Source of the DNA: Gammaproteobacteria bacterium
GTDB lineage: Bacteria; Pseudomonadota; Gammaproteobacteria; JABDGN01
DNA length: 63,260 bases
Assembly (NCBI GenBank): GCA_034112285.1
Contig: JAWUVP010000083.1
Coordinates: 1 to 63,260 of the forward strand
Direction of reading: 5' to 3'
Part shown: piece by piece, positions 1-63,260 of the stretch
How positions within the stretch are numbered: the stretch's first letter is position 1
Layout of the letters: every line of letters starts with the position of its first letter
Made by a program: the position numbers and the translations under genes
Notes under the pieces: generated by a model
What the model saw: only the letters and a program-made list of their open reading frames with translations
Database searches by the model: none
Told to the model about the DNA's origin: nothing

Positions 1-110
1 TGATCTTGTAATGGAATAAACAAATACGCAATAATACCTGCGGCAACAATTAGCAAAGCCAACATGGTGGCCATTACTGGATTACGAATTGAAATGCCAG
101 GTATCGTCAT
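1..110 (-). CDS. RND (AcrB/HAE1-type) efflux permease, N-terminal fragment running off the left edge
   Basis: Reverse-strand translation from the ATG at 110: MTIPGISIRNPVMATMLALLIVAAGIIAYLFIPLQD. This is the typical RND permease N-terminus and TM1. It lies directly downstream of the adaptor gene. Confidence 0.7.
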   Translation of the reverse strand, partial: MTIPGISIRNPVMATMLALLIVAAGIIAYLFIPLQD

Positions 111-130
111 AGCTTTAGACTCCTTGTCGC

Positions 131-1306
131 TTATTTGCTGCTAGTATTTTTGGGGGTAGCTTTGGCAGGCTGTTTGCTGGCCTTTTTTACAGATGGTTTC
201 GGCAATTGCTCTACCGACTGTGGCGTTTGTATAGAAACTGCCGCACCGGGTGATAAATAATGCGCGCCGTGCGTGACAATTTTATCGCCGTCTTTAATAT
301 TGGCGGTAACGGCTGCATAGCCTTGTTGTTCTTCGACGATAGTGGCATCATGGCGGATGGCTTTGCCATCTTTTACGGTAAAGAGCAAAGTGCCATCACC
401 GCGTAAAACTAAGCTCTCTACAGGAACAATATATACAGAATTGCTTTTTTCTAGATAGACACTGCCGTTGATACTAGCCCCTGACTTCCATAAATTATCG
501 CTGTTAAAAGTAACAATGACATCGACTGTTCTATTGTCAGGGTTAATTGATGGCGTCACTGCAGTGATTTGCCCCACATATTCTTTACCTGGCGTTGCGG
601 GTGACAAGAGGTGTACGCGTTGCCCAACTTTCAAATCATTGGCTTTGGTTTGCGAAAATGATAAGCGAGCTTGGAGTAAACTATGGTCAATCAGTTGAAA
701 CATCGTTGCGCCCTGGGTGACGTAATCACCTTCAGAAATCAACACTTTTTGCACGTGACCATTTATGGGTGAACGTATAATCGTATCTTGCAGCAAATTT
801 TCAGCCTGCAATAAATTTTGATTAGCTTCATTTACTTCAGCTTTTGCAACCTGTGCTGATGCTTCTACCTGGGCGGCTTTTAGTTTTGATACTACGTGTT
901 TTTTTAGCAACAGAGTCGTGCTTTTCGCCTCTAGTTGTTTCTCTGTTAACCTAGCGCGTGCAGACTTTACTTTAGCCAGGGCTTGCAAGTAGGCAATACG
1001 TTGTTTGCTATTATCCATGGTTGCTAAAATTTGCTTGGCGCGCACAGCCTGACCATCATAAGCATTAACTTGGGTTATGCGTCCATTTGTTGTGGCTTTA
1101 ATGCTAGGTCGAGTGATGGGGACTAAAGAACCAGATGATTTGTATTTCACTTGTAATTTTTGCGACTTAGCAGTAATGACCGACACCGATGTTTTTTGTG
1201 AAGCGGCTTTCTTTTTAGCCTTTTTACTACAGCTCGTTAAGCCGCCACTGCCTAAAACTAGAACGCTTGCAAAACATAAAGTGATAAGAGAAGAGTGAAC
1301 GCGCAT
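131..1306 (-). CDS. Efflux RND transporter periplasmic adaptor (membrane fusion protein), lipoprotein
   Basis: 391 aa. Signal peptide with lipobox LTSC. Coiled-coil hairpin region (AKVKSARARLTEKQLEAK...) and beta-barrel C-terminal part typical of the HlyD/AcrA family. Followed by the RND permease start. Confidence 0.85.
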   Translation of the reverse strand: MRVHSSLITLCFASVLVLGSGGLTSCSKKAKKKAASQKTSVSVITAKSQKLQVKYKSSGSLVPITRPSIKATTNGRITQVNAYDGQAVRAKQILATMDNSKQRIAYLQALAKVKSARARLTEKQLEAKSTTLLLKKHVVSKLKAAQVEASAQVAKAEVNEANQNLLQAENLLQDTIIRSPINGHVQKVLISEGDYVTQGATMFQLIDHSLLQARLSFSQTKANDLKVGQRVHLLSPATPGKEYVGQITAVTPSINPDNRTVDVIVTFNSDNLWKSGASINGSVYLEKSNSVYIVPVESLVLRGDGTLLFTVKDGKAIRHDATIVEEQQGYAAVTANIKDGDKIVTHGAHYLSPGAAVSIQTPQSVEQLPKPSVKKASKQPAKATPKNTSSK

Positions 1307-1446
1307 AATTTGACCATCCTGGTGTTAACGAATTGATTTAATACTAATGCAATTAACCCCAGAACACAATGATTTTTAAGGGAAAATTCCTCTGGTTGGC
1401 TGCACGCATATTTGTTAACATCCTTATAACTATTTTAAGGTATCAC

Positions 1447-3171
1447 ATGGCAAAAATCACTTCACGTACAATTAATCTCGAATCACATTTTGAGCCCAAC
1501 TTGCACCCATTGTTAGAGCGTATTTATTTAGCGCGAGGCATCAATCAGCCTGGCGAGCTGGAGCGCGATCTGGCCAAGCTACTGCCTTTTACCGAGCTGA
1601 TGGGTATTGCCACAGCCTGCGAAGTTTTAACGCAGGCTATTATAGAAGGTCAACATATAATGATTATTGGCGATTACGACGCCGATGGGGCAACCAGCAC
1701 CACGCTGGCCGTGCGGGTATTGCGTGAATTTGGCGCCGCCGAAGTCAGTTATTTAGTGCCAAACCGCTTTGAATATGGTTATGGCTTAACCCCTGAAATT
1801 GTCGCCGTAGCAGCTGAGCGTAAGCCAGATATATTGCTCACGGTCGATAACGGTATCGCCAGCATTGCAGGCGTGGCGGCAGCGAATGCACTCAATATAA
1901 AAGTCGTGGTCACCGATCACCATTTAGCCGGCGATGAACTTCCCGCTGCCGCAGCAATTGTAAACCCTAACCAGCCAGGAGATAGCTTTGCTTCCAAAGC
2001 ATTGGCGGGCGTAGGCGTTTGCTTTTATGTCATGCTGGCCCTGCGTCGTGAATTGATTGCGCAAGATTATTTTACCCAGCATAACTTGCCGGTACCTAAA
2101 CTGGCTAAATATCTCGATATCGTTGCCCTGGGCACGGTGGCTGACGTTGTTCCCTTAGATAAAAACAACCGTATTTTGGTACACCAAGGTTTGCATCGCA
2201 TACGTGCCGGACATTGCGTGCCGGGCATTAAAGCAATCTTAACCGTGGCAAAACGTGATATTACCCAGCTAACCTCAGCAGACTTAGGCTTTGCCATTGG
2301 CCCGCGTTTAAATGCCGCAGGTCGATTAGATGATATGAGCCTAGGTATAGAGTGTTTACTCACCGATGACGAGCCCACCGCCATGCGTTTGGCGCAAGAG
2401 CTTAACGACTTAAATGTCGAACGCCGTGAAATTGAGCAAGGCATGCAACAAGAAGCTTTGAAAAGCTTGGCCGATTTAAAACTCGATGCCAGCGCCATGC
2501 CCTATGGTTTATGTTTGTTTGATGCAACCTGGCATCAAGGTGTGATTGGTATTTTAGCCTCACGAATAAAAGATAAGTATCACCGGCCGGTTATTGTTTT
2601 TGCCGATGCAGGTGGGGGCACCATTAAAGGCTCGGCACGCTCAGTGCGTGGCGTACATATTCGAGATGTTTTAGATGCGATAGCCAAGCGCAACCCCGAC
2701 TTGATTAGTAAATTTGGCGGCCATGCTATGGCCGCCGGCCTTAGCTTTCAGCGGGCTGATTATAAAACCTTCACCACCGCTTTTGATGAAGAAGTACGCA
2801 AACATTTAACCGCTGAAGACTTGCAAGGTGAAGTGTATACCGATGGTGAATTAAGCCATAACGATTTTAATCTAGGCATGGCAGAGTTATTACGTGATGC
2901 CGGCCCATGGGGGCAAGCTTTTCCTGAACCTGTTTTTTATGGTGAATTTATTTTGCATGAGCAGCGTATTGTGGGACAAAACCATTTGCGTTTAAAAGTG
3001 CAATTACCAGAAGGCAAAAAAGTTTATACCGGCATTAAATTTAATATTGATTTAAAGCAATGGCCCAATCACCGCGCGCAAAAAGTTAATTTAGCCTACA
3101 AACTCGATATTAATGAATATAATAACGTTCGTAGTTTACAGCTAATGGTTGAGCACATCGAAGCCTTATGA
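1447..3171 (+). CDS. recJ: Single-stranded-DNA-specific exonuclease RecJ
   Basis: DHH-family motifs DYDADGATS and VTDHH, plus a DHHA1 region (GGHAMAAG). The ORF-track start at 1369 looks like an upstream extension. The ATG at 1447 (MAKITSRT...) is preferred. Confidence 0.9.
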   Translation: MAKITSRTINLESHFEPNLHPLLERIYLARGINQPGELERDLAKLLPFTELMGIATACEVLTQAIIEGQHIMIIGDYDADGATSTTLAVRVLREFGAAEVSYLVPNRFEYGYGLTPEIVAVAAERKPDILLTVDNGIASIAGVAAANALNIKVVVTDHHLAGDELPAAAAIVNPNQPGDSFASKALAGVGVCFYVMLALRRELIAQDYFTQHNLPVPKLAKYLDIVALGTVADVVPLDKNNRILVHQGLHRIRAGHCVPGIKAILTVAKRDITQLTSADLGFAIGPRLNAAGRLDDMSLGIECLLTDDEPTAMRLAQELNDLNVERREIEQGMQQEALKSLADLKLDASAMPYGLCLFDATWHQGVIGILASRIKDKYHRPVIVFADAGGGTIKGSARSVRGVHIRDVLDAIAKRNPDLISKFGGHAMAAGLSFQRADYKTFTTAFDEEVRKHLTAEDLQGEVYTDGELSHNDFNLGMAELLRDAGPWGQAFPEPVFYGEFILHEQRIVGQNHLRLKVQLPEGKKVYTGIKFNIDLKQWPNHRAQKVNLAYKLDINEYNNVRSLQLMVEHIEAL

Positions 3172-4139
3172 GTCATCGCGCACGAAAAATCTCTATCGCC
3201 CCCATGATGGATTGGACTGACCGCCATTGTCGTTATTTTTTGCGTTTAATTTCCAAACACAGTTATTTGTATACTGAAATGGTAAATGCCAAAGCGATTG
3301 TGCACGGTAAGGCTTTGCATTTATTAAACTATAATCCAGAAGAACACCCGCTAGCTTTGCAGCTAGGCGGGAATGAACCTGAAGTGTTAGCCGCTGCCAG
3401 CATTGAAGCAGAAAAATTGGGTTATGATGAAATCAACCTCAATGTCGGTTGCCCTAGCGATCGGGTACAAAGTGGTTTTTTTGGTGCGTGCTTAATGCAA
3501 AAACCCGACTTGGTGCGTGACTGCATTGCTGCCACGCAAGCCGCCGTTTCTATTCCGGTAACGGTAAAATGTCGTATTGGTATTGACCGTGAAGAATCCT
3601 ATGACTTTTTACAAAATTTTGTTAGCACGGTGGCGCAAAGTGGCTGCAACACCTTTATTGTTCATGCGCGAAATGCCTGGTTAAAAGGCTTAAGTCCCAA
3701 AGAAAACCGCAATATTCCCCCACTGCGCTACGATATTGTCTATCAATTAAAACAAGAGTTTCCTGCGTTAGAAATCATTATTAATGGTGGCATTAAAACC
3801 TACGCCGATATAGATGAGCATTTACAGCATGTCGATGGGGTAATGCTGGGACGTGAAGCCTACCATAACCCTTATATTCTAGCGCAAATAGACCATCGCT
3901 ATTACTCAACTGAGGCGCCAACACTTTCGCGCTTTGATATAGCTGAACGCATGTTGGCCTATATTGATGCGCAGCGTGAAAAAGATATTTCATTGCATCA
4001 CATCACCAGGCATATGCTAGGTTTGTTTCATGCTGAACCCGGGGCGCGCCAATGGCGACGCTACTTAACCGAAAACTCTACTAAGCCAGGTGCAGGCAGG
4101 CAAATTGTTGAAGCCGCATTAGCATTAATTCATAGGTAA
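3168..4139 (+). CDS. dusA: tRNA dihydrouridine(20/20a) synthase DusA
   Basis: Near-colinear with E. coli DusA from memory: APMMDWTDRHCRYFLRL, NLNVGCPSDRVQ, GLSPKENRNIPPL, ITRHMLGLF..PGARQWRRYL. Overlaps the recJ stop by 4 nt. Confidence 0.92.
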   Translation: MSHRARKISIAPMMDWTDRHCRYFLRLISKHSYLYTEMVNAKAIVHGKALHLLNYNPEEHPLALQLGGNEPEVLAAASIEAEKLGYDEINLNVGCPSDRVQSGFFGACLMQKPDLVRDCIAATQAAVSIPVTVKCRIGIDREESYDFLQNFVSTVAQSGCNTFIVHARNAWLKGLSPKENRNIPPLRYDIVYQLKQEFPALEIIINGGIKTYADIDEHLQHVDGVMLGREAYHNPYILAQIDHRYYSTEAPTLSRFDIAERMLAYIDAQREKDISLHHITRHMLGLFHAEPGARQWRRYLTENSTKPGAGRQIVEAALALIHR

Positions 4140-4145
4140 ATATTT

Positions 4146-5063
4146 ATGTCCGTTCATACCACTTTAACCACCGAGCAAGTTAACACTTGGTTGCAACTTT
4201 TTTCTATTGGTGAGTTAACTCAGTTTGAAGGAATTAGTGCCGGCATCACCAATACGATTTATAAAGTCGATACCGAGCAAGGTGAATATGTACTTACGTT
4301 GTTTGAACATTTGTCCGCCAATGAGCTGCCTTTTTTTATTGAATTACAAAAACAATTAGTGGCCAAACAGGTAGTGTGTCCCGGCATTATTCACACTATT
4401 GATGGACAATACATACAGACTTTGCGCAACAAGCCAACCATGCTGAGTGAGTTTTTGCCGGGGCAAACTTTAACAACCGCGAATGCCAAACAATGCCAAG
4501 CGTTAGGCGTTGCGTTGGCGCAGCTGCATACCGTCACTGAATCGTTCACCTTAACACGGCATAACCCCTTTGATTTTGCATGGCATGAACAGTGTGCTGC
4601 GCAAGTTTTTCCACGGCTTAATGATAGCCAACAAACCCTTTTGCAAAATGAATTACAGCACCAGCAGCAACAAGATTACAGCAGTTTACGCACGGGCATC
4701 TGTCACATGGATTTATTTATGGACAATGTGTTGTTTACGGGTGATGATTTAAGTGGCATTTTAGATTTCTATTATGCCTGCAATAATTTTTACGCGCTAG
4801 ATTTAGCCACGGCCATGTGCGCGTGGTCCATCACGCCTGACGGCATTAATCTCGGCAAGGGCGAATATGTACTCGTTGCCTATCAACAGAGCCGGGCATT
4901 AGAGTTGGATGAAATGCAGGAGTTAAAAAACTTGCAGCGCTATACCTCGCTACATTTCTGGCTGATGCGGTTACATGACAAATTGTTGGTGCCCGCACAA
5001 AAAAATGTGACCGTAAAACCACCAGAAGAAATGCAAGCGCTACTTGAGTTGCTTAGGCGGTAA
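4146..5063 (+). CDS. thrB: Homoserine kinase, type II (protein-kinase fold, Pseudomonas-type ThrB)
   Basis: MSVHT...FEGISAGITNTIYKV, LPFFIELQ, HMDLFMDNVLF, ILDFYYAC. These match the Pseudomonas-type ThrB pattern. Confidence 0.8.
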   Translation: MSVHTTLTTEQVNTWLQLFSIGELTQFEGISAGITNTIYKVDTEQGEYVLTLFEHLSANELPFFIELQKQLVAKQVVCPGIIHTIDGQYIQTLRNKPTMLSEFLPGQTLTTANAKQCQALGVALAQLHTVTESFTLTRHNPFDFAWHEQCAAQVFPRLNDSQQTLLQNELQHQQQQDYSSLRTGICHMDLFMDNVLFTGDDLSGILDFYYACNNFYALDLATAMCAWSITPDGINLGKGEYVLVAYQQSRALELDEMQELKNLQRYTSLHFWLMRLHDKLLVPAQKNVTVKPPEEMQALLELLRR

Positions 5064-6141
5064 TAACGTCGATTACCTTTGCTTGCGCGTTTAATATCAC
5101 CGCGCCACGGGTAGCAACCCCCAATTGGGTGGCCGGGTTTTTACTGGTCATCGCTACAATATCATTCCAAGAACAGTCTGTTGCCGCCATTGTATAGTGA
5201 ATGGCTTCAGGTAACGTGACCACGCTACCGGCTAAGGTGCCATCGGGTAAACGTACGGTTTTATTTTTTACTGCAATGGCTTGTCCACCCAGTTCATATT
5301 CACCATCGGGCATACATTGTGCGCGCGTGGCATCGGTCACTAAAATAAGTTTTTCAGCGGTTTTCATTTGATAACTAAGGTCAATGATTGACGGCGATAA
5401 ATGTTTGTTGTCGCAAATCAATTCGGCATACACTTCTTTACGTAGCAAAAGGGCGGTTACCGCACCTGGCCGGCGATGGTGAATACCTTGCATGGCGTTA
5501 AATAAATGCGTTGCGTGGGTAATTCCCGCATCAATGCTCGCATTAGTTTGCTGGTAGTTAGCGGCACTGTGGCCAAACGAGGCTATCACGTTGGTGTCAC
5601 GTAAGAATTGAATGAATTCAATTGCACCTTGATGCTCAGGCGCTAGGGTCACCATTTTAATAATATTATTGCTGGCTGCTTGCCATTGCTTAAATAACGC
5701 AATGTCGGGGGGAATAATCAATTCACGGCGCTGTGCACCGGTAAACTCTGGTGCGAGAAAAGGCCCCTCTAAATGCGCTCCGAGTACTGTTGCGCCATGG
5801 GTTTGTTGCGCAGAAAATTCACTGATATTAATTAATACTTTTTCAATCTCATCAATGGGCGCCGTCATGGTGGTAGCCAAAAAACCGGTGGTGCCTTGTT
5901 TGAGTAAGGAGTCGGCGATAATTTGTAGGGCTTCTGGTGTGCCATCCATCACGTCAGCACCACAACTGCCATGGATATGCATATCAATCATGCCTGGAAT
6001 AATATGATGGTCGGCAGGGTAGCTACGTGCGTTTTCATTCGAATTTATTAATTCAATACCGTGCGTATTAATTGATAACAAAGCATCGGCATGCGATGTG
6101 CTGCCATCATGATAAGTTGGGCCGTCAATAATCGTAGGCAT
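5053..6141 (-). CDS. nagA: N-acetylglucosamine-6-phosphate deacetylase
   Basis: Amidohydrolase metal motifs DMHIHG and AHLEGPF, plus HLFNAM. 362 aa. Confidence 0.88.
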   Translation of the reverse strand: MPTIIDGPTYHDGSTSHADALLSINTHGIELINSNENARSYPADHHIIPGMIDMHIHGSCGADVMDGTPEALQIIADSLLKQGTTGFLATTMTAPIDEIEKVLINISEFSAQQTHGATVLGAHLEGPFLAPEFTGAQRRELIIPPDIALFKQWQAASNNIIKMVTLAPEHQGAIEFIQFLRDTNVIASFGHSAANYQQTNASIDAGITHATHLFNAMQGIHHRRPGAVTALLLRKEVYAELICDNKHLSPSIIDLSYQMKTAEKLILVTDATRAQCMPDGEYELGGQAIAVKNKTVRLPDGTLAGSVVTLPEAIHYTMAATDCSWNDIVAMTSKNPATQLGVATRGAVILNAQAKVIDVITA

Positions 6142-6150
6142 TAAATATCC

Positions 6151-7191
6151 TTAATATGTTTCAGTGATTTTACGCAAATTTTCAGGATGATCAGGATTAA
6201 AACCACGTTGCACCGCCAATTGCGCCATCATAGGATAAAAGGCTTGTATGCAAGCTATAGGATCAAGCACCGAGTGTAGACTATTAGGTAGCGGTAAAAT
6301 ATATTTGGCGACATTGTGCTGGTTTAATTTATCTTTGGCGCAAGCGAGCAGGGTGTTGGCCTTAAGTTCTGTCATCTGTTGACAAAAAGCCACCAAGCCA
6401 GGCAGGGTCGCATCGGCTTGAGCTAAAAAGAATAACGGTAAGGTAGGTTTTGCCAACGCCATAGGCCCATGTTGGAATTCGGCGCTGCTGTAAGCTTCAG
6501 CATGAATATCGGCCGTTTCTTTAAATTTTAGCGCCGCTTCTTGCGCAACAGGAAAGCCATAACCCCGCGCTAACATAAAGGCCGAGCTTTGTGTGCTTAA
6601 TAATTCTTGCGCTACTGACCAATCACATTGGCTAGCTTGCTCTAATGTTTCTGGCAGATGCGGCAAGGCGCGTAATAAATCTTTATTGCCGCTGTAACTG
6701 GCAATTAATTGCGCTATAGCACTCAGCGATGCAATAAACGTTTTGCTGGCCGCAACGGCGTGCTCTGTGCCGGCATGCATCGGGATCACAAAATCTGCAA
6801 TATTGGCTAACACTGAATCGACGTTATTCACAATCGCCACGGTGGTTGCCCCACCTTCTTTGGCGGCTTGTAAGGCTGAGCAAATGTCCGGGCTAACACC
6901 GGATTGTGAAATACCAATGGCTAGCGCATCGCCAACGTGTAATTTAGTATGATACAAACTGTTAATTGACGGGGGTAGGGAAGCCGTGACTAAACCGGTT
7001 TGAGTGCTAAACAAATAATTGGCAAAATAGGCGGCATGATCGGAACTGCCACGCGCAATGGTGTAAACAAATTTAGGGGGCTTATTTTTTAAGCACTTAA
7101 CCAATTCTTTAATGACGCCCATATTTTCACAAAGTTGTTCATTAACCACTTCAGGGGCTTGCAATGCTTCTTGTTGCATTATGCTGGTCAT
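6151..7191 (-). CDS. SIS-domain sugar-phosphate isomerase/deaminase (NagB-II-type glucosamine-6-phosphate deaminase, GlmS C-terminal-like)
   Basis: 346 aa with two SIS-like halves (ARGSSDHAA..., GISQSGVSPD). Sits between nagA and a GlcNAc-kinase-like gene. Confidence 0.75.
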   Translation of the reverse strand: MTSIMQQEALQAPEVVNEQLCENMGVIKELVKCLKNKPPKFVYTIARGSSDHAAYFANYLFSTQTGLVTASLPPSINSLYHTKLHVGDALAIGISQSGVSPDICSALQAAKEGGATTVAIVNNVDSVLANIADFVIPMHAGTEHAVAASKTFIASLSAIAQLIASYSGNKDLLRALPHLPETLEQASQCDWSVAQELLSTQSSAFMLARGYGFPVAQEAALKFKETADIHAEAYSSAEFQHGPMALAKPTLPLFFLAQADATLPGLVAFCQQMTELKANTLLACAKDKLNQHNVAKYILPLPNSLHSVLDPIACIQAFYPMMAQLAVQRGFNPDHPENLRKITETY

Positions 7192-8087
7192 AGTTTATTT
7201 TCCATTAAATTACGAATCATAAATACCGCGCCAACAGAGGCATCATGCGTGCGCTCTATTAGACGCGCTTGGAGTTTTTCGTCCAGCCATGGGCGCACGA
7301 AAGGCGCTATGCCACCAAACAGACTGATGGGAAGCTGCACGGTTTTGTCAATGGCACGTTTTTCCATCGCGGCGCCAACTTGGTCGATGGCAGCGGCAGA
7401 GCGACGAATTAATTGTAGTGCGTAAGGATCTTCTTGCTTAATGTGTTGAATCACAAATGGGGCTAATTTTGCAAACCCCGTTGAATTTGATGCGTTAGCA
7501 TAGGTGACCAATTCAATTAAATCTTCGTTAAAATGTTTGTGTACGGCTTCTAACATTGGAGTGGGTGCAATACGTCCATCGAGCCACTGCAACGTTAAGC
7601 TGGTCAATTGCAACCCTAACCAGCTGCCCCCTCCGATGTCATCGTGAGGAAAGCCCCAACCGCTAACTTGCACCGTTTCACCATGCTGGACTTGATAACC
7701 ATTTACGCCAGTACCAATAATAACGATACCGCCATCTTTATTGTTGTGCGCACCTAAGCAAGCAGCATAAGCATCTGACTCGAGCCGTATGCTCTTAAAC
7801 GGATGTGGGCGCGCTAAAAACCGCTCACGATCGGCCGGAACTTCCACGCCTGCTAAGGCTAAGCCCGCATGAAAATGAAAGTTTTTATCTTCCAATGCAA
7901 TGTTGCTATCGGCTAGCGCGGCACTAATGGCATTGTTGATTGAGTTCCAAGCTTTATCGGTGGATAAGCGAATGTTGGAGGGCCCACCCACGGCAGAGCC
8001 AATGGTTTTACCCGCTGAGTTTTCTATGTAGGCACGTGATTTTGTCCCGCCACCATCAATTCCAATATAAATATTCTCTGCCATCAA
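7188..8087 (-). CDS. BadF/BadG/BcrA/BcrD-type ATPase, probable N-acetylglucosamine kinase
   Basis: N-terminal IGIDGGGTKSR phosphate-1 motif and IGTGV motif. Overlaps the SIS gene by 4 nt. Confidence 0.75.
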   Translation of the reverse strand: MMAENIYIGIDGGGTKSRAYIENSAGKTIGSAVGGPSNIRLSTDKAWNSINNAISAALADSNIALEDKNFHFHAGLALAGVEVPADRERFLARPHPFKSIRLESDAYAACLGAHNNKDGGIVIIGTGVNGYQVQHGETVQVSGWGFPHDDIGGGSWLGLQLTSLTLQWLDGRIAPTPMLEAVHKHFNEDLIELVTYANASNSTGFAKLAPFVIQHIKQEDPYALQLIRRSAAAIDQVGAAMEKRAIDKTVQLPISLFGGIAPFVRPWLDEKLQARLIERTHDASVGAVFMIRNLMENKL

Positions 8088-9461
8088 TTAGCGCCCCGTT
8101 GTTGCAGTGAAATGATCTTCAATGTCTTCTAATGATTTGTTTTTAGTTTCAGGTAACGCATAAGCCGCGATTAAAAAATAGAAGAAGGTGAACATAGCGC
8201 AAATGCCAAAAGCACCGGCCAGGCCTAAGTGTTTAACCACAATCAAAAACACAGACGCTAACACGGCCGACACGGCCGAGTTGGCAAACAAACAAATGGC
8301 CATGCCTTTAGAACGAATACGGGTGGGGATTAATTCTGAAATGGCTAACCAAACGACCACGCCAGGTCCGATGGCATAAGAAACAATATAGAAAATAAAG
8401 CCACTCAACATTAAATAGCCTTCTGTTGGGCCATTGTGCCCAAAATAGCCGACTAAACCCAAAAACGATAAAGCTAACACTGTACAACCGCTACCTAACA
8501 TGAGCAAAGGCTTACGGCCAACTTTATCAATCAGCATTACCGCGATAATGGTAACAATCATATTCATTAAACCCACGCCCACGCTGCCTAGCATTGAGCC
8601 TAAGTTAGTGCTCATACCAGAATGTTTTAATATTAACGTGCCATATTGTAGCAGCGAATTAATGCCGGTGAGCTGGTTCAGGCAGGCGATGGCCAGCGCG
8701 ATTAATAAGGGCTTTATGTAACGTGCTTGCCAGACAGAGCTATTTTCTTTATGGGCAATTTTACCTTTGTCGTCCATGAGCTGCATGTTGTGTAAGTCTT
8801 TTTTAGCATCATGCTCATTGCGCGTGCGAAGTAAGGCTTTCAAAGCGGCTTGCGAATGATTTTTTAAAAACAGCCAGCGCGGTGATTCACTAATAATTAA
8901 TGCACCAAGAAAAAATAATATACCTGGCACCATCACGCACAAAAACATACCACGCCAGTTTTGGCTGGGGGCAAATAAAATGTTAATGCCGTAAGCAAGG
9001 ACAATACCCATGGTTAAAAACAATTGAAACAAGGTGACACTTTTGCCGCGAATCTCAGGTGGGGTGGTTTCTGCCAAATAAAGTGGGATAAGGATAATTT
9101 CCATGCCAATGCCGGCACCTTGAATAATTCGACCTAGTAAGACAGTGAAGAAATCATGCGCATTGACCAGTATCAATACCCCAGCAAGAAAAATGAGGCT
9201 GGAAGCTAAGATGCTTTTTTTGCGTCCAATATAATCGGCAATAGGGCCGGTAATTAAGGTAGCAAAAGCGCCACCGCCTAATACAGCACCGACAACAAGT
9301 GAGGTTTCGGCTGGCGTTAAGGAAATATCTTTATGCATGAATAATAGAGCACCCGCGATAACGCCAATATCGTAACCATACAAGAGGCCACCTAAACCGC
9401 CAAAAAACATCAGAAAGAGAATGTATTTACGTCGCTTATCAGAGAGAATGGAATTAGACAT
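8088..9461 (-). CDS. MFS sugar-porter-family transporter
   Basis: 12-TM profile. Sugar-transporter signatures GRKKS, PESPRWL and PETKNKSLEDIE. Confidence 0.85.
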   Translation of the reverse strand: MSNSILSDKRRKYILFLMFFGGLGGLLYGYDIGVIAGALLFMHKDISLTPAETSLVVGAVLGGGAFATLITGPIADYIGRKKSILASSLIFLAGVLILVNAHDFFTVLLGRIIQGAGIGMEIILIPLYLAETTPPEIRGKSVTLFQLFLTMGIVLAYGINILFAPSQNWRGMFLCVMVPGILFFLGALIISESPRWLFLKNHSQAALKALLRTRNEHDAKKDLHNMQLMDDKGKIAHKENSSVWQARYIKPLLIALAIACLNQLTGINSLLQYGTLILKHSGMSTNLGSMLGSVGVGLMNMIVTIIAVMLIDKVGRKPLLMLGSGCTVLALSFLGLVGYFGHNGPTEGYLMLSGFIFYIVSYAIGPGVVVWLAISELIPTRIRSKGMAICLFANSAVSAVLASVFLIVVKHLGLAGAFGICAMFTFFYFLIAAYALPETKNKSLEDIEDHFTATTGR

Positions 9462-9696
9462 GCCGCTGTACCCTGTAGTTTATTCGCCAGGAATAATATA
9501 ACTTTTATGGGGAAATTACTAGGATAGATTTGTGATAATCCCGTGATCTTGGTTGACTTTACAGGCTTTTTTCCGTAAATTGAATGCTCTCTTTTACGTG
9601 TAATTTGCATGCAGCTCACTTATTATCTTGTTTGCACCTGCATTAATCGCCCGTAGTAAGGCCTTGTTTTATTTAACAATTAATAATTGGATTTTT

Positions 9697-12132
9697 ATGT
9701 GGCTACTTGAACTCGTTATATTATTGTGTGTTGTTTGGTACGCGCTTTTTTCACGCTTAGCACCTTTGGCATGGGTGTTGTTAGTCGGGATTGTCCTGCT
9801 GGGCGAAACAGTACTAGGCGGCATGCCGACCTGGCTGTTTATCTTATGTTGGGCGCTTTACGCGATTATAGCGATATTTGCAGTGATAAAACCTTTGCGC
9901 ATGGTGGCCTTCACCCTGCCATTTTTATCGCGATTTCGTAAAGTCTTGCCGGCAATGAGCAACACTGAACGCGAAGCGCTAGAAGCCGGTGACGTATGGT
10001 GGGAAGGGGACTTATTCGCGGGACGCCCTAACTGGACAAAATTACATGCGATCCCTAAACCAAGCTTAACGCAAGACGAACAAGATTTTATTAACAATGA
10101 AACTGAAACGTTATGTAGCTTACTCGATGATTGGAAAATCATGAATGAAGATCGCGATTTAAGCAAGGCCGCCTGGGACTATTTAAAGCAGCAGGGCTTC
10201 TTTGGCTTGGTGATTGACAAATCTTATGGCGGCAAAGGCTTTTCGGCTTATGCGCACTCAACCGTTGTGACCAAAATTGCTTCACGTAGCATGAGCGCGG
10301 CTGTAACCGCTATGGTGCCCAATTCTTTGGGGCCTGGTGAATTGTTGGCACATTATGGTACTGAAGAGCAAAAAGATTATTACTTACCACGCTTAGCACG
10401 CGGTGAAGACGTGCCTTGTTTTGCTTTAACCTCATTAGATGCAGGCTCAGATGCGGGTGCGATGCGCGATAGCGGCGTTGTGACCAAAGGCATGCACGAA
10501 GGCAAAGAGGTCGTTGGCATTCGCTTATCGTGGTCTAAACGTTATATCACCCTCGCGCCTGTTGCTACGGTATTAGGCATGGCCTTTAAGCTTACTGATC
10601 CCGACCACCTATTGGGTGAAAACGAAAACATTGGCATCACCTTAGCTTTATTACCCACCAGCCACCCAGGTGTTAAAGTCGGTGATCGTCACTTTCCCAT
10701 GGGGCTTGCCTTTATGAACGGCCCAACTGAAGGGGAAGATGTTTTTATTCCGCTGGACTGGGTTGTAGGCGGTAAAGATATGGTGGGCAAAGGCTGGCGT
10801 ATGTTGATGGAATGTTTGTCCATTGGTCGCGCTATTTCATTGCCCGCATTAGGCGCTGCCGCAGGACGCTTAGCCTATTATGGCACCGGTATTTATGCGC
10901 ATTTGCGCAAACAATTTAAAATTCCCCTAGGCCAGTTTGAAGGCGTACAAGCAGGCATGGCCTGTATCGCGGGTAATACCTATTTTCTTGAAGCCTCTAG
11001 GCGCATGACCGCCGGTGCGGTAGATTTGAAGTTTAAACCTTCGGTTGTTTCTGCTATTCAAAAATATCATGCGACTGAGTTAGCCCGCACCATGACCGAT
11101 GCGGCGATGGATATTCATGCCGGACGTGCAGTTCAGTTTGGGCCACGTAATTATATTGGCCAAGCTTATGTTGGCTTGCCTATTTCTATCACGGTGGAAG
11201 GTGCAAATATTTTAACGCGTAATTTAATTATTTTTGGCCAAGGCGCCATTCGCTGTCACCCTTACGTATTAAAAGAAATGCAGGCAGCTAATGATACCAA
11301 CAAGCGTCGCGGCTTACGTGCTTTTGATAAAGAACTGCTATCGCACATAGGCTATACCAGCAGCAATATTGTGCGGGCAATCACTTTTGGTTTTACCCGC
11401 GCTAAATTTGTTAAAGCACCTAATAATAGCCCATTAGGTTATTACTATAAGCAACTCACTCGCATGAGTACCGCATTAGCCTTGTGCAGTGATTTTGCCA
11501 TGTTAATTTTAGGCGGTCAGCTCAAGCGTAAAGAGCGATTATCGGCGCGCTTAGGTGATGTGTTGAGCTATCTTTATTTAAGCAGCACGGTGTTAAAATA
11601 TTATGCCGATCAAGCTAGCCCCGCTGAAGATTTACCGTATGTAAAATGGTGCTTGGAAACCGGCTTGTTTAAAATGCAAACGGCCTTTGACAAGTTTTTA
11701 TTAAACTTTCCTAATCAGTTTGTTGCCGGTGTTTTACGCAGCTTAATCTTTCCTTTCGGCAAACCTTATCATGGCCCAAGCGATAAGCTGGAAACACAAA
11801 TTGTACAAACGATGATGCAACAGCCCAGCGTGCTGCGCGCACGTTTAACAGCGAACATTTATGTGCCTGACGATGAAACAGATTGTCTAGGCCGTATGGA
11901 AGCCGCTTTTAAGGCTGCTTATGAAACGGAAGATTTAGAGGCGCGTATCAAGCAAGCCATTTCAAATAAGAACATGACGTTCTGCCCTGATATGACAAAG
12001 CAAGTTGTATTAGCGCTAGAGGTCGGCATTATTAATGCCAATGAGGCCGACAAACTCTTGCATGCACAAGCGTTAATTCGTGATGCTATGGAAGTGGATA
12101 CTTTTCCTAAAGATTATTTTACTAACCCTTAA
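9697..12132 (+). CDS. fadE: Acyl-CoA dehydrogenase FadE
   Basis: Colinear with E. coli FadE: N-terminal TM segments, PNSLGPGELL.HYGT.EQK, CFALTS..AGSDAGA, TVEGANILTRN.IIFGQGAIRCHPY. The track start at 9628 is a TTG. The ATG at 9697 (MWLLELV) is preferred. Confidence 0.9.
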   Translation: MWLLELVILLCVVWYALFSRLAPLAWVLLVGIVLLGETVLGGMPTWLFILCWALYAIIAIFAVIKPLRMVAFTLPFLSRFRKVLPAMSNTEREALEAGDVWWEGDLFAGRPNWTKLHAIPKPSLTQDEQDFINNETETLCSLLDDWKIMNEDRDLSKAAWDYLKQQGFFGLVIDKSYGGKGFSAYAHSTVVTKIASRSMSAAVTAMVPNSLGPGELLAHYGTEEQKDYYLPRLARGEDVPCFALTSLDAGSDAGAMRDSGVVTKGMHEGKEVVGIRLSWSKRYITLAPVATVLGMAFKLTDPDHLLGENENIGITLALLPTSHPGVKVGDRHFPMGLAFMNGPTEGEDVFIPLDWVVGGKDMVGKGWRMLMECLSIGRAISLPALGAAAGRLAYYGTGIYAHLRKQFKIPLGQFEGVQAGMACIAGNTYFLEASRRMTAGAVDLKFKPSVVSAIQKYHATELARTMTDAAMDIHAGRAVQFGPRNYIGQAYVGLPISITVEGANILTRNLIIFGQGAIRCHPYVLKEMQAANDTNKRRGLRAFDKELLSHIGYTSSNIVRAITFGFTRAKFVKAPNNSPLGYYYKQLTRMSTALALCSDFAMLILGGQLKRKERLSARLGDVLSYLYLSSTVLKYYADQASPAEDLPYVKWCLETGLFKMQTAFDKFLLNFPNQFVAGVLRSLIFPFGKPYHGPSDKLETQIVQTMMQQPSVLRARLTANIYVPDDETDCLGRMEAAFKAAYETEDLEARIKQAISNKNMTFCPDMTKQVVLALEVGIINANEADKLLHAQALIRDAMEVDTFPKDYFTNP

Positions 12133-12146
12133 ATTAAAGGATTTTT

Positions 12147-13460
12147 ATGACTAATACAGCGATACCACGTGATGTTTATGTGGTTGATGGCAGCCGGAGC
12201 GTATTTTTAAAAGCCCAAGGCAAGCCCGGACCCTTTTCAGCTTCTGATTTGGCCGTTTATACTGGCCGTGAATTATTGAAACGCCAACCATTTGGTGCCG
12301 ATGCTATTGAAGAAACAGTCATTGGCTGTGCTATGGCCAGCCCCGATGAGGCTAACATTGGCCGCTTAATTGGTCTACGGTTAGGCTGTGGTGATAAAGT
12401 CCCGGGTTGGACGGTACACCGCAACTGTGCTTCAGGTATGCAAGCTTTAGATAGTGCGGCCAAAGATATCATGCTAGGTCGTCATAATTTAGTGCTAGCC
12501 GGCGGCACCGACGCTATGAGCCGCGCCCCTTTATTATTTAACGACCAAATGGTTAATTGGCTAGCCGGCTTTTATAAAGCGCGCTCAATCGGTGCCAAAT
12601 TAAAAGTAGCCAGTCAATTTAAATTACGTTTTTTAAAACCTGTTATTGCGTTGATCTGCGGCTTAACCGATCCGGTGGTTGGCTTAAATATGGGCCAAAC
12701 GGCAGAAAATGTAGCGCACAAGTTTGATATTAGTCGTCAACAAATGGATGAGTTTGCGGTGCAAAGCCATATCCGTTTAGCAACAGCCTATGAAAATAAA
12801 AACATGTCTGAAGTTGAAGCGTTGTTTGATGCGAAAGGCAAAGTGTACTTGCAAGACACGGGCATGCGCACAGACAGTAATGTTGAAAAATTAGCGACCC
12901 TAAAACCGATGTTTGACCGTAAGTTTGGCAAAGTCACTGCGGCCAACAGTTCACAGATCACCGACGGCTCGGCATTATTGATTCTTGCCAGTGCGCAAGC
13001 GGTGCGTGAGCATAACCTGCCTGTATTAGGGCGTATTGTTGACTGTAACTGGGCCGCTTGTGACCCCGCTTATATGGGATTAGGCCCTGTTTACGCAACG
13101 GCGCCTTTATTAGCACGCAACAATAAAACCTTAGCCGATATCGATTACTGGGAAACCAATGAAGCTTTTGCAGCACAAGTGTTAGGTTGCTTGGCGGCGA
13201 TGGAAAGCGATGCGTTTTGTCAAAAAGAATTGGGCTTAGAAAAAGCAATGGGTAAAATTGAACCTGACTGCATCAATGTTGATGGTGGCGCCATCGCTAC
13301 CGGCCACCCCATTGGCGCAAGTGGTGCAAGAATTGTTTTACAATTGCTAAAAGTATTAAAACGCAAAAACGCCAAATATGGCGTCGCAAATATTTGTATT
13401 GGCGGCGGTCAAGGTGGCGCGATGCTGTTAGAAAATGTCAGTGAGGTAAGTGCAGAATGA
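12147..13460 (+). CDS. Acetyl-CoA C-acyltransferase (3-ketoacyl-CoA thiolase, FadA/FadI type)
   Basis: Thiolase active-site regions (VHRNCASGMQA, NVDGGAIATGHPIGASGARI, CIGGGQGGA). 437 aa, FadI-like length. Gene order is thiolase first, as in fadIJ. Confidence 0.88.
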   Translation: MTNTAIPRDVYVVDGSRSVFLKAQGKPGPFSASDLAVYTGRELLKRQPFGADAIEETVIGCAMASPDEANIGRLIGLRLGCGDKVPGWTVHRNCASGMQALDSAAKDIMLGRHNLVLAGGTDAMSRAPLLFNDQMVNWLAGFYKARSIGAKLKVASQFKLRFLKPVIALICGLTDPVVGLNMGQTAENVAHKFDISRQQMDEFAVQSHIRLATAYENKNMSEVEALFDAKGKVYLQDTGMRTDSNVEKLATLKPMFDRKFGKVTAANSSQITDGSALLILASAQAVREHNLPVLGRIVDCNWAACDPAYMGLGPVYATAPLLARNNKTLADIDYWETNEAFAAQVLGCLAAMESDAFCQKELGLEKAMGKIEPDCINVDGGAIATGHPIGASGARIVLQLLKVLKRKNAKYGVANICIGGGQGGAMLLENVSEVSAE

Positions 13461-15499
13461 ATGATCAACAATATAAAAATTGGCGCATAGAACAAGACAA
13501 TGACCACATTATGTGGTTGATTTTTGATAAAGAGGGCGAGACGGTAAACTCCTTTAACCAAGCTGTTTTAGAAGAGTTAAATACCATTATTGATTCATTA
13601 ACAGGCCGCGATGATGTTGCGGGTATTGTTATTCGTTCCGGTAAAAGCAAAGGCTTTATTGCCGGCGCTGATTTGAAATTCATGTCCGCGTTTAAAGAGG
13701 TTGATGATGTCATTGCCTTCATTCGTTTTGGACAAAAACTATTTGATAAAATTGAACGTCTGCCTATTCCCAGCGTCGCCTTAATTGAAGGTTTTTGCAT
13801 GGGTGGCGGCACCGAATTAGCCTTAGCCTGTCGTTATAGAATTGCAGAGGCAAGTGACAGCACACGCATTGGATTACCTGAAATTAAATTAGGCATTCAC
13901 CCCGGTTGGGGCGGAACAGTGCGTTTACCCCGCTTAATTGGCGCGCCAATGGCGATGGACTTAATTTTATCCGGTCGCAGCGTTACCACGCGCGCGGCTA
14001 AAAAAATGGGCATTATAGATGCGGCAGTGCCTGAACGACATATTTTGCAAGCAGCAAAAGATTACATTATCAAACAGCCTGCCGTGCACAAGGCCACAGG
14101 ATTGCAAAATTTCACCAACAGCTTTCTAGCCCGCAAAATATTGTCAGGTGTTTTACGCAACAAGGTTGCCAAAAAAGCCAATAAAAAACACTACCCTGCA
14201 CCGTTTGCCGTTATTGATAACTGGGAACGCCAAGGTGTAGCACATCAAGATGAAGCAATGATTACCGAAGCGAATTCTATTGGTGAATTATTTGCGACTG
14301 ATACACGTAAAAATTTAGCTAAGGTGTATGAGCTAACGAATAAAATGAAAGCATTAGGTAAAGACAAAGACTTTAACCCTAAACATATTCATGTGATTGG
14401 CGCCGGCATTATGGGTGGCGACATTGCCGCTTGGTGTGCATTGCGTGGCTTTAAAGTGACCTTAGAAGACCGCGAAGCCAAATTTATTGCCCCTGCTATC
14501 GGCCGCGCTGCAAAGCTATTTAAGAAAAAGTTAAAGACTAAATTAAAAATCACCCCAGCAATGGACCGCTTAATCCCCGATGTTGACGGCAAAGGTGCTG
14601 AAAGCGCCGACATTATTATCGAAGCGATTTATGAAAACTTAGAAGCCAAGCAGGCCTTATTTAAGCGCCTAGAAACACAAGCCAAACCAGACGCAATTTT
14701 AGCCAGTAACACCTCGAGCATTCCGCTAGAAGATATTAGCACGCAAATGCAAACCCCATCACGTCTAGTGGGCATTCACTTTTTTAATCCTGTAGCAATG
14801 ATGCCACTGGTTGAAATGGTACGCGCAGAAAAAACCGCTCAGACAATTGTTGATAAGGCGCTAACCTTTGTTGTTAAAATCGGTCGTCAACCGATTGAAG
14901 TTAAAAGCTCACCAGGATTTTTGGTTAATCGTGTGTTGATGCCGTATATGATGGAAGCGATGTTGTTGCTACAAGAAGGTGTGCCAGCCGTCGCCATTGA
15001 TAAAGCAGCCACTAAGTTTGGCATGCCGATGGGGCCGATTGAATTAGCCGATACCGTTGGTTTAGATATTTGCTTATCGGTGGCTAAAAATTTAAGCCAG
15101 CATTTTGGTGGCACGGTCCCTGAGCAATTACAGAAAATGGTCGATGCCAGCACGCTAGGGCGCAAGTCAGGCAAAGGCTTTTATAAGTACGGCAAAGATG
15201 GCAAGCCTAGTAAAGACAGTGGCGGCTCATCACCACTAAAAGCCAATATTATTCAACAGCGTTTGGTTAATAGAATGCTTAACGAATCAATGGCATGCTA
15301 CCGTGAAGGCGTTATTAGCGATTTAGACTTACTCGATGGCGGCATGATCTTTGGCACAGGCTTTGCGCCCTTTACAGGTGGGCCAATAAATTATGCTAAG
15401 CACTGTGGTATCGATAATGTAACTGCCGAGCTTACCAAGTTTGCAAATGATTATGGTCCACGCTTTACCCCAGACGCGGGTTGGAGCCAAATTTCTTAG
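13457..15499 (+). CDS. Multifunctional enoyl-CoA hydratase / 3-hydroxyacyl-CoA dehydrogenase (FadB/FadJ type)
   Basis: N-terminal crotonase fold (FIAGADL, GGGTELALAC). Central Rossmann motif VIGAGIMGGDIA. HFFNPV motif. Overlaps the thiolase stop by 4 nt. Confidence 0.88.
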   Translation: MNDQQYKNWRIEQDNDHIMWLIFDKEGETVNSFNQAVLEELNTIIDSLTGRDDVAGIVIRSGKSKGFIAGADLKFMSAFKEVDDVIAFIRFGQKLFDKIERLPIPSVALIEGFCMGGGTELALACRYRIAEASDSTRIGLPEIKLGIHPGWGGTVRLPRLIGAPMAMDLILSGRSVTTRAAKKMGIIDAAVPERHILQAAKDYIIKQPAVHKATGLQNFTNSFLARKILSGVLRNKVAKKANKKHYPAPFAVIDNWERQGVAHQDEAMITEANSIGELFATDTRKNLAKVYELTNKMKALGKDKDFNPKHIHVIGAGIMGGDIAAWCALRGFKVTLEDREAKFIAPAIGRAAKLFKKKLKTKLKITPAMDRLIPDVDGKGAESADIIIEAIYENLEAKQALFKRLETQAKPDAILASNTSSIPLEDISTQMQTPSRLVGIHFFNPVAMMPLVEMVRAEKTAQTIVDKALTFVVKIGRQPIEVKSSPGFLVNRVLMPYMMEAMLLLQEGVPAVAIDKAATKFGMPMGPIELADTVGLDICLSVAKNLSQHFGGTVPEQLQKMVDASTLGRKSGKGFYKYGKDGKPSKDSGGSSPLKANIIQQRLVNRMLNESMACYREGVISDLDLLDGGMIFGTGFAPFTGGPINYAKHCGIDNVTAELTKFANDYGPRFTPDAGWSQIS

Positions 15500-15509
15500 T
15501 TAGAGGGTA

Positions 15510-15893
15510 ATGATGGACATCGATAAAAAAAATCCAGTACTGCGCTTAACGCCACGCCCAAATGAAGCAAATTCGCGCGGTGATATTTTTGGCGGCTGGT
15601 TAATGTCGCAATTAGATTTAGCGGGCATGTTAATTGGCGCCGCTGTGGTGGATTCAATGTTTGCCACGGTTGCCGTTAAAGATATGACCTTCAAGCATCC
15701 CATCTTTCCATTTGATGAATTAAGCGTCTATGGCGAAGTCCTAAAACAAGGTAACACTTCATTCACTGTGGGCTTAGAGGCTTATGTGCAGCGGTCCCCG
15801 GATTATAAAGGTGAGCCCCTGTTGGTATCAACGGCACAAATTGTGTATGCACAAATTAAAGACCCGGGTGTTAAGCATGTTAAGGCGCACTAA
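15510..15893 (+). CDS. yciA: Acyl-CoA thioesterase, hotdog fold (YciA-like)
   Basis: NSRGDIFGGWLMSQLDLAG closely matches E. coli YciA NANGDIFGGWLMSQMDIGG. 127 aa. Confidence 0.8.
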   Translation: MMDIDKKNPVLRLTPRPNEANSRGDIFGGWLMSQLDLAGMLIGAAVVDSMFATVAVKDMTFKHPIFPFDELSVYGEVLKQGNTSFTVGLEAYVQRSPDYKGEPLLVSTAQIVYAQIKDPGVKHVKAH

Positions 15894-16281
15894 CTTTTGG
15901 CCTTTGGTCATCTTGTTTTTGGTTAGCTGCAATGCGGTTTTGGCCAAACCCTTTATTATTACGGATTTAAACAAGCCTATAGTGATTAATCAAAACCATG
16001 CTACTTTCACAGTACAACTTGCAGCGAATCCCAGCACAGGTTTTAACTGGTTTTTACAAGCAGGTTACCCGATTGAATTAATTCAACCCATCCATCATGC
16101 CTATAAATCGCCGACACAAAAGCTTAATGGCGCCAGTGGCGTTGAGGAATGGACTTTTAAAGTATCTGATTTAGCCTTGAAGGTACCCACCCAAATCCAT
16201 ATTAAGTTCAATTACCAACGTCAATGGGAAAAGCAAGCCGGGAAAATCTTGATTCTAGATTTCATCACATCCACTGATTGA
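15877..16281 (+). CDS. Secreted chagasin-family (I42) cysteine-peptidase inhibitor
   Basis: The ATG at 15877 gives MLRRTNFWPLVILFLVSCNAVLA, a signal peptide. Chagasin loop motif NPSTGFNW. The track ORF start (15784) overlaps the thioesterase and is rejected. Confidence 0.7.
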   Translation: MLRRTNFWPLVILFLVSCNAVLAKPFIITDLNKPIVINQNHATFTVQLAANPSTGFNWFLQAGYPIELIQPIHHAYKSPTQKLNGASGVEEWTFKVSDLALKVPTQIHIKFNYQRQWEKQAGKILILDFITSTD

Positions 16282-16311
16282 GTTTTATCCGTTTGCGCAA
16301 CGTAAGCTTCG

Positions 16312-18063
16312 TTACTTAATCGGGAGCATAATATGAAAAATAGTCCCTTTGCCCATTTGAGATGAAACAGTGATTTTTCCGCCATGTTTGTCTACAATGT
16401 TATAGCACAACGACAGGCCAATCCCCATGCCTTCTTCTTTAGTGGTCACGAACGGGTTGAAAATATTATCAATCAACTCATCTGCGATACCCGGCCCTGT
16501 ATCTTCAATAGAGATACGAATGTAATCAGTATCAACCACGCCAGTGCTAATAGTAATGTTGCGCTTTTCACGGTTAGCTACTTCAATCGCATCAATCCCA
16601 TTATTGATCATGTTGATGATGACTTGTTCTATATGAATTTTACCAGCATAGACAATAGGCAGCTTTTTATCGAGCTTGAGCTTAATGTTAATATTAGCAT
16701 TATCAATAGGCCGGTTAATGAAAGTTAGCACATCACTAACGGCAGCATTAATATCCGTTTTGCTTTTACTTAAGGCGCCTTTGCGTAAAAAATCTTTTAA
16801 ATGATGAATCACCTCACCCGCGCGCGAGGCTTGGGCAATGGTTCTGTCTATAGCCTCAAGCACACCCTTTGGAAGTTTGTCTTGATACTCACTTAAACGG
16901 CGCTTAATGCCGCTAGCATAGTTCATAATTGCCGTGAGCGGTTGGTTTAATTCATGGGCAATGCCCGAAGCCACTTCACCCATAGAGTTTAAACGTGAAA
17001 AGTGTGCAATTTCAATTTGGTTTTGCTTGATTTGCTCTTCCGCTTCGCGTTGCTTGGTAATATCGGCCAAAATACCAACATAACCGGCCACGCCGCCGCG
17101 CTCATCATATTCGGGAACCGTTTGGCCGTTAACCCATATAACTTTACCATCATGCACAAACCGATAATCAATATTGATGGGAATGCCATACTTAACCCCA
17201 TTTTTCCAAGTACTCAAAACGCGATCTTTATCATCAGGGTGAATATTTTTACTCCAACCATAGTTACGCGCTTCGTTAACTTTGACGCCTTGAATCTCAC
17301 AAGCTTTAGAGTTTATATAAGTATTACGACCTTCTTTATCGGTGTGAAAAATACCCACCGGATAGATAGCATTTAATTGGCGGTAACGCGCTTCACTTTG
17401 ACGTAAGTCGCGCGCAATTTGTTCACGCGAATGAATTTCATTGCGCAATTCTTTATTCGCTTTTTCTAATTCATAGGTGCGGGCTCTAACGCTGCCTTCA
17501 AGCTCAGATTGAACTTGTTTGATTTCTGAGATATCTTCAAAAGAAACAAACGTGCTAGAGTAATTATCTGTTTGGGTAGAAATGCGCACGACAACCTGAT
17601 GGGGTGTTTTTGCACAGTCGTACATCATGTCTTCATATTGAAAACTTTTCTTTTTAGCGAGTAAGCTTTTAAAAAAAAGATGTTCGTTTGAGGTGACCAT
17701 GTGGTAAATTTGTTGCTTAAACAATTTCCGAATATTTATTAAGTCTTTCGCTTTAAAAAATTTCAAAGCACGACTATTCGCTTCTCGTATACTGCATTGC
17801 TCGCCGATTTCTTTAATTGTTTCGGGCTGCTTATCAAGATAGTCGCTTAGTGAAGTGTCACCAATTGCCGACCGTATTTTCTCCAGACTCACTGAAAAAT
17901 TAAACTCTAAAATTGGCACAGGCGCATGGTGAAACAGTTCTGAAAAATGCGTCAAGCCTAACTTTAACTCTTCGAGCTCTTTGGATTGCTGTTCATTAAT
18001 CGCTTTCAGGCTATCAAGTTGCGAAGCCGCTGAGTCTGAAGTTGATAAGATGTTTTCTGGCAT
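16312..18063 (-). CDS. PAS-domain sensor histidine kinase (cytoplasmic, orphan)
   Basis: Coiled-coil plus PAS region. H-box AHELNQPLTAI, N-box INNGIDA, G-boxes EDTGPGI and GMGIGLS. Start taken at MPENIL (ATG 18063) rather than the track start 18132. Confidence 0.85.
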   Translation of the reverse strand: MPENILSTSDSAASQLDSLKAINEQQSKELEELKLGLTHFSELFHHAPVPILEFNFSVSLEKIRSAIGDTSLSDYLDKQPETIKEIGEQCSIREANSRALKFFKAKDLINIRKLFKQQIYHMVTSNEHLFFKSLLAKKKSFQYEDMMYDCAKTPHQVVVRISTQTDNYSSTFVSFEDISEIKQVQSELEGSVRARTYELEKANKELRNEIHSREQIARDLRQSEARYRQLNAIYPVGIFHTDKEGRNTYINSKACEIQGVKVNEARNYGWSKNIHPDDKDRVLSTWKNGVKYGIPINIDYRFVHDGKVIWVNGQTVPEYDERGGVAGYVGILADITKQREAEEQIKQNQIEIAHFSRLNSMGEVASGIAHELNQPLTAIMNYASGIKRRLSEYQDKLPKGVLEAIDRTIAQASRAGEVIHHLKDFLRKGALSKSKTDINAAVSDVLTFINRPIDNANINIKLKLDKKLPIVYAGKIHIEQVIINMINNGIDAIEVANREKRNITISTGVVDTDYIRISIEDTGPGIADELIDNIFNPFVTTKEEGMGIGLSLCYNIVDKHGGKITVSSQMGKGTIFHIMLPIK

Positions 18064-18220
18064 GCAATAATCCCTAAAATGATTCGGTGTGACTAATAGC
18101 AATATTATACGCTGATTATTCTTTTGCTGCACTCATAGAAAATACTAGTGCATCCTTTTTTTAAAGAGAGCCAGCCAAATTATGTTGCCATAAAGCAGCC
18201 ATCTCGACTATAATCCGCAC

Positions 18221-20340
<2,120 letters not shown>

Positions 20341-20443
20341 CTTTGACAGGCCATTAGCCTGTAATTCACCATTTTCTTTCTTAAAGACTCTGTTATAATA
20401 CAGCGTCTCAACTTACACATCGCACACAAAAGGAACAAGCCCC

Positions 20444-20806
20444 ATGAATTTATTATCATTCTTTATCCCAACCGCTTATGCCGCTGGCGGCGCCACTACG
20501 GCAGCACCACATCAACAAGGTAGCATGATGAGCACAATCATTATGTTGGTAGTATTTTTTGCTATCTTTTATTTCTTATTGATTCGCCCACAAAGCAAAC
20601 GTGCTAAAGCACAACGTGAATTAATAGCCGCTATCAAAGTCGGTGACGAAGTGACGACTACTGCGGGTATCATTGGCACCATTAAAGATATGGACCAAAA
20701 TATCGTTAGCTTACAAATTGCAGCGGATGTTGTTATTAAGTTACAAAAAAGCGCGGTAACGGGCACCTTGCCACAAGGGTCTGTGGATTCTGCTGAAGTA
20801 AAATAG
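20444..20806 (+). CDS. yajC: Preprotein translocase subunit YajC
   Basis: Single TM plus the FYFLLIRPQSKRAK motif. Position is between tgt and secD. Confidence 0.88.
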   Translation: MNLLSFFIPTAYAAGGATTAAPHQQGSMMSTIIMLVVFFAIFYFLLIRPQSKRAKAQRELIAAIKVGDEVTTTAGIIGTIKDMDQNIVSLQIAADVVIKLQKSAVTGTLPQGSVDSAEVK

Positions 20807-20920
20807 TAACGACTTAGCCCACCCCAAGAATCTTGGCGGATGTCCATCTTGAGTCAGATTGACCAAAGATGAGCATCCCCTCGCTACAGGCTGGGCAGTT
20901 ACGTAAAGTAAAGGACTAGA

Positions 20921-22783
20921 ATGAATCGTTATCCTCTTTGGAAATATATCCTATTAATGGCATTGTTATTATTTGGCATTTTGTATGCTATGCCAAACTT
21001 CTTTGGTGAAGATCCTGTTTTGCAAATCTCAGGTTCTGATGGCGCAGTTATTAATACTGGCACCATGTCGCTACTGAGCAGCACTTTAAATAATAATGAT
21101 ATTCATGCTAAATCAATAGCCAAAGAGGACAATAACGGTTTAATAGTTCGCTTGCACTCGATAACTGAGCAAATGAAAGCTAAAGCGTTATTGCAAGCTG
21201 CATTAGGTAGCAATTACGTGGTAGCGCAAAATCTATTAGGGGTTACACCCAAATGGTTGCAAGACCTCGGCGCACAACCTATGAAGTTAGGTTTGGATTT
21301 GCGCGGCGGGATGCACTTTTTATTACAAGTGGATGTGAACTCCGTAATTCAAAAACGTGAAAAAAGCGATATGCGCACATTTGCCACGGCACTGCGTAAA
21401 GTCGATATTCGCTACGCGGGTATTCGCCCAGCTCAACAAGGCGGGGTGTTAATACGTTTTCGTGATAACAACACACGTATTAAAGCAGAAACCTTGTTGC
21501 AAACGAATTATGCCGACTATGTCACCACCGAAGTGACCGAAGGTGACCAATACTATTTACGTGTGGCACTAACCCAAGCGGCACTCAGTCAAGTCCGCAC
21601 TTATACGATGACACAAACCATGACGGTTTTGCGTAATCGTATTGATGCTTTAGGCGTGGCCGAACCGATTATTAGCCGTCAGGGCTTAGACCGCATAGTG
21701 GTTGAGCTGCCTGGTGTGCAAGATATGGCGCTAGCCAAGCAAATGCTCGGCGGCACCGCAACCTTACAATTCCATTTGGTTGATAAGCAAAGTGATCTGC
21801 AAAGTGCTGTTAATGGCATGGTGCCTTTGGGCTCACGCTTGTATCACTATAAAGATGGCAGCCCGGTGTTACTGAGAAACCAAGTGGTGTTATCAGGTAA
21901 CGCTATTAGTTATGCCGCATCCAGCCTGGATGAAAGCGGTCAGCCTTCAGTTAATTTACGCTTGTCTGGCCCACAGGTGGCTAGTTTTAGCACAATTACT
22001 GCCAACAACATTGGGCAAAATTTGGGTATTGTGTATGTTGAAACTAAAAATGTGCCCCGTATCATCAATGGAAAAACCGTTAACTTCGCAAAGAAAGTTG
22101 AATATGTACTAACGGCGCCAACCATTAATAGCGCACTAGGCAATAACTTTCAAATCACCAATATGCAGAGCATGCAGTTGGCTAAGAATTTGGCTATTCA
22201 ACTAAAAGCCGGTGCCTTGCCTGCGAATATGTATCCGATTCAAGAAAAAAATGTTGGCCCAAGCTTGGGTAAAGCCAATGTTGAACGTGGTCTTATTTCA
22301 GTACTGGCAGGCTTGGTATTAATTATAGCCTTCATGTGGATTTATTATCATGGCTTAGGCTTGATTGCCAACATGGCGTTGTTTTTCAATGTGGTGTTTA
22401 TTGTGGCCGTCATGTCGTTGCTGGGGGTTACCTTAACGCTGCCCGGTATTGCTGGTATTGTACTCACCATGGGTATGGCGGTTGATGCCAACGTACTTAT
22501 TTTTGAGCGAATTCGTGAAGAAATACGCAATGGCAGCACCATACAAGCTGCTATTCATTCAGGTTACGAACGTGCGTTTGCGACCATTGTTGATGCCAAC
22601 GTTACCACGCTAATTGTTGCCGTGGTGTTATTTGGCTTTGGTACCGGACCAGTACAAGGCTTCGCCGTTACACTTATTGTTGGCTTATTGACGTCAATGA
22701 TTACTGCCATTATGGGCACCCGAGCTATTGTGAATCTAGTCTATGGTGGCCGCCCTGTAAAACACTTATCGATAGGAATGTAA
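20921..22783 (+). CDS. secD: Protein translocase subunit SecD
   Basis: MNRYPLWKY N-terminus, large periplasmic domain, C-terminal 5 TM with the DANVLIFERIREE motif. Confidence 0.93.
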   Translation: MNRYPLWKYILLMALLLFGILYAMPNFFGEDPVLQISGSDGAVINTGTMSLLSSTLNNNDIHAKSIAKEDNNGLIVRLHSITEQMKAKALLQAALGSNYVVAQNLLGVTPKWLQDLGAQPMKLGLDLRGGMHFLLQVDVNSVIQKREKSDMRTFATALRKVDIRYAGIRPAQQGGVLIRFRDNNTRIKAETLLQTNYADYVTTEVTEGDQYYLRVALTQAALSQVRTYTMTQTMTVLRNRIDALGVAEPIISRQGLDRIVVELPGVQDMALAKQMLGGTATLQFHLVDKQSDLQSAVNGMVPLGSRLYHYKDGSPVLLRNQVVLSGNAISYAASSLDESGQPSVNLRLSGPQVASFSTITANNIGQNLGIVYVETKNVPRIINGKTVNFAKKVEYVLTAPTINSALGNNFQITNMQSMQLAKNLAIQLKAGALPANMYPIQEKNVGPSLGKANVERGLISVLAGLVLIIAFMWIYYHGLGLIANMALFFNVVFIVAVMSLLGVTLTLPGIAGIVLTMGMAVDANVLIFERIREEIRNGSTIQAAIHSGYERAFATIVDANVTTLIVAVVLFGFGTGPVQGFAVTLIVGLLTSMITAIMGTRAIVNLVYGGRPVKHLSIGM

Positions 22784-22787
22784 TAGC

Positions 22788-23723
22788 ATGGAATTTTTTA
22801 AGAAAACCACCAACATCGATTTTATGCGCGCCCGCTGGGTTTCAGCCGGTATATCGGCGGTGCTGATTTTAGGCTCTATTATATGTCTTTCAATAAAGGG
22901 CTTAGATTTAGGCTTAGATTTCACCGGTGGTGTACAAGTTGAAGTGCAATATCAGCAGGCTGCAAATGTGCCTCAAATACGTGATGCGTTAGAAAAAGCG
23001 GGATTTGCTGAAAGCGCAGTCAAAACCTACGGTTCCATTGATGACGTTATGATTACCTTGCCTCCTATTAAAGCTGACGGTAAGGCCGCTCAAGCCGCAC
23101 AAGAAAGTTTGCAAGAAAAAGTTATGAATGCTTTGCCGGGTGCGCAATTACAATCCACAGACATTATTGGCTCGGAAGTGGGTAAAGAATTGTTTACTAA
23201 AGGGGCTTTAGCCTTATTTATGTCTTTATTTGCCACCTTAGTTTATATTGCTTTTCGTTTTGAGTGGCGTTTTGGAGTGAGCTCTGTGTTGGCGCTGATT
23301 CATGATCCTATCTTAATTTTAGGCATGTTTTCATTGTTCCATATTCAGTTTGACTTGATTTCATTAGCGGCGCTATTAACCGTTATTGGTTATTCACTCA
23401 ATGATACGATTGTTGTTTTTGACCGTGTACGAGAAAATTTTCGAAAAGTGCGTAAAGGTTCATCTTTATACATTATGAACTTATCCATTAACCAAACGCT
23501 CTCACGGACTATTATGACTTCTGGGCTAACGTTGTTAGCGGTATTGGCTTTATTAATTTACGGTGGGCCGGTATTGTTTGCCTTTTCACTGGCATTACTA
23601 ATTGGAATTATTGTTGGTACCTATTCATCAATCTACGTGGCTGGTGCATTGGCCGTAGCTTTTGGCTTGCAGCGTGCTGATTTTATTCCTAAAAAGCGTG
23701 ATGCAGCTGACGAAGCGCCCTAA
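22788..23723 (+). CDS. secF: Protein translocase subunit SecF
   Basis: GLDFTGG, YSLNDTIVVFDRVREN. 311 aa. Confidence 0.93.
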   Translation: MEFFKKTTNIDFMRARWVSAGISAVLILGSIICLSIKGLDLGLDFTGGVQVEVQYQQAANVPQIRDALEKAGFAESAVKTYGSIDDVMITLPPIKADGKAAQAAQESLQEKVMNALPGAQLQSTDIIGSEVGKELFTKGALALFMSLFATLVYIAFRFEWRFGVSSVLALIHDPILILGMFSLFHIQFDLISLAALLTVIGYSLNDTIVVFDRVRENFRKVRKGSSLYIMNLSINQTLSRTIMTSGLTLLAVLALLIYGGPVLFAFSLALLIGIIVGTYSSIYVAGALAVAFGLQRADFIPKKRDAADEAP

Positions 23724-23743
23724 ACTTTTAGACTTCACTCAAT

Positions 23744-23789
23744 AAAAAAGCCACATTACTGATTTTACAACAGTAACGTGGCTTTTTTT
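23744..23789. terminator. Bidirectional rho-independent terminator between secF (+) and sodC (-)
   Basis: A6 run, then a 12-bp stem with one mismatch (GCCACATTACTG 23750-23761 / CAGTAACGTGGC 23771-23782), a 9-nt loop and a T7 run at 23783-23789. Confidence 0.75.
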
Positions 23790-23796
23790 GTCTCTA

Positions 23797-24303
23797 TTAT
23801 TTAATAACACCACAGGCTAAGCGTGCGCCGCCACCGCCAAGTTTGGCCGGTATGTCAGAATAATTATCACCACCCGCATGAACCATGATTGAATGACCTT
23901 CAATGTCTTTCACGGTTAAACGTGGTGCCAATGTTGTTACATCGGCTTTACCATTGTTTAGTGCATACAGCACCGGTAAATCGCCTAAATGTCCTTTTGA
24001 GCTATAAGGGCCTAAATGCTGGCCGCTGTTGCTAGGGTCTAAATGAGAGCCTGCCGCTTTGCCATTGTCAGCACAGCTAGGCTTAACATGAATATGCAGG
24101 CCGTGTAAGCCTGGTGTTAGACCAGAAAGCTCAGGCATGACTAACAAGCCATATTGGCTATCTTTAAAGGTGATATGACCAATATTTTTAGCCACCTCGC
24201 CTTTGGAAACTGTGCTGATGGGCACGCTAATCTGCGCGGCATAAGCACCGGTTAAGCAGCTAGCTGCCAAAGTTAACGTGCAAAGTGTTTTCTTGATATT
24301 CAT
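23797..24303 (-). CDS. sodC: Periplasmic Cu/Zn superoxide dismutase
   Basis: Signal peptide. GLHGLHIHVKPSC, GHLGDLP and GGGGARLACGVI match the Cu/Zn-SOD signatures. Confidence 0.9.
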   Translation of the reverse strand: MNIKKTLCTLTLAASCLTGAYAAQISVPISTVSKGEVAKNIGHITFKDSQYGLLVMPELSGLTPGLHGLHIHVKPSCADNGKAAGSHLDPSNSGQHLGPYSSKGHLGDLPVLYALNNGKADVTTLAPRLTVKDIEGHSIMVHAGGDNYSDIPAKLGGGGARLACGVIK

Positions 24304-24511
24304 AGTAGACCTCTTGGTTATTGTTGGTAAGGGGTGACTATAGCCAACTTTATCTTACCTGGCTAATTAGCATTATTAATGGACTTGATTGAAAAGATTA
24401 ATCTGTCGTTAAAGATATCCTCGCGACAGATTTTAAGGAGGGCGTTCGTGGGCGCTTTCTAAAAGCAAACCACCTACTGACAAGACCTTTAATCTAAGGT
24501 AGAATTTGGCC

Positions 24512-25465
24512 ATGGAAATGAATTTTTTAGACTATGAACAGCCCATTGCTGAGCTTGATGCCAAAATTGAAGAATTGCGTCATCTTGGCAATGATGCCGA
24601 TCTTAATATCGCTGATGAAATAGAGCGCTTACAGACGAAGCAGACGCAACTTATCAAAAATATCTTTGGCAAACTGACCCCTTGGCAAGTGGTGCAAATG
24701 TCTCGCCACCCCTTACGGCCTCACACCAGTGATTATATTGAGCATATGTTTACTGAATTTGATGAGTTACATGGCGAACGTATGTTTGCCGATGATTTAG
24801 CGATCATGGCAGGTTTGGCGCGCTTAGATGGCGTGCCGGTGATGGTAATTGGTCAAGAAAAAGGCCGCACCACCAAAGAAAAAATACGCCACAATTTTGG
24901 CCTCCCTCGTCCAGAAGGCTACCGCAAAGCTTTACGGCTGATGAAGCTCGCCGAACGTTTTCAAATCCCCATCATTACCTTTATTGACACTCAAGGTGCT
25001 TATCCTGGAATTGATGCTGAAGAACGTGGGCAAAGTGAAGCCATTGCGCGCAATTTATTTGAAATGTCAAAACTTAAAACGCCCATTATTTGTGTCGTAA
25101 TAGGCGAGGGTGGCTCTGGCGGTGCATTAGCCATTGGTATTGGTGACCGAGTGTTGATGCTGCAATACAGCATGTATTCAGTCATTACACCTGAGGGCTG
25201 TGCCTCTATTTTATATCGCACAGCCGAAAAAGCGCCTGAAGCAGCCGAAAGTTTAAAATGTACTTCTAAAGATGCCTTAAAACTAAGCTTAATTGACGAA
25301 ATTGTGGAAGAACCTTGCGGCGGCGCACATCGTGATCCCAGCGTAATTATGGCGAATTTGAAGCAAGCAATTGTGCGTAACTTACAAGAAATCGATACAT
25401 TATCCACCGATGCCTTACTAGAAAAACGTTATCAGCGTTTAATGCACTATGGCCTGCATGAATAA
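24512..25465 (+). CDS. accA: Acetyl-CoA carboxylase carboxyltransferase alpha subunit
   Basis: [23 protein letters not shown] aligns with E. coli AccA MSLNFLDFEQPIAELEAKI. The GSGGALA motif is present. The track start 24506 is a TTG, so the ATG at 24512 is used. Confidence 0.9.
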
Positions 25466-26705
25466 ACTCTGGGTTGCCTTTAGTGGCGGCCTAGATTCAC
25501 ATTGTTTATTGCACATGTATGCCACGGGCAACCTGCCTTTACCTAAAGACACAAGCTTAAACGCCGTACACATCAATCATAATCTCAGCCCTCATGCCGC
25601 CGATTGGCAGCAGCATTGTCAGCAAATTTGCGAAAAATTAACCGTTCCTTATCATGTTGAAGCCGTCACTATAACCCGGCAGCCAGGCGAAAGCCTTGAG
25701 GCGCTGGCCCGTGACGCGCGTTACACTCTTTTTAAGCAATTACTCATAACAGGTGACAAGCTCGTTACCGCGCATCATGCCGACGACCAAAGTGAAACTT
25801 TTTTATTACAAGCTACGCGCGGTGCTGGCATTAAAGGTTTAGCCTGCATGCCACGCGAACGCGCTTTAGGTGAGGGTGTATTACAGCGGCCGTTACTCGA
25901 TTTTACTCAAGCACAATTACAAGCTTACGCCTTAACCCACAACTTAACTTGGGTAGAAGACGAGTCAAATCAAGATACGAATTTTAACCGTAATTATTTA
26001 CGCCATAACGTCATGCCCGTTTTACAGAATCGTTGGCCGAGCCTGCATAAGAGTATTCAGCAAATAAGCGGCTATTGTGCAGAAGCTGCAATATTAGCAG
26101 AAGCCTTGGCAAAAATTGATATCAACAATTGCTTGCAGTTAGATCAAAGTTTATCGATTGAAAATTTATCTGCCCTAGATTTAGCTCGGCAGAAAAATGT
26201 TCTACGGTATTGGTTAACCTCACAGCAAGTTTCTCTACCAAGTGGGCCAACATTACAACGAATTTTTAGCGAATTAATTCCTGCCGCCCATGATGCGCAA
26301 CCACAAATAAGCTGGGGCAACAATCAAATACGCCGTTTTAATCAACGCTTATATTTGCTAAGCGAAAGCTTACCCACCGCGCCTAAGGCCTTTGAGTGGA
26401 ATTGGAAACAGCAGCAAGCTAATTTAAAAGCTATTGTGGCAGAGCAGGGCATTGCCGCAAAAACTTTGCCCACCACTTTGCAAGTAAAGTTTAGGCTTGG
26501 GGGGCAACGCTTCAAGCTGGTGGGATGCGACCACAGTCAAAGTTTAAAAAAATTATTACAAGCATGGCAAGTGCCTCCTTGGCAACGTGATTACCTGCCG
26601 CTAATCTGTGATGGTGAAACGCTCCTTGCTGCGCCACCTTATTATAATGGCATCACAACGAGTGATGATGACTGCATACATTTTCACCAGGAATCCAAGC
26701 CATGA
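25449..26705 (+). CDS. tilS: tRNA(Ile)-lysidine synthetase
   Basis: PP-loop [26 protein letters not shown] and the C-terminal TilS substrate domain. Downstream of accA, as in many gammaproteobacteria. Confidence 0.88.
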
Positions 26706-27763
26706 ATTTTTTGTACTTCTATTACATACGCTATATTTACCCTGGGGATCCAACCGGCGCACAATTTAAATTCACCTTACGCTGCCTGCTCGCCATGGCC
26801 CTAGGTGTGGCTATAGCCGAATTTCATTCTAGCCATTTGGCTACCTGGCTGATATTCAGCATCTTTATATTTAACATTATGATCGATTTAGAGCACGGAA
26901 TTTGGCAGCGTTGTCTAAACGTGGTTTATGTTTGCCTGTTAACGATGCTAGTTGTTTTTTTAATGGCCTTAGCGGGTCAATGGTTTGCAGGCCAAGTCCT
27001 TATTTTTTTATTATGTGGTTTTTTAGGCACCTACGTTGTTAAATATGGCGCTGCTCAAGCGCGTCTGGGTTTGGGCGCATTGATTTTTGCCGTGCTAAGC
27101 TTACGGCTAATGCCGCAACTACAAGACTTAGGCATAATATACCTTTATATGCTCATTGCGGTGGCGCTAACTATTTTTGTAAACGTTTTAGTTTGGCCCG
27201 ATACATACCACGTAAAATTTAAAATCAACCTCAACAAAGGCACGAAACGATTACAACGTTATCTCAACAGCACCTTGCTTGATGCTAGCTTAGGTTATCG
27301 TGCAAATCCTTACCGGCAACGCCTAAAAGGTTACATGTTAGAGCACATGGTAAGTTTAGATGATATTCACACAAAATTACCGGCAGATAAACAAGCGGTT
27401 ATCAATCAGTTTTCACAGTTGGTTTACACCTGCATTGCTATTGATGCAGCCCTAGTTGGCCTATCTCGCAGAGCTTGTTTTCATGGACCTTTTACAGCCT
27501 TGCAGTGTTATGCGAATAAACTGTGTGAATTAATGTCCAACCAAACACTTTCGGGCGATGAATTTATAAGCGCCCTACAGATAGATTATGAAAATTTGAC
27601 TCGAGTGTTTGAAGGGGGAGTAAAACAATTAGAATCATCATTTCCTCAAGTTATAATAGACTATCAACATTGGCGCCAAGTCTTTTGGCAGTTAGAACGC
27701 CTACACCAACAATGGCAGATTTTTTTGCAGGTATCTCAAGGAAACTCTAATGCAGATTCCTAA
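26702..27763 (+). CDS. Integral membrane protein, FUSC/ArAE-like half-size (weak)
   Basis: About 5 TM N-terminal segments followed by a soluble helical tail. Overlaps the tilS stop by 4 nt and the next FUSC-like gene by 14 nt. Confidence 0.45.
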   Translation: MNFLYFYYIRYIYPGDPTGAQFKFTLRCLLAMALGVAIAEFHSSHLATWLIFSIFIFNIMIDLEHGIWQRCLNVVYVCLLTMLVVFLMALAGQWFAGQVLIFLLCGFLGTYVVKYGAAQARLGLGALIFAVLSLRLMPQLQDLGIIYLYMLIAVALTIFVNVLVWPDTYHVKFKINLNKGTKRLQRYLNSTLLDASLGYRANPYRQRLKGYMLEHMVSLDDIHTKLPADKQAVINQFSQLVYTCIAIDAALVGLSRRACFHGPFTALQCYANKLCELMSNQTLSGDEFISALQIDYENLTRVFEGGVKQLESSFPQVIIDYQHWRQVFWQLERLHQQWQIFLQVSQGNSNADS

Positions 27764-28775
27764 CAATTTACGCCAACCGTTACGTGCCTTAGTGGCCTTA
27801 TGCTTAGCCTTGCTGGCTTATCATTTTATTAATGAAAAATATAATTATTGGATTGTGTTAACGACCGCGTTATTGTTGCCCACAACAACAGGCGCCACCA
27901 TGCAAAAAGCCATTGGTCGGGTTGCTGGAACACTCATCGGCGTTTTGCTGGGGCTAATGTTCGTAGCCATCATGCCTTTCAATACCGCTTTATATTTTAG
28001 TCTGATTTTTGTTTGTTTGTTTTTTGCTTTGTATCTTTCTAAAAGTCACTACTCGCATGCCATGGTAGCCTCAGGTGCCCTGGTAGTTTTGTTATTGTCT
28101 TATTTTATGGTGCGCGGCAACGTACAGCTAGCTTGGACATTCGTCTTAGCTCGCTTTTTTGACACCTTGCTTGCGGCCACTATCGTTATTGTTGCGGCTT
28201 ATGTCTGCTGGCCGGAAAGTAGCGTGACAAAGGCCAAGCAAATAGCGCATGATTTGCAAATTGCAGTTAAAGCCAGGTTAATTCACCAACTGCAATATTT
28301 AAACAATACGTCATCACAGCCACCTAATCATTCACAGCTTTGCAGTATTTATAAGAAGATTGTCAGCTTGGAACAATTAATTAGCAATTTGCATAATGAG
28401 CCAGAAATCAGCTTTTTACAGCGATATGTTTCTAGCGCGAACTGCTATGGCTTTCAAAGCTTATACAATAATTTATTAGCCATAGAGAGCTTGCTGCCCG
28501 TGCTCAAAAAGCAAACACCTAACCTACCGATGGTGATGACCGCCATCAACAATTTCCTGGCCCTACTAGAAGCAGATGACTCTACCTTTATAATTAAGGG
28601 CTATGTCGCCTTAGTTGATGAAATAAGAAAAATGCAAAGCCAAGGTGCAAACTCTCTCTTCGTTAAACATGTTGCCGTGGGCAGCTTGCTGCTTAACGTG
28701 CGTGATGTTTGCATGCGATTAGAATATATTAATAATGGCAAACGTTTAGATATTGAGGCCGGCCATGGATCCTAA
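27750..28775 (+). CDS. FUSC-family (aromatic acid exporter-like) membrane protein, half-size
   Basis: YWIVLTTALLLPTTTGATMQKAIGRVAGTLIGVLLG matches the conserved FUSC/ArAE core (W..T...V.Q...G.T..K...R..GT..G). Confidence 0.65.
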   Translation: MQIPNNLRQPLRALVALCLALLAYHFINEKYNYWIVLTTALLLPTTTGATMQKAIGRVAGTLIGVLLGLMFVAIMPFNTALYFSLIFVCLFFALYLSKSHYSHAMVASGALVVLLLSYFMVRGNVQLAWTFVLARFFDTLLAATIVIVAAYVCWPESSVTKAKQIAHDLQIAVKARLIHQLQYLNNTSSQPPNHSQLCSIYKKIVSLEQLISNLHNEPEISFLQRYVSSANCYGFQSLYNNLLAIESLLPVLKKQTPNLPMVMTAINNFLALLEADDSTFIIKGYVALVDEIRKMQSQGANSLFVKHVAVGSLLLNVRDVCMRLEYINNGKRLDIEAGHGS

Positions 28776-29442
28776 GCCAACGTATTTAAACGATGAACTT
28801 TATGAATACATGGTACACCATTCTGTGCGGAAAAATAATGCGATAGAAAGCGTTAATGATTTAACCAACGGTAACTTCAAAACAAAAATGCAGTCTTCCG
28901 CCGAGCTGCTGAATTATTTAACTTGGTTTGTAGAATTAACCCAGGCAAAAAAAATACTCGACGTGGGTGTGTTTACCGGGCTCAGCTCATTAGCTATGGT
29001 GCAAGGCTTAACACCTGGAGGAAAAATATTTGCCGTAGATAAAAATGAACGCTTCGCGAAGATGGCACAAGAAAACTGGCAAACCACCGGTGTGGCACAT
29101 GCTATAGAGTTGCATGTGGGCCAGGCCTTACCTTACATGCAAGATTTATTAACAACCCATGCGAACAGCTTCGACCTTATCTATATAGATGCCGACAAAC
29201 CCAATTACGACAATTATTATGAACTTGCTTTGCAGCTAGTGCGTGTTGGCGGTGTGGTGATGCTTGAAAACACTCTGTGGTATGGAAAAGTAATTGACGC
29301 GGCTGACCAAAAAAACTCGACTCAGTTAATACGCGCGTTAAATAAAAAACTCTATGCCGATCCACGCATCAAGCTTTCCATGCTGCCAATAAGTGATGGC
29401 TTAACATTGTGTTTGAAGCAAAAGATTGTTCAAAGCCGGTGA
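28765..29442 (+). CDS. Class I SAM-dependent O-methyltransferase (caffeoyl-CoA OMT-like, Methyltransf_3)
   Basis: ILDVGVFTGLSSLAM SAM-binding motif. IYIDADKPNY metal/catechol motif. The track start 28753 is a TTG, so the ATG at 28765 (MDPKPTYL) is preferred. Confidence 0.8.
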   Translation: MDPKPTYLNDELYEYMVHHSVRKNNAIESVNDLTNGNFKTKMQSSAELLNYLTWFVELTQAKKILDVGVFTGLSSLAMVQGLTPGGKIFAVDKNERFAKMAQENWQTTGVAHAIELHVGQALPYMQDLLTTHANSFDLIYIDADKPNYDNYYELALQLVRVGGVVMLENTLWYGKVIDAADQKNSTQLIRALNKKLYADPRIKLSMLPISDGLTLCLKQKIVQSR

Positions 29443-29456
29443 ACTAATATAAACAC

Positions 29457-29738
29457 CGTCGTTGTGAGGAGCACAGCGACGAGGCAATCTCTTAAAAAAC
29501 CCCATCGTTGCGAGGAGCACAGCGATGGGTCAATCTCTTAAAAAACCACGTCGTTGCGAAGAGCATAGCGACGGGGCAATCTCCTGCCGCTGTCGCGTTC
29601 TATATTAAGAATACAATTACCTGCAGGAGATTGCCGCGTCGCTACGCTCCTCGCAACGACGGCCCAGGGGAACGATTCGCTAAAGCACGCGGCAAGTTCT
29701 TAAAAAGCACGTCGTTGCGAAGAGCGCAACGACGCGGG
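29457..29738. repeat. Cluster of 5 REP-like hairpin repeat units (3 forward, 1 inverted, 1 forward)
   Basis: Units of the form CGTCGTTGCGAGGAGCACAGCGACG(n)GGCAATCTC at about 29457, 29501, 29547 and 29709. Inverted copy GAGATTGCCGCGTCGCTACGCTCCTCGCAACGACG at 29624-29662. Lies between the convergent OMT and purB genes. Confidence 0.85.
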
Positions 29739-29777
29739 TGAGAAACACATGTCAATCTCATTGTCACCGACAGTGAT

Positions 29778-31217
<1,440 letters not shown>

Positions 31218-31312
31218 TTAGACGGCATTGTATATATTTCAACCACTCAACTTGACAGTACTAGGGTTAATCTATAGCATCTTGCGAACTGTATATATAG
31301 GTGTAATGACAT

Positions 31313-32596
31313 ATGACTGAAAGAAAATTCACAAAATGGTTTCCCTGGTTAATTTGGTGTGTACCGTGCCTGTTTTATTTCTATGATGTTGTACTACGTG
31401 TGCTACCTAGCACCATGGCTGATCATTTGATGAGCCAATTTCATATTAATGCCACGCAGTTTGGTATTTTTGCTGCCTATTACTACTATTCTTATACTGC
31501 AATGCAAATTCCTGTCGGGGTTATTTTAGATCACTTTAGCATTCGTAAGTCGCTATTGGCAGCCTGCATCGTTTGTATCATCGGTTTGTTCCTGGTCCAC
31601 ATGGTGACTAATGTTTATATTGCCAGCATGGGCCGCTTTATCATGGGCTTTGGTTGTGCATTTGCTTTCGTAGCCGTACTAAAGGTTGCCACGGTTTGGT
31701 TGGCGCCACGCCATTTTGGTATGGTGGCTTGTATTGCTGATTCACTCGGCATGTTAGCCGGAATTTTTGCCGATTTAATCATCACCAAATTAAATGTTTC
31801 TTTTGGCTATCAGAGCACCATGTGGACCGTGGCCTTAATTGGCGTCATTGTGGCTGCTCTAATCTTGTTTGTTTTACGTGATAGTCCAAAAACGCGTGAA
31901 TTAGATCAGCAAGTCACCCGCGAAGCAAAATCTTTTAGTCATATTTTTCGCGAATTGGCCAACATGATCAAGAATCCACAAATTTGGATCATTGGTGTTT
32001 TAGGTGCTTTAGCGTATTTGCCATCTTCTGCTTTAGGCGATGTTTGGGGCATCCCTTATTTATCTACCGTTTACCACATGAGCACCATTGAAGCAGGGCG
32101 AATCATGTCTACATTCTTCTTTGGCTGGATGATTGTAGGACCATTTGTGGGTGAATTGTCCGATCATTTCCGCAATCGTAAAATGCCGATCGTGATAAGT
32201 TTATTCTTAGATGCGGTCTTATTAACATTAATTTTATATGTGCCTTATAAACTAGATTATCATGTAGCGCATTGGATTTTATATGTCGCCTTTTTCTTGT
32301 TTGGCGCATTGACCAGTACCCATCCATTAATCTTTGCCTTAGCAAAAGAAAACTATGACAAATCTGTTGCAGGTACCGTCGTTGCCCTCACAAACTGTTT
32401 AGTCATGCTAGGCGGGGTGGTGTTTCAGCCCTTAACAGGCTACATGATTGATACCGTACATCGTCACTTTACGTTGGGTACCAAGGCTTACACGCCTTTA
32501 GACTTTACCCTAGGCATTGCACTGGTGCCAGTTTCATTGCTGGTTGCTGCCATTATTGCGATGTGGCTGAAAGATACGGGTAAAACGTTAGTTTAG
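31313..32596 (+). CDS. MFS transporter (paralog of 38671..39927)
   Basis: 12-TM profile. The N-terminal 100 aa are clearly alignable with the ORF at 38671..39927 (..YSY.AMQIPVGVILD.F / ..YSYMVMQLFVGVLIDRF). Confidence 0.8.
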   Translation: MTERKFTKWFPWLIWCVPCLFYFYDVVLRVLPSTMADHLMSQFHINATQFGIFAAYYYYSYTAMQIPVGVILDHFSIRKSLLAACIVCIIGLFLVHMVTNVYIASMGRFIMGFGCAFAFVAVLKVATVWLAPRHFGMVACIADSLGMLAGIFADLIITKLNVSFGYQSTMWTVALIGVIVAALILFVLRDSPKTRELDQQVTREAKSFSHIFRELANMIKNPQIWIIGVLGALAYLPSSALGDVWGIPYLSTVYHMSTIEAGRIMSTFFFGWMIVGPFVGELSDHFRNRKMPIVISLFLDAVLLTLILYVPYKLDYHVAHWILYVAFFLFGALTSTHPLIFALAKENYDKSVAGTVVALTNCLVMLGGVVFQPLTGYMIDTVHRHFTLGTKAYTPLDFTLGIALVPVSLLVAAIIAMWLKDTGKTLV

Positions 32597-32599
32597 AGC

Positions 32600-33202
32600 C
32601 TATGAATTAGACATAAGGCGGCTGCGGCAAAAAAACAATTGCCAACGCCGGCCGCCTATTTGACGCCACGCAATCGCGGAACGTAAGCCCGCTAACAGCA
32701 AAGCGCGTATCTTTTGCATAATATCAGCTTGCTCCAAATATTCAGGCTTACCTTCTATCATAATACGCTGCGGCCATTGCCCCAAGGTATCGCTATATAG
32801 GCTAGCTATATTGGCAATAACTTCAGGGGCTAACGGGCCAAAAAAATCTACCTGGGTTACTATTTGCTCCACCCCGCGATCCAACGCTGCTTGCGTTTCG
32901 CCTGATTTGCTCAGCTTACGTTCAAAATGAATCAAGTTGACGACATAGCGTATAAGTTGCGCATTGGCAGTGGCTTTGGCCGATAAGCATTTTTCAAGCT
33001 CAACTGAGCCAAGCTTTACACCATCAGCGCCACCATATATATCCGCCACAGATTGAGCATCTATTTGATAAAGGCTATTTATTGAGTGGGCAAACATATC
33101 CTCATTGCAGGCGCCATGCTGGGCCAATTCATTGACTAAGCTCGCGGCTTGGCACATGCCAGCTAAGCAAAGGCGAATATCACCGTAAGTGCGCTTACCC
33201 AC
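32600..33202 (-). CDS. hflD: High-frequency-of-lysogenization protein HflD
   Basis: [20 protein letters not shown] aligns with E. coli Hfl[37 protein letters not shown] aligns with LLAGIRAAVLWHQVGG. Overlaps the mnmA stop. Confidence 0.85.
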
Positions 33203-34289
33203 AAATAATCCCTCCGCCTAGGCAAATGTCACCCTGATAAAACACAACAGACTGACCCGGAGTCACTGAGCGTTGTGGGCTATCAAAATTAACGTTGGCA
33301 ATGGCATCAGCATTTAGCTCGACGGTGCATAAAATATTACGGTCATCTTGGCGGTAGCGCGTTTTAGCTGTGCAGCACAGCGGCAGTGGAGGGCATTCAC
33401 CGCTCACCCAATGTAATTGTTCGCAGCGCAAGCTGGCCCGATATAAAGCAGGGTGATGCTTGCCTTGCACCACTTGTAAGACATTGCGGGTTAAATCTTT
33501 GCCGGTGACATACCAGGGCGTGTTATCGCCTTGTTGCAGGCCACCAATTCCCAACCCTTGACGCTGCCCATATGTATAAAACATCAGGCCATCGTGCTGG
33601 CCTAGCACCTCACCTTCAAGTGTTTCAATATTACCGGGCTGAGAGGGCAGGTATTCGCTTAAAAAATTCTTAAATTTGCGCTCACCAATAAAGCAGATGC
33701 CAGTACTATCTTTTTTATTGTATGTCACCAGGCCATGTTCTTCAGCCAATTGGCGAACCTTGGTTTTTTGTAACGCTCCGATGGGAAACAAAGAGGGCGC
33801 AAGCTGCTGCTGGTTGAGTAAATAAAGAAAATACGACTGATCTTTGCCGGGATCAAGGCCTTTACAGAGCTGGTACCGTCCAGCTACGAATTGTTTTTGA
33901 ACATAATGCCCCGTGGCAATATAATCTGCCTTCAGCTCCGTTTGGGCATAATGCAAAAAAGCTTTGAATTTAATTTCTTTGTTGCACAAAACATCTGGGT
34001 TGGGCGTACGCCCGAGGGTGAACTCTTCTAAAAAGTGCGCGAACACGGTATCCCAATATTCTTTCGCAAAATTAACCGCATGTAAGGTTATACCCAGTTT
34101 TTGGCATACGGCTTCAGCATCGTTGAGATCTATTTCAGCGGAACAATATTCACTGTCATCATCTTCTTCCCAGTTTTTCATAAACAAGCCTTCAACTTGA
34201 TAGCCTTGCTGCTGAAGCAACAAGGCACTGACCGAAGAATCCACCCCGCCAGACATGCCGACGACCACTTTTGTATTTGCGTTATTCAT
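33195..34289 (-). CDS. mnmA: tRNA 2-thiouridine(34) synthase MnmA
   Basis: [52 protein letters not shown] and [11 protein letters not shown] are almost identical to E. coli MnmA. Confidence 0.93.
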
Positions 34290-34693
34290 GCTGCGAATTA
34301 TACATCAAGAATGAACATAAATTACACGTCAGCAAAATAAGTTGTAGGTTATTGCCCTGTTATGCGTGAGAGATTGCCCCGCGACATTGAAGGTCATTGA
34401 CCGGGTTGCCCGGAAGAAGACTCTGTTTAGTTTCAATAAGTTGAGTAAATCATCAAATAACTTACCCGAAAAGTAGCAAGTCCTCGCGGGCTAGATGAGT
34501 AGGAGCATCAAAAATATTTTGTCTGAATTTATTACAAAAAAACTAAAACAAAGCATTTACAGCCTATTTTATTGGCGTATAGTCCTCACTTCAAATTCGT
34601 CACAATACACCCATTGCTACATTTTGAACAAGAATTGTAGAGAGCCCAGCGTATGAGAGCATTAAAAGCTTATTGCGCAAACAGCTTTCTTTC

Positions 34694-34733
34694 GCGCACT
34701 AAGCAGACAAAAAAACATAACTGCTTAGTGCGC
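34694..34733 (+). promoter_or_regulatory. Perfect 13-bp inverted repeat (stem-loop or operator) in the mnmA-icd intergenic region
   Basis: GCGCACTAAGCAG (34694-34706), a 14-nt A-rich loop, then CTGCTTAGTGCGC (34721-34733), followed by CCACTCTTTTGT on the + strand. Confidence 0.5.
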
Positions 34734-34852
34734 CCACTCTTTTGTATTAAAAATCCTGACCCACGCTAAACCTTCAATTTAAATCCTAGATGCATTTCAG
34801 AGCAAAAAATGCTATTCTTCGCGCTTTGTAACTCAATGGAGACACGACCTCA

Positions 34853-36109
34853 ATGACCTACCAACATATCACAGTGCCAAGCGATGGCGAAAAAATCACT
34901 CAAGCTGACAACCAAGCCCCTGTAGTCCCTAATCATCCTATTATTCCTTTCATTGAAGGCGATGGTATTGGTGCTGATATTACTCCAGTCATGAAAAAAG
35001 TCGTCGATGCCGCCGTTAAAAAAGCTTATAACGGTGAGAAAAAAATTGCCTGGATGGAAGTTTACGCCGGTGAAAAAGCCGTCAATGTTTACGGTGGCGA
35101 CACCTGGCTTCCTGAAGAAACCTTAGACGCCATGCGCGAATACCACATTGGTATTAAAGGCCCGTTAACAACCCCTGTAGGCGGCGGTATACGCTCATTA
35201 AACGTTGCCCTGCGCCAAATGCTCGACTTGTTCGTTTGCATGCGCCCAGTACAATATTTTCAAGGTACGCCTAGCCCAGTGAAGCGTCCCCAGGACGTAG
35301 ACATGGTTATCTTCCGTGAAAATTCAGAAGACATCTACGCCGGCATTGAATGGGCCGCGGACAGCCCAGAAGCCAAAAAAGTTATCGACTTTTTGCGCAA
35401 TGAAATGGGCGTGACTAAAATTCGTTTCCCAGAAGGCTGCGGCATCGGTGTGAAACCCGTGTCAAAACAAGGCACAGAGCGGTTAGTGCGCCAAGCCATT
35501 CAATATACTATCGACAACGACCGTTCTTCACTTACCTTGGTACATAAAGGTAATATTATGAAATTTACCGAAGGTGCGTTTAAAGATTGGGGCTATGAAT
35601 TAGCCAAGCGCGAATTTGGTGCCACCGAAATTGATGGCGGCCCATGGTGCAAGTTTGCTAATCCACAAACCGGTAAAGAAATCATAGTCAAAGACGTGAT
35701 TGCTGATGCATTCCTACAACAAATTCTAACCCGTCCAGCGGAATATAGCGTAATTGCTACGCTTAACCTCAATGGCGATTACATTTCAGATGCTTTAGCA
35801 GCTGAAGTCGGCGGCATTGGTATTGCACCGGGCGCCAACATTGGTGGTGACGTAGCTATCTTTGAAGCCACTCATGGCACCGCACCAAAATATGCCGGTC
35901 AAGATAAAGTGAACCCAGGTTCATTGATTCTCTCTGCCGAAATGATGCTACGTTATATGGGTTGGACAGAAGCTGCCGATTTAATTATTGGCGCCACTGA
36001 AAGCACCATCAACAAAAAAACCGTCACCTATGACTTTGAGCGTTTAATGGATGACGCCACATTGTTAAGCTGTTCAGCATTTGGTGATGCGCTAATCTCT
36101 AATATGTAA
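34853..36109 (+). CDS. icd: NADP-dependent isocitrate dehydrogenase
   Basis: 418 aa, E. coli Icd-like throughout: [59 protein letters not shown] lies upstream. Confidence 0.93.
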
Positions 36110-36114
36110 GCTGG

Positions 36115-37107
36115 ATGATTTCATTAAGCCTACAAGAAAAACTCCCTTGGCATTCAAAGCCTTGGGAGTTTTTTTTAAAGTGTTTACAAACTGATAGGGT
36201 GCCACAAGCAATCTTGCTTACCGGTCCTGCTGGCTTAGGTAAGCAACATTTTGCTGAGCAAATGGCGCGCCGTCTGCTTTGCCAATCCCCAGAAGCTGAG
36301 CTTGCCTGTGGTCAGTGCCAAGCTTGCCAGCAGCAATCTGCCGGATTTTGCCCTGATTTATATTATCTAATGCCAGAAGAGGGCAGCAACATCATTAAAA
36401 TTGATGCCGTGCGAGCCTTAACTAGCAACATTCGCCAAACCTCACAGTTAGGCGGTTTAAAAATCGTACTTATTTGCCCTGCTGAGGCGATGAACCGAGC
36501 GGCAGCCAATGCGCTGTTGAAAACCTTGGAAGAACCTAACAGTGACACTAAATTGATCTTGGTCAGCCATCAGCCCGAACAGTTATTAGCCACCATTCGC
36601 AGCCGCTGCCAAGTGCTTCCTTTCGTGCAGCCAGAAACCAGCACTTCTAAATTATGGCTTATAAATCAAGGAGCAAGCAATGTTTTAGAAGGCTTGTCAT
36701 TAACTGAAAATCTTCCGTTGGCTGCTTTGGCTTATTTAAAAAACGAAGCTTTACAGACTCAGCACCAGGAATTTTTTAGTGCATGGCACAGTTTTATGGA
36801 CAGGCATAACCCGATTGAATTTGCCGCTATCTGCGCAGCACAAGAGGGCGCGCCCATCATGCTTTGGCTCCAGCAACTTTATATCGATATATTACGCTTA
36901 CAAACACAAGCCAGCCCAGCCTTGGCACATAGCGGCCACCAAACTGAAATAAGCCAACAAAGCTCACGAATTAGTGTTGCTAGTTGCTTTAATGCACTCG
37001 ATGCCATTATTGAGATGCAAAAAACACTTCACAAACAGCCCCATCTTAACTTACAATTACAACTAGAATCATTATTCATTGATTTAATAGGAATACATGG
37101 CAACTGA
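36115..37107 (+). CDS. holB: DNA polymerase III delta-prime subunit
   Basis: LLTGPAGLGK P-loop-like motif, zinc module CGQCQACQ, LLKTLEEP and SRCQ motifs. Confidence 0.85.
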   Translation: MISLSLQEKLPWHSKPWEFFLKCLQTDRVPQAILLTGPAGLGKQHFAEQMARRLLCQSPEAELACGQCQACQQQSAGFCPDLYYLMPEEGSNIIKIDAVRALTSNIRQTSQLGGLKIVLICPAEAMNRAAANALLKTLEEPNSDTKLILVSHQPEQLLATIRSRCQVLPFVQPETSTSKLWLINQGASNVLEGLSLTENLPLAALAYLKNEALQTQHQEFFSAWHSFMDRHNPIEFAAICAAQEGAPIMLWLQQLYIDILRLQTQASPALAHSGHQTEISQQSSRISVASCFNALDAIIEMQKTLHKQPHLNLQLQLESLFIDLIGIHGN

Positions 37108-37429
37108 TAACAAACCACATCTAGTCAACTTAAAACTTAAGCCCGATCAGCTGAGTGATTCGTATTTAGATTATATTCAAGGCGGCGGCTTATTTATAGC
37201 CACCCGTGAGCCGGACTATAAACTGGGTGAAGAGGTTTTTTTAAAAGTAGACCTTGAAGGCCTTGCAGAGCCATACCGTATTATCGGTAAAATTGTTTGG
37301 ATATCCACGCAAGCCGATGCCCAAGAATGGCCGCCAGGCATTGGCGTGCAATTTCAAGACGAAGCAGGCACGCAATTAAATGCAGAAATTCAAACCACCA
37401 TTGCAGCTTTGCACAAGCAAGGCGCATAG
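37097..37429 (+). CDS. pilZ: Type IV pilus assembly PilZ-domain protein
   Basis: GGGLFIAT...YKLGEEVFL...GKIVWIS....PPGIGVQF aligns with P. aeruginosa PilZ, which also lies next to holB. Confidence 0.8.
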   Translation: MATDNKPHLVNLKLKPDQLSDSYLDYIQGGGLFIATREPDYKLGEEVFLKVDLEGLAEPYRIIGKIVWISTQADAQEWPPGIGVQFQDEAGTQLNAEIQTTIAALHKQGA

Positions 37430-37448
37430 CGCGCTTAAAAAGCATAAA

Positions 37449-38222
37449 CTATTGAGCTTTATTAAATAACGTATAAAAATTCTCAGTCGTATGCTTGGCA
37501 ATAAGCTCAAAAGGCTCATCTCGCAGTTCGGCAATAAATTCCCCGACATTTCTAACATAAGCCGGGTAATTAGGCTTACCGCGAAAGGGCACGGGGGCTA
37601 AAAAAGGTGAGTCGGTTTCGATTAGCATTCTATCAAGAGGCATTTTCTTGGCCACTTCTTGCAATTCTTTGGCATTTTTAAAGGTGACTATCCCTGAAAA
37701 TGACACGTAAAACCCCATATCCATAGCGGCTTGAGCCATATCCCAACTCTCTGTAAAGCAATGTAATACACCGCCCACTTCGGCTATATTTTCTTCAGCC
37801 ATAAGTTTGATGGTATCTTCGCGGGCATCACGAGTGTGTATAATCACCGGCAGGCCCAGCTGCTTAGCGGCACGAATATGGGTACGAAAGGCATCGCGCT
37901 GCCAGCTTAAATCGCCTTCACTGCGAAAATAATCTAATCCCGTTTCACCGATTGCTACCACTTTAGGCGCGTTGGCTAATTCAACTAGTTTCTCAACCGG
38001 GGTAACTTCTTGGCTATCGTTTGGGTGCACGCCAACGGAGGCATAAACGTTAGGGTAACGCTGTGCACAACTTAAAACATCAGGCAGCGTGGGTAAATCA
38101 ACAGAAACACAAAGCATGGTTTCGACGCCATTTTCTGTCGCAGCAGTAATAACATTATCTAAATTATTATCGTAGTTACTTAAATCAAGCATATTTAAGT
38201 GGCAATGAGAATCGACGATCAT
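37449..38222 (-). CDS. TatD-family metal-dependent hydrolase (YcfH-like)
   Basis: MIVDSHCHL, VAIGETGLDY, IHTRDA and ETDSPFL motifs. Confidence 0.88.
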   Translation of the reverse strand: MIVDSHCHLNMLDLSNYDNNLDNVITAATENGVETMLCVSVDLPTLPDVLSCAQRYPNVYASVGVHPNDSQEVTPVEKLVELANAPKVVAIGETGLDYFRSEGDLSWQRDAFRTHIRAAKQLGLPVIIHTRDAREDTIKLMAEENIAEVGGVLHCFTESWDMAQAAMDMGFYVSFSGIVTFKNAKELQEVAKKMPLDRMLIETDSPFLAPVPFRGKPNYPAYVRNVGEFIAELRDEPFELIAKHTTENFYTLFNKAQ

Positions 38223-38334
38223 AAGTGTTCTTTGGTAGTTGAATATACGGTGAGTTTAGCAGATTAAAGGTTATATCAACAGCAAGGTTTGTGGCTGTGA
38301 CTAGGCAGCAGGTTAAAACAAAAGACAACAAGCA

Positions 38335-38612
38335 CGTTGTTGGGGCGGTTCTTGTAGCAACGACGACCACCGCAACAAGCCCGTCGTTGCGTGGAGCGCA
38401 GCGACGGTGAAGACGTTGGGGCAGCTCTTGTAGCGACGACGACCACCGCAACAAGCCCGTCGTTGCGTGGAGCGCAGCGACGGTGAAGACGTTGGGGCAG
38501 CTCTTGTAGAGACGATGACCACCGCAAGCCCGTCGTTGCGAGGAGCACAGCGACGCGGCAATCTCATGAATTACACTGTAGTCTAGAACATTGCCGCGTC
38601 GCTACGCTTCTC
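38335..38612. repeat. About 3 tandem copies of a 76-bp unit carrying the REP-like hairpin, plus a terminal 12-bp inverted-repeat pair
   Basis: Unit CGTTGGGGCAGCTCTTGTAGCGACGACGACCACCGCAACAAGCCCGTCGTTGCGTGGAGCGCAGCGACGGTGAAGA starts at about 38335 (diverged), 38414 and 38490 (2-nt deletion). Then CGACGCGGCAAT ... ATTGCCGCGTCG spans 38550-38603. Confidence 0.85.
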
Positions 38613-38670
38613 GCAACGCCGAGCGGAAGGAGTAGAAAAAGACGATTCTATACTGTGATAATGACCTTAC

Positions 38671-39927
38671 TTAATCTTCGCGAATCCAAACCAGCAGCAA
38701 CAGCGCAATAAATAAGTAAATAGGCATTATTAACATAGCATGCTGATAATCGGCCACGCTAAAATAGGGCGCTCCCGCTACCATTTTGCCTGACCAGCTC
38801 AAATCAAGTAATTTCCCAACCAAGGGTTCTGTAAAAGCACCAAACAGAGCATCGCCACTATTAATTAAGGCAATCACCGTGGCAGCAACGGCGAGTGGAT
38901 TTAACAACCTGCCCACAGCAAAACCGAGCATAAATGCACCGGTTCCAAAGCCGAATAAAAACAAGAACACCGCTAACAAGCTTAACGGTAAATGCGGGAT
39001 ATAGACCACGATTAAAAAAGTGACTAATGCTAAGCCCGAGCCATAAGCCATAACACGACGCTTGCTCATCCATCGGTCTGAAATTAAGCCCAGCAGCGGG
39101 CCACCCACGGCTAAACCTAAAAAGGCCAGCGTAATAAACGTTGCCGCTTCAGTCGGCTTCAAATGATAAGCTTGCTGCACAAAAGGGTGCCCCCATAGGC
39201 CGGCAAACACGGCGATAGGTGAATAGGCCAAACCACTATAGAAGGTCAGCAACCAGTTTTGCTTATTAGCAAACACCATTTTCACACCGCGCCAGTAACT
39301 TTGTGGCGCCGTTTTTTCAGGCAGCTCAAGGCTATCGGGCGCTTTATGTTTGTCGCGAACGACCACTAAAAACAATACCGCCATGCCCATGCCGATGTAT
39401 CCCCAATCAAGCAAGCCCGAACGCCAGCCAAATTTATGCATCATGATCGCCAAGGGCGCTTGCCCAAAGATGGCGCCCATCATGGCGGCAGTGGCTAATA
39501 AACCACCGATAAAAGCAAACCGATTGGCTGGAAACCACACTGCGGCCATTTTCATGTAGCTCACCGTTGCAAAAGCCACCCCGAGCCCCATTAACAAACG
39601 CGCGCCAATCGCGCTGCTTAAGCTATGAGCATTGGCGAACCAAAACAAGCCCAGCGCACTGACTAACAAGGCTATGGCCGCTAAAACACGCGTGCCAAAA
39701 CGATCGATCAACACACCGACAAACAGTTGCATCACCATATAAGAGTAAAAATAAGTCGCCACCAAATTACCTAAACCCGCACCATGAATCTTAAATTCTT
39801 GCATTAATTCATGAGTAATTAAGCCTGGGTAAACTTGAAGAATGAATTTATAAAATAAAAAGAAAGCACATAAGCTGATAACAACCCATGGATAATGTTT
39901 TTTTTGCGTGAAATGAATCGGTGTCAT
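38671..39927 (-). CDS. MFS transporter (paralog of 31313..32596)
   Basis: 12-TM profile and N-terminal similarity to the 31313 ORF. Confidence 0.8.
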   Translation of the reverse strand: MTPIHFTQKKHYPWVVISLCAFFLFYKFILQVYPGLITHELMQEFKIHGAGLGNLVATYFYSYMVMQLFVGVLIDRFGTRVLAAIALLVSALGLFWFANAHSLSSAIGARLLMGLGVAFATVSYMKMAAVWFPANRFAFIGGLLATAAMMGAIFGQAPLAIMMHKFGWRSGLLDWGYIGMGMAVLFLVVVRDKHKAPDSLELPEKTAPQSYWRGVKMVFANKQNWLLTFYSGLAYSPIAVFAGLWGHPFVQQAYHLKPTEAATFITLAFLGLAVGGPLLGLISDRWMSKRRVMAYGSGLALVTFLIVVYIPHLPLSLLAVFLFLFGFGTGAFMLGFAVGRLLNPLAVAATVIALINSGDALFGAFTEPLVGKLLDLSWSGKMVAGAPYFSVADYQHAMLIMPIYLFIALLLLVWIRED

Positions 39928-40665
39928 ACTAATCTCCTACACAGATGCTGGTGTTCTAAAGTGGATAATTAAAAATAGAAATAAAACAGAAACGCCCTAA
40001 TGTCTTACACACTAGGGTTGGTAATTCGAATGATGCGCTGATTGTTTAATGGGTAGTTCATTATTCGAGATTAGCATGAGGTTAATTGGGCTGTCAAGCG
40101 CACGTCGCAGGGTGTAGGCCCCAAGTAGTAATGTCCGGTTTATCCCAAGTTAAAATGTCCGGCATAGAAAATATTTAACAAAAACTCCACACAATGTACT
40201 ATCGATGGCGCACACCATATTTGGTTTGAAGAGCATGGCCCAAAGCCTGGTAACAGCCTTGAATTGCTGGTGGGGAAAGTCCTCCAATTTACATATCCAC
40301 TACCTTTTGTTTTCGATAGTGCCATATTAAAATTGACTAAAAATATTAATTAAGTGCAACAGTAATACATACCGTATAGCGTTAGGATACATGTCATCCC
40401 GGTGAGAAAAACAGGGCCACAATAGCCGCTTGCAACGTCAGGACTTGGACCTATTGCTTTAGTAAATGAAACTGTTGCCGATGGGGCAGGTTTTTGCTAA
40501 TACACTAATTTTCTTTATAGTCTTACCATGCCTAAGATCTACTGGGTCTATCCCTACAACTTTAATTTAATCTGTATGATGAACCACCATTTTATGATAA
40601 TATTCCCTCCAAGTTTCGGTGAAGAATCTGATGCCGCACAACAATAATAAAGGGTTAATCTACAA

Positions 40666-41952
40666 ATGTCTGTATTTAAAAAAATTTCTGTACTTAATGT
40701 TCTTCTCTTTATAATCCATTTTAATGTTCAAGCCGCTGGCTGCATAAATTGGGCACCCGGTACATTTGGGCCGACCACGGTTGGACAACCGGGTGGTGAT
40801 GATCAAATTTCAGCTGATAGTGGTATATATTGGCTTAAGAATAGCGCTAACAATGCACAAGAATTAGACGCTCCAGCCTGTCAATTAAAGGCTGATCCTG
40901 CCGCAAAAAAACAATGTCTAAAAAAATTAAAAGCAACGGGTTACTTTGATTCAAGTAAACCCACCATTATTTTTATCCATGGTTGGCAGCCAGCCACCGT
41001 TGAAAATAAAAATCGTTTCGATTTTTGTTACAATTATAATCTCAAAAAGGGCAAGCCCGCTAAAACCATAAATACGTTAACAGAATGGGCTGGTTGGAAT
41101 GTTGGCGTATTCTATTGGAACCAATACGCCGATGAACTAAGCCCCACTGATGCAGAAGCAAAGATATATTCAGTCAATGGCTTGCGCAGTATGCGCTGGA
41201 AGTATAACTGGACCAACCCGTATGATAACAAACTTAGTTCAAGCTACTGCTCTAAAAAACAAGCTGCTTGTGTCATGCAAACCAATAAGCAAGGTGAGCC
41301 ATTAGATATTGTGCAAATGGCTTATCAAGATTACATTGCAGCGATGCCATCAAGCACCCAATACCACTCTAAACAAATTCGTATTGCAGGGCAATCACTC
41401 GGCACACAAATCGCTATTCAGCTAACCGGCAAGCTATTGCTAGACTCACAAGCTGCTCCAGAGCCTACTCGACTTGCACTCATGGACCCTTACTTTACAC
41501 CTGACAATAAATCGACCAAATTAAATCACCTGCCAAATTCGGTTGCTGATTTTAATGCTGAGGTTGTTCACAACATATTACAAACCCACCCAGATTTTCC
41601 AATCAGCGTTTTTAGAACCTCTGATCTGAGCCAAGCGCCTAATGCAAACCCAGGAGATGAATTAAACGCTCAAGTGGCCTATACTCAACTTTTCCCTAAT
41701 TACATGTACTCAACCAATGAAAATGACCGACAACTAAACAAGCACATCTCGTCAATATACTTGTATTTTTATTCAAATAAATTCTCGGCTAATCCGTATG
41801 TTGCAGCAGGTGATAACTACATTACCGCACAATCATCCGACAGTGAAATAGTTAACTTAATGAGACATAAACGATATCAAGTTGCGAGTGCGAAGCATGA
41901 TAGCTTTTTAGATTTTTGGAATTCGTCTTTTGTGGATGTAAAACCAAAGTAG
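40666..41952 (+). CDS. Secreted alpha/beta-hydrolase, lipase-like
   Basis: Signal peptide MSVFKKISVLNVLLFIIHFNVQAAGC. IIFIHGWQ strand-loop and nucleophile elbow GQSLG (AGQSLGTQIA). Family assignment is from motif resemblance only. Confidence 0.45.
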   Translation: MSVFKKISVLNVLLFIIHFNVQAAGCINWAPGTFGPTTVGQPGGDDQISADSGIYWLKNSANNAQELDAPACQLKADPAAKKQCLKKLKATGYFDSSKPTIIFIHGWQPATVENKNRFDFCYNYNLKKGKPAKTINTLTEWAGWNVGVFYWNQYADELSPTDAEAKIYSVNGLRSMRWKYNWTNPYDNKLSSSYCSKKQAACVMQTNKQGEPLDIVQMAYQDYIAAMPSSTQYHSKQIRIAGQSLGTQIAIQLTGKLLLDSQAAPEPTRLALMDPYFTPDNKSTKLNHLPNSVADFNAEVVHNILQTHPDFPISVFRTSDLSQAPNANPGDELNAQVAYTQLFPNYMYSTNENDRQLNKHISSIYLYFYSNKFSANPYVAAGDNYITAQSSDSEIVNLMRHKRYQVASAKHDSFLDFWNSSFVDVKPK

Positions 41953-42229
41953 TAAAACAGCTCTGCCACCGAATTCCGCGCGTGGTGTGTGAGGCCAATG
42001 GGGAAATGAGGTCGAACATTTATTTTCTTTTTATTGTCGACTTGCCTAATATAATAACCGCATTAGCTTAAGATATAATCAACAGGATTTAAAGGTGCAC
42101 GTTATTTCAGGGCAAGAGTGTCAAAACTTCAGCCATGTGGTTAACTATCCCTTAAGCTTTGTTTGATAAGATATTATTAAGATGAAATGTCTAGCTTAAT
42201 CTATTTATCTAATATTTCTTGAGGAACAC

Positions 42230-43546
42230 ATGCGATTCACCAAAATTTTTGAGTTGAGGGGCGTTAGGCCTGGCCAAGGCGGTACTGCCGCCGCGGCTGC
42301 GTCCGAAGAACACTCTGTAGCTGCGGTAGCGTTGCTGGTGCGAGAGGATGGCCGAGCTGAACTACGTTATTTTAGGTGTGATAACGCGGAAAGAATAACC
42401 GCGCTACGCCCTGGTGTTTATCCATTGTTTTTAAATCCAGATATTGTCTGGTTACAAGGGCTAAATGATGCTCACATTATTGATGCGGCTATGTCGCGAA
42501 ACGGCCGATATTTGCTGCTGGTTAGCTCGAATAAAATTTTTTATTACAACTTATCATCTGGCCAATTAATCTTGCCTATAGAAGGCCCCAGTATCGTCCA
42601 AAAGTTACAAGTATTGTGTGTAGAAAACATTAGAGAAGATGAGGCGTCAATTAGACAAAAAGCTGCGTATCTACCTCATAGTTTAGGCTGTAACTTTGGA
42701 TTCCTGAGGTATTCTAGTAAAGACTTACCTGAAGGGTTTAAACCAACTTGTTGTGCAATTGATGAGGCCGGCAATGGGATCTTAGGGGGTGAGGATGGCC
42801 TTATGGCTTGCGCCGCCGCCGGCGCTACTCTAAGTGCAATTAATAGATGTGACGCGGTCTACGCTTGTAGCTATAATTCTTACGATAACGTTTGGGCCTT
42901 TATGACAAAGTCTTGCGTTCTCACACTGACTCGCGACCCAGCGTTAACAACAATCTGGACGAACTTCGGTGCTCTACAGCAAGAGTATCACTACCCTGAA
43001 TTGGATAACCTAGCGCACCACTGTGCGGTTGGCGTTTTCAAGGATTATCTTATTATGTCTTTCCAGGGGCAACTCCAAGTTCTTAAAAGAAGCGTGGGAA
43101 AGCTCGCGCAGCAGATATGGGGCAAAGCGCTGCGGGTAAGCTGCATTAATGTTTATCCAGATGGAGCTGTAGACTTGGCTTGTATAACGAGTTATGGCAG
43201 CGAAAATCAAATTATCAGACCTGGGATTCTGGGATTTCACATCGACCCGTCTAGGTCAGAGCTGACTTTACACAAAGAATTTGGTAAAAATATATACCCC
43301 AATCAAACCGCGTTTGAGCAGTTCACACGGGGCTCTTTTTGTGATCTTAAGAAGCCTTATGTGCAAAATAGCGTTTTGTCTATAAGAGATAAAAATTTTA
43401 GCTATATTCTGTTTACTGGAAATGTAGCAGGTTGGGATGAGCCTTTTGATTCTTCTGATCATTCTATCCGTTTTACTGCCATTAAACGCTATTCAAGAAT
43501 GAGGGCTCGTAAGATTCTAATAACTTTTAAGCTATCGTTCGATTAA
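42230..43546 (+). CDS. Hypothetical protein (438 aa, no recognised motif)
   Basis: Long ORF with a good RBS (GAGGAACACA ATG). GC-rich Ala/Gly-rich N-terminal segment. The rest looks beta-rich. Confidence 0.55.
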   Translation: MRFTKIFELRGVRPGQGGTAAAAASEEHSVAAVALLVREDGRAELRYFRCDNAERITALRPGVYPLFLNPDIVWLQGLNDAHIIDAAMSRNGRYLLLVSSNKIFYYNLSSGQLILPIEGPSIVQKLQVLCVENIREDEASIRQKAAYLPHSLGCNFGFLRYSSKDLPEGFKPTCCAIDEAGNGILGGEDGLMACAAAGATLSAINRCDAVYACSYNSYDNVWAFMTKSCVLTLTRDPALTTIWTNFGALQQEYHYPELDNLAHHCAVGVFKDYLIMSFQGQLQVLKRSVGKLAQQIWGKALRVSCINVYPDGAVDLACITSYGSENQIIRPGILGFHIDPSRSELTLHKEFGKNIYPNQTAFEQFTRGSFCDLKKPYVQNSVLSIRDKNFSYILFTGNVAGWDEPFDSSDHSIRFTAIKRYSRMRARKILITFKLSFD

Positions 43547-43732
43547 ACGTTAATCTCCTTATTTCTATGACTGCTGCACCAATCAATATTTCATTACCTT
43601 CAGGCACAATATTTATAATAACAGACGTTTTGCATACCGGGTAATTAGCTGGGAGCACCATATCACTAAAGCTCTTTAAATTGTGCAAGGTCGGCTCAAA
43701 ACATGCTATATTCGCGCAAACAGGAAAAAAAC

Positions 43733-44902
43733 ATGCAACATCATTCACGTGCTTTATTAGCCCTCATTTTAGCCCCTTTCGTTTTTAGCTTTGCCTTTGC
43801 GCTCGATATCTACGTGCCAGTGGTGCCGCATATGCGCGCGGTGTTTCATGCGTCGCAATTTATGGTGCAAATGACCCTAAGCTTATTTTTGCTTGGCCTG
43901 GGGCTTGGCCAACTACTTATGGGGCCATTAGCCGACAAATATGGCCGTTGGAAAGTGCTTTTCATTTCGGCACTATTATTTAGCTTAACCAGCCTGATTT
44001 GCGCCTTATCAAACAGCATTATCACCATGCTCATTTCGCGTGTGTTTTGCGGAGTAGGGGCCTGTGGTTTATTAATTGTCTCCTTTGCCATTGTGCGCGA
44101 TTTGTATTCGGGTGACGAGAGTGCACAGCTTTATAGTTGGCTCAATGCCGCCATTGGCGTATCGCCTACCTTTGCCCCCATCATTGGCAGTTTGCTAGCC
44201 GCTGTTTGGGGATGGCGTGCCGTGTTCTGGTTTTTAGTGTTGATGGGAATAGTGGTTGCAATATTAATTTGTGCTTTTGTGCGTGAAACCTTGCCGGTTA
44301 GTAAACGGGTGCCGGTCGACAGACAGGTGTTCAAACGATATTTGACCTTATACAGTCATCGTACCTTCATTAAATATACCTTGTTTGCTAGCTTTGGTGT
44401 GGCGACGTGTTTTTCATTTTTTTCTGTTTCTCCATTTATTATTATCAATTTGCTGCACGTGCCAGAGATTCATTTTGGGCTTTATTTTGCGGTGTTTGGG
44501 GTGGTGTTAATTATTGGCGGTATATTAGCGGGTAAATTAAACGTTACAATTGGACTAGATAAAACAATTAACATTGGCTTAAGTTTATTAATGCTTGGTG
44601 GGGTTTTAATGCTAGCGACTAATCTTTTAATTGGTTTGCATCTATGGAGCTTTTTAATAACCATGGCTATTGCTTGTTGCGGCGCGGTGTTTTGCATTGG
44701 TGCAGGTGCTGCTGGGGCTATGGAGCCTTTTCCAAATATTGCCGCAACCGCAGCGGCAGCTTTTCAAGCGGGTGAGTTTTTAATTGCTGCTTTAATAGGG
44801 ACTATATTAATGCACTTTCCGGTCACTTCGAGTATTTCCTATGCGATTACGCTTATTATTATTTCGCTTCTAGGTGTGAGTGTAAAATACCTTACCAAGT
44901 AG
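43733..44902 (+). CDS. MFS multidrug efflux transporter, Bcr/CflA (DHA1) type
   Basis: LGQLLMGPLADKYGRWKV, SRVFCGVGACG and a 12-TM profile. Start taken at MQHHSRALL (43733). Confidence 0.8.
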   Translation: MQHHSRALLALILAPFVFSFAFALDIYVPVVPHMRAVFHASQFMVQMTLSLFLLGLGLGQLLMGPLADKYGRWKVLFISALLFSLTSLICALSNSIITMLISRVFCGVGACGLLIVSFAIVRDLYSGDESAQLYSWLNAAIGVSPTFAPIIGSLLAAVWGWRAVFWFLVLMGIVVAILICAFVRETLPVSKRVPVDRQVFKRYLTLYSHRTFIKYTLFASFGVATCFSFFSVSPFIIINLLHVPEIHFGLYFAVFGVVLIIGGILAGKLNVTIGLDKTINIGLSLLMLGGVLMLATNLLIGLHLWSFLITMAIACCGAVFCIGAGAAGAMEPFPNIAATAAAAFQAGEFLIAALIGTILMHFPVTSSISYAITLIIISLLGVSVKYLTK

Positions 44903-44905
44903 ACC

Positions 44906-46123
44906 TTAATCAGGCTTGATTTGCTTTTTTCGACCCGAGGCATGGCGCGCACGCAATTCAATATCAATGTAAAGGTCGGTAATGGCGCTTGAGCCATGGC
45001 CGGCATCATCGCGCACATGCTCGCGTGGGCGGTGTTTAACATCTTCAGATATACCCGTGTGGCGCAGCCAATGTACAGTGGCTGCACGTAATTCGTTGAC
45101 GTCTTCTTCCATTCCATCTTGTCGCATGCGCTCTATGGCTTTATCAAAACAATTTTGCACAATCAGACGAATTTGACGGGTGCTACTTAATGGGCCGTTA
45201 CCTCGATTTCTATATAATAGAAGGGTGGTTTCACCCGGGCTAGGCAAAGAGGGCATATCTAATGCTTGCCGGTAACGCTTTAACGCCTCAAGCATGGCAT
45301 TGCTCACGGTAATATTGCGTTCCTTATTGCCTTTGCCCACAGTTTTAAACCACCAACTTCCATCTTGATCACGAAAAAAATCACCCATGGTAGGCTGCCA
45401 TCGCTCTGAGGACGCGAGTTCAGATATTCTTAAATACATACCAAATAAGGCATTCATCATAAATAAAGTGCGTTCGTGCGCAGGGTCTACCTCGGCCATT
45501 TTTTCTGCCGTCTCAATCACATAACACCACTGTAGTTCTGACAAACGTCGAATGGCGGTTTGAGATTGATGCTTGCGAATAAATTTACTTTTTTGGCGCA
45601 TTTGTTGCACCGGATTAGCCAGCACATAATCTTCTTGAATTAAGTAATTAAAAAAACTGCTTAAAATAGCAAAAATAGCTTTTACTGCACTTTGCGAAAG
45701 AGAAAAGTTTTTAACCACAGCCCGTTTGCCTTCACTAAATTGCACTTTTGACACCGTGGCCACAAACGGGCGCCACGCAGAATTGGGGATGCGTCGGCCT
45801 TCTTTACTCAAAAAGCGGTCGCACTTTTGTGTTGCAATCCATTCTGGATAGGGGCGTTGGCAAAAGTAGATGTAATTTTCAATGTCTTGTTTTTTAAGCT
45901 CGCCTAAAGGCTTTTTAGCTATATGCTCACACCATTGCAATAAACGCTCAATTTCACGGCGATACGCATTAAACGTTGCCGAGCTACCGCGGTAACTGAA
46001 GATAAATGCTCCGGCGTGAGTAATATCGTCTTGATAAAGATAATCACTGGGAATACTCGCGGATTCACGATGGGCCAGCGTGTCAAACAAGGGGATAAGC
46101 TTGTTGGTCTTATTTGTACTCAC
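44906..46123 (-). CDS. Tyrosine-type site-specific recombinase/integrase
   Basis: N-terminal SAM-like core-binding region (FNAYRREIERLLQWC...). Catalytic-domain residues R (YLRISELAS), HWLRHTG and the final Y in AITDLYID. GTG start. Confidence 0.8.
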   Translation of the reverse strand: MSTNKTNKLIPLFDTLAHRESASIPSDYLYQDDITHAGAFIFSYRGSSATFNAYRREIERLLQWCEHIAKKPLGELKKQDIENYIYFCQRPYPEWIATQKCDRFLSKEGRRIPNSAWRPFVATVSKVQFSEGKRAVVKNFSLSQSAVKAIFAILSSFFNYLIQEDYVLANPVQQMRQKSKFIRKHQSQTAIRRLSELQWCYVIETAEKMAEVDPAHERTLFMMNALFGMYLRISELASSERWQPTMGDFFRDQDGSWWFKTVGKGNKERNITVSNAMLEALKRYRQALDMPSLPSPGETTLLLYRNRGNGPLSSTRQIRLIVQNCFDKAIERMRQDGMEEDVNELRAATVHWLRHTGISEDVKHRPREHVRDDAGHGSSAITDLYIDIELRARHASGRKKQIKPD

Positions 46124-46206
46124 AAAAAATTCCTTAATAACAATACGGAAATTATAACGGGTTATAAGCCCAGATGTCGTACATTTTTACATTTTTTCAA
46201 TCTTAG

Positions 46207-47366
<1,160 letters not shown>

Positions 47367-47367
<1 letters not shown>

Positions 47368-48215
47368 TGGCTGCGCAATTGGAGACACTGGCGAGCTTTA
47401 ATAGTTTTAAGGGTATCGTCAGCTATTATAGTCACGCGTCAGCAGCTACAAATTGTGAGATGACCTTTGCCGTTTATCTTCCTGCGCAGGCCAAGCAGGA
47501 AAGTGTGTCGGCGATTGTGTGGTTATCGGGCTTAACCTGTAACCATGAAAACTTTATCACTAAAGCCGGCGCGCAGCATTACGCCGACGAGCACGGTGTT
47601 ATGCTTATTATGCCCGACACCAGCCCACGCAATGTGAATATACCCGCAGCCGAACCCGATTATGACTTAGGCTATGGCGCAGGATTTTATGTGGATGCCA
47701 CCCAAGTGCCTTGGGCAAAAAACTTTAACATGTACGGTTATATTATTGATGAGCTCATTCCTCTTTGCCAACGAGAACTCCCCATCAAGCCTGGAAAAGT
47801 AGGCATTATGGGACATTCGATGGGTGGTCATGGAGCCATGGTGTTAGGCTTACGAAATCCTGCGCTATTTTCATCAATTTCAGCCTTTTCACCTATTTGC
47901 GCGCCGAGCCAAGTGCCTTGGGGTGATAAAATTTTTACGGCCTATTTAGGGGCTGAGCGCAAAGATTGGCTGGCCTATGATAGTTGTGATTTGATTGCAA
48001 AAGGGGCTGAGCATTTACCTTTAAGAGTAGAGCAAGGTGATGCCGACCAATTTCTTAATGAACAACTGCAACCTGAGCTATTACAAAAAGCCTGTGAGTC
48101 AGAAAATTACCCGCTGGATTATCATTTACGCAGGGGGTTTGATCATAGCTATTATTTTATTGCCAGTTTTATCGGTGAGCATATCGCCTTTCATGCGAAG
48201 CATCTCACTCGGTAA
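47367..48215 (+). CDS. frmB: S-formylglutathione hydrolase (esterase D)
   Basis: GLTCNHENF, GHSMGGHGA nucleophile elbow, DQFL and FDHSYYFI. TAATG overlap with frmA. Confidence 0.88.
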
Positions 48216-48310
48216 TATTAATAATTATACGATTTTCTAGCCCGTTTTGCGAGTACCGAAGTGACGCGGTCTCCCTGTGTGCCAGGATAGTTGTTGTCTT
48301 TTTCAGCATT

Positions 48311-48590
48311 CAATTACTTGGCAAAATTAGTGAGCTTTTGTTTGGTAAACGAATAATGGTTTCCCAGCGATAAGCGTCAATAATTCCTAATACCCCTTGG
48401 GTTACGCACAAGCCATCCATGAATAAGATGATATCAAGCCTTGGGAAATAGCCTTTTAATCTTTCAGTTGAATGCTCAAATGCCCCAGTTCACAGTTCTG
48501 CTTACCTCTATCACACTCAAGCGCATTATTTTCACAGTAGAGAAATTTAGACATTAGCGGCAAGGTTAAACCGTTGCCGGCTTCTGACAT
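48311..48590 (-). pseudogene. Frameshifted remnant of a DDE transposase
   Basis: The reverse strand gives MSEAGNGLTLPLMSKFLYCENNALECDRGKQNCELG. After a frame change it continues FEHSTERLKGYFPRLDIILFMDGLCVTQGVLGIIDAYRWETIIRLPNKS. The ..RL...FPRL.....DGL....V......W..II pattern recalls the second-D region of IS4-like transposases. No intact ORF. Confidence 0.4.
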
Positions 48591-48734
48591 TTGAGGCTGA
48601 ATTCTTATCGCTCCTCGCGTCATAATCGATTAAAATAGGGTAAATCTATATTATTTTAGCCCGACAATATTAGCTTCTTAAGACTCTGGAAGCCAGCGAT
48701 TTTGCGGTCTTCTAGATCGGTTCTTCCGAGCTGG

Positions 48735-49712
48735 CTAATCAAAACTGTCCTGCCACAGCCCTTCATAATTGGTAGTCGATAACCATTTCCTATATTCCAT
48801 GGCAACCAAATCATTTTTAGTTAATTGATTCATTAAGCTAATGTTTTTTTGACGATTATTATCCTGACCTACTAGCACCCGAGAATCTTCTTCATTAACT
48901 TTTGTAAGAATGAATTCCATAAAAAATTTTGCGATTGGAGTAGAGCTGATTTTAAAGGTAAGGGTGTCAAAGTCTGAATAAACGTAATGAAAAACTCGCG
49001 TCATATTTTTTTGGTAAGGCACTATAAAGAATAAAGCCACCATTTTCTTCTTATGTTTCAAAAACTCATAATGAATTAAGTTTGGATAGACAAACTTAAT
49101 ATTAGTAAACTTTATTTTCCCATGTTTTTTATGGTCCACCGTTACGTTAAAACCAGATTCCGTTTTTTCACCTAGTTGGAACTCCATGGCATTAAAGCGG
49201 AACAGCCTGTTCAGGGTGTTTTTATGCACAAATGGCACGTGTGATATATCAAGAATGTTTTCCAAATACAAATCAAATGGCGCTTGCACATCCCAAGAGT
49301 AGACAAGGGAATTTTTTTCTTTGCGATCAAATTCAATTTCATCATGACATTGTTCTTTGTCGCCAGCCCATATCCAAATAACATTATATTTTTCTACGCA
49401 AGGTAAGGCTGTAGCATTTGCTGCTTTAGGGATGGGGAGTGTTCCACCATCAAGGGATGGTATTTTACTGCAGACGCCCTTTTTTGCAAAGCACCAGTTG
49501 TGGTAAGCACAGGTTAACTCACCATGCCTAACTCGACCAAGTGATAGTGGCGCGCCTCTATGTGGACAATGATCTTCTAAGCAAGTGGCCATGCCATCTT
49601 TATCACGATACAAAACGAAGGCTTTATCAAAAAGGTAAATTTTTACTGTTTTATTGGCCTTCAGTTTTTTAGTTAATAATACAGGGTACCAATTTTGTTG
49701 AAAATCAAACAC
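48735..49712 (-). CDS. Rieske [2Fe-2S] non-heme-iron oxygenase
   Basis: Rieske motif CPHRGAPLSLG...CAYHNW (C-x-H...C-x2-H). Mononuclear iron motif NILDISHVPFVH (D-x2-H-x4-H). GTG start overlapping the upstream stop (TAGTG). Confidence 0.85.
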   Translation of the reverse strand: MFDFQQNWYPVLLTKKLKANKTVKIYLFDKAFVLYRDKDGMATCLEDHCPHRGAPLSLGRVRHGELTCAYHNWCFAKKGVCSKIPSLDGGTLPIPKAANATALPCVEKYNVIWIWAGDKEQCHDEIEFDRKEKNSLVYSWDVQAPFDLYLENILDISHVPFVHKNTLNRLFRFNAMEFQLGEKTESGFNVTVDHKKHGKIKFTNIKFVYPNLIHYEFLKHKKKMVALFFIVPYQKNMTRVFHYVYSDFDTLTFKISSTPIAKFFMEFILTKVNEEDSRVLVGQDNNRQKNISLMNQLTKNDLVAMEYRKWLSTTNYEGLWQDSFD

Positions 49713-51403
49713 TAGTCTTTTTTCCTTATGTTTTGAAATGGGATAAAGGGAGGTATATCATCTTGAGAAACCACTATCTCAATCACGAATGTTTTTTCAT
49801 TATTAGCAGCATAATTTTCAAGTGCTGTTTCAAGTTGCTTGGTCGTAACACACCGGTAACAAATTAGTTGCGGGGCATCGCACAAGCTTTGTACAGCCTG
49901 GGCAGGATGTACATCTGCATAGGTTGCACTAATCACTCTATTTTCGAAAAATAATTTTTGGCGAGTAGCACACATACCATGTTTATTGTTGTTGAATATA
50001 ATAAAGAGTATGGGTAACTTAAGTTCCACTGCGGTATGAATTTCAAAACCACTCATTAAAAATCCACCATCACCGACGAAGACAATTGAGCGCTGATCTT
50101 TGCTTGAATACAGTTGACCACCAATGGCCGCAGGTATGGCATAGCCCATATTACCCATTCCCAGAGCAATGAAGGTTTTCGTGTGATCAGAAAATTTCAG
50201 GTAATGTGCCGCAGTCGCAACACAATCACCAGCATCAAAATAGATATTATCCACTTTACTCACTGATGACTGGAGCTGATTTAAAATGGGGATGAGGTTA
50301 TGGTCACTGGCCACAATTTGTCGTTTGAATTTAGGAACGGTATTATCCCTTCCATTTTTGACTATAGATAGATTAGGTGATAGCTCCATCAGTGTATTTA
50401 AAATATGATTAGTCTCACCTTCAATAACATTATCTATATTAACAATACATTTCGCTAAACCAGCATCTTTACCAATATACACACAGTTGGTTTCATTCAT
50501 GCTATTACTAATGCCAAAAGTCGTCATCACGCTTAGGTCACACTCTATCGCTATGAATAAATCAACGTGTTTCTCTATATACTGATGCAAATCGGTATGA
50601 CCACAGATACCAACAAGACCAATATGTCTTGCATTATTTTGCAGACTGGCTCCAACATCTGCTAATGAGCTAGCAATAGAACAATTGTAATGATTGGAAA
50701 ATTTTTCTAGCACATTAGCATCTAATGAGAACTTCACATGTTTGCCAAGCAAAATCAATGGGTTATTTGCAGCTTCGAGCCGAGAATTAATCTGGTGATA
50801 CAGTTGGTTAGGCGTATTTAATTCTCTCTGCCGAAAATTATTGAGCTGGAACAAAGAGGTGTAGTCGGTAAGGTCGACTTCCATCGTAAATAAATCACTC
50901 GGTATCAACAACACGCCAGGTCCAAGACGTTTGTCAAAAATTGTGGTTAAGATATGTAGCATTGTTTGTTGAAAATCAGTTTTTGAGCTGATTTTCACAA
51001 CACATTTGCTGATTGATTCAAATAATTGCACAGCATTAACTGTATTTTTCGCTCCAGATGAATCTTGAAAAGCGCCCTTACCTTCAAGTCTGGTAGGAGG
51101 TTGCCCAATAATGGCAAGCAAGGGTACCCCATCAGCAAAAGCTTCTGCAATACCAACGGCAAGATTCATCATGCCACCACCAGAGGTTGCGCAACAAACG
51201 CCAAGTGTATTATGTGTTCTGGCTACGCCATCAGCCATAAAAGCGGCCGCGGATTCATGCTTTGCTAAAATAGCATCAATTTTACCATCACCCACACGAT
51301 ACATAGCATCATGAAAATGTTCAATATTTGCACCGCTGACGCCAAAAACATATCGTACCTGTAATGTTTTTAAAATTTCAACCAAGGCATCTGCTAGTAA
51401 CAT
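49712..51403 (-). CDS. Thiamine-diphosphate-dependent enzyme, acetolactate-synthase large-subunit-like
   Basis: N-terminal Pyr domain (ADALVEILKTLQVRYVFGVSGANIEHFHDAM). C-terminal ThDP motif GDGGF...(24 aa)...NNN (VGDGGFLMSGFEIHTAVELKLPILFIIFNNNKHG). RBS GAGGA. Confidence 0.85.
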   Translation of the reverse strand: MLLADALVEILKTLQVRYVFGVSGANIEHFHDAMYRVGDGKIDAILAKHESAAAFMADGVARTHNTLGVCCATSGGGMMNLAVGIAEAFADGVPLLAIIGQPPTRLEGKGAFQDSSGAKNTVNAVQLFESISKCVVKISSKTDFQQTMLHILTTIFDKRLGPGVLLIPSDLFTMEVDLTDYTSLFQLNNFRQRELNTPNQLYHQINSRLEAANNPLILLGKHVKFSLDANVLEKFSNHYNCSIASSLADVGASLQNNARHIGLVGICGHTDLHQYIEKHVDLFIAIECDLSVMTTFGISNSMNETNCVYIGKDAGLAKCIVNIDNVIEGETNHILNTLMELSPNLSIVKNGRDNTVPKFKRQIVASDHNLIPILNQLQSSVSKVDNIYFDAGDCVATAAHYLKFSDHTKTFIALGMGNMGYAIPAAIGGQLYSSKDQRSIVFVGDGGFLMSGFEIHTAVELKLPILFIIFNNNKHGMCATRQKLFFENRVISATYADVHPAQAVQSLCDAPQLICYRCVTTKQLETALENYAANNEKTFVIEIVVSQDDIPPFIPFQNIRKKD

Positions 51404-51416
51404 CGTGAATCCTCGG

Positions 51417-53081
51417 CTATAGCGTAATTGTTTTAAGAATGGATAAGCTTTCTTGTTTAAGATATTGCAATAGGAGCTGCTTTTTTATTTTTAAGGATGA
51501 TGTCATGGGTAATTGCTCAACAATAAAGATTTTTTTGACCCGTCCACTGGGCTCTAGCTCGACTTGGCGTACTTTAAAGGCTGCGGTTAACGAGTGGCTA
51601 TGTGCTTCTAGGTTTTTCAGATTGATTTTAAAATCTGGTGTAAGGATAGCGACAGCTACTATTTCTTCATCTATTTCATAAGGAATAATCGCGAGTTCTT
51701 TTATGCCTTCAATATCGGCATAAACCTCTTCTAATCGATTTAAAAAATATTTTTTACCATCCAATGCAACTAAAACATCCTGTTGCCGTCCCATGATTGT
51801 AATATTACCATCCACTATTTTTGCCAAATCCCCTGTTTTTAGCCAGCCATCAACAAGCACCTCATTCGTAGCACCAGGATTATTGAAATACCCCATCATT
51901 ACAGCCGGGCCTTTAATCCAAAAGAGACCAATATTGTCCTGATTAACTTCAGTCAACTTTGTTTGCAGACCTCGAAAAGGCGTTCTTTTTAAATGATTAT
52001 AATTCAGCACTAGCGTTTGACTAATAGCACAACCTCCAGTTTCAGTCATCCCCCAACCGTCAACAACAGGCAATCCTAATTTAAAAAAATATTTTTGTAG
52101 TGATACAGGGAGCGCAGAACCACCACTGAAAATCATCTTAACGCGCCCACCGAATTTTTTATGTACAGGATAAAAGACATACTTTCTAATATTGAATTTA
52201 TAAAATGTTATTTTTTCAGTAATACTGCACAAGCCAGATAGCACAAGAAAAATTGCTTTTTTAACAGTAGACTTTTCTAAGTTACTTTTTATCATTTCAG
52301 CATAGACTTTAAGTAATTTTGGCACAACAGGAAAAAGGCTTGGCTTAAAGGTACTGAAAAATTTACGCATCAGGTTGGGATTCATGTCATTAATAATACC
52401 AAGACGACCGCCATTTAAAAATATCATGAAGAAATTAATAGTAAATCCAGAAACATGATGGTTGGGGAAGAACCACATTACTTTCACTGTTTCAATCACT
52501 TTTTTAGGCATGAAATGACAGAGATTATGAGTCATGAATAGAATGTTTTTCGTGCTCAGCATAACACCTTTTGGGCTATTATTTGTGCCAGAAGTATGCA
52601 TGATTACGCTAGGCTTATTTGGTAAGTTAATATGTTGTGAATCGGTTATATTCACTCTAGGAAGTTGTGTGGCAGGATTAACAAAATCTACTAGATCAAT
52701 AAACGTCTCAATGCCTTTAAATGCTCGAAGCTCTGATCGTTTTTTTTGTGACACTAACGTATATTTCGGCTGCAAATCTGCTAGACATTGTTGCAATTGG
52801 TCAGATGGCATCTTCGAGTCGACAGGCGCTAAAATAGCATTAAGTTTAAGGCCAGCTAATAGACCTATGGTAAAATTAATACTGTTTTCAGTAAAAAAAA
52901 CAATAATATCTTGTGCTTGAACATAGGTAGATAGATGGTCACTTAGCGTGATCACCTTTTCTAATAACTGCCTATAGCTAATAGAAATAATGTCGCCATT
53001 AGACAGATATTCATCAATAGTTCTTTCAGGGTTATTGAGCATCACTTTTTCAAGTGCGGCGTACAAAACAGTTGAGCTCAT
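51417..53081 (-). CDS. Adenylate-forming acyl/aryl ligase (AMP-binding; fatty-acyl-AMP/CoA-ligase-like)
   Basis: A3-like HTSGTNNSPKGV, GWGMTETGG and WLKTGDLA motifs, with a C-terminal catalytic Lys region SSLKIKK. Confidence 0.85.
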   Translation of the reverse strand: MSSTVLYAALEKVMLNNPERTIDEYLSNGDIISISYRQLLEKVITLSDHLSTYVQAQDIIVFFTENSINFTIGLLAGLKLNAILAPVDSKMPSDQLQQCLADLQPKYTLVSQKKRSELRAFKGIETFIDLVDFVNPATQLPRVNITDSQHINLPNKPSVIMHTSGTNNSPKGVMLSTKNILFMTHNLCHFMPKKVIETVKVMWFFPNHHVSGFTINFFMIFLNGGRLGIINDMNPNLMRKFFSTFKPSLFPVVPKLLKVYAEMIKSNLEKSTVKKAIFLVLSGLCSITEKITFYKFNIRKYVFYPVHKKFGGRVKMIFSGGSALPVSLQKYFFKLGLPVVDGWGMTETGGCAISQTLVLNYNHLKRTPFRGLQTKLTEVNQDNIGLFWIKGPAVMMGYFNNPGATNEVLVDGWLKTGDLAKIVDGNITIMGRQQDVLVALDGKKYFLNRLEEVYADIEGIKELAIIPYEIDEEIVAVAILTPDFKINLKNLEAHSHSLTAAFKVRQVELEPSGRVKKIFIVEQLPMTSSLKIKKQLLLQYLKQESLSILKTITL

Positions 53082-53098
53082 GAGAAGGCTGTTTCCTT

Positions 53099-53344
53099 TT
53101 AGATATCAGTTGAGTTGATCAAGTTATCTGCCACGTCTTGAATTGTGTCTATTTCTTCGTATTTATCATAGGCAATAGTTTTATTCATTTTACTATCAAT
53201 GGCGGTTAGAAGTGACATTATTTGGACAGAGTCCATCGAAAGATCATTTGTCAAACTCATCCCTGGACTAATTTCACCAACAGGTTTGCCTAATTGCTTA
53301 GCCACGATTACAACCAATTTTTCGACGGTCTTAGATGTTGACAT
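53099..53344 (-). CDS. Free-standing acyl/peptidyl carrier protein
   Basis: About 81 aa with the phosphopantetheine attachment motif LSMDSVQIMSL. Immediately upstream (in transcription order) of the ligase. Confidence 0.8.
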   Translation of the reverse strand: MSTSKTVEKLVVIVAKQLGKPVGEISPGMSLTNDLSMDSVQIMSLLTAIDSKMNKTIAYDKYEEIDTIQDVADNLINSTDI

Positions 53345-53421
53345 AATGCACCTCATATTCAAGTTTAATTGCTAAAAGGACGCAGTAAGAAGCTACGTGC
53401 AATCCCGGTATTTGTGAAGTT

Positions 53422-54066
53422 TTATAACAACTTATTTTTATGACGATATTCTAAAATATGCTTAATGTTTTGCAACTCAACGTAATGTCCAGCATAAAAA
53501 AGTGGCCATAAATCTCCCACCCAATACTCACGTTCTTTTAGTGCTGTTTCAGGGTAAGGATTCTCATCATAATTTGGGTGACGACAATTAGTCCAAAGTA
53601 CAACACAACCGGGTTTGCCTAAAACAAGTTCAGCAGGTACAACACGCATAAGGTAAATCATCCATAAATGCTGACTTTGATCCCAAGCACAGTGATAATC
53701 TATAGTCATTGCCTCTTTATTAGTGATAGTTTTGAAAAACATTTTGGTATCTTCACCATTCGTTTCACCGATGGCATCTATTGAAACAAACAGTCCTGGT
53801 TGTTCAGTGTCAGGAATAACCTCACGTGTACTATAAGTCCATTCAGCCAAATTATAACTATCAGCCAGATAATTAAACGCGTCTTCAGGTGGGCAATCGA
53901 TATATTCTTCAACAGTAATATACTGGCCATACACAGCATCATGTTCATAGACTGAGTGCGTTAGTTCAACAGAATGCATTTGCATTTTTTCAAGAGGGCA
54001 ATTTTCAACGCGTAAAACACCGTTAAGCGCATTAATTTCGGATTCAATTTTTGAGTTTGCGGGCAC
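53422..54066 (-). CDS. Hypothetical protein, 214 aa (fold not recognised; SRPBCC/cyclase-like is only a guess)
   Basis: GTG start overlapping the dehydrogenase stop (TAGTG), so probably translationally coupled. No motif I can name. Confidence 0.6.
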   Translation of the reverse strand: MPANSKIESEINALNGVLRVENCPLEKMQMHSVELTHSVYEHDAVYGQYITVEEYIDCPPEDAFNYLADSYNLAEWTYSTREVIPDTEQPGLFVSIDAIGETNGEDTKMFFKTITNKEAMTIDYHCAWDQSQHLWMIYLMRVVPAELVLGKPGCVVLWTNCRHPNYDENPYPETALKEREYWVGDLWPLFYAGHYVELQNIKHILEYRHKNKLL

Positions 54067-55241
54067 TAAGCTCTCCTTTTGGCTGTGTTAGTCTTTTGAT
54101 TGAAATCAAGATATCGTACACTTTGCTCTATCAAGATACTAGAAATTTTATTAAGTGTCTTCATCGGCCAATTCTCATCGGCAACCTCAACACTTAATGC
54201 CTGGCTATAAAGTAATGAGTTACCAGCACTCGTTAGCCAACTAGGAAATACAATGATCCCTTTAGCCGTGGCTTGGTCACGTAATGCTAGGTTAGTAAAA
54301 GGTAAATTGGCACCTGCTAGAATATAATTGGTCACACTATCACTAAAGGTATGGTCTTGTATCACATCAAGCAGTTCAGCATCAATGGCATAGCGGTTAG
54401 CACATAAAGCGATACAATTCGCTTTGTGCTCTCTTAGTGCGCTATGCCAATGTACACGAATATTGGTGGGATCTGCCGGTTGCCACTGTGTGGCAGCTGA
54501 TGAAATATAGAGTGGGTAAAGTTGTTCAAGAGTACTAAAATTAGGATTTTCAACGCGCAGTTGAATGAGCTGCTCAATATCAATACCAGTTTCACAGGCC
54601 ATATAGCCCGAGTGATCAACAATATTGATAATATCAGCGATGCCACTCTGATGCAGATAGTAGGCTAGGCTGTTACCAATTTTTCCGAAACCTTGTAAAA
54701 TAATTCGTAACCGTTGTTGGCTAACGTGTTTCATCAGTTCTGTGATGCTGTAACCCACTGCAGATTTTTCAAGATTGAAATATTTGTTTATTGGTAATGT
54801 AACGCGATCTGCAAGTTTGGAACACTGATTTGGGATGCCTAATTTTTCTGCGTGCATTTGTCCTAAGGCATAAAAAGCAGAATCAAGCCCCATCCCTTGA
54901 ACAATTTTTTCAATGACGGCTGCATCCGTATTCAAATCAGCGCCGGTGCCCCATGACTGCTTAAGCTGTGGTTCACAATATTGTAAAAATTCAGTTAACA
55001 CCGCCAATGAATCTGGGTGCTGTGGATTAAATCGAATGCCAGCCTTCGCACCACCAAAAGGTATTTCATTAAGTTGGTTTTTTAGTGTCATGTTTTGAGC
55101 CAGTTCACTCACCTCAGATAATGAGGCATCTTGTTGCATGAATGTACCACCACCACAGGCACCATTGATTAACTGATTGATAACAAGCCACCCATCAGCG
55201 TCGAAAGTTTGGCTATTCCAGTTAATGATATGTTGTGGCAT
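54066..55241 (-). CDS. Glu/Leu/Phe/Val-family amino-acid dehydrogenase
   Basis: Family active-site signature IPFGGAKAGIRFNP (G-G-x-K). Rossmann motif LQGFGKIGNSLA. The track start 55256 is a TTG, so the ATG at 55241 (MPQHIINW) is preferred. Confidence 0.85.
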   Translation of the reverse strand: MPQHIINWNSQTFDADGWLVINQLINGACGGGTFMQQDASLSEVSELAQNMTLKNQLNEIPFGGAKAGIRFNPQHPDSLAVLTEFLQYCEPQLKQSWGTGADLNTDAAVIEKIVQGMGLDSAFYALGQMHAEKLGIPNQCSKLADRVTLPINKYFNLEKSAVGYSITELMKHVSQQRLRIILQGFGKIGNSLAYYLHQSGIADIINIVDHSGYMACETGIDIEQLIQLRVENPNFSTLEQLYPLYISSAATQWQPADPTNIRVHWHSALREHKANCIALCANRYAIDAELLDVIQDHTFSDSVTNYILAGANLPFTNLALRDQATAKGIIVFPSWLTSAGNSLLYSQALSVEVADENWPMKTLNKISSILIEQSVRYLDFNQKTNTAKRRA

Positions 55242-55383
55242 AAGTAATTGTCTCAATAATAAATAGTTAAGCTATCAAATATCCTTTTGTTGTTCCTCGG
55301 CATGATAGTATTATCTTTACCTTTTCTGTCCTTTGGCCTCTAATTATACAGAAAACTATGCAAATAGAAAAGATCTTTTTCTT

Positions 55384-55410
55384 TTTGTACACCTATTTGT
55401 ACACCTATTT
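55384..55410. promoter_or_regulatory. Tandem 12-bp direct repeat, each copy containing the palindrome TGTACA
   Basis: TTTGTACACCTA TTTGTACACCTA TTT, about 145-170 bp upstream of the dehydrogenase start on the minus strand. Confidence 0.4.
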
Positions 55411-55535
55411 CAATATTGCTGAGAATTTAAGTCACCAAGATTACACCGCATATCATCGTTAAAATATATGAATTTTAAATGGATTACCTAAGAAGGAATA
55501 TTTTCAGAAATAAAATCACGATTTTAGGATAGAAA

Positions 55536-56823
55536 GTGCAGGTTAAAGTGGCCCCCAAAGTCAACACCAAAAAGTGACTGGTATAAGAGGTAGTCTCCTG
55601 TTAATAAACACTAAAATTCAAGCAATCATTATCCCTTGAGCTGATTCACCAGCATAAACCTGGGCAGGTGTTTTATATCCCAAGGATTGATGATTTCGCT
55701 CTTGGTTGTAATAAACAAAATACTCACCAATATATTTGTTAGCTTCAGCGACAGTCGTGAGGTTCCTGAGGTAAACACACTCATATTTCACACTTCGCCA
55801 TAATCGCTCTATAAAAATATTGTCCAATGCGCGACCTTTACCATCCATGCTGAGCTGGATGTTTTTTGCCAAAATTATTGCTGTGAATTTAGGGCTCGTA
55901 AACTGTGAACCCTGATCACTATTAAATATTTCACAGCTACCCGTCGCTAAAGCCACATTCAGTGTTTCAATACAAAAGTCTACTTCCATTGTGGTACTGA
56001 TAGACCATGCAATAACGTAACGACTAAACCAGTCTATAATCGCGACTAAATAGACAAAGCCACCTGATAACCGAATGTAAGTGATGTCAGTGCTCCACAC
56101 CTGATCGACTTGATTTATTAACAACCCGCGTAATAAATAAGGATACACCTTATGCGCTACATTCCGTTTGCTCAGGTTTTTCTTTGGATAAATGGCCTCT
56201 ATCCCCATGAGCTTATATAACCGCTGTAATCGATTACGATTCACTGTGTATCCCTGCAAGTGAAGATAAACCACCATTCGTCGAGTTCCGATAAAAGGGT
56301 GTCGTGTATACTCTTCATCTATCAGATGCATCAATTCAATTGATAGACTATCCATGCAAACTGCTTCGTAATATAAGCTAGAGCGTGGGAGTGATAGCAA
56401 CTCACATTGTCGCCGGACACTAAGTGCTTTGCTATCATTATCAACCAGTTTTCGGAGCTTAGCTGCTGAACAGTTCAGATTTTTTTTCAACCAGTCGCGT
56501 TCAACTGTTAATCGTCCAATTTGTTCATAAAGCTCATCGACCAAGCTTTCCTGAGCATTCTCCTTGCCACGGCGCTTGTCTGAAAAAATATCAGGCACAC
56601 CCGCTAGAAGTTGCTTTTTCCAGGTTGATATCTGTGTGCTGTGCACCTTATATTTTGACGTTAATTCATTTTGGGTAAGTGCCCCTTTCACTGCTTCCAG
56701 GGCTATCTTACCTTTTTCTGCTCCGCTGTAACTCTTGCGCTTTCCTGTCATTTTTGCTCCTCGTTTGGTGGAGAATAACATCTTATTCACTGGTACAGTT
56801 TTAGGGTCCATTATATGTTGCAC
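55536..56823 (-). mobile_element. IS3-family insertion sequence (about 1.29 kb)
   Basis: Contains an OrfAB-type transposase. Imperfect terminal inverted repeats GTGCAGGTTAAAGTGGCCCCCAAA (left) versus GTGCAACATATAATGGACCCTAAA (reverse complement of the right end). No clear target-site duplication seen. Confidence 0.7.
55618..56751 (-). CDS. IS3-family transposase, OrfA and OrfB fused in one frame
   Basis: HTH part MTGKRKSYSGAEKGKIALEAVKG..TQNELTSKYKVHSTQISTWKKQLL. Leucine zipper. DDE integrase core (WSTDITYI ... NSDQGSQFTS ... ERLWRSVKYE). An A8 run (T8 at 56480-56487 on +) lies at the usual frameshift site. Confidence 0.85.
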   Translation of the reverse strand: MTGKRKSYSGAEKGKIALEAVKGALTQNELTSKYKVHSTQISTWKKQLLAGVPDIFSDKRRGKENAQESLVDELYEQIGRLTVERDWLKKNLNCSAAKLRKLVDNDSKALSVRRQCELLSLPRSSLYYEAVCMDSLSIELMHLIDEEYTRHPFIGTRRMVVYLHLQGYTVNRNRLQRLYKLMGIEAIYPKKNLSKRNVAHKVYPYLLRGLLINQVDQVWSTDITYIRLSGGFVYLVAIIDWFSRYVIAWSISTTMEVDFCIETLNVALATGSCEIFNSDQGSQFTSPKFTAIILAKNIQLSMDGKGRALDNIFIERLWRSVKYECVYLRNLTTVAEANKYIGEYFVYYNQERNHQSLGYKTPAQVYAGESAQGIMIA

Positions 56824-56848
56824 CGATAAGCTATTAATAAGAATTATA

Positions 56849-58030
56849 TTATATCTTCAATTGTCTCCTAAAATAGATCATACATATCAATACACTAACA
56901 ACAACAAAAGACACCGCTAGCGGAAGCTGTGAATTTTCGTTTAATATAATTGCGAAAAAACTAATAAAGCTTGTTACGATAATTTGAATTACGCCATATA
57001 ATGCACTAGCAACGCCAGCACAGTGAGCAAATGGCTCAATTGCCTCAATCATTGTATTAGCAGAGATAAATGCAACACCGATAAAAGTGAAAAACATAGG
57101 TATCAAGATGTAAATTAATTTTGTTCCACAAAGATAATATAAGAAAATCATTAAAAAAGAACTTACTATTAACGAGAAAATTCCAATAACAATCATTCTA
57201 TGCACTCCCATACGCATAACCAAAAATCCATTCACAAAGCTGCCTACACTAAGGGCTAAAGCGTTAAAGAATGAAAGCCAACCATACTGTATGACTGTCA
57301 ATCCTAATTTATGCTGATAGAGAAATGGAGTGATGGTCATATACAATATGACACAAGCATATGCTAGACCAGAGGAAAAGGCATTAGTAAAAAACTTCTT
57401 ATGTAGTAATATTTCTCTACAAGTTGCACCAAGACGTTTCCATACTAATTTTTTTTTATGTTCAGATAACAATGTTTCAGGACAAAAAAGAAGTATCGCG
57501 ATAGCGACTAAGCTAGAAATTATAAATAATAAGAAGAAATTTGCTTGCCAATTGAACATATCTTGCACATATCCACCAATAGTTGGGGCAAGTGGCGGAG
57601 TTAAAGTAATTACCATAGTCAGATATGAACTTATTTTGGCCAACTTGTTACCAGCATATCTATCTTTCATCATTGCTCTAATTACAGCACCTGGTGCTCC
57701 AGCTCCAACACCTTGTATCAGTCTACTAATCAGAAAAATATAAACTGAAGTAGAAACGATTGCTAACAATGAACCCATGATGAAAATCAGCATTCCTATA
57801 AGTATTATTGGTTTTCTGCCATAGCTATCAGATAAAAAGCCATATAATAACTGTACAGTCCCCATACCCAATAAATATATTGATATTGAGATTTGAATCA
57901 AACCTGGGTTAGCGTGAAAATATTTTGCAATATAAGGAAAGGAAGGAATAAAGCTATCTATTGCAAACTGACTAACAATTGCTAATAAAACAATAAACAG
58001 AAAAATATCTTTACCTTTTTTTAAGGTCAT
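56849..58030 (-). CDS. MFS efflux transporter, Bcr/CflA (DHA1) type
   Basis: LLYGFLSDSYGRKPIIL, SRLIQGVGAGAPG and a 12-TM profile. Its ATG overlaps the NRPS TGA (ATGA at 58027-58030). Confidence 0.85.
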   Translation of the reverse strand: MTLKKGKDIFLFIVLLAIVSQFAIDSFIPSFPYIAKYFHANPGLIQISISIYLLGMGTVQLLYGFLSDSYGRKPIILIGMLIFIMGSLLAIVSTSVYIFLISRLIQGVGAGAPGAVIRAMMKDRYAGNKLAKISSYLTMVITLTPPLAPTIGGYVQDMFNWQANFFLLFIISSLVAIAILLFCPETLLSEHKKKLVWKRLGATCREILLHKKFFTNAFSSGLAYACVILYMTITPFLYQHKLGLTVIQYGWLSFFNALALSVGSFVNGFLVMRMGVHRMIVIGIFSLIVSSFLMIFLYYLCGTKLIYILIPMFFTFIGVAFISANTMIEAIEPFAHCAGVASALYGVIQIIVTSFISFFAIILNENSQLPLAVSFVVVSVLICMIYFRRQLKI

Positions 58031-61000
58031 TGTATTTCCTTTTTAAGGATATCATTAAAAATATTCACGAGACTATCTAGCTCCTCTTTGAATATCGACC
58101 AATGATCAGCATTAAGCTGATAATAATCGACTACAGCACATAAAGACTTCCATTTTTCAATGTCACCATTTGCTATTGCTATAAAATAATTATTAACTAG
58201 TTCACTTGCTTCAGGATCTTCTAATTTCCCTTTAGCTTTAATAAAAGCTACATCCAAACTGCTCGGCTCTAATTTGCACTTTTTAAGCATTTCCATTTCA
58301 GCTATAATAACCTTCTTTTGGCGCAGAGCAAAGCTAGAAGGTAGCTTGCTATCTAGTCGTTTTTCCAATAGCTCATCTAGTAGCACATTTAAATTATTTA
58401 TGTCTAACATGTCATGAAGAAGATAGCTATCTATAATAATTGTTTTATAGATAGAAACGCCTTTTTTTCCTAGAAGACAGGCTATTTTGTAGGCTAAAAC
58501 ACCACCGAAAGACCATCCAGCTATAAAAATAGATTCATTTTTAATAATATTATCTAATATATAAGCAGTATATAATTTAGCCAACACATCAATGTCATTT
58601 ATGAGTTCACCTTCACTAAATAAATTATAAGAATCCACGCCATACACTGAATATTTTTCATCTAATTTTTCAGCAAGAGGTAGATATGAATAACATCCCC
58701 CACCTCCTGGATGTATAATGAATAACTTCACCGATGACGAGTCTTCGTTCAATTTAACTATCGGCTCATATAGTAATTTATTTTTTTCCACTTGAAGTTC
58801 AGTAGCTTGTTTTTTTATCGTCGTATTTTTAAAAATCCATTGGCTTGAAATATTTATCTTGAATTCTTTTTTCAATTGTTCTGCTAACTGCATGGATTTC
58901 AAGGAATCACCGCCTTGTATAAAAAAACTATCGTTTACCGATATTATATTCGTTTGCAAGACATCCCGCCAAATTTTATAAAGTTTGTTCTCAGTAGGTG
59001 TGGATGGTTTATCATTCACACAACCAAAACACTCTTTATCTGCCAACTCTCTCAGCTGTCTATAGTCTGTTTTCCCAGCTTTTGTCAAAGGAATAGCAGC
59101 TAACATCTTATATATACCTGGAAGCATGAATATTGGTAACAAATCATCCATATATTCTCTAAGATCAGACAAACAGAATTCATGTTGTGATTCGTAGAAA
59201 ATAGCAATCATCTGATTCTTATTAACGACAGTAGCCACCCGAGAAATATCGCCCATACTTAAAAGTGCAGCTTCAATCTCCCCTAACTCTATTCTAAAAC
59301 CACGTATCTTCACTTGGCCATCTATACGACCTATGAACTGTAGTTTTCCTTCGGGTAACCAGCGCACCAGATCACCCGTCCGATACAGCTTCCCTTCACC
59401 ATAAGGATTCGCTATAAATTTCTCCCGGGTTAATTCTGCCCTGTTCAAATATCCTCGAGCTACGCCATCACCACCAACATGTAATTCTCCTGGGACACCA
59501 GGAGGACATAACAGTCCATATTTGCTCAGTACGTAACATGTTGTATTTTTCACGGGTGTACCAATTGAAACCTCTTGTTCTATTTCATTATTATTACTCA
59601 CAATCTCTTTAGTAGAAAATACCGTGTTCTCAGTTGGCCCATAACAATTAATTAACGAAACCGACTTGTTGTTTTTAAAAAATGTTTTTACAACATTTGA
59701 TTGTAATTTTTCACCACCGAGATAGATTGTAGAAAGTTTTGAAAACAATTCGTTATCACTCCTTAGAACATTGTCAAAAAATGATGGTGTTAAAAAAATA
59801 TGTTGAATTTTTTTCTGATATAAGTAGGATTTAAACTTACCAACATCCAACAAAGTTTTCTTATTCACACATACTAATGTAGCACCTCGCAACAATGTAA
59901 CCCAAACTTCAAAGGTTGCCGCATCAAAAGATATATTTGATAAATGCGCAACTCTTTCGCTAGGCGTGAATTTTATATAATCTGAATCGTATGCCAAGCT
60001 AGTAACCGAGTGTTGCTCCACCATAACGCCCTTTGGCTTGCCTGTAGAACCAGAAGTATAAAGAACATAAGCCAAATCACTTCCACACACGTCAATATCA
60101 GGCCTATCCCCTTGATAGTTATCTAAAGTAGCATCTACACTCTCTAAACAAATAATTTTATTTTGAGACGTCGACATACAAAACTTACTTTCAGAAAGTA
60201 TTTTAGTACTCAAGACTAATTCACACGCGGAATCTTCAAGCATATACTGTAAGCGTGACTCGGGGTATTCTGGGGAAAGCGGCATATAGGCTCCACCCGA
60301 TTTTATAATCGCTAACATCGCTATGACTGAATTGATACCTCGTTCTAAGCATACACCGATCAGCATATCTCTTAACAATGGCTTATTCGTTCTTCGCTGA
60401 TAGTGTTCTCGAATAAAATGGGCTAGTTGATTAGTTTTCTTATCAAGTTCACCATATGTTAGTTCTCGCTCACCTTCAATCAATGCTATATTTTGTGCAT
60501 TAAGTTTTGCTTGATCCGAAAACAGCTCTGCTAATGATTCTTTCTTTGGATAAGCTTGCACGGTATTATTCCATGTACTTAATAGTTTTGTTTTTTCATC
60601 ATTATCAAGCAACGGCACTTCCATCATTTTCTTGTTTGGTGATATTATTATCCACTTTAACACTAAATCCAAATGTAACAATAAATTTTCTACATAATAT
60701 GGTAAGAAAACCTCCCTATCATATGCGATATCAACCATCAAATTATCACTCAAGCTAATTGAAATGACTAAAGGGTAATTTGTCTTTTCTTGCCCCAGTA
60801 ATTTATCAAAATTAAGCTTATTCGCTTCATCTTTACTGTCACCGACCGGATAATTTTCAAAGACATACAAACTGTAAAATAAAGGCAGCTCATTACTAAT
60901 ATCACTCTGAGCCTGAACCTCACCCAATGTCAAATAACTGTACTGATTCGATAATTGCATACGCTCATGTTGGCGCTGCAAGTGACTCAACACATCACCC

Positions 61001-63260
61001 TCAGTATCTACCGTAAAACGTAACGGCAATGCATTGATGAATAAACCCACCATCTTATCAACATCGACCAGCTCAGCAGGACGCCCCGATACTGTCACGC
61101 CCATCAGCACATCATCACTGTCACTATAACGTGATAACACTATTCCCCATGCCAATTGCATTAACGCATTCAGCGTCACATTATTCTCACGTGCAAACTG
61201 CTCACATGACCTCGTTAACACCTCGGATAGCTCATGACGAACCTTACCTAATGACCTTATGGGCTTATGAATATCTAGCAGACCTTGGTTTATTCCTAAT
61301 GGGGTTGGCCCCTCTAGACCTGCCAACTCTTCTCGCCAGTATGCCTTACCTTCTGATTTGTCTTGACTCTGTAACCAACCTATATATCGCTCATAGCGTG
61401 GTGGGGTAATTAACTTAGCTGACCGTCCTGACAATAATGCACTGTAACGGGCTTTTAACTCATTAAACAGTAACGGTAAACACCAACCATCGAGTAATAT
61501 GTGATGATGACTCCATATAAAGCGATATTCTGTTTCGCTGAACTTAATGCAATGGAAGCGCATGATACAAGGTTTGCTTACATCAAATCCTCGATTTCTA
61601 TCCTCTAGTAAACAATCGGTATATCTTTGCTCTTGATCTAATTGATTTAAGCTGCTCCAATCTTCTTCATTCCAAGGTAATGCCACTTCTTTTTGGACAA
61701 TTTGAACTGGGTTATTTAAGGTCTCCCAAGCAAAACGGGTACGTAGAATGGCGTGAGATTTTACGATACCATGCCAAGCTTGTTTTAATGACGCTGTATT
61801 TACCTGCCCTGTATGATGCCAGTGTAGCTGAGTGTTATATTGGTCTGAACTCGGCGAATGCAGCGCATGGAAGAGAAGTCCTTCCTGTAATGGCGTTAGT
61901 GCATAGATATTGTCTATTGTATTGGCCTTATTTAAACCTTCTCCTGTTAGCAGGTTATCCAATGATGCTTGATCTAAATTTGATAATGGGTAGTCTGAGG
62001 GGGTTCTTTGCAACGTGCTTTTTAAGCTGCAACAATCTATTACTTGAACTAATGATTGATAAAACTTACTCTCCCAACCATTATATAATTCTTCGTCATA
62101 TCTCACATCAAAAGTTAGTATGTTATTGAGAACATAACCATTAATTTCAAGAACATTCTCTGCGAACGAATTAGCATGAGAAATATCGACACCTGAGTAC
62201 TCGTTTGTAATATTTATATTTTGTTCATTACTTCCATTAGAATCTAATACGCCTAAATAGTTAAAAACTATATCAATATCATCAAGAATTGACAAATACT
62301 TTTGTGTTTCCACAGAGCCATTATACCGAAGCAAGCCGAAGCCTAATCCTTTAGCTGGGACATTTCGCATTTGCTCTTTGACATCTTTTATTAATCCACC
62401 TACATCTTTAGACGAACATTCAGATCTTAGTTTTAAAGGATAAATCGAAGTAAACCATCCAACAGTCTCAGATAAATCTATCTCACTTGATATCTCTTCT
62501 CTTCCATGACCTTCCAGATTCAAATGCACTGAATCAACACCATTAAACTTATAGCACGTCAATAAAAATGCGGTCATAAACAAATCATTAATCGTTGTAT
62601 TAAACTTATTCGATGAACTGTTTAATAATTGAATAGTTTGTCTTTCACAAAGTTCTATTTTACTTGTTTTTAATTCATGTCGCCTTATATGATTCCGAGG
62701 AACGTAGTTATTTGCTACGTTTTTCCAATACATCAACTCATCACTGTTTTGTATGCTAGTAGTGTACTCTTGCAAAAAACCACTCCACTTTTTATAACTT
62801 GATGATTTATATAAATCCTCTGCATAACCACTTAATAACTTATTTAAATCTGACAAAATTATTCGCCATGACACCATATCAATAATCAAATGATGAGCAA
62901 CCATGAGTAATTTCTTTGCTGATGGACTGACAAACAAAACAAACCTTACAATCGGTCCGTCTTCGATATTAATATAACAGTGCTCCGCATCACAGAGAAC
63001 AAGCATTTCTTTGTGATCAATTGTTCCATCGAGTTCTATTTCTTGATAACTGTACTGATCATTATCACTATATTTTTGCAACCACCCGCAATCATTCCTA
63101 TTAAATTTTATTCTAAAGCAATCGTGATGCTTTACTAGCTTCCTTATTGACTCCTCAATATCGAATTTAGAAACATCATTGTTAATATTAAATATGAAGC
63201 TCTGATTAAAGTGATTTTTCGCAGGAAGCTCTTTACTAAAAAACCATTTCTGTATAGGTA
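58027..63260 (-). CDS. Non-ribosomal peptide synthetase, C-terminal part: E - C - A - T - TE (5' end outside the window)
   Basis: The frame stays open to nt 63260 (PIQKWFFSKELPAKNHFNQSFIF..., the start of an E domain).
E motif: HHLIIDMVSWRI.
C motifs: LTPLQEGLLFH, HHILLDGWC.
A motifs: LAYVLYTSGSTGKPKG, FDAATFE, NCYGPTE, YRTGDL, GRIDGQVKIRGFRIELGEIE, PLTKAGKTD.
T motif: GGDSLKS (Ser codon 58903-58905).
TE motif: GWSFGG. Confidence 0.92.
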   Translation of the reverse strand, partial: PIQKWFFSKELPAKNHFNQSFIFNINNDVSKFDIEESIRKLVKHHDCFRIKFNRNDCGWLQKYSDNDQYSYQEIELDGTIDHKEMLVLCDAEHCYINIEDGPIVRFVLFVSPSAKKLLMVAHHLIIDMVSWRIILSDLNKLLSGYAEDLYKSSSYKKWSGFLQEYTTSIQNSDELMYWKNVANNYVPRNHIRRHELKTSKIELCERQTIQLLNSSSNKFNTTINDLFMTAFLLTCYKFNGVDSVHLNLEGHGREEISSEIDLSETVGWFTSIYPLKLRSECSSKDVGGLIKDVKEQMRNVPAKGLGFGLLRYNGSVETQKYLSILDDIDIVFNYLGVLDSNGSNEQNINITNEYSGVDISHANSFAENVLEINGYVLNNILTFDVRYDEELYNGWESKFYQSLVQVIDCCSLKSTLQRTPSDYPLSNLDQASLDNLLTGEGLNKANTIDNIYALTPLQEGLLFHALHSPSSDQYNTQLHWHHTGQVNTASLKQAWHGIVKSHAILRTRFAWETLNNPVQIVQKEVALPWNEEDWSSLNQLDQEQRYTDCLLEDRNRGFDVSKPCIMRFHCIKFSETEYRFIWSHHHILLDGWCLPLLFNELKARYSALLSGRSAKLITPPRYERYIGWLQSQDKSEGKAYWREELAGLEGPTPLGINQGLLDIHKPIRSLGKVRHELSEVLTRSCEQFARENNVTLNALMQLAWGIVLSRYSDSDDVLMGVTVSGRPAELVDVDKMVGLFINALPLRFTVDTEGDVLSHLQRQHERMQLSNQYSYLTLGEVQAQSDISNELPLFYSLYVFENYPVGDSKDEANKLNFDKLLGQEKTNYPLVISISLSDNLMVDIAYDREVFLPYYVENLLLHLDLVLKWIIISPNKKMMEVPLLDNDEKTKLLSTWNNTVQAYPKKESLAELFSDQAKLNAQNIALIEGERELTYGELDKKTNQLAHFIREHYQRRTNKPLLRDMLIGVCLERGINSVIAMLAIIKSGGAYMPLSPEYPESRLQYMLEDSACELVLSTKILSESKFCMSTSQNKIICLESVDATLDNYQGDRPDIDVCGSDLAYVLYTSGSTGKPKGVMVEQHSVTSLAYDSDYIKFTPSERVAHLSNISFDAATFEVWVTLLRGATLVCVNKKTLLDVGKFKSYLYQKKIQHIFLTPSFFDNVLRSDNELFSKLSTIYLGGEKLQSNVVKTFFKNNKSVSLINCYGPTENTVFSTKEIVSNNNEIEQEVSIGTPVKNTTCYVLSKYGLLCPPGVPGELHVGGDGVARGYLNRAELTREKFIANPYGEGKLYRTGDLVRWLPEGKLQFIGRIDGQVKIRGFRIELGEIEAALLSMGDISRVATVVNKNQMIAIFYESQHEFCLSDLREYMDDLLPIFMLPGIYKMLAAIPLTKAGKTDYRQLRELADKECFGCVNDKPSTPTENKLYKIWRDVLQTNIISVNDSFFIQGGDSLKSMQLAEQLKKEFKINISSQWIFKNTTIKKQATELQVEKNKLLYEPIVKLNEDSSSVKLFIIHPGGGGCYSYLPLAEKLDEKYSVYGVDSYNLFSEGELINDIDVLAKLYTAYILDNIIKNESIFIAGWSFGGVLAYKIACLLGKKGVSIYKTIIIDSYLLHDMLDINNLNVLLDELLEKRLDSKLPSSFALRQKKVIIAEMEMLKKCKLEPSSLDVAFIKAKGKLEDPEASELVNNYFIAIANGDIEKWKSLCAVVDYYQLNADHWSIFKEELDSLVNIFNDILKKEIQ

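What the first reader, a model, noticed from the sequence alone, without database searches (positions are those of the whole stretch)
48735..63260. AT-rich NRPS-centred biosynthetic gene cluster with an unusual tailoring/precursor set (main candidate for a new system)
All coding sequence from 48735 to the window edge is on the minus strand. It forms one apparent operon. In transcription order it runs:
- NRPS (open at 63260; visible part E-C-A-T-TE)
- MFS exporter (ATGA overlap with the NRPS)
- [IS3 insertion]
- Glu/Leu/Phe/Val-type amino-acid dehydrogenase
- 214-aa unknown protein (TAGTG overlap)
- carrier protein
- adenylate-forming ligase
- ThDP-dependent ALS-like enzyme
- Rieske oxygenase (TAGTG overlap)

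Spot counts of single 60-nt lines give roughly 25-48% G+C here, mostly near 30%. Core lines give roughly 43-53%. With the transposase remnant at 48.3-48.6 kb and the internal IS, this argues for horizontal acquisition. I do not recognise the combination of NRPS, amino-acid dehydrogenase, ThDP carboligase-type enzyme, Rieske oxygenase and ligase/carrier pair as a characterised pathway. It suggests a peptide carrying a non-standard acyl or keto-acid-derived unit. No PPTase, MbtH-like protein or regulator is visible in the window.
Basis: partly seen in the sequence, partly recalled or inferred. Interest (0 to 1): 0.85.

Follow-up and report, generated by a model that had tools for sequence, protein, structure and literature searches.

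The report
Carbazole-type gene cassette beside an NRPS
The region holds two separate AT-rich biosynthetic units that meet at an insertion sequence: the tail of a peptide synthetase with its exporter, and a six-gene relative of the known bacterial carbazole-alkaloid pathway that lacks one essential enzyme here. It is an interesting variant, not a new kind of system.

Summary
All are on the minus strand, and the region is AT-richer than the rest of the contig (about 37% against 44% G+C).

The "214-aa unknown protein" is a clear homologue of the carbazole synthase CqsB2/NzsI (profile E = 8.8e-64 to PDB 6IPV, and the top Foldseek hit). Four of its five catalytic residues align exactly; the fifth has a conserved Asp at or next to its position.

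With the ThDP enzyme, the carrier protein and an amino-acid dehydrogenase, it forms a variant of the known carbazole-type pathway (NzsH/I/J, CqsB1-3). That core occurs in at least 586 species genomes, with no NRPS or adenylating-enzyme gene within 10 kb in the 80 loci inspected.

The six-gene block recurs at 87.5% nucleotide identity in another metagenomic organism without the NRPS or MFS genes. There it has a KASIII-like CqsB1/NzsJ gene, a P450, an amine oxidase and a 397-aa protein. None of these is in the window.

The NRPS-exporter pair and the cassette meet at a 1.27-kb IS3 element with no target-site duplication. Two other contigs leave the NRPS side for different sequence.

Verdict: two juxtaposed units. 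The cassette is a new variant of a known kind and is incomplete as encoded on this contig.

The parts
58027..63260 (-). 3' part of an NRPS gene, cut by the contig end: E - C - A - T - TE (terminal module)
   Evidence: Pfam finds Condensation x2, AMP-binding, PP-binding and Thioesterase. The ORF is open to the edge and starts at the E1 motif PIQKWFF. E-type motifs are visible.
56849..58030 (-). Bcr/CflA-family MFS efflux transporter, translationally coupled to the NRPS (ATGA overlap)
   Evidence: Pfam MFS_1. NCBIfam TIGR00710, 274 bits against a cut-off of 200.9. The NRPS-MFS pair is also found on L001-L004.
55544..56815 (-). IS3-family insertion sequence, about 1.27 kb. The transposase is a single 401-aa ORF at 55618-56823. 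Imperfect terminal inverted repeats: TATAATGGACCCTAAAAC / TAAAGTGGCCCCCAAAGT
   Evidence: Pfam rve, rve_3, HTH_21 and HTH_28. The ends were read. The right end is fixed by the point where L002 and the window diverge. The flanks ...AACA and ACCT... are not a direct repeat.
55242..55543 (-). 302-nt AT-rich (29% G+C) spacer upstream of the dehydrogenase gene; probably holds the cassette's own promoter (inferred)
   Evidence: Apart from the first 15 nt next to the gene, it has no homology to the relative's upstream region. The promoter scan was not informative.
54066..55241 (-). Glu/Leu/Phe/Val-type amino-acid dehydrogenase (391 aa from the ATG). Inferred supplier of the 2-oxo acid, such as indole-3-pyruvate
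   Evidence: Pfam ELFV_dehydrog_N and ELFV_dehydrog. Only distant from GDH and TrpDH/ScyB. 93.6% aa identity to L007, dN/dS 0.16.
53422..54066 (-). CqsB2/NzsI-like carbazole synthase (Bet v1/SRPBCC fold), the '214-aa unknown'
   Evidence: Profile hmmsearch hits 6IPV at E = 8.8e-64. AF2 model pLDDT 87.7. Foldseek top hit is 6ipv_A at E = 3.5e-16. BLASTP gives 37% identity, with Y138, Y166, H194 and E197 aligned to CqsB2 Y144, Y172, H206 and E209. These residues and D97 are invariant in A1.
53099..53344 (-). Free-standing 81-aa acyl carrier protein (Ser in the LSMDS motif)
   Evidence: Pfam PP-binding. Weak NCBIfam ACP matches. Called as 81 aa in the metagenome contigs.
51417..53081 (-). ANL-superfamily adenylate-forming ligase, inferred acyl-ACP ligase for the adjacent ACP
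   Evidence: Pfam AMP-binding. Among free-standing ligases the best solved match is FadD10, 4ir7; NRPS adenylation domains score slightly higher. All NCBIfam matches are below cut-off.
49712..51403 (-). ThDP-dependent acetolactate-synthase-like carboligase; NzsH/CqsB3-type by genomic association
   Evidence: Three TPP domains. A ThDP gene lies next to the CqsB2-like gene in 74 of 80 genome loci. Best solved relatives are BbmA 8x3x and CsmA 8x3z.
48735..49712 (-). Rieske non-haem-iron oxygenase (VanA/PaO-like), inferred tailoring hydroxylase. No reductase partner in the cassette
   Evidence: Pfam Rieske and VanA_C. Best solved relatives are SxtDIOX/SxtT and DdmC. Present in L007-L012. Only one of the 80 genome loci has even a distant (27%) Rieske hit.
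48216..48734 (.). Non-coding spacer between the cassette and the convergent core gene for S-formylglutathione hydrolase
   Evidence: Homology to L007 stops at the Rieske stop codon. No Pfam hit for the small ORFs here. This junction is corroborated by L005 and L006.

Best explanation
Two independent, horizontally acquired biosynthetic units lie side by side and meet at an IS3 element.

Unit A (56849-63260) is the last module of a non-ribosomal peptide synthetase (E-C-A-T-TE) with a translationally coupled Bcr/CflA-type exporter. It finishes and exports a peptide whose penultimate residue is epimerised. The last residue is probably a hydrophobic aliphatic amino acid.

Unit B (48735-55241) is a six-gene variant of the bacterial carbazole-type pathway. 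Every catalytic step below is inferred from homology; none was shown here.
1. The dehydrogenase deaminates an amino acid, most likely tryptophan, to its 2-oxo acid.
2. [quoted passage not shown]
3. The ligase loads a carboxylic acid onto the small ACP.
4. A KASIII-like enzyme should condense the two.
5. The CqsB2-like protein closes the new ring.
6. The Rieske oxygenase hydroxylates the product.

The KASIII-like enzyme of step 4 is not encoded anywhere on this 63-kb contig. Three other accessory genes of the closest relatives are also absent. As encoded here, Unit B is therefore a truncated cluster. It is either a remnant or depends on a gene elsewhere in the genome.
For: Identity of the cyclase:
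- The profile of 38 homologues hits CqsB2 (6IPV) at E = 8.8e-64.
- A confident AF2 model has 6ipv_A as its top Foldseek hit.
- Four catalytic residues named in PMC7466098 align with invariant residues.

Pathway logic: see PMC7466098.

Conserved core:
- In 79 of 80 species-level loci the CqsB2-like gene is followed directly by a KASIII-like gene.
- In 74 of 80 a ThDP gene is within the locus, adjacent in nearly all.
- Natural KASIII::CqsB2-like fusion proteins exist.

Independence from the NRPS:
- The block 48736-55256 recurs at 87.5% nucleotide identity in L007-L012 with no NRPS or MFS upstream.
- L094 and L093 also lack them.
- None of the 80 loci has an NRPS or ligase hit.

Truncation:
- tblastn finds no KASIII, P450, amine oxidase or Unk397 homologue in the window.
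- L007 and L094 carry KASIII, amine oxidase and Unk397.

Junction:
- A complete IS sits between the units, without a target-site duplication.
- L001 and L002 continue from the NRPS-MFS side into other sequence.
- Only the window spans MFS-IS-DH.

The six genes are intact, with dN/dS of 0.05-0.17 against L007.
Against: - Both units are similarly AT-rich (GC3 about 0.27-0.37). Composition therefore does not separate them, and they could have arrived together.
- All six cassette genes are intact and show purifying selection. This fits a working pathway better than a decaying remnant.
- A KASIII-like gene could lie elsewhere in this unfinished genome. The metagenome scan for it found none from the sibling samples, but I could not verify that those samples are in the scanned collection.
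- A ligase-ACP pair is also what a lipopeptide NRPS uses for lipoinitiation.
- The window protein is only 37% identical to CqsB2, and its whole clade is 37-47%. The product need not be a carbazole.
- No direct sequence comparison with NzsH/CqsB3 or NzsJ/CqsB1 was possible.
Confidence: 0.65

Rival explanations
1. One reading: one hybrid, co-transcribed NRPS cluster. The dehydrogenase, ThDP enzyme, ligase/ACP, 214-aa protein and Rieske oxygenase would make a non-standard acyl or keto-acid-derived unit that the NRPS incorporates.
For: - All genes are on the same strand, adjacent and similarly AT-rich.
- A ligase/ACP pair is a typical lipoinitiation device (established knowledge).
- In L007 an NRPS-PKS that starts with a C domain lies about 7 kb from the cassette.
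Against: - The cassette recurs without this NRPS.
- The L007 NRPS-PKS is only 25% identical, lies behind transposase fragments and is absent from the same position in L008.
- None of 80 core loci has an NRPS nearby.
- An IS with no target duplication separates the blocks.
- Sibling contigs show different neighbours on the NRPS side.
Confidence: 0.1
2. The adjacency is an assembly artefact. The IS is a multi-copy repeat, and the assembler joined an NRPS-MFS-IS contig end to an IS-cassette contig end that are not neighbours in the genome.
For: - The window is a metagenome-type contig.
- Contigs L003-L006 break inside the IS.
- L002, from the same sample as L005, crosses the whole IS from the MFS side and exits into unrelated sequence. 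Its IS carries SNPs that differ from the L005 copy.
- L001 shows a third junction.
Against: - L006 carries most of the same IS SNPs as L002 yet is joined to the cassette. The SNPs may therefore mark strains rather than IS copies.
- The window assembler may have had paired-end or long-read support that I cannot see.
- No second IS copy occurs in the 63 kb.
Confidence: 0.2
3. The cassette is a scytonemin-like or sattabacin/xenocyloin-like acyloin pathway (ELFV dehydrogenase plus ThDP carboligase), not a carbazole-type one.
For: - ScyB is an ELFV-family tryptophan dehydrogenase and ScyA a ThDP enzyme (PMC4870267, listed).
- Nostoc and Scytonema ThDP proteins are among the homologues.
- There is a weak NCBIfam match to Trp_DH_ScyB.
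Against: - The ScyB match is 35.6 bits against a cut-off of 600.
- No ScyC-like gene is present.
- The third conserved partner is CqsB2-like.
- Scytonema and Sorangium are already reported to carry NzsH/I/J-type clusters (PMC7466098). This accounts for those ThDP hits.
Confidence: 0.03

Closest known systems
Carbazole alkaloid clusters of Streptomyces: neocarazostatin (nzs) and carquinostatin (cqs). Core enzymes are NzsH/CqsB3 (ThDP), NzsJ/CqsB1 (KASIII-like) and NzsI/CqsB2 (carbazole synthase), with ACP NzsE/CqsB6 and aminotransferase NzsD/CqsB7
   Same: - A CqsB2 homologue with the catalytic Tyr, Tyr, His and Glu conserved.
- An ALS-like ThDP enzyme.
- A dedicated small ACP.
- An enzyme that turns an amino acid into its 2-oxo acid.
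- An oxygenase for tailoring.
   Different: - No KASIII-like CqsB1/NzsJ on the contig.
- An ELFV dehydrogenase replaces the aminotransferase.
- An ANL ligase replaces the KASIII NzsF/FabG route for loading the ACP.
- A Rieske oxygenase replaces the P450.
- No prenyltransferase.
- Only 37% identity to CqsB2.
- The host is an uncultured gammaproteobacterium.
The uncharacterised clade of CqsB2-like/KASIII/ThDP clusters. It occurs in Mycobacterium, Streptomyces, Planctomycetota, Myxococcota and Legionella MAGs. Its presence in S. cattleya, Sorangium and Scytonema is noted in PMC7466098
   Same: - The window's CqsB2-like protein is 52-62% identical to these.
- The ThDP enzyme is 25-47% identical.
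- The Legionella MAG locus (L014/L093) also has the ELFV dehydrogenase and a P450.
   Different: - Nearly all of them have KASIII immediately after the cyclase gene.
- In the inspected loci they have no ligase or NRPS hit. A dedicated ACP and a Rieske gene were not seen either, apart from one distant Rieske hit.
- The mycobacterial version uses an aminotransferase and a MarR regulator.
Scytonemin early steps (ScyB tryptophan dehydrogenase, ScyA ThDP carboligase, ScyC)
   Same: An ELFV-family dehydrogenase feeds a ThDP-dependent acyloin condensation.
   Different: - No ScyC.
- The dehydrogenase is only remotely related to ScyB.
- The cyclase is CqsB2-like.
- An ACP and a ligase are present.
Lipopeptide NRPS lipoinitiation modules (a fatty acyl-AMP ligase plus ACP feeding a starter C domain, for example DptE/DptF; from my own knowledge)
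   Same: A stand-alone ANL ligase next to a stand-alone carrier protein, near an NRPS.
   Different: - The ligase/ACP pair travels with the carbazole-type genes in relatives that lack the NRPS.
- The start of the NRPS, and so any starter C domain, is not in the window.

Membership tests
Carbazole-type (NzsH/I/J, CqsB1-3) biosynthetic cluster | Carbazole synthase (CqsB2/NzsI) homologue with catalytic residues | tested here: met
   - E = 8.8e-64 to 6IPV.
- Foldseek top hit.
- Y144, Y172, H206 and E209 align to Y138, Y166, H194 and E197.
- E105 aligns at or one residue from the invariant D97.
- Identity is only 37%.
Carbazole-type (NzsH/I/J, CqsB1-3) biosynthetic cluster | ThDP-dependent acyloin-forming enzyme (NzsH/CqsB3) | tested here: inconclusive
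   - It is an ALS-like ThDP enzyme with all three domains.
- It is 25-47% identical to the ThDP genes that sit next to CqsB2-like genes in 74 of 80 loci.
- Many of its best homologues appear to share contigs with CqsB2-like proteins.
Carbazole-type (NzsH/I/J, CqsB1-3) biosynthetic cluster | KASIII-like condensing enzyme (NzsJ/CqsB1) next to the cyclase | tested here: not met
   - tblastn with the relative's KASIII finds nothing in the 63 kb (best E = 0.43).
- It is present in 79 of 80 genome loci and in L007, L093 and L094.
- A copy elsewhere in the genome cannot be excluded (one search was inconclusive).
Carbazole-type (NzsH/I/J, CqsB1-3) biosynthetic cluster | Enzyme converting tryptophan to indole-3-pyruvate (aminotransferase CqsB7/NzsD) | tested here: inconclusive
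   No aminotransferase is present. An ELFV dehydrogenase occupies the first position and would do the same job. Its substrate cannot be read from the sequence.
Carbazole-type (NzsH/I/J, CqsB1-3) biosynthetic cluster | Dedicated ACP carrying the acyl partner | tested here: met
   An 81-aa PP-binding protein with a DS motif. The loading route differs: a ligase instead of KASIII/FabG.
Carbazole-type (NzsH/I/J, CqsB1-3) biosynthetic cluster | Product is a tricyclic carbazole | not testable with these tools
   This needs chemistry. No member of the clade to which the window protein belongs has been characterised, as far as the searched literature shows.
   the cassette or its core occurs without this NRPS in every relative examined.
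   A 1.27-kb IS3 element and a 302-nt spacer lie between the MFS and dehydrogenase genes. There are alternative junctions in L001 and L002. Transcription itself was not testable.
IS3-family insertion sequence | DDE (rve) transposase with an HTH domain, terminal inverted repeats, 3-5 bp target duplication | tested here: inconclusive
   The transposase domains and imperfect inverted repeats are present. No flanking direct repeat was found, which fits recombination between copies. The transposase is one continuous ORF with no frameshift.

The most novel reading that the evidence does not exclude
The juxtaposition is real and functional. In an uncultured, probably host-associated gammaproteobacterium, a carbazole-type cassette has lost its KASIII partner and has been rewired. 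Its ACP-bound or ThDP-derived intermediate would be handed to the neighbouring NRPS, giving a peptide-alkaloid hybrid of a type not yet described.
Probability: 0.07. Interest if true: 0.7.

Novelty: new variant of a known kind. Interest (0 to 1): 0.35.

Why it matters
- It removes a false lead. The key "unknown" protein is a carbazole-synthase homologue, and the NRPS is a neighbour rather than the centre of the cluster.
- It adds a gammaproteobacterial variant to a pathway characterised only in Streptomyces. In this variant a dehydrogenase, a ligase/ACP pair and a Rieske oxygenase replace an aminotransferase, a KASIII/FabG route and a P450.
- The CqsB2-like/KASIII/ThDP trio belongs to a large uncharacterised clade. 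It occurs in at least 586 species genomes, including many non-tuberculous mycobacteria and Legionella-like bacteria, and its product is unknown.
- That clade is a better target than this truncated copy. The complete relatives L007/L008 and L094 are better starting points for heterologous expression.

Tried and rejected
- Scytonemin-like reading (ScyA/B/C): rejected. No ScyC, the ScyB match is far below cut-off, and the partner is CqsB2-like.
- Exact-sequence look-ups of the ThDP, dehydrogenase and transposase proteins found nothing. The cluster representative P0001 did work.
- The literature search for BbmA/CsmA, the closest solved ThDP structures, found nothing relevant. Their function is unknown to me.
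- The promoter/terminator scan gave counts equal to the shuffled expectation and is uninformative on the operon question.
- Rfam and tRNA scans of the window found nothing.
- Pfam on the small ORFs at 48.2-48.7 kb gave no support for a transposase remnant.
- The metagenome scan for a KASIII-like gene from the same organism returned six unrelated contigs. It is inconclusive because I could not check whether the source samples are in that collection.
- Composition cannot separate the NRPS from the cassette, because both are AT-rich.
- The intergenic flanks of the cassette have no homology to any fetched locus other than the sibling contigs.

Full report
**Observation**

All ORFs from 48735 to the edge are on the minus strand, with the stated order and overlaps. 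Pfam confirms each assignment:
- Rieske + VanA_C: 48735-49712
- ThDP enzyme with its N, M and C domains: 49712-51403
- AMP-binding ligase: 51417-53081
- PP-binding carrier protein: 53099-53344
- 214-aa protein with no Pfam hit: 53422-54066
- ELFV dehydrogenase: 54066-55241
- IS3-type transposase: 55618-56823
- MFS transporter: 56849-58030
- NRPS with Condensation x2, AMP-binding, PP-binding and Thioesterase: 58027 to the edge

The NRPS frame is open to base 63258 and begins at the epimerisation-domain motif PIQKWFF. EGHGRE, TVGWFTSIYP and FNYLG follow, so E-C-A-T-TE is right.

The region is AT-richer than the rest. Its genes have 33-41% G+C and GC3 of 0.27-0.37. Core genes have 43-46% and GC3 of 0.37-0.44.

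The window is a whole 63,260-nt contig. It comes from an uncultured gammaproteobacterium. The best named SecD relatives are "MAG Gammaproteobacteria" at 67% and Coxiellaceae at about 52%.

**What the "unknown" protein is**

The 214-aa protein belongs to a well-conserved family with 829 clusters at 90% identity. A few members are tagged Polyketide_cyc2 or START.
- A profile of 38 members hits one solved protein, CqsB2 of Streptomyces exfoliatus (6IPV), at E = 8.8e-64.
- An AlphaFold model (pLDDT 87.7) has 6ipv_A as its best Foldseek match. Bet v1/ARO-CYC folds follow.
- CqsB2/NzsI is the cofactor-free carbazole synthase of carquinostatin and neocarazostatin biosynthesis. Its proposed catalytic residues are E105, Y144, Y172, H206 and E209 (PMC7466098).
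- They correspond to D97 (at or one residue from E105), Y138, Y166, H194 and E197, all invariant in the family.

**Pathway logic**

In Streptomyces the steps are as follows:
1. An aminotransferase makes indole-3-pyruvate.
2. The ThDP enzyme NzsH/CqsB3 couples it to pyruvate.
3. [quoted passage not shown]
4. CqsB2 closes ring A.

The review stresses that CqsB1 and CqsB2 must act together, because the intermediate is unstable.

The window encodes a ThDP enzyme, a CqsB2 homologue and a dedicated ACP. An amino-acid dehydrogenase could replace the aminotransferase. An ANL ligase could load the ACP; among free-standing ligases its best solved match is FadD10. A Rieske oxygenase could act as a tailoring enzyme.

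**Comparative genomics**

A scan of one genome per species found at least 586 genomes with a relative of the cyclase. Among the best 80 loci:
- 79 have a KASIII-like gene immediately downstream.
- 74 have the ThDP gene within the locus, adjacent in nearly all.
- The order is cyclase-KASIII-ThDP in Gram-negative bacteria and ThDP-cyclase-KASIII in actinobacteria, as in nzsH-I-J.

A mycobacterial example adds only an aminotransferase and a MarR regulator. A planctomycete example adds an MMPL transporter.

Natural KASIII::cyclase fusion proteins exist.

None of the 80 loci has an NRPS or adenylating-enzyme hit within 10 kb.

All members, the Streptomyces ones included, are 37-47% identical to CqsB2. 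This is therefore a distinct clade. I found no paper that characterises it. PMC7466098 already notes NzsH/I/J-type clusters in S. cattleya, Sorangium and Scytonema.

**Closest relatives of the window's cassette**

L007-L012 come from another metagenome series. They match the window at 87.5% nucleotide identity over exactly 48736-55256, from 15 nt upstream of the dehydrogenase start to the Rieske stop. In those loci:
- The six genes are flanked upstream by an amine oxidase, a KASIII-like gene and a divergent P450.
- A 397-aa protein with no family assignment lies downstream.
- No NRPS or MFS gene is adjacent.

L094 is a third variant, with 75% identity in the cyclase. Its order is dehydrogenase - cyclase - KASIII - ACP - ligase. 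Unk397 and amine-oxidase homologues lie upstream.

A Legionella MAG (L093) has methyltransferase - dehydrogenase - cyclase - KASIII - ThDP - P450.

The window has no homologue of KASIII, P450, amine oxidase or Unk397 anywhere in its 63 kb. Its six genes are intact, with dN/dS of 0.05-0.17 against L007.

**The junction with the NRPS**

The IS spans about 55544-56815 and has imperfect terminal repeats. Its flanks (AACA | ... | ACCT) are not a target duplication. This fits recombination between IS copies better than a simple insertion into an operon.

Sibling contigs from the same population behave as follows:
- L005 and L006 confirm the IS-cassette-core side.
- L001-L004 confirm the NRPS-MFS-IS side.
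- None spans the IS from MFS to the dehydrogenase.
- L002 crosses the whole IS from the MFS side and then continues into unrelated sequence.
- L001 has only 167 nt of a diverged IS copy, followed by a secreted TAP-like hydrolase.

The linkage is therefore variable among strains, or it may be an assembly join.

**Mechanism proposed**

Unit A finishes a non-ribosomal peptide. The penultimate residue is epimerised. From memory this resembles codes for aliphatic hydrophobic residues. The TE releases the peptide and the coupled Bcr/CflA pump exports it.

Unit B makes, or once made, a tryptophan-derived acyloin that is acylated from the ACP and cyclised by the CqsB2-like enzyme, then hydroxylated. 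All catalytic steps are inferred from homology. On this contig the condensing enzyme is missing.

**Verdict**

The cassette is a new variant of a known kind, the carbazole-type pathway, and is truncated here. The NRPS is an unrelated neighbour.

Interest is moderate to low for this locus. The large uncharacterised clade and the complete relatives are the more valuable leads.

Noticed in passing
window 38339-38563: Three tandem copies of a 76-nt G+C-rich unit (100%, 96% and 66% identity) lie in an intergenic region with strong AT skew. There is no Rfam match.
   Followed up: partly
L013-L092 (genome-contig scan); example L035:8260-12696: The CqsB2-like/KASIII-like/ThDP trio occurs in at least 586 species genomes. 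Many are non-tuberculous Mycobacterium, where it forms a compact ThDP-cyclase-KASIII-aminotransferase-MarR cluster. All members are 37-47% identical to characterised CqsB2, and the product is unknown.
   Followed up: partly
proteins P0136, P0194, P0212 (and P0170): These are natural fusion proteins with KASIII at the N-terminus and the CqsB2-like domain at the C-terminus. P0170 has a ThDP C-terminal domain followed by a partial CqsB2-like segment. They point to an obligate partnership between the two enzymes.
   Followed up: partly
L001:2353-4516 and L002:4178-4318: There are alternative sequences downstream of the same NRPS-MFS pair. L001 has a 167-nt diverged IS fragment and then a secreted TAP-like alpha/beta hydrolase (533 aa). 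L002 has a full IS and then 141 nt of unrelated sequence.
   Followed up: partly
L007:12718-13911 and L094:2936-4135: A conserved 397-399-aa accessory protein of the closest relatives (52% identical to each other) has no Pfam or NCBIfam match. It is absent from the window.
   Followed up: no
window 55618-56823: The IS3-family transposase is one continuous 401-aa ORF containing both the HTH and DDE parts, although an A8 run lies at about 56480-56487. It does not have the usual two-frame orfA/orfB arrangement.
   Followed up: no
window 40666-46123: Two adjacent proteins of 428 and 438 aa have no NCBIfam match. An MFS transporter and a tyrosine recombinase (44906-46123) follow, just before the core frmA/fghA pair. 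This may be another mobile-element boundary.
   Followed up: no
window 1-63260: The window equals a complete 63,260-nt public contig, so the NRPS is cut by the contig end. The nearest named SecD relatives suggest an uncultured gammaproteobacterium distantly related to Coxiellaceae. The relatives' loci carry RCC1-repeat, ankyrin-repeat and Legionella_OMP genes.
   Followed up: partly

What the first reader, a model, noticed from the sequence alone, without database searches (positions are those of the whole stretch)
49712..55241. Amino-acid dehydrogenase plus ThDP-dependent ALS-like enzyme: a ScyB/ScyA-like keto-acid generating and coupling pair?
In scytonemin biosynthesis a Leu-dehydrogenase homologue (ScyB) oxidatively deaminates an amino acid to its 2-oxo acid. 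An acetolactate-synthase homologue (ScyA) then performs a ThDP-dependent acyloin coupling of two aryl-pyruvates. The same two enzyme families are present here. The first shows the GGAKAGI active site and a GFGKIGN Rossmann motif. The second shows a GDGGF...NNN ThDP motif. Both sit in one operon with an NRPS. A comparable logic would supply a building block that ordinary NRPS clusters do not use. Options are deamination followed by carboligation or decarboxylation, or the reverse, reductive amination of a ThDP-derived keto acid to a non-proteinogenic amino acid. The analogy rests on family membership only.
Basis: inference. Interest (0 to 1): 0.7.

Follow-up and report, generated by a model that had tools for sequence, protein, structure and literature searches.

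The report
Split carbazole-type alkaloid gene cluster
The amino-acid dehydrogenase and the acetolactate-synthase-like enzyme are real and probably do make and couple a keto acid, but they belong to a six-gene module of the bacterial carbazole-alkaloid type, not to the neighbouring NRPS.

Summary
Both enzymes and all three quoted motifs are present. They lie in a tightly packed six-gene minus-strand operon (48735-55256): ELFV dehydrogenase, 214-aa protein, ACP, AMP-ligase, ThDP enzyme, Rieske oxygenase.

It matches the carbazole synthase CqsB2 (PDB 6ipv, E 9e-40), and four of five proposed catalytic residues are kept. In 80 related genome loci this cyclase sits near a KASIII-like enzyme (79/80) and a ThDP enzyme (72/80). 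That is the CqsB1/B2/B3 (NzsJ/I/H) carbazole core.

The dehydrogenase belongs to a rare, GDH-derived clade that lacks the glutamate gamma-carboxylate lysine. It was found only in such clusters, where it takes the place of the usual aminotransferase.

So "deaminate, then ThDP carboligation" is supported. The closest system is carbazole biosynthesis, not scytonemin.

The NRPS link is not supported. A 1.3-kb IS3 element intervenes, and homology to a close relative covers only the six genes.

The KASIII-like gene is missing from the window. It occurs on another contig of a sequencing run that also holds this module, next to a stub of the dehydrogenase gene. The cluster therefore appears to be split.

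This is a new variant of a known kind, of moderate interest.

The parts
54066..55256 (-). ELFV-family amino-acid dehydrogenase. It is 391 aa from the ATG at 55241 and 396 aa from the TTG at 55256. Its proposed role is oxidative deamination of tryptophan (or another aromatic amino acid) to the 2-oxo acid, in place of the aminotransferase CqsB7/NzsD.
   Evidence: Pfam PF02812 and PF00208 match. Both active-site lysines (K54, K66) and D102 are invariant in its clade. The GDH gamma-carboxylate Lys is replaced by an invariant Gly30, and the Arg of the GGxR motif by Phe. The clade is tiny, and all five relatives' contexts examined carry KASIII-like and ThDP genes.
53422..54066 (-). CqsB2/NzsI-like cyclase (carbazole-synthase family, Bet v1/SRPBCC-like), 214 aa. 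Its start overlaps the dehydrogenase stop.
   Evidence: PDB 6ipv CqsB2 matches at E 9.4e-40, with 40% identity over 186 aa. CqsB2 residues Y144, Y172, H206 and E209 correspond to Y138, Y166, H194 and E197, all invariant in the family. E105 aligns with A98, next to the invariant D97. No Pfam family matches. The only NCBIfam hit is a weak one to ScyC.
53099..53344 (-). Stand-alone acyl carrier protein. It is 81 aa from the ATG at 53344; the longest ORF starts at 53362. The phosphopantetheine serine lies in MDSVQ (53222-53236).
   Evidence: Pfam PP-binding 1.9e-8 and NCBIfam ACP models.
51417..53081 (-). ANL-superfamily AMP-binding ligase, 554 aa. Its proposed role is to load a carboxylic acid onto the adjacent ACP as the acyl donor.
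   Evidence: Pfam AMP-binding 4.8e-49. All NCBIfam hits are below their cutoffs. The TSGTNNSPKG motif is present. No solved structure matches at E<=1e-25. An ACP-plus-ligase pair is conserved in L083 and L088.
49712..51403 (-). ThDP-dependent acetolactate-synthase-like enzyme, 563 aa. [quoted passage not shown]
   Evidence: Three TPP domains are present. The best solved relatives are BbmA (1e-51) and CsmA. It falls below every AHAS cutoff (255 vs 538 bits). It is 48% identical to the ThDP enzyme of the Legionella MAG cluster L003, and it groups with cluster-associated ThDP enzymes in a tree that has no outgroup.
48735..49712 (-). Rieske [2Fe-2S] non-haem-iron oxygenase, 325 aa. It is the probable tailoring hydroxylase. 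Its start overlaps the ThDP gene's stop.
   Evidence: Pfam Rieske 2.5e-23 and VanA_C 3.7e-14. The closest structures are SxtDIOX/SxtT and DdmC. It is conserved at 90% aa identity in L083.
55537..56822 (-). IS3-family insertion sequence (1286 bp) that separates the module from the MFS and NRPS genes.
   Evidence: Pfam rve, HTH_21 and HTH_28 match. Terminal inverted repeats are TGCAAC.../...CCTGCA, and no flanking direct repeat was recognised.
56849..63260 (-). MFS transporter (56849-58030) and the terminal NRPS module (58027 to beyond 63260; partial C or E, then C-A-T-TE). They are neighbours, not a demonstrated part of the module.
   Evidence: Pfam domains. The ORF runs off the window end. No homology to the relative's cluster flanks was found.

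Best explanation
The two enzymes belong to a six-gene operon (48735-55256, minus strand). This operon is the larger half of a bacterial carbazole-type (CqsB/Nzs-like) alkaloid pathway in an uncultured gammaproteobacterium.

Proposed steps. Only homology is shown here; all chemistry is inferred from the characterised CqsB/Nzs enzymes.
1. The ELFV dehydrogenase oxidatively deaminates L-tryptophan to indole-3-pyruvate using NAD(P)+. It replaces the PLP aminotransferase CqsB7/NzsD.
2. The ALS-like ThDP enzyme decarboxylates pyruvate and adds the C2 unit to the keto group of indole-3-pyruvate. [quoted passage not shown]
3. The AMP-ligase loads a carboxylic acid onto the stand-alone ACP.
4. A KASIII-like enzyme (CqsB1/NzsJ type) condenses the acyl-ACP with the keto acid, with loss of CO2. 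This enzyme is not encoded in the window. It is apparently encoded at a second locus.
5. The CqsB2-like cyclase closes ring A onto indole C2 to give the tricyclic carbazole.
6. The Rieske oxygenase hydroxylates the product.

The adjacency to the NRPS and MFS genes is a by-product of rearrangement around an IS3 element.
For: - The cyclase matches CqsB2 at E 9e-40, and Y138, Y166, H194 and E197 are conserved and invariant.
- In 80 genome loci holding the closest cyclase relatives, a KASIII-like gene lies within 6 kb in 79, a ThDP enzyme in 72 and an aminotransferase in 57.
- The literature assigns these roles. CqsB7 converts Trp to indole-3-pyruvate; CqsB3 couples it with pyruvate; CqsB1 adds acyl-ACP; CqsB2 makes the carbazole. 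Homologous clusters are reported in Gram-negative bacteria and cyanobacteria (PMC7466098; PMC11610953).
- The dehydrogenase clade holds about 20 proteins at E<1e-28. All five relatives' contexts examined (L003, L088, L089, L091, L092) carry KASIII-like and ThDP genes, and four also carry the cyclase.
- L088 shows the order DH-cyclase-KASIII-ACP-ligase.
- The dehydrogenase keeps its catalytic residues but has lost the glutamate-specific Lys.
- All six genes are intact. dN/dS against L083 is 0.05-0.17.
- A KASIII-like gene at least 90% identical to L083's occurs in run SRR25824425. The same run holds a contig 99.9% identical to the window. The KASIII-like gene lies next to a P450 pseudogene and the first ~48 nt of the dehydrogenase gene, which is the complementary breakpoint.
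Against: - No enzyme here has been assayed.
- The cyclase is only 40% identical to CqsB2, and CqsB2's Glu105 is not conserved.
- All 80 loci belong to a sister subfamily (37-47% identical to CqsB2) whose products are unknown.
- The amino-acid substrate of the dehydrogenase is inferred from context only.
- The window contains no KASIII-like gene.
- That the KASIII contig belongs to the same genome rests on co-occurrence in one sequencing run and in JGI data, not on a closed assembly.
- The ligase's acid substrate is unknown.
- I could not obtain NzsH, CqsB3 or ScyA sequences to place the ThDP enzyme explicitly.
Confidence: 0.68

Rival explanations
1. A ScyB/ScyA-like pair makes an aryl-pyruvate acyloin, or by the reverse reaction a non-proteinogenic amino acid, which the adjacent NRPS then incorporates.
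For: The genes share a strand and lie next to an NRPS terminal module and an MFS exporter. The dehydrogenase gives a weak ScyB hit and the cyclase a weak ScyC hit.
Against: A complete IS3 element lies between the two gene sets. Homology with the close relative ends about 11 nt upstream of the dehydrogenase start codon, and no NRPS lies within 10 kb on either side of the relatives' clusters. ScyB and ScyC scores are far below their cutoffs (35.6 vs 600; 23.5 vs 400). The module's conserved partners elsewhere are KASIII-like enzymes, not NRPSs.
Confidence: 0.06
2. The module is an orphaned, non-functional remnant. Rearrangement removed the KASIII-like gene, the P450 and the amine oxidase, so no carbazole is made in this organism.
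For: The 63-kb window holds no KASIII-like gene. Both flanks are unrelated to those of the relative's cluster. An IS3 element and an integrase lie nearby. The P450 next to the relocated KASIII-like gene is a pseudogene.
Against: All six ORFs are intact, and dN/dS is 0.05-0.17. An intact 336-aa KASIII-like gene and an intact amine-oxidase gene are found in the same sequencing run and in JGI samples.
Confidence: 0.14
3. The enzyme logic is the same but the chemistry differs. The dehydrogenase acts on another amino acid (Phe, Tyr or an aliphatic one), and the cyclase subfamily, a sister group to CqsB2, forms a different ring system.
For: All 80 loci and the window protein are only 37-47% identical to CqsB2. 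CqsB2's Glu105 is not conserved. The dehydrogenase's specificity is not readable from its sequence. No product of this subfamily was found in the literature searched.
Against: Four of the five CqsB2 catalytic residues are invariant. The three-gene core plus an aminotransferase is the same as in the cqs, nzs and cbz clusters. The review predicts carbazole formation for such homologous clusters.
Confidence: 0.12
4. The genes are primary metabolism: a glutamate or branched-chain amino-acid dehydrogenase plus the biosynthetic acetolactate synthase IlvB.
For: Family-level annotation points this way. Sources name close relatives 'acetolactate synthase large subunit', and the best PDB hits of the dehydrogenase are GDHs.
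Against: The ThDP enzyme falls below every AHAS cutoff (255 vs 538 bits), and no AHAS small-subunit gene lies in the operon. The dehydrogenase lacks the GDH gamma-carboxylate Lys and is at most about 25-29% identical to ordinary GDHs. The genes sit on a low-GC island (38% vs 44%) with a cyclase, an ACP and a ligase.
Confidence: 0.01

Closest known systems
Carbazole alkaloid clusters of Streptomyces: carquinostatin (CqsB1-B7), neocarazostatin (NzsD/E/F/H/I/J) and carbazomycin (Cbz)
   Same: All have a CqsB2/NzsI-type cyclase, an ALS-like ThDP enzyme (CqsB3/NzsH role) and a stand-alone ACP (CqsB6/NzsE role). A first step makes the aryl-pyruvate, an oxygenase does the tailoring, and a KASIII-like partner is conserved in relatives.
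   Different: An NAD(P)-dependent ELFV dehydrogenase stands in for the PLP aminotransferase. An ANL ligase loads the ACP, where the known clusters use a classical KASIII (NzsF/CqsB5) plus FabG. A Rieske oxygenase replaces the P450, and no prenyltransferase is present. The host is a gammaproteobacterium. The cyclase is only 40% identical to CqsB2. The KASIII-like gene is not in the operon and appears to lie at a second locus.
Scytonemin early steps ScyB (Trp dehydrogenase), ScyA (ThDP acyloin synthase) and ScyC (cyclase/decarboxylase)
   Same: Both use the same three-step logic: an ELFV dehydrogenase, then an ALS-like ThDP enzyme, then a cyclase acting on the beta-keto acid at indole C2. The cyclase family gives a weak but consistent hit to the ScyC model (18 of 19 members).
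   Different: No component reaches the equivalog score. The dehydrogenase is GDH-like rather than of the LeuDH/ScyB type. By homology, the coupling partner here is pyruvate, not p-hydroxyphenylpyruvate. An ACP, a ligase and a KASIII-like enzyme add an acyl chain, which scytonemin biosynthesis does not do.
BbmA and CsmA, ThDP-dependent enzymes with solved structures (PDB 8x3x and 8x3z). [quoted passage not shown] I found no description of BbmA.
   Same: They are the closest solved structures to the window's ThDP enzyme (1e-51 and 1e-29). They score above bona fide AHAS for a Streptomyces cluster-associated enzyme as well.
   Different: Bit scores are modest (179 and 107 bits). Their pathways and substrates could not be read, because the paper is not in the library.
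Glutamate dehydrogenases and Trp/Phe/Leu dehydrogenases (ELFV family)
   Same: The two-domain fold is shared, as are the GGxK catalytic Lys, the upstream carboxylate-binding Lys, the catalytic Asp and the GxGxxG Rossmann motif.
   Different: The best match to any solved member is only 1e-14. The GDH gamma-carboxylate Lys is Gly, and the family-wide Arg of GGxR is Phe. The protein forms a small separate clade tied to carbazole-type clusters.

Membership tests
Bacterial carbazole-type (CqsB/Nzs) biosynthetic cluster | CqsB2/NzsI-family cyclase present | tested here: met
   The 214-aa protein matches PDB 6ipv CqsB2 at E 9.4e-40, with 40% identity over 186 aa.
Bacterial carbazole-type (CqsB/Nzs) biosynthetic cluster | Proposed CqsB2 catalytic residues (Glu105, Tyr144, Tyr172, His206, Glu209) conserved | tested here: inconclusive
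   Y138, Y166, H194 and E197 are conserved and invariant in 19 family members. Glu105 aligns with Ala98, a variable column, next to the invariant Asp97 (residue roles from PMC7466098).
Bacterial carbazole-type (CqsB/Nzs) biosynthetic cluster | ALS-like ThDP enzyme (CqsB3/NzsH role) encoded with the cyclase | tested here: met
   It lies in the same operon. A ThDP enzyme lies next to the cyclase in 72 of 80 loci. The window enzyme groups with these in the tree. Direct comparison with NzsH or CqsB3 sequences was not possible.
Bacterial carbazole-type (CqsB/Nzs) biosynthetic cluster | KASIII-like condensing enzyme (CqsB1/NzsJ) encoded in the cluster | tested here: not met
   tblastn found none in the 63-kb window. 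It is present in 79 of 80 loci and in L083, L088, L089 and L091. A copy at least 90% identical to L083's occurs on another contig of the same sequencing run, beside a stub of the dehydrogenase gene.
Bacterial carbazole-type (CqsB/Nzs) biosynthetic cluster | PLP aminotransferase (CqsB7/NzsD) for Trp to indole-3-pyruvate | tested here: not met
   The window has no aminotransferase homologue. An ELFV dehydrogenase stands at the head of the operon instead. Among the 80 loci, 57 have the aminotransferase and 1 has the ELFV dehydrogenase.
Bacterial carbazole-type (CqsB/Nzs) biosynthetic cluster | Dedicated ACP carrying the acyl donor | tested here: met
   An 81-aa ACP with a DS motif is present. Loading by the adjacent ANL ligase is inferred.
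Bacterial carbazole-type (CqsB/Nzs) biosynthetic cluster | Product is a tricyclic carbazole | not testable with these tools
   This needs reconstitution or metabolite analysis.
Scytonemin ScyA/ScyB/ScyC set | Dehydrogenase is a ScyB (tryptophan dehydrogenase) equivalog | tested here: not met
   NCBIfam NF035922 scores 35.6 bits against a cutoff of 600. PDB GDHs score higher than TrpDH 5b37 (57.7 vs 28.9 bits).
Scytonemin ScyA/ScyB/ScyC set | ScyC cyclase/decarboxylase equivalog present | tested here: not met
   NF035924 scores 23.5 bits against a cutoff of 400, covering model positions 7-96 of 312. It is nevertheless the only NCBIfam hit, in 18 of 19 family members, which indicates distant homology only.
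Scytonemin ScyA/ScyB/ScyC set | ThDP enzyme is a ScyA orthologue | not tested
   No ScyA sequence or visible ScyA model result was available. The top 25 NCBIfam hits are AHAS-type and related models, all below their cutoffs.
Biosynthetic acetohydroxyacid synthase (IlvB/IlvI/IlvG) | Reaches the curated equivalog score and is paired with a regulatory small subunit | tested here: not met
   TIGR00118 scores 255 bits against a cutoff of 538. All 25 NCBIfam models listed (of 52 matched) are below their cutoffs. None of the five other genes in the operon is an AHAS small subunit.
Glutamate dehydrogenase | Lys that binds the glutamate gamma-carboxylate (K89 in Clostridium symbiosum numbering, which is from my own knowledge) in the GP-x-K-GG motif | tested here: not met
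   GDH 'GPAKGGIR' aligns with 'GACGGGTF'. The Lys is Gly30, invariant in the clade, and the Arg is Phe.

The most novel reading that the evidence does not exclude
The dehydrogenase, ThDP enzyme and cyclase may form an ancient three-enzyme cassette for making an indole-pyruvate acyloin and cyclising it onto the indole. This cassette would be shared by the scytonemin (ScyB/A/C) and carbazole (CqsB7/B3/B2) pathways, with this gammaproteobacterial variant as an intermediate form. The variant combines a ScyB-like dehydrogenase step with the carbazole machinery. It would use a previously unrecognised GDH-derived tryptophan dehydrogenase clade and a ligase-loaded ACP. The product would be a new alkyl-carbazole in an uncultured bacterium that may be host-associated.
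Probability: 0.2. Interest if true: 0.65.

Novelty: new variant of a known kind. Interest (0 to 1): 0.42.

Why it matters
- The work turns two generically annotated genes ('acetolactate synthase' and 'Glu/Leu/Phe/Val dehydrogenase') plus a 'hypothetical protein' into a predicted pathway that can be tested.
- It identifies a rare dehydrogenase clade that apparently replaces the aminotransferase in carbazole-type clusters. That clade is a candidate NAD(P)-dependent aromatic amino-acid dehydrogenase for biocatalysis.
- The CqsB2-like cyclase family is very widespread, with more than 600 genome loci that include many Mycobacterium species. No Pfam or NCBIfam model recognises it.
- The case is also a warning. 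Adjacency to an NRPS across an IS element does not imply a shared pathway, and a biosynthetic cluster can be split between loci.

Tried and rejected
- **BbmA/CsmA literature.** Full-text searches and a DOI look-up did not retrieve the primary paper. [quoted passage not shown]
- **Promoters and terminators.** The scan of 48200-58100 gave counts at chance level, so nothing can be said about transcription units.
- **tRNA genes.** None were found that could mark island borders.
- **IS3 target-site duplication.** None was recognised. This is weak evidence for IS-mediated rearrangement.
- **KASIII-like gene in the window.** A weak tblastn hit at 45266-45442 falls inside an integrase gene and was rejected.
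- **Ligase.** No solved structure matches at E<=1e-25.
- **Organism.** An Icd search found no close named relative. The best named hits are 77-79% identical (Thiolapillus, Thioalkalivibrio). My early guess of Legionella is not established. Only the closest genome-collection relative of the cyclase is a Legionella MAG.
- **397-aa gene downstream of the relative's cluster.** Its counterpart on L093 is only 39% identical, so it does not mark a breakpoint.
- **Not attempted.** I made no structure predictions.

Full report
**Observation**

The finding's interval lies on the minus strand. It contains five genes rather than two, and a sixth is translationally coupled at its downstream end. In order they are:
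- an ELFV dehydrogenase (54066-55256; the ATG at 55241 gives 391 aa);
- a 214-aa protein (53422-54066), whose start overlaps the dehydrogenase stop;
- an ACP (53099-53344);
- an AMP-binding ligase (51417-53081);
- a ThDP enzyme (49712-51403);
- a Rieske oxygenase (48735-49712), whose start overlaps the ThDP stop.

Pfam confirms the families with E-values far beyond chance. The block has 38% G+C, against 44% in the first 44 kb of the window.

**The overlooked gene**

The 214-aa protein has no Pfam family. It matches the solved structure of CqsB2, the carbazole synthase of carquinostatin biosynthesis, at E 9.4e-40 with 40% identity over 186 residues.

A review proposes five catalytic residues for CqsB2: Glu105, Tyr144, Tyr172, His206 and Glu209 (PMC7466098). 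Four of them are conserved here (Y138, Y166, H194, E197) and invariant in an alignment of 19 relatives. Glu105 aligns with a variable position next to an invariant Asp.

**Comparative context**

The cyclase family is large. I found 829 proteins in the protein collection and at least 600 genome loci, from Mycobacterium, Streptomyces, Planctomycetota, Myxococcota and a Legionella MAG.

I examined the 80 best loci. This is a sample biased towards the query.

| Gene within 6 kb of the cyclase | Loci (of 80) |
|---|---|
| KASIII-like | 79 |
| ThDP enzyme | 72 (most exceptions are cut contigs) |
| Class I/II aminotransferase | 57 |
| ELFV dehydrogenase | 1 |
| ACP or ligase homologue | 0 |

Cyclase plus KASIII-like plus ThDP enzyme is the CqsB2/CqsB1/CqsB3 (NzsI/NzsJ/NzsH) core. 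The characterised pathway runs as follows:
1. An aminotransferase converts tryptophan to indole-3-pyruvate.
2. [quoted passage not shown]
3. The KASIII-like enzyme condenses that acid decarboxylatively with an acyl-ACP.
4. The cyclase forms ring A of the carbazole (PMC7466098; PMC11610953).

The review already notes homologous clusters in myxobacteria and cyanobacteria.

One caveat applies. Every locus I retrieved, like the window protein, is only 37-47% identical to CqsB2. These proteins therefore form a sister subfamily whose products have not been determined.

**The dehydrogenase**

It is not a glutamate dehydrogenase. Aligned with GDHs, the motif GPAKGGIR reads GACGGGTF. The lysine that binds the glutamate side chain in GDHs (by my knowledge of the family) is a glycine, invariant in the clade. 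The family-wide arginine is phenylalanine. The two active-site lysines, the aspartate and the Rossmann motif are kept.

It is not a ScyB orthologue either. It scores 35.6 bits against a cutoff of 600, and solved GDHs score higher than the solved tryptophan dehydrogenase.

Its clade is very small, with about 20 proteins at E<1e-28 in 5.8 billion. All five relatives' contexts I looked at carry KASIII-like and ThDP genes, and four also carry a cyclase homologue:
- L003 and L089: O-methyltransferase, DH, cyclase, KASIII, ThDP, P450.
- L088: DH, cyclase, KASIII, ACP, ligase.
- L091: a larger cluster with fatty-acid-synthase-like genes.
- L092: ThDP, DH, KASIII. No cyclase homologue was detected there.

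The dehydrogenase therefore takes the place of the aminotransferase. Oxidative deamination of tryptophan, or another aromatic amino acid, is the most economical reading. The substrate is inferred, not shown.

**The ThDP enzyme**

It falls below every curated AHAS cutoff (255 vs 538 bits for TIGR00118) and has no small-subunit partner. Its closest solved relatives are BbmA and CsmA. [quoted passage not shown]

It is 48% identical to the ThDP enzyme of the Legionella MAG cluster. In a neighbour-joining tree it groups first with the enzymes of the other dehydrogenase-type clusters. It groups next with those of Planctomycetota, Myxococcota and Burkholderiales clusters. The tree has no outgroup. 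I could not obtain ScyA, NzsH or CqsB3 sequences, so explicit placement remains to be done.

**The NRPS link**

Between the MFS/NRPS genes and the dehydrogenase lies a complete 1286-bp IS3-family element (55537-56822). It has recognisable terminal inverted repeats and no obvious target duplication.

A close relative carries the same module. Its Icd protein is 89% identical to the window's. Nucleotide homology between the two is 87.6% and spans exactly 48736-55256, with no flanking similarity.

In that relative the neighbours are a divergently transcribed P450, a KASIII-like gene and an amine oxidase upstream. A 397-aa protein of unknown function and an integrase lie downstream. No NRPS lies within 10 kb on either side. 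The NRPS in the window is a terminal module (partial C or E, then C-A-T-TE) that runs off the contig end.

I therefore treat the NRPS adjacency as a product of rearrangement.

**The missing KASIII-like gene**

The window has none. The cluster of proteins at least 90% identical to the relative's KASIII-like enzyme contains one further member. That member occurs in sequencing run SRR25824425. The same run also yields a contig 99.9% identical to the window's module.

On the longer JGI copy of that contig (L093), the KASIII-like gene is flanked by IS3 remnants. It is followed by a degraded P450 and the P450-DH intergenic region. Then come the first ~48 nt of the dehydrogenase gene, now carrying a stop codon, and after that the sequence breaks off into the amine-oxidase gene.

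The window's homology to the relative starts about 12 nt upstream of the same start codon. The two breakpoints therefore complement each other. The housekeeping flank of L093 has 42% G+C, close to the window's 44%.

The simplest reading is that one genome carries the cluster in two pieces. This is likely but not proven.

All six genes in the window are intact, and dN/dS against the relative is 0.05-0.17. This argues against long-standing decay.

**The scytonemin parallel**

The only NCBIfam model hit by the cyclase is ScyC, weakly (E 3e-5 for the window protein, best 1e-6). The hit recurs in 18 of 19 family members and covers the N-terminal third of the model.

A dehydrogenase, an ALS-like enzyme and a cyclase acting on an indole keto acid is the ScyB/ScyA/ScyC order of events. 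None of the three reaches orthologue-level scores. The dehydrogenase appears to have been recruited independently from a GDH-like ancestor. The relationship is at most distant.

**Verdict**

The interpretation captures the chemistry in outline but names the wrong relative.

The feature is a new variant of the known carbazole-type pathway. Its distinguishing points are:
- a dehydrogenase in place of the aminotransferase;
- a ligase-loaded ACP;
- a Rieske tailoring enzyme;
- a gammaproteobacterial host;
- an apparent split between two loci.

Interest is moderate.

Noticed in passing
window 55537-56822: A complete IS3-family element (1286 bp) with a fused 401-aa transposase ORF. Its terminal repeats are TGCAAC.../...CCTGCA, and I saw no flanking direct repeat. 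The MFS gene ends 27 nt before it.
   Followed up: partly
window 58027-63260: An NRPS terminal module (partial C or E domain, then C-A-T-TE) whose reading frame continues past the end of the window. The low G+C (about 35%) extends over it and the MFS gene. The substrate of the A domain was not predicted.
   Followed up: partly
window 44906-48735: A tyrosine-recombinase integrase (44906-46123, minus strand) lies here. It is followed by a zinc alcohol dehydrogenase and an esterase resembling a formaldehyde-detoxification pair. About 520 bp of non-coding DNA then precede the module. The G+C drop begins near 48 kb, so this looks like an island border. The window has no tRNA gene.
   Followed up: partly
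L014-L082 (genome loci): The CqsB2-like cyclase family occurs in dozens of Mycobacterium/Mycolicibacterium and Streptomyces genomes in a fixed order: ThDP enzyme, cyclase, KASIII-like, aminotransferase. No Pfam or NCBIfam model recognises the cyclase, and I found no report of the mycobacterial product.
   Followed up: partly
L093 7071-14800: On the contig carrying the relocated KASIII-like gene, one P450 copy is intact (74% nt identity to the relative's). The copy next to the KASIII-like gene is degraded to a 61-aa fragment. IS3 orfA and Transposase_mut remnants surround the genes.
   Followed up: partly
L091 2050-13300: A more distant dehydrogenase-type cluster carries two FabA-like dehydratases, a KS, an ACP, a phosphopantetheinyl transferase and a cytochrome b5. 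These lie between the dehydrogenase and the ThDP-cyclase-KASIII core, which suggests a different way of building the acyl side chain.
   Followed up: no
L003 13751-15460; L083 3793-4923; L085 307-1416 and 18485-19615: The flanks of the relatives' clusters encode ankyrin, LRR and RCC1-repeat proteins, plus one protein with a weak RING-finger hit that is below Pfam's cutoff. Such eukaryote-like proteins are typical of host-associated bacteria such as Legionellales.
   Followed up: no
window 40666-43546: Two adjacent ORFs of 428 and 438 aa have no Pfam family and no similarity to each other.
   Followed up: partly
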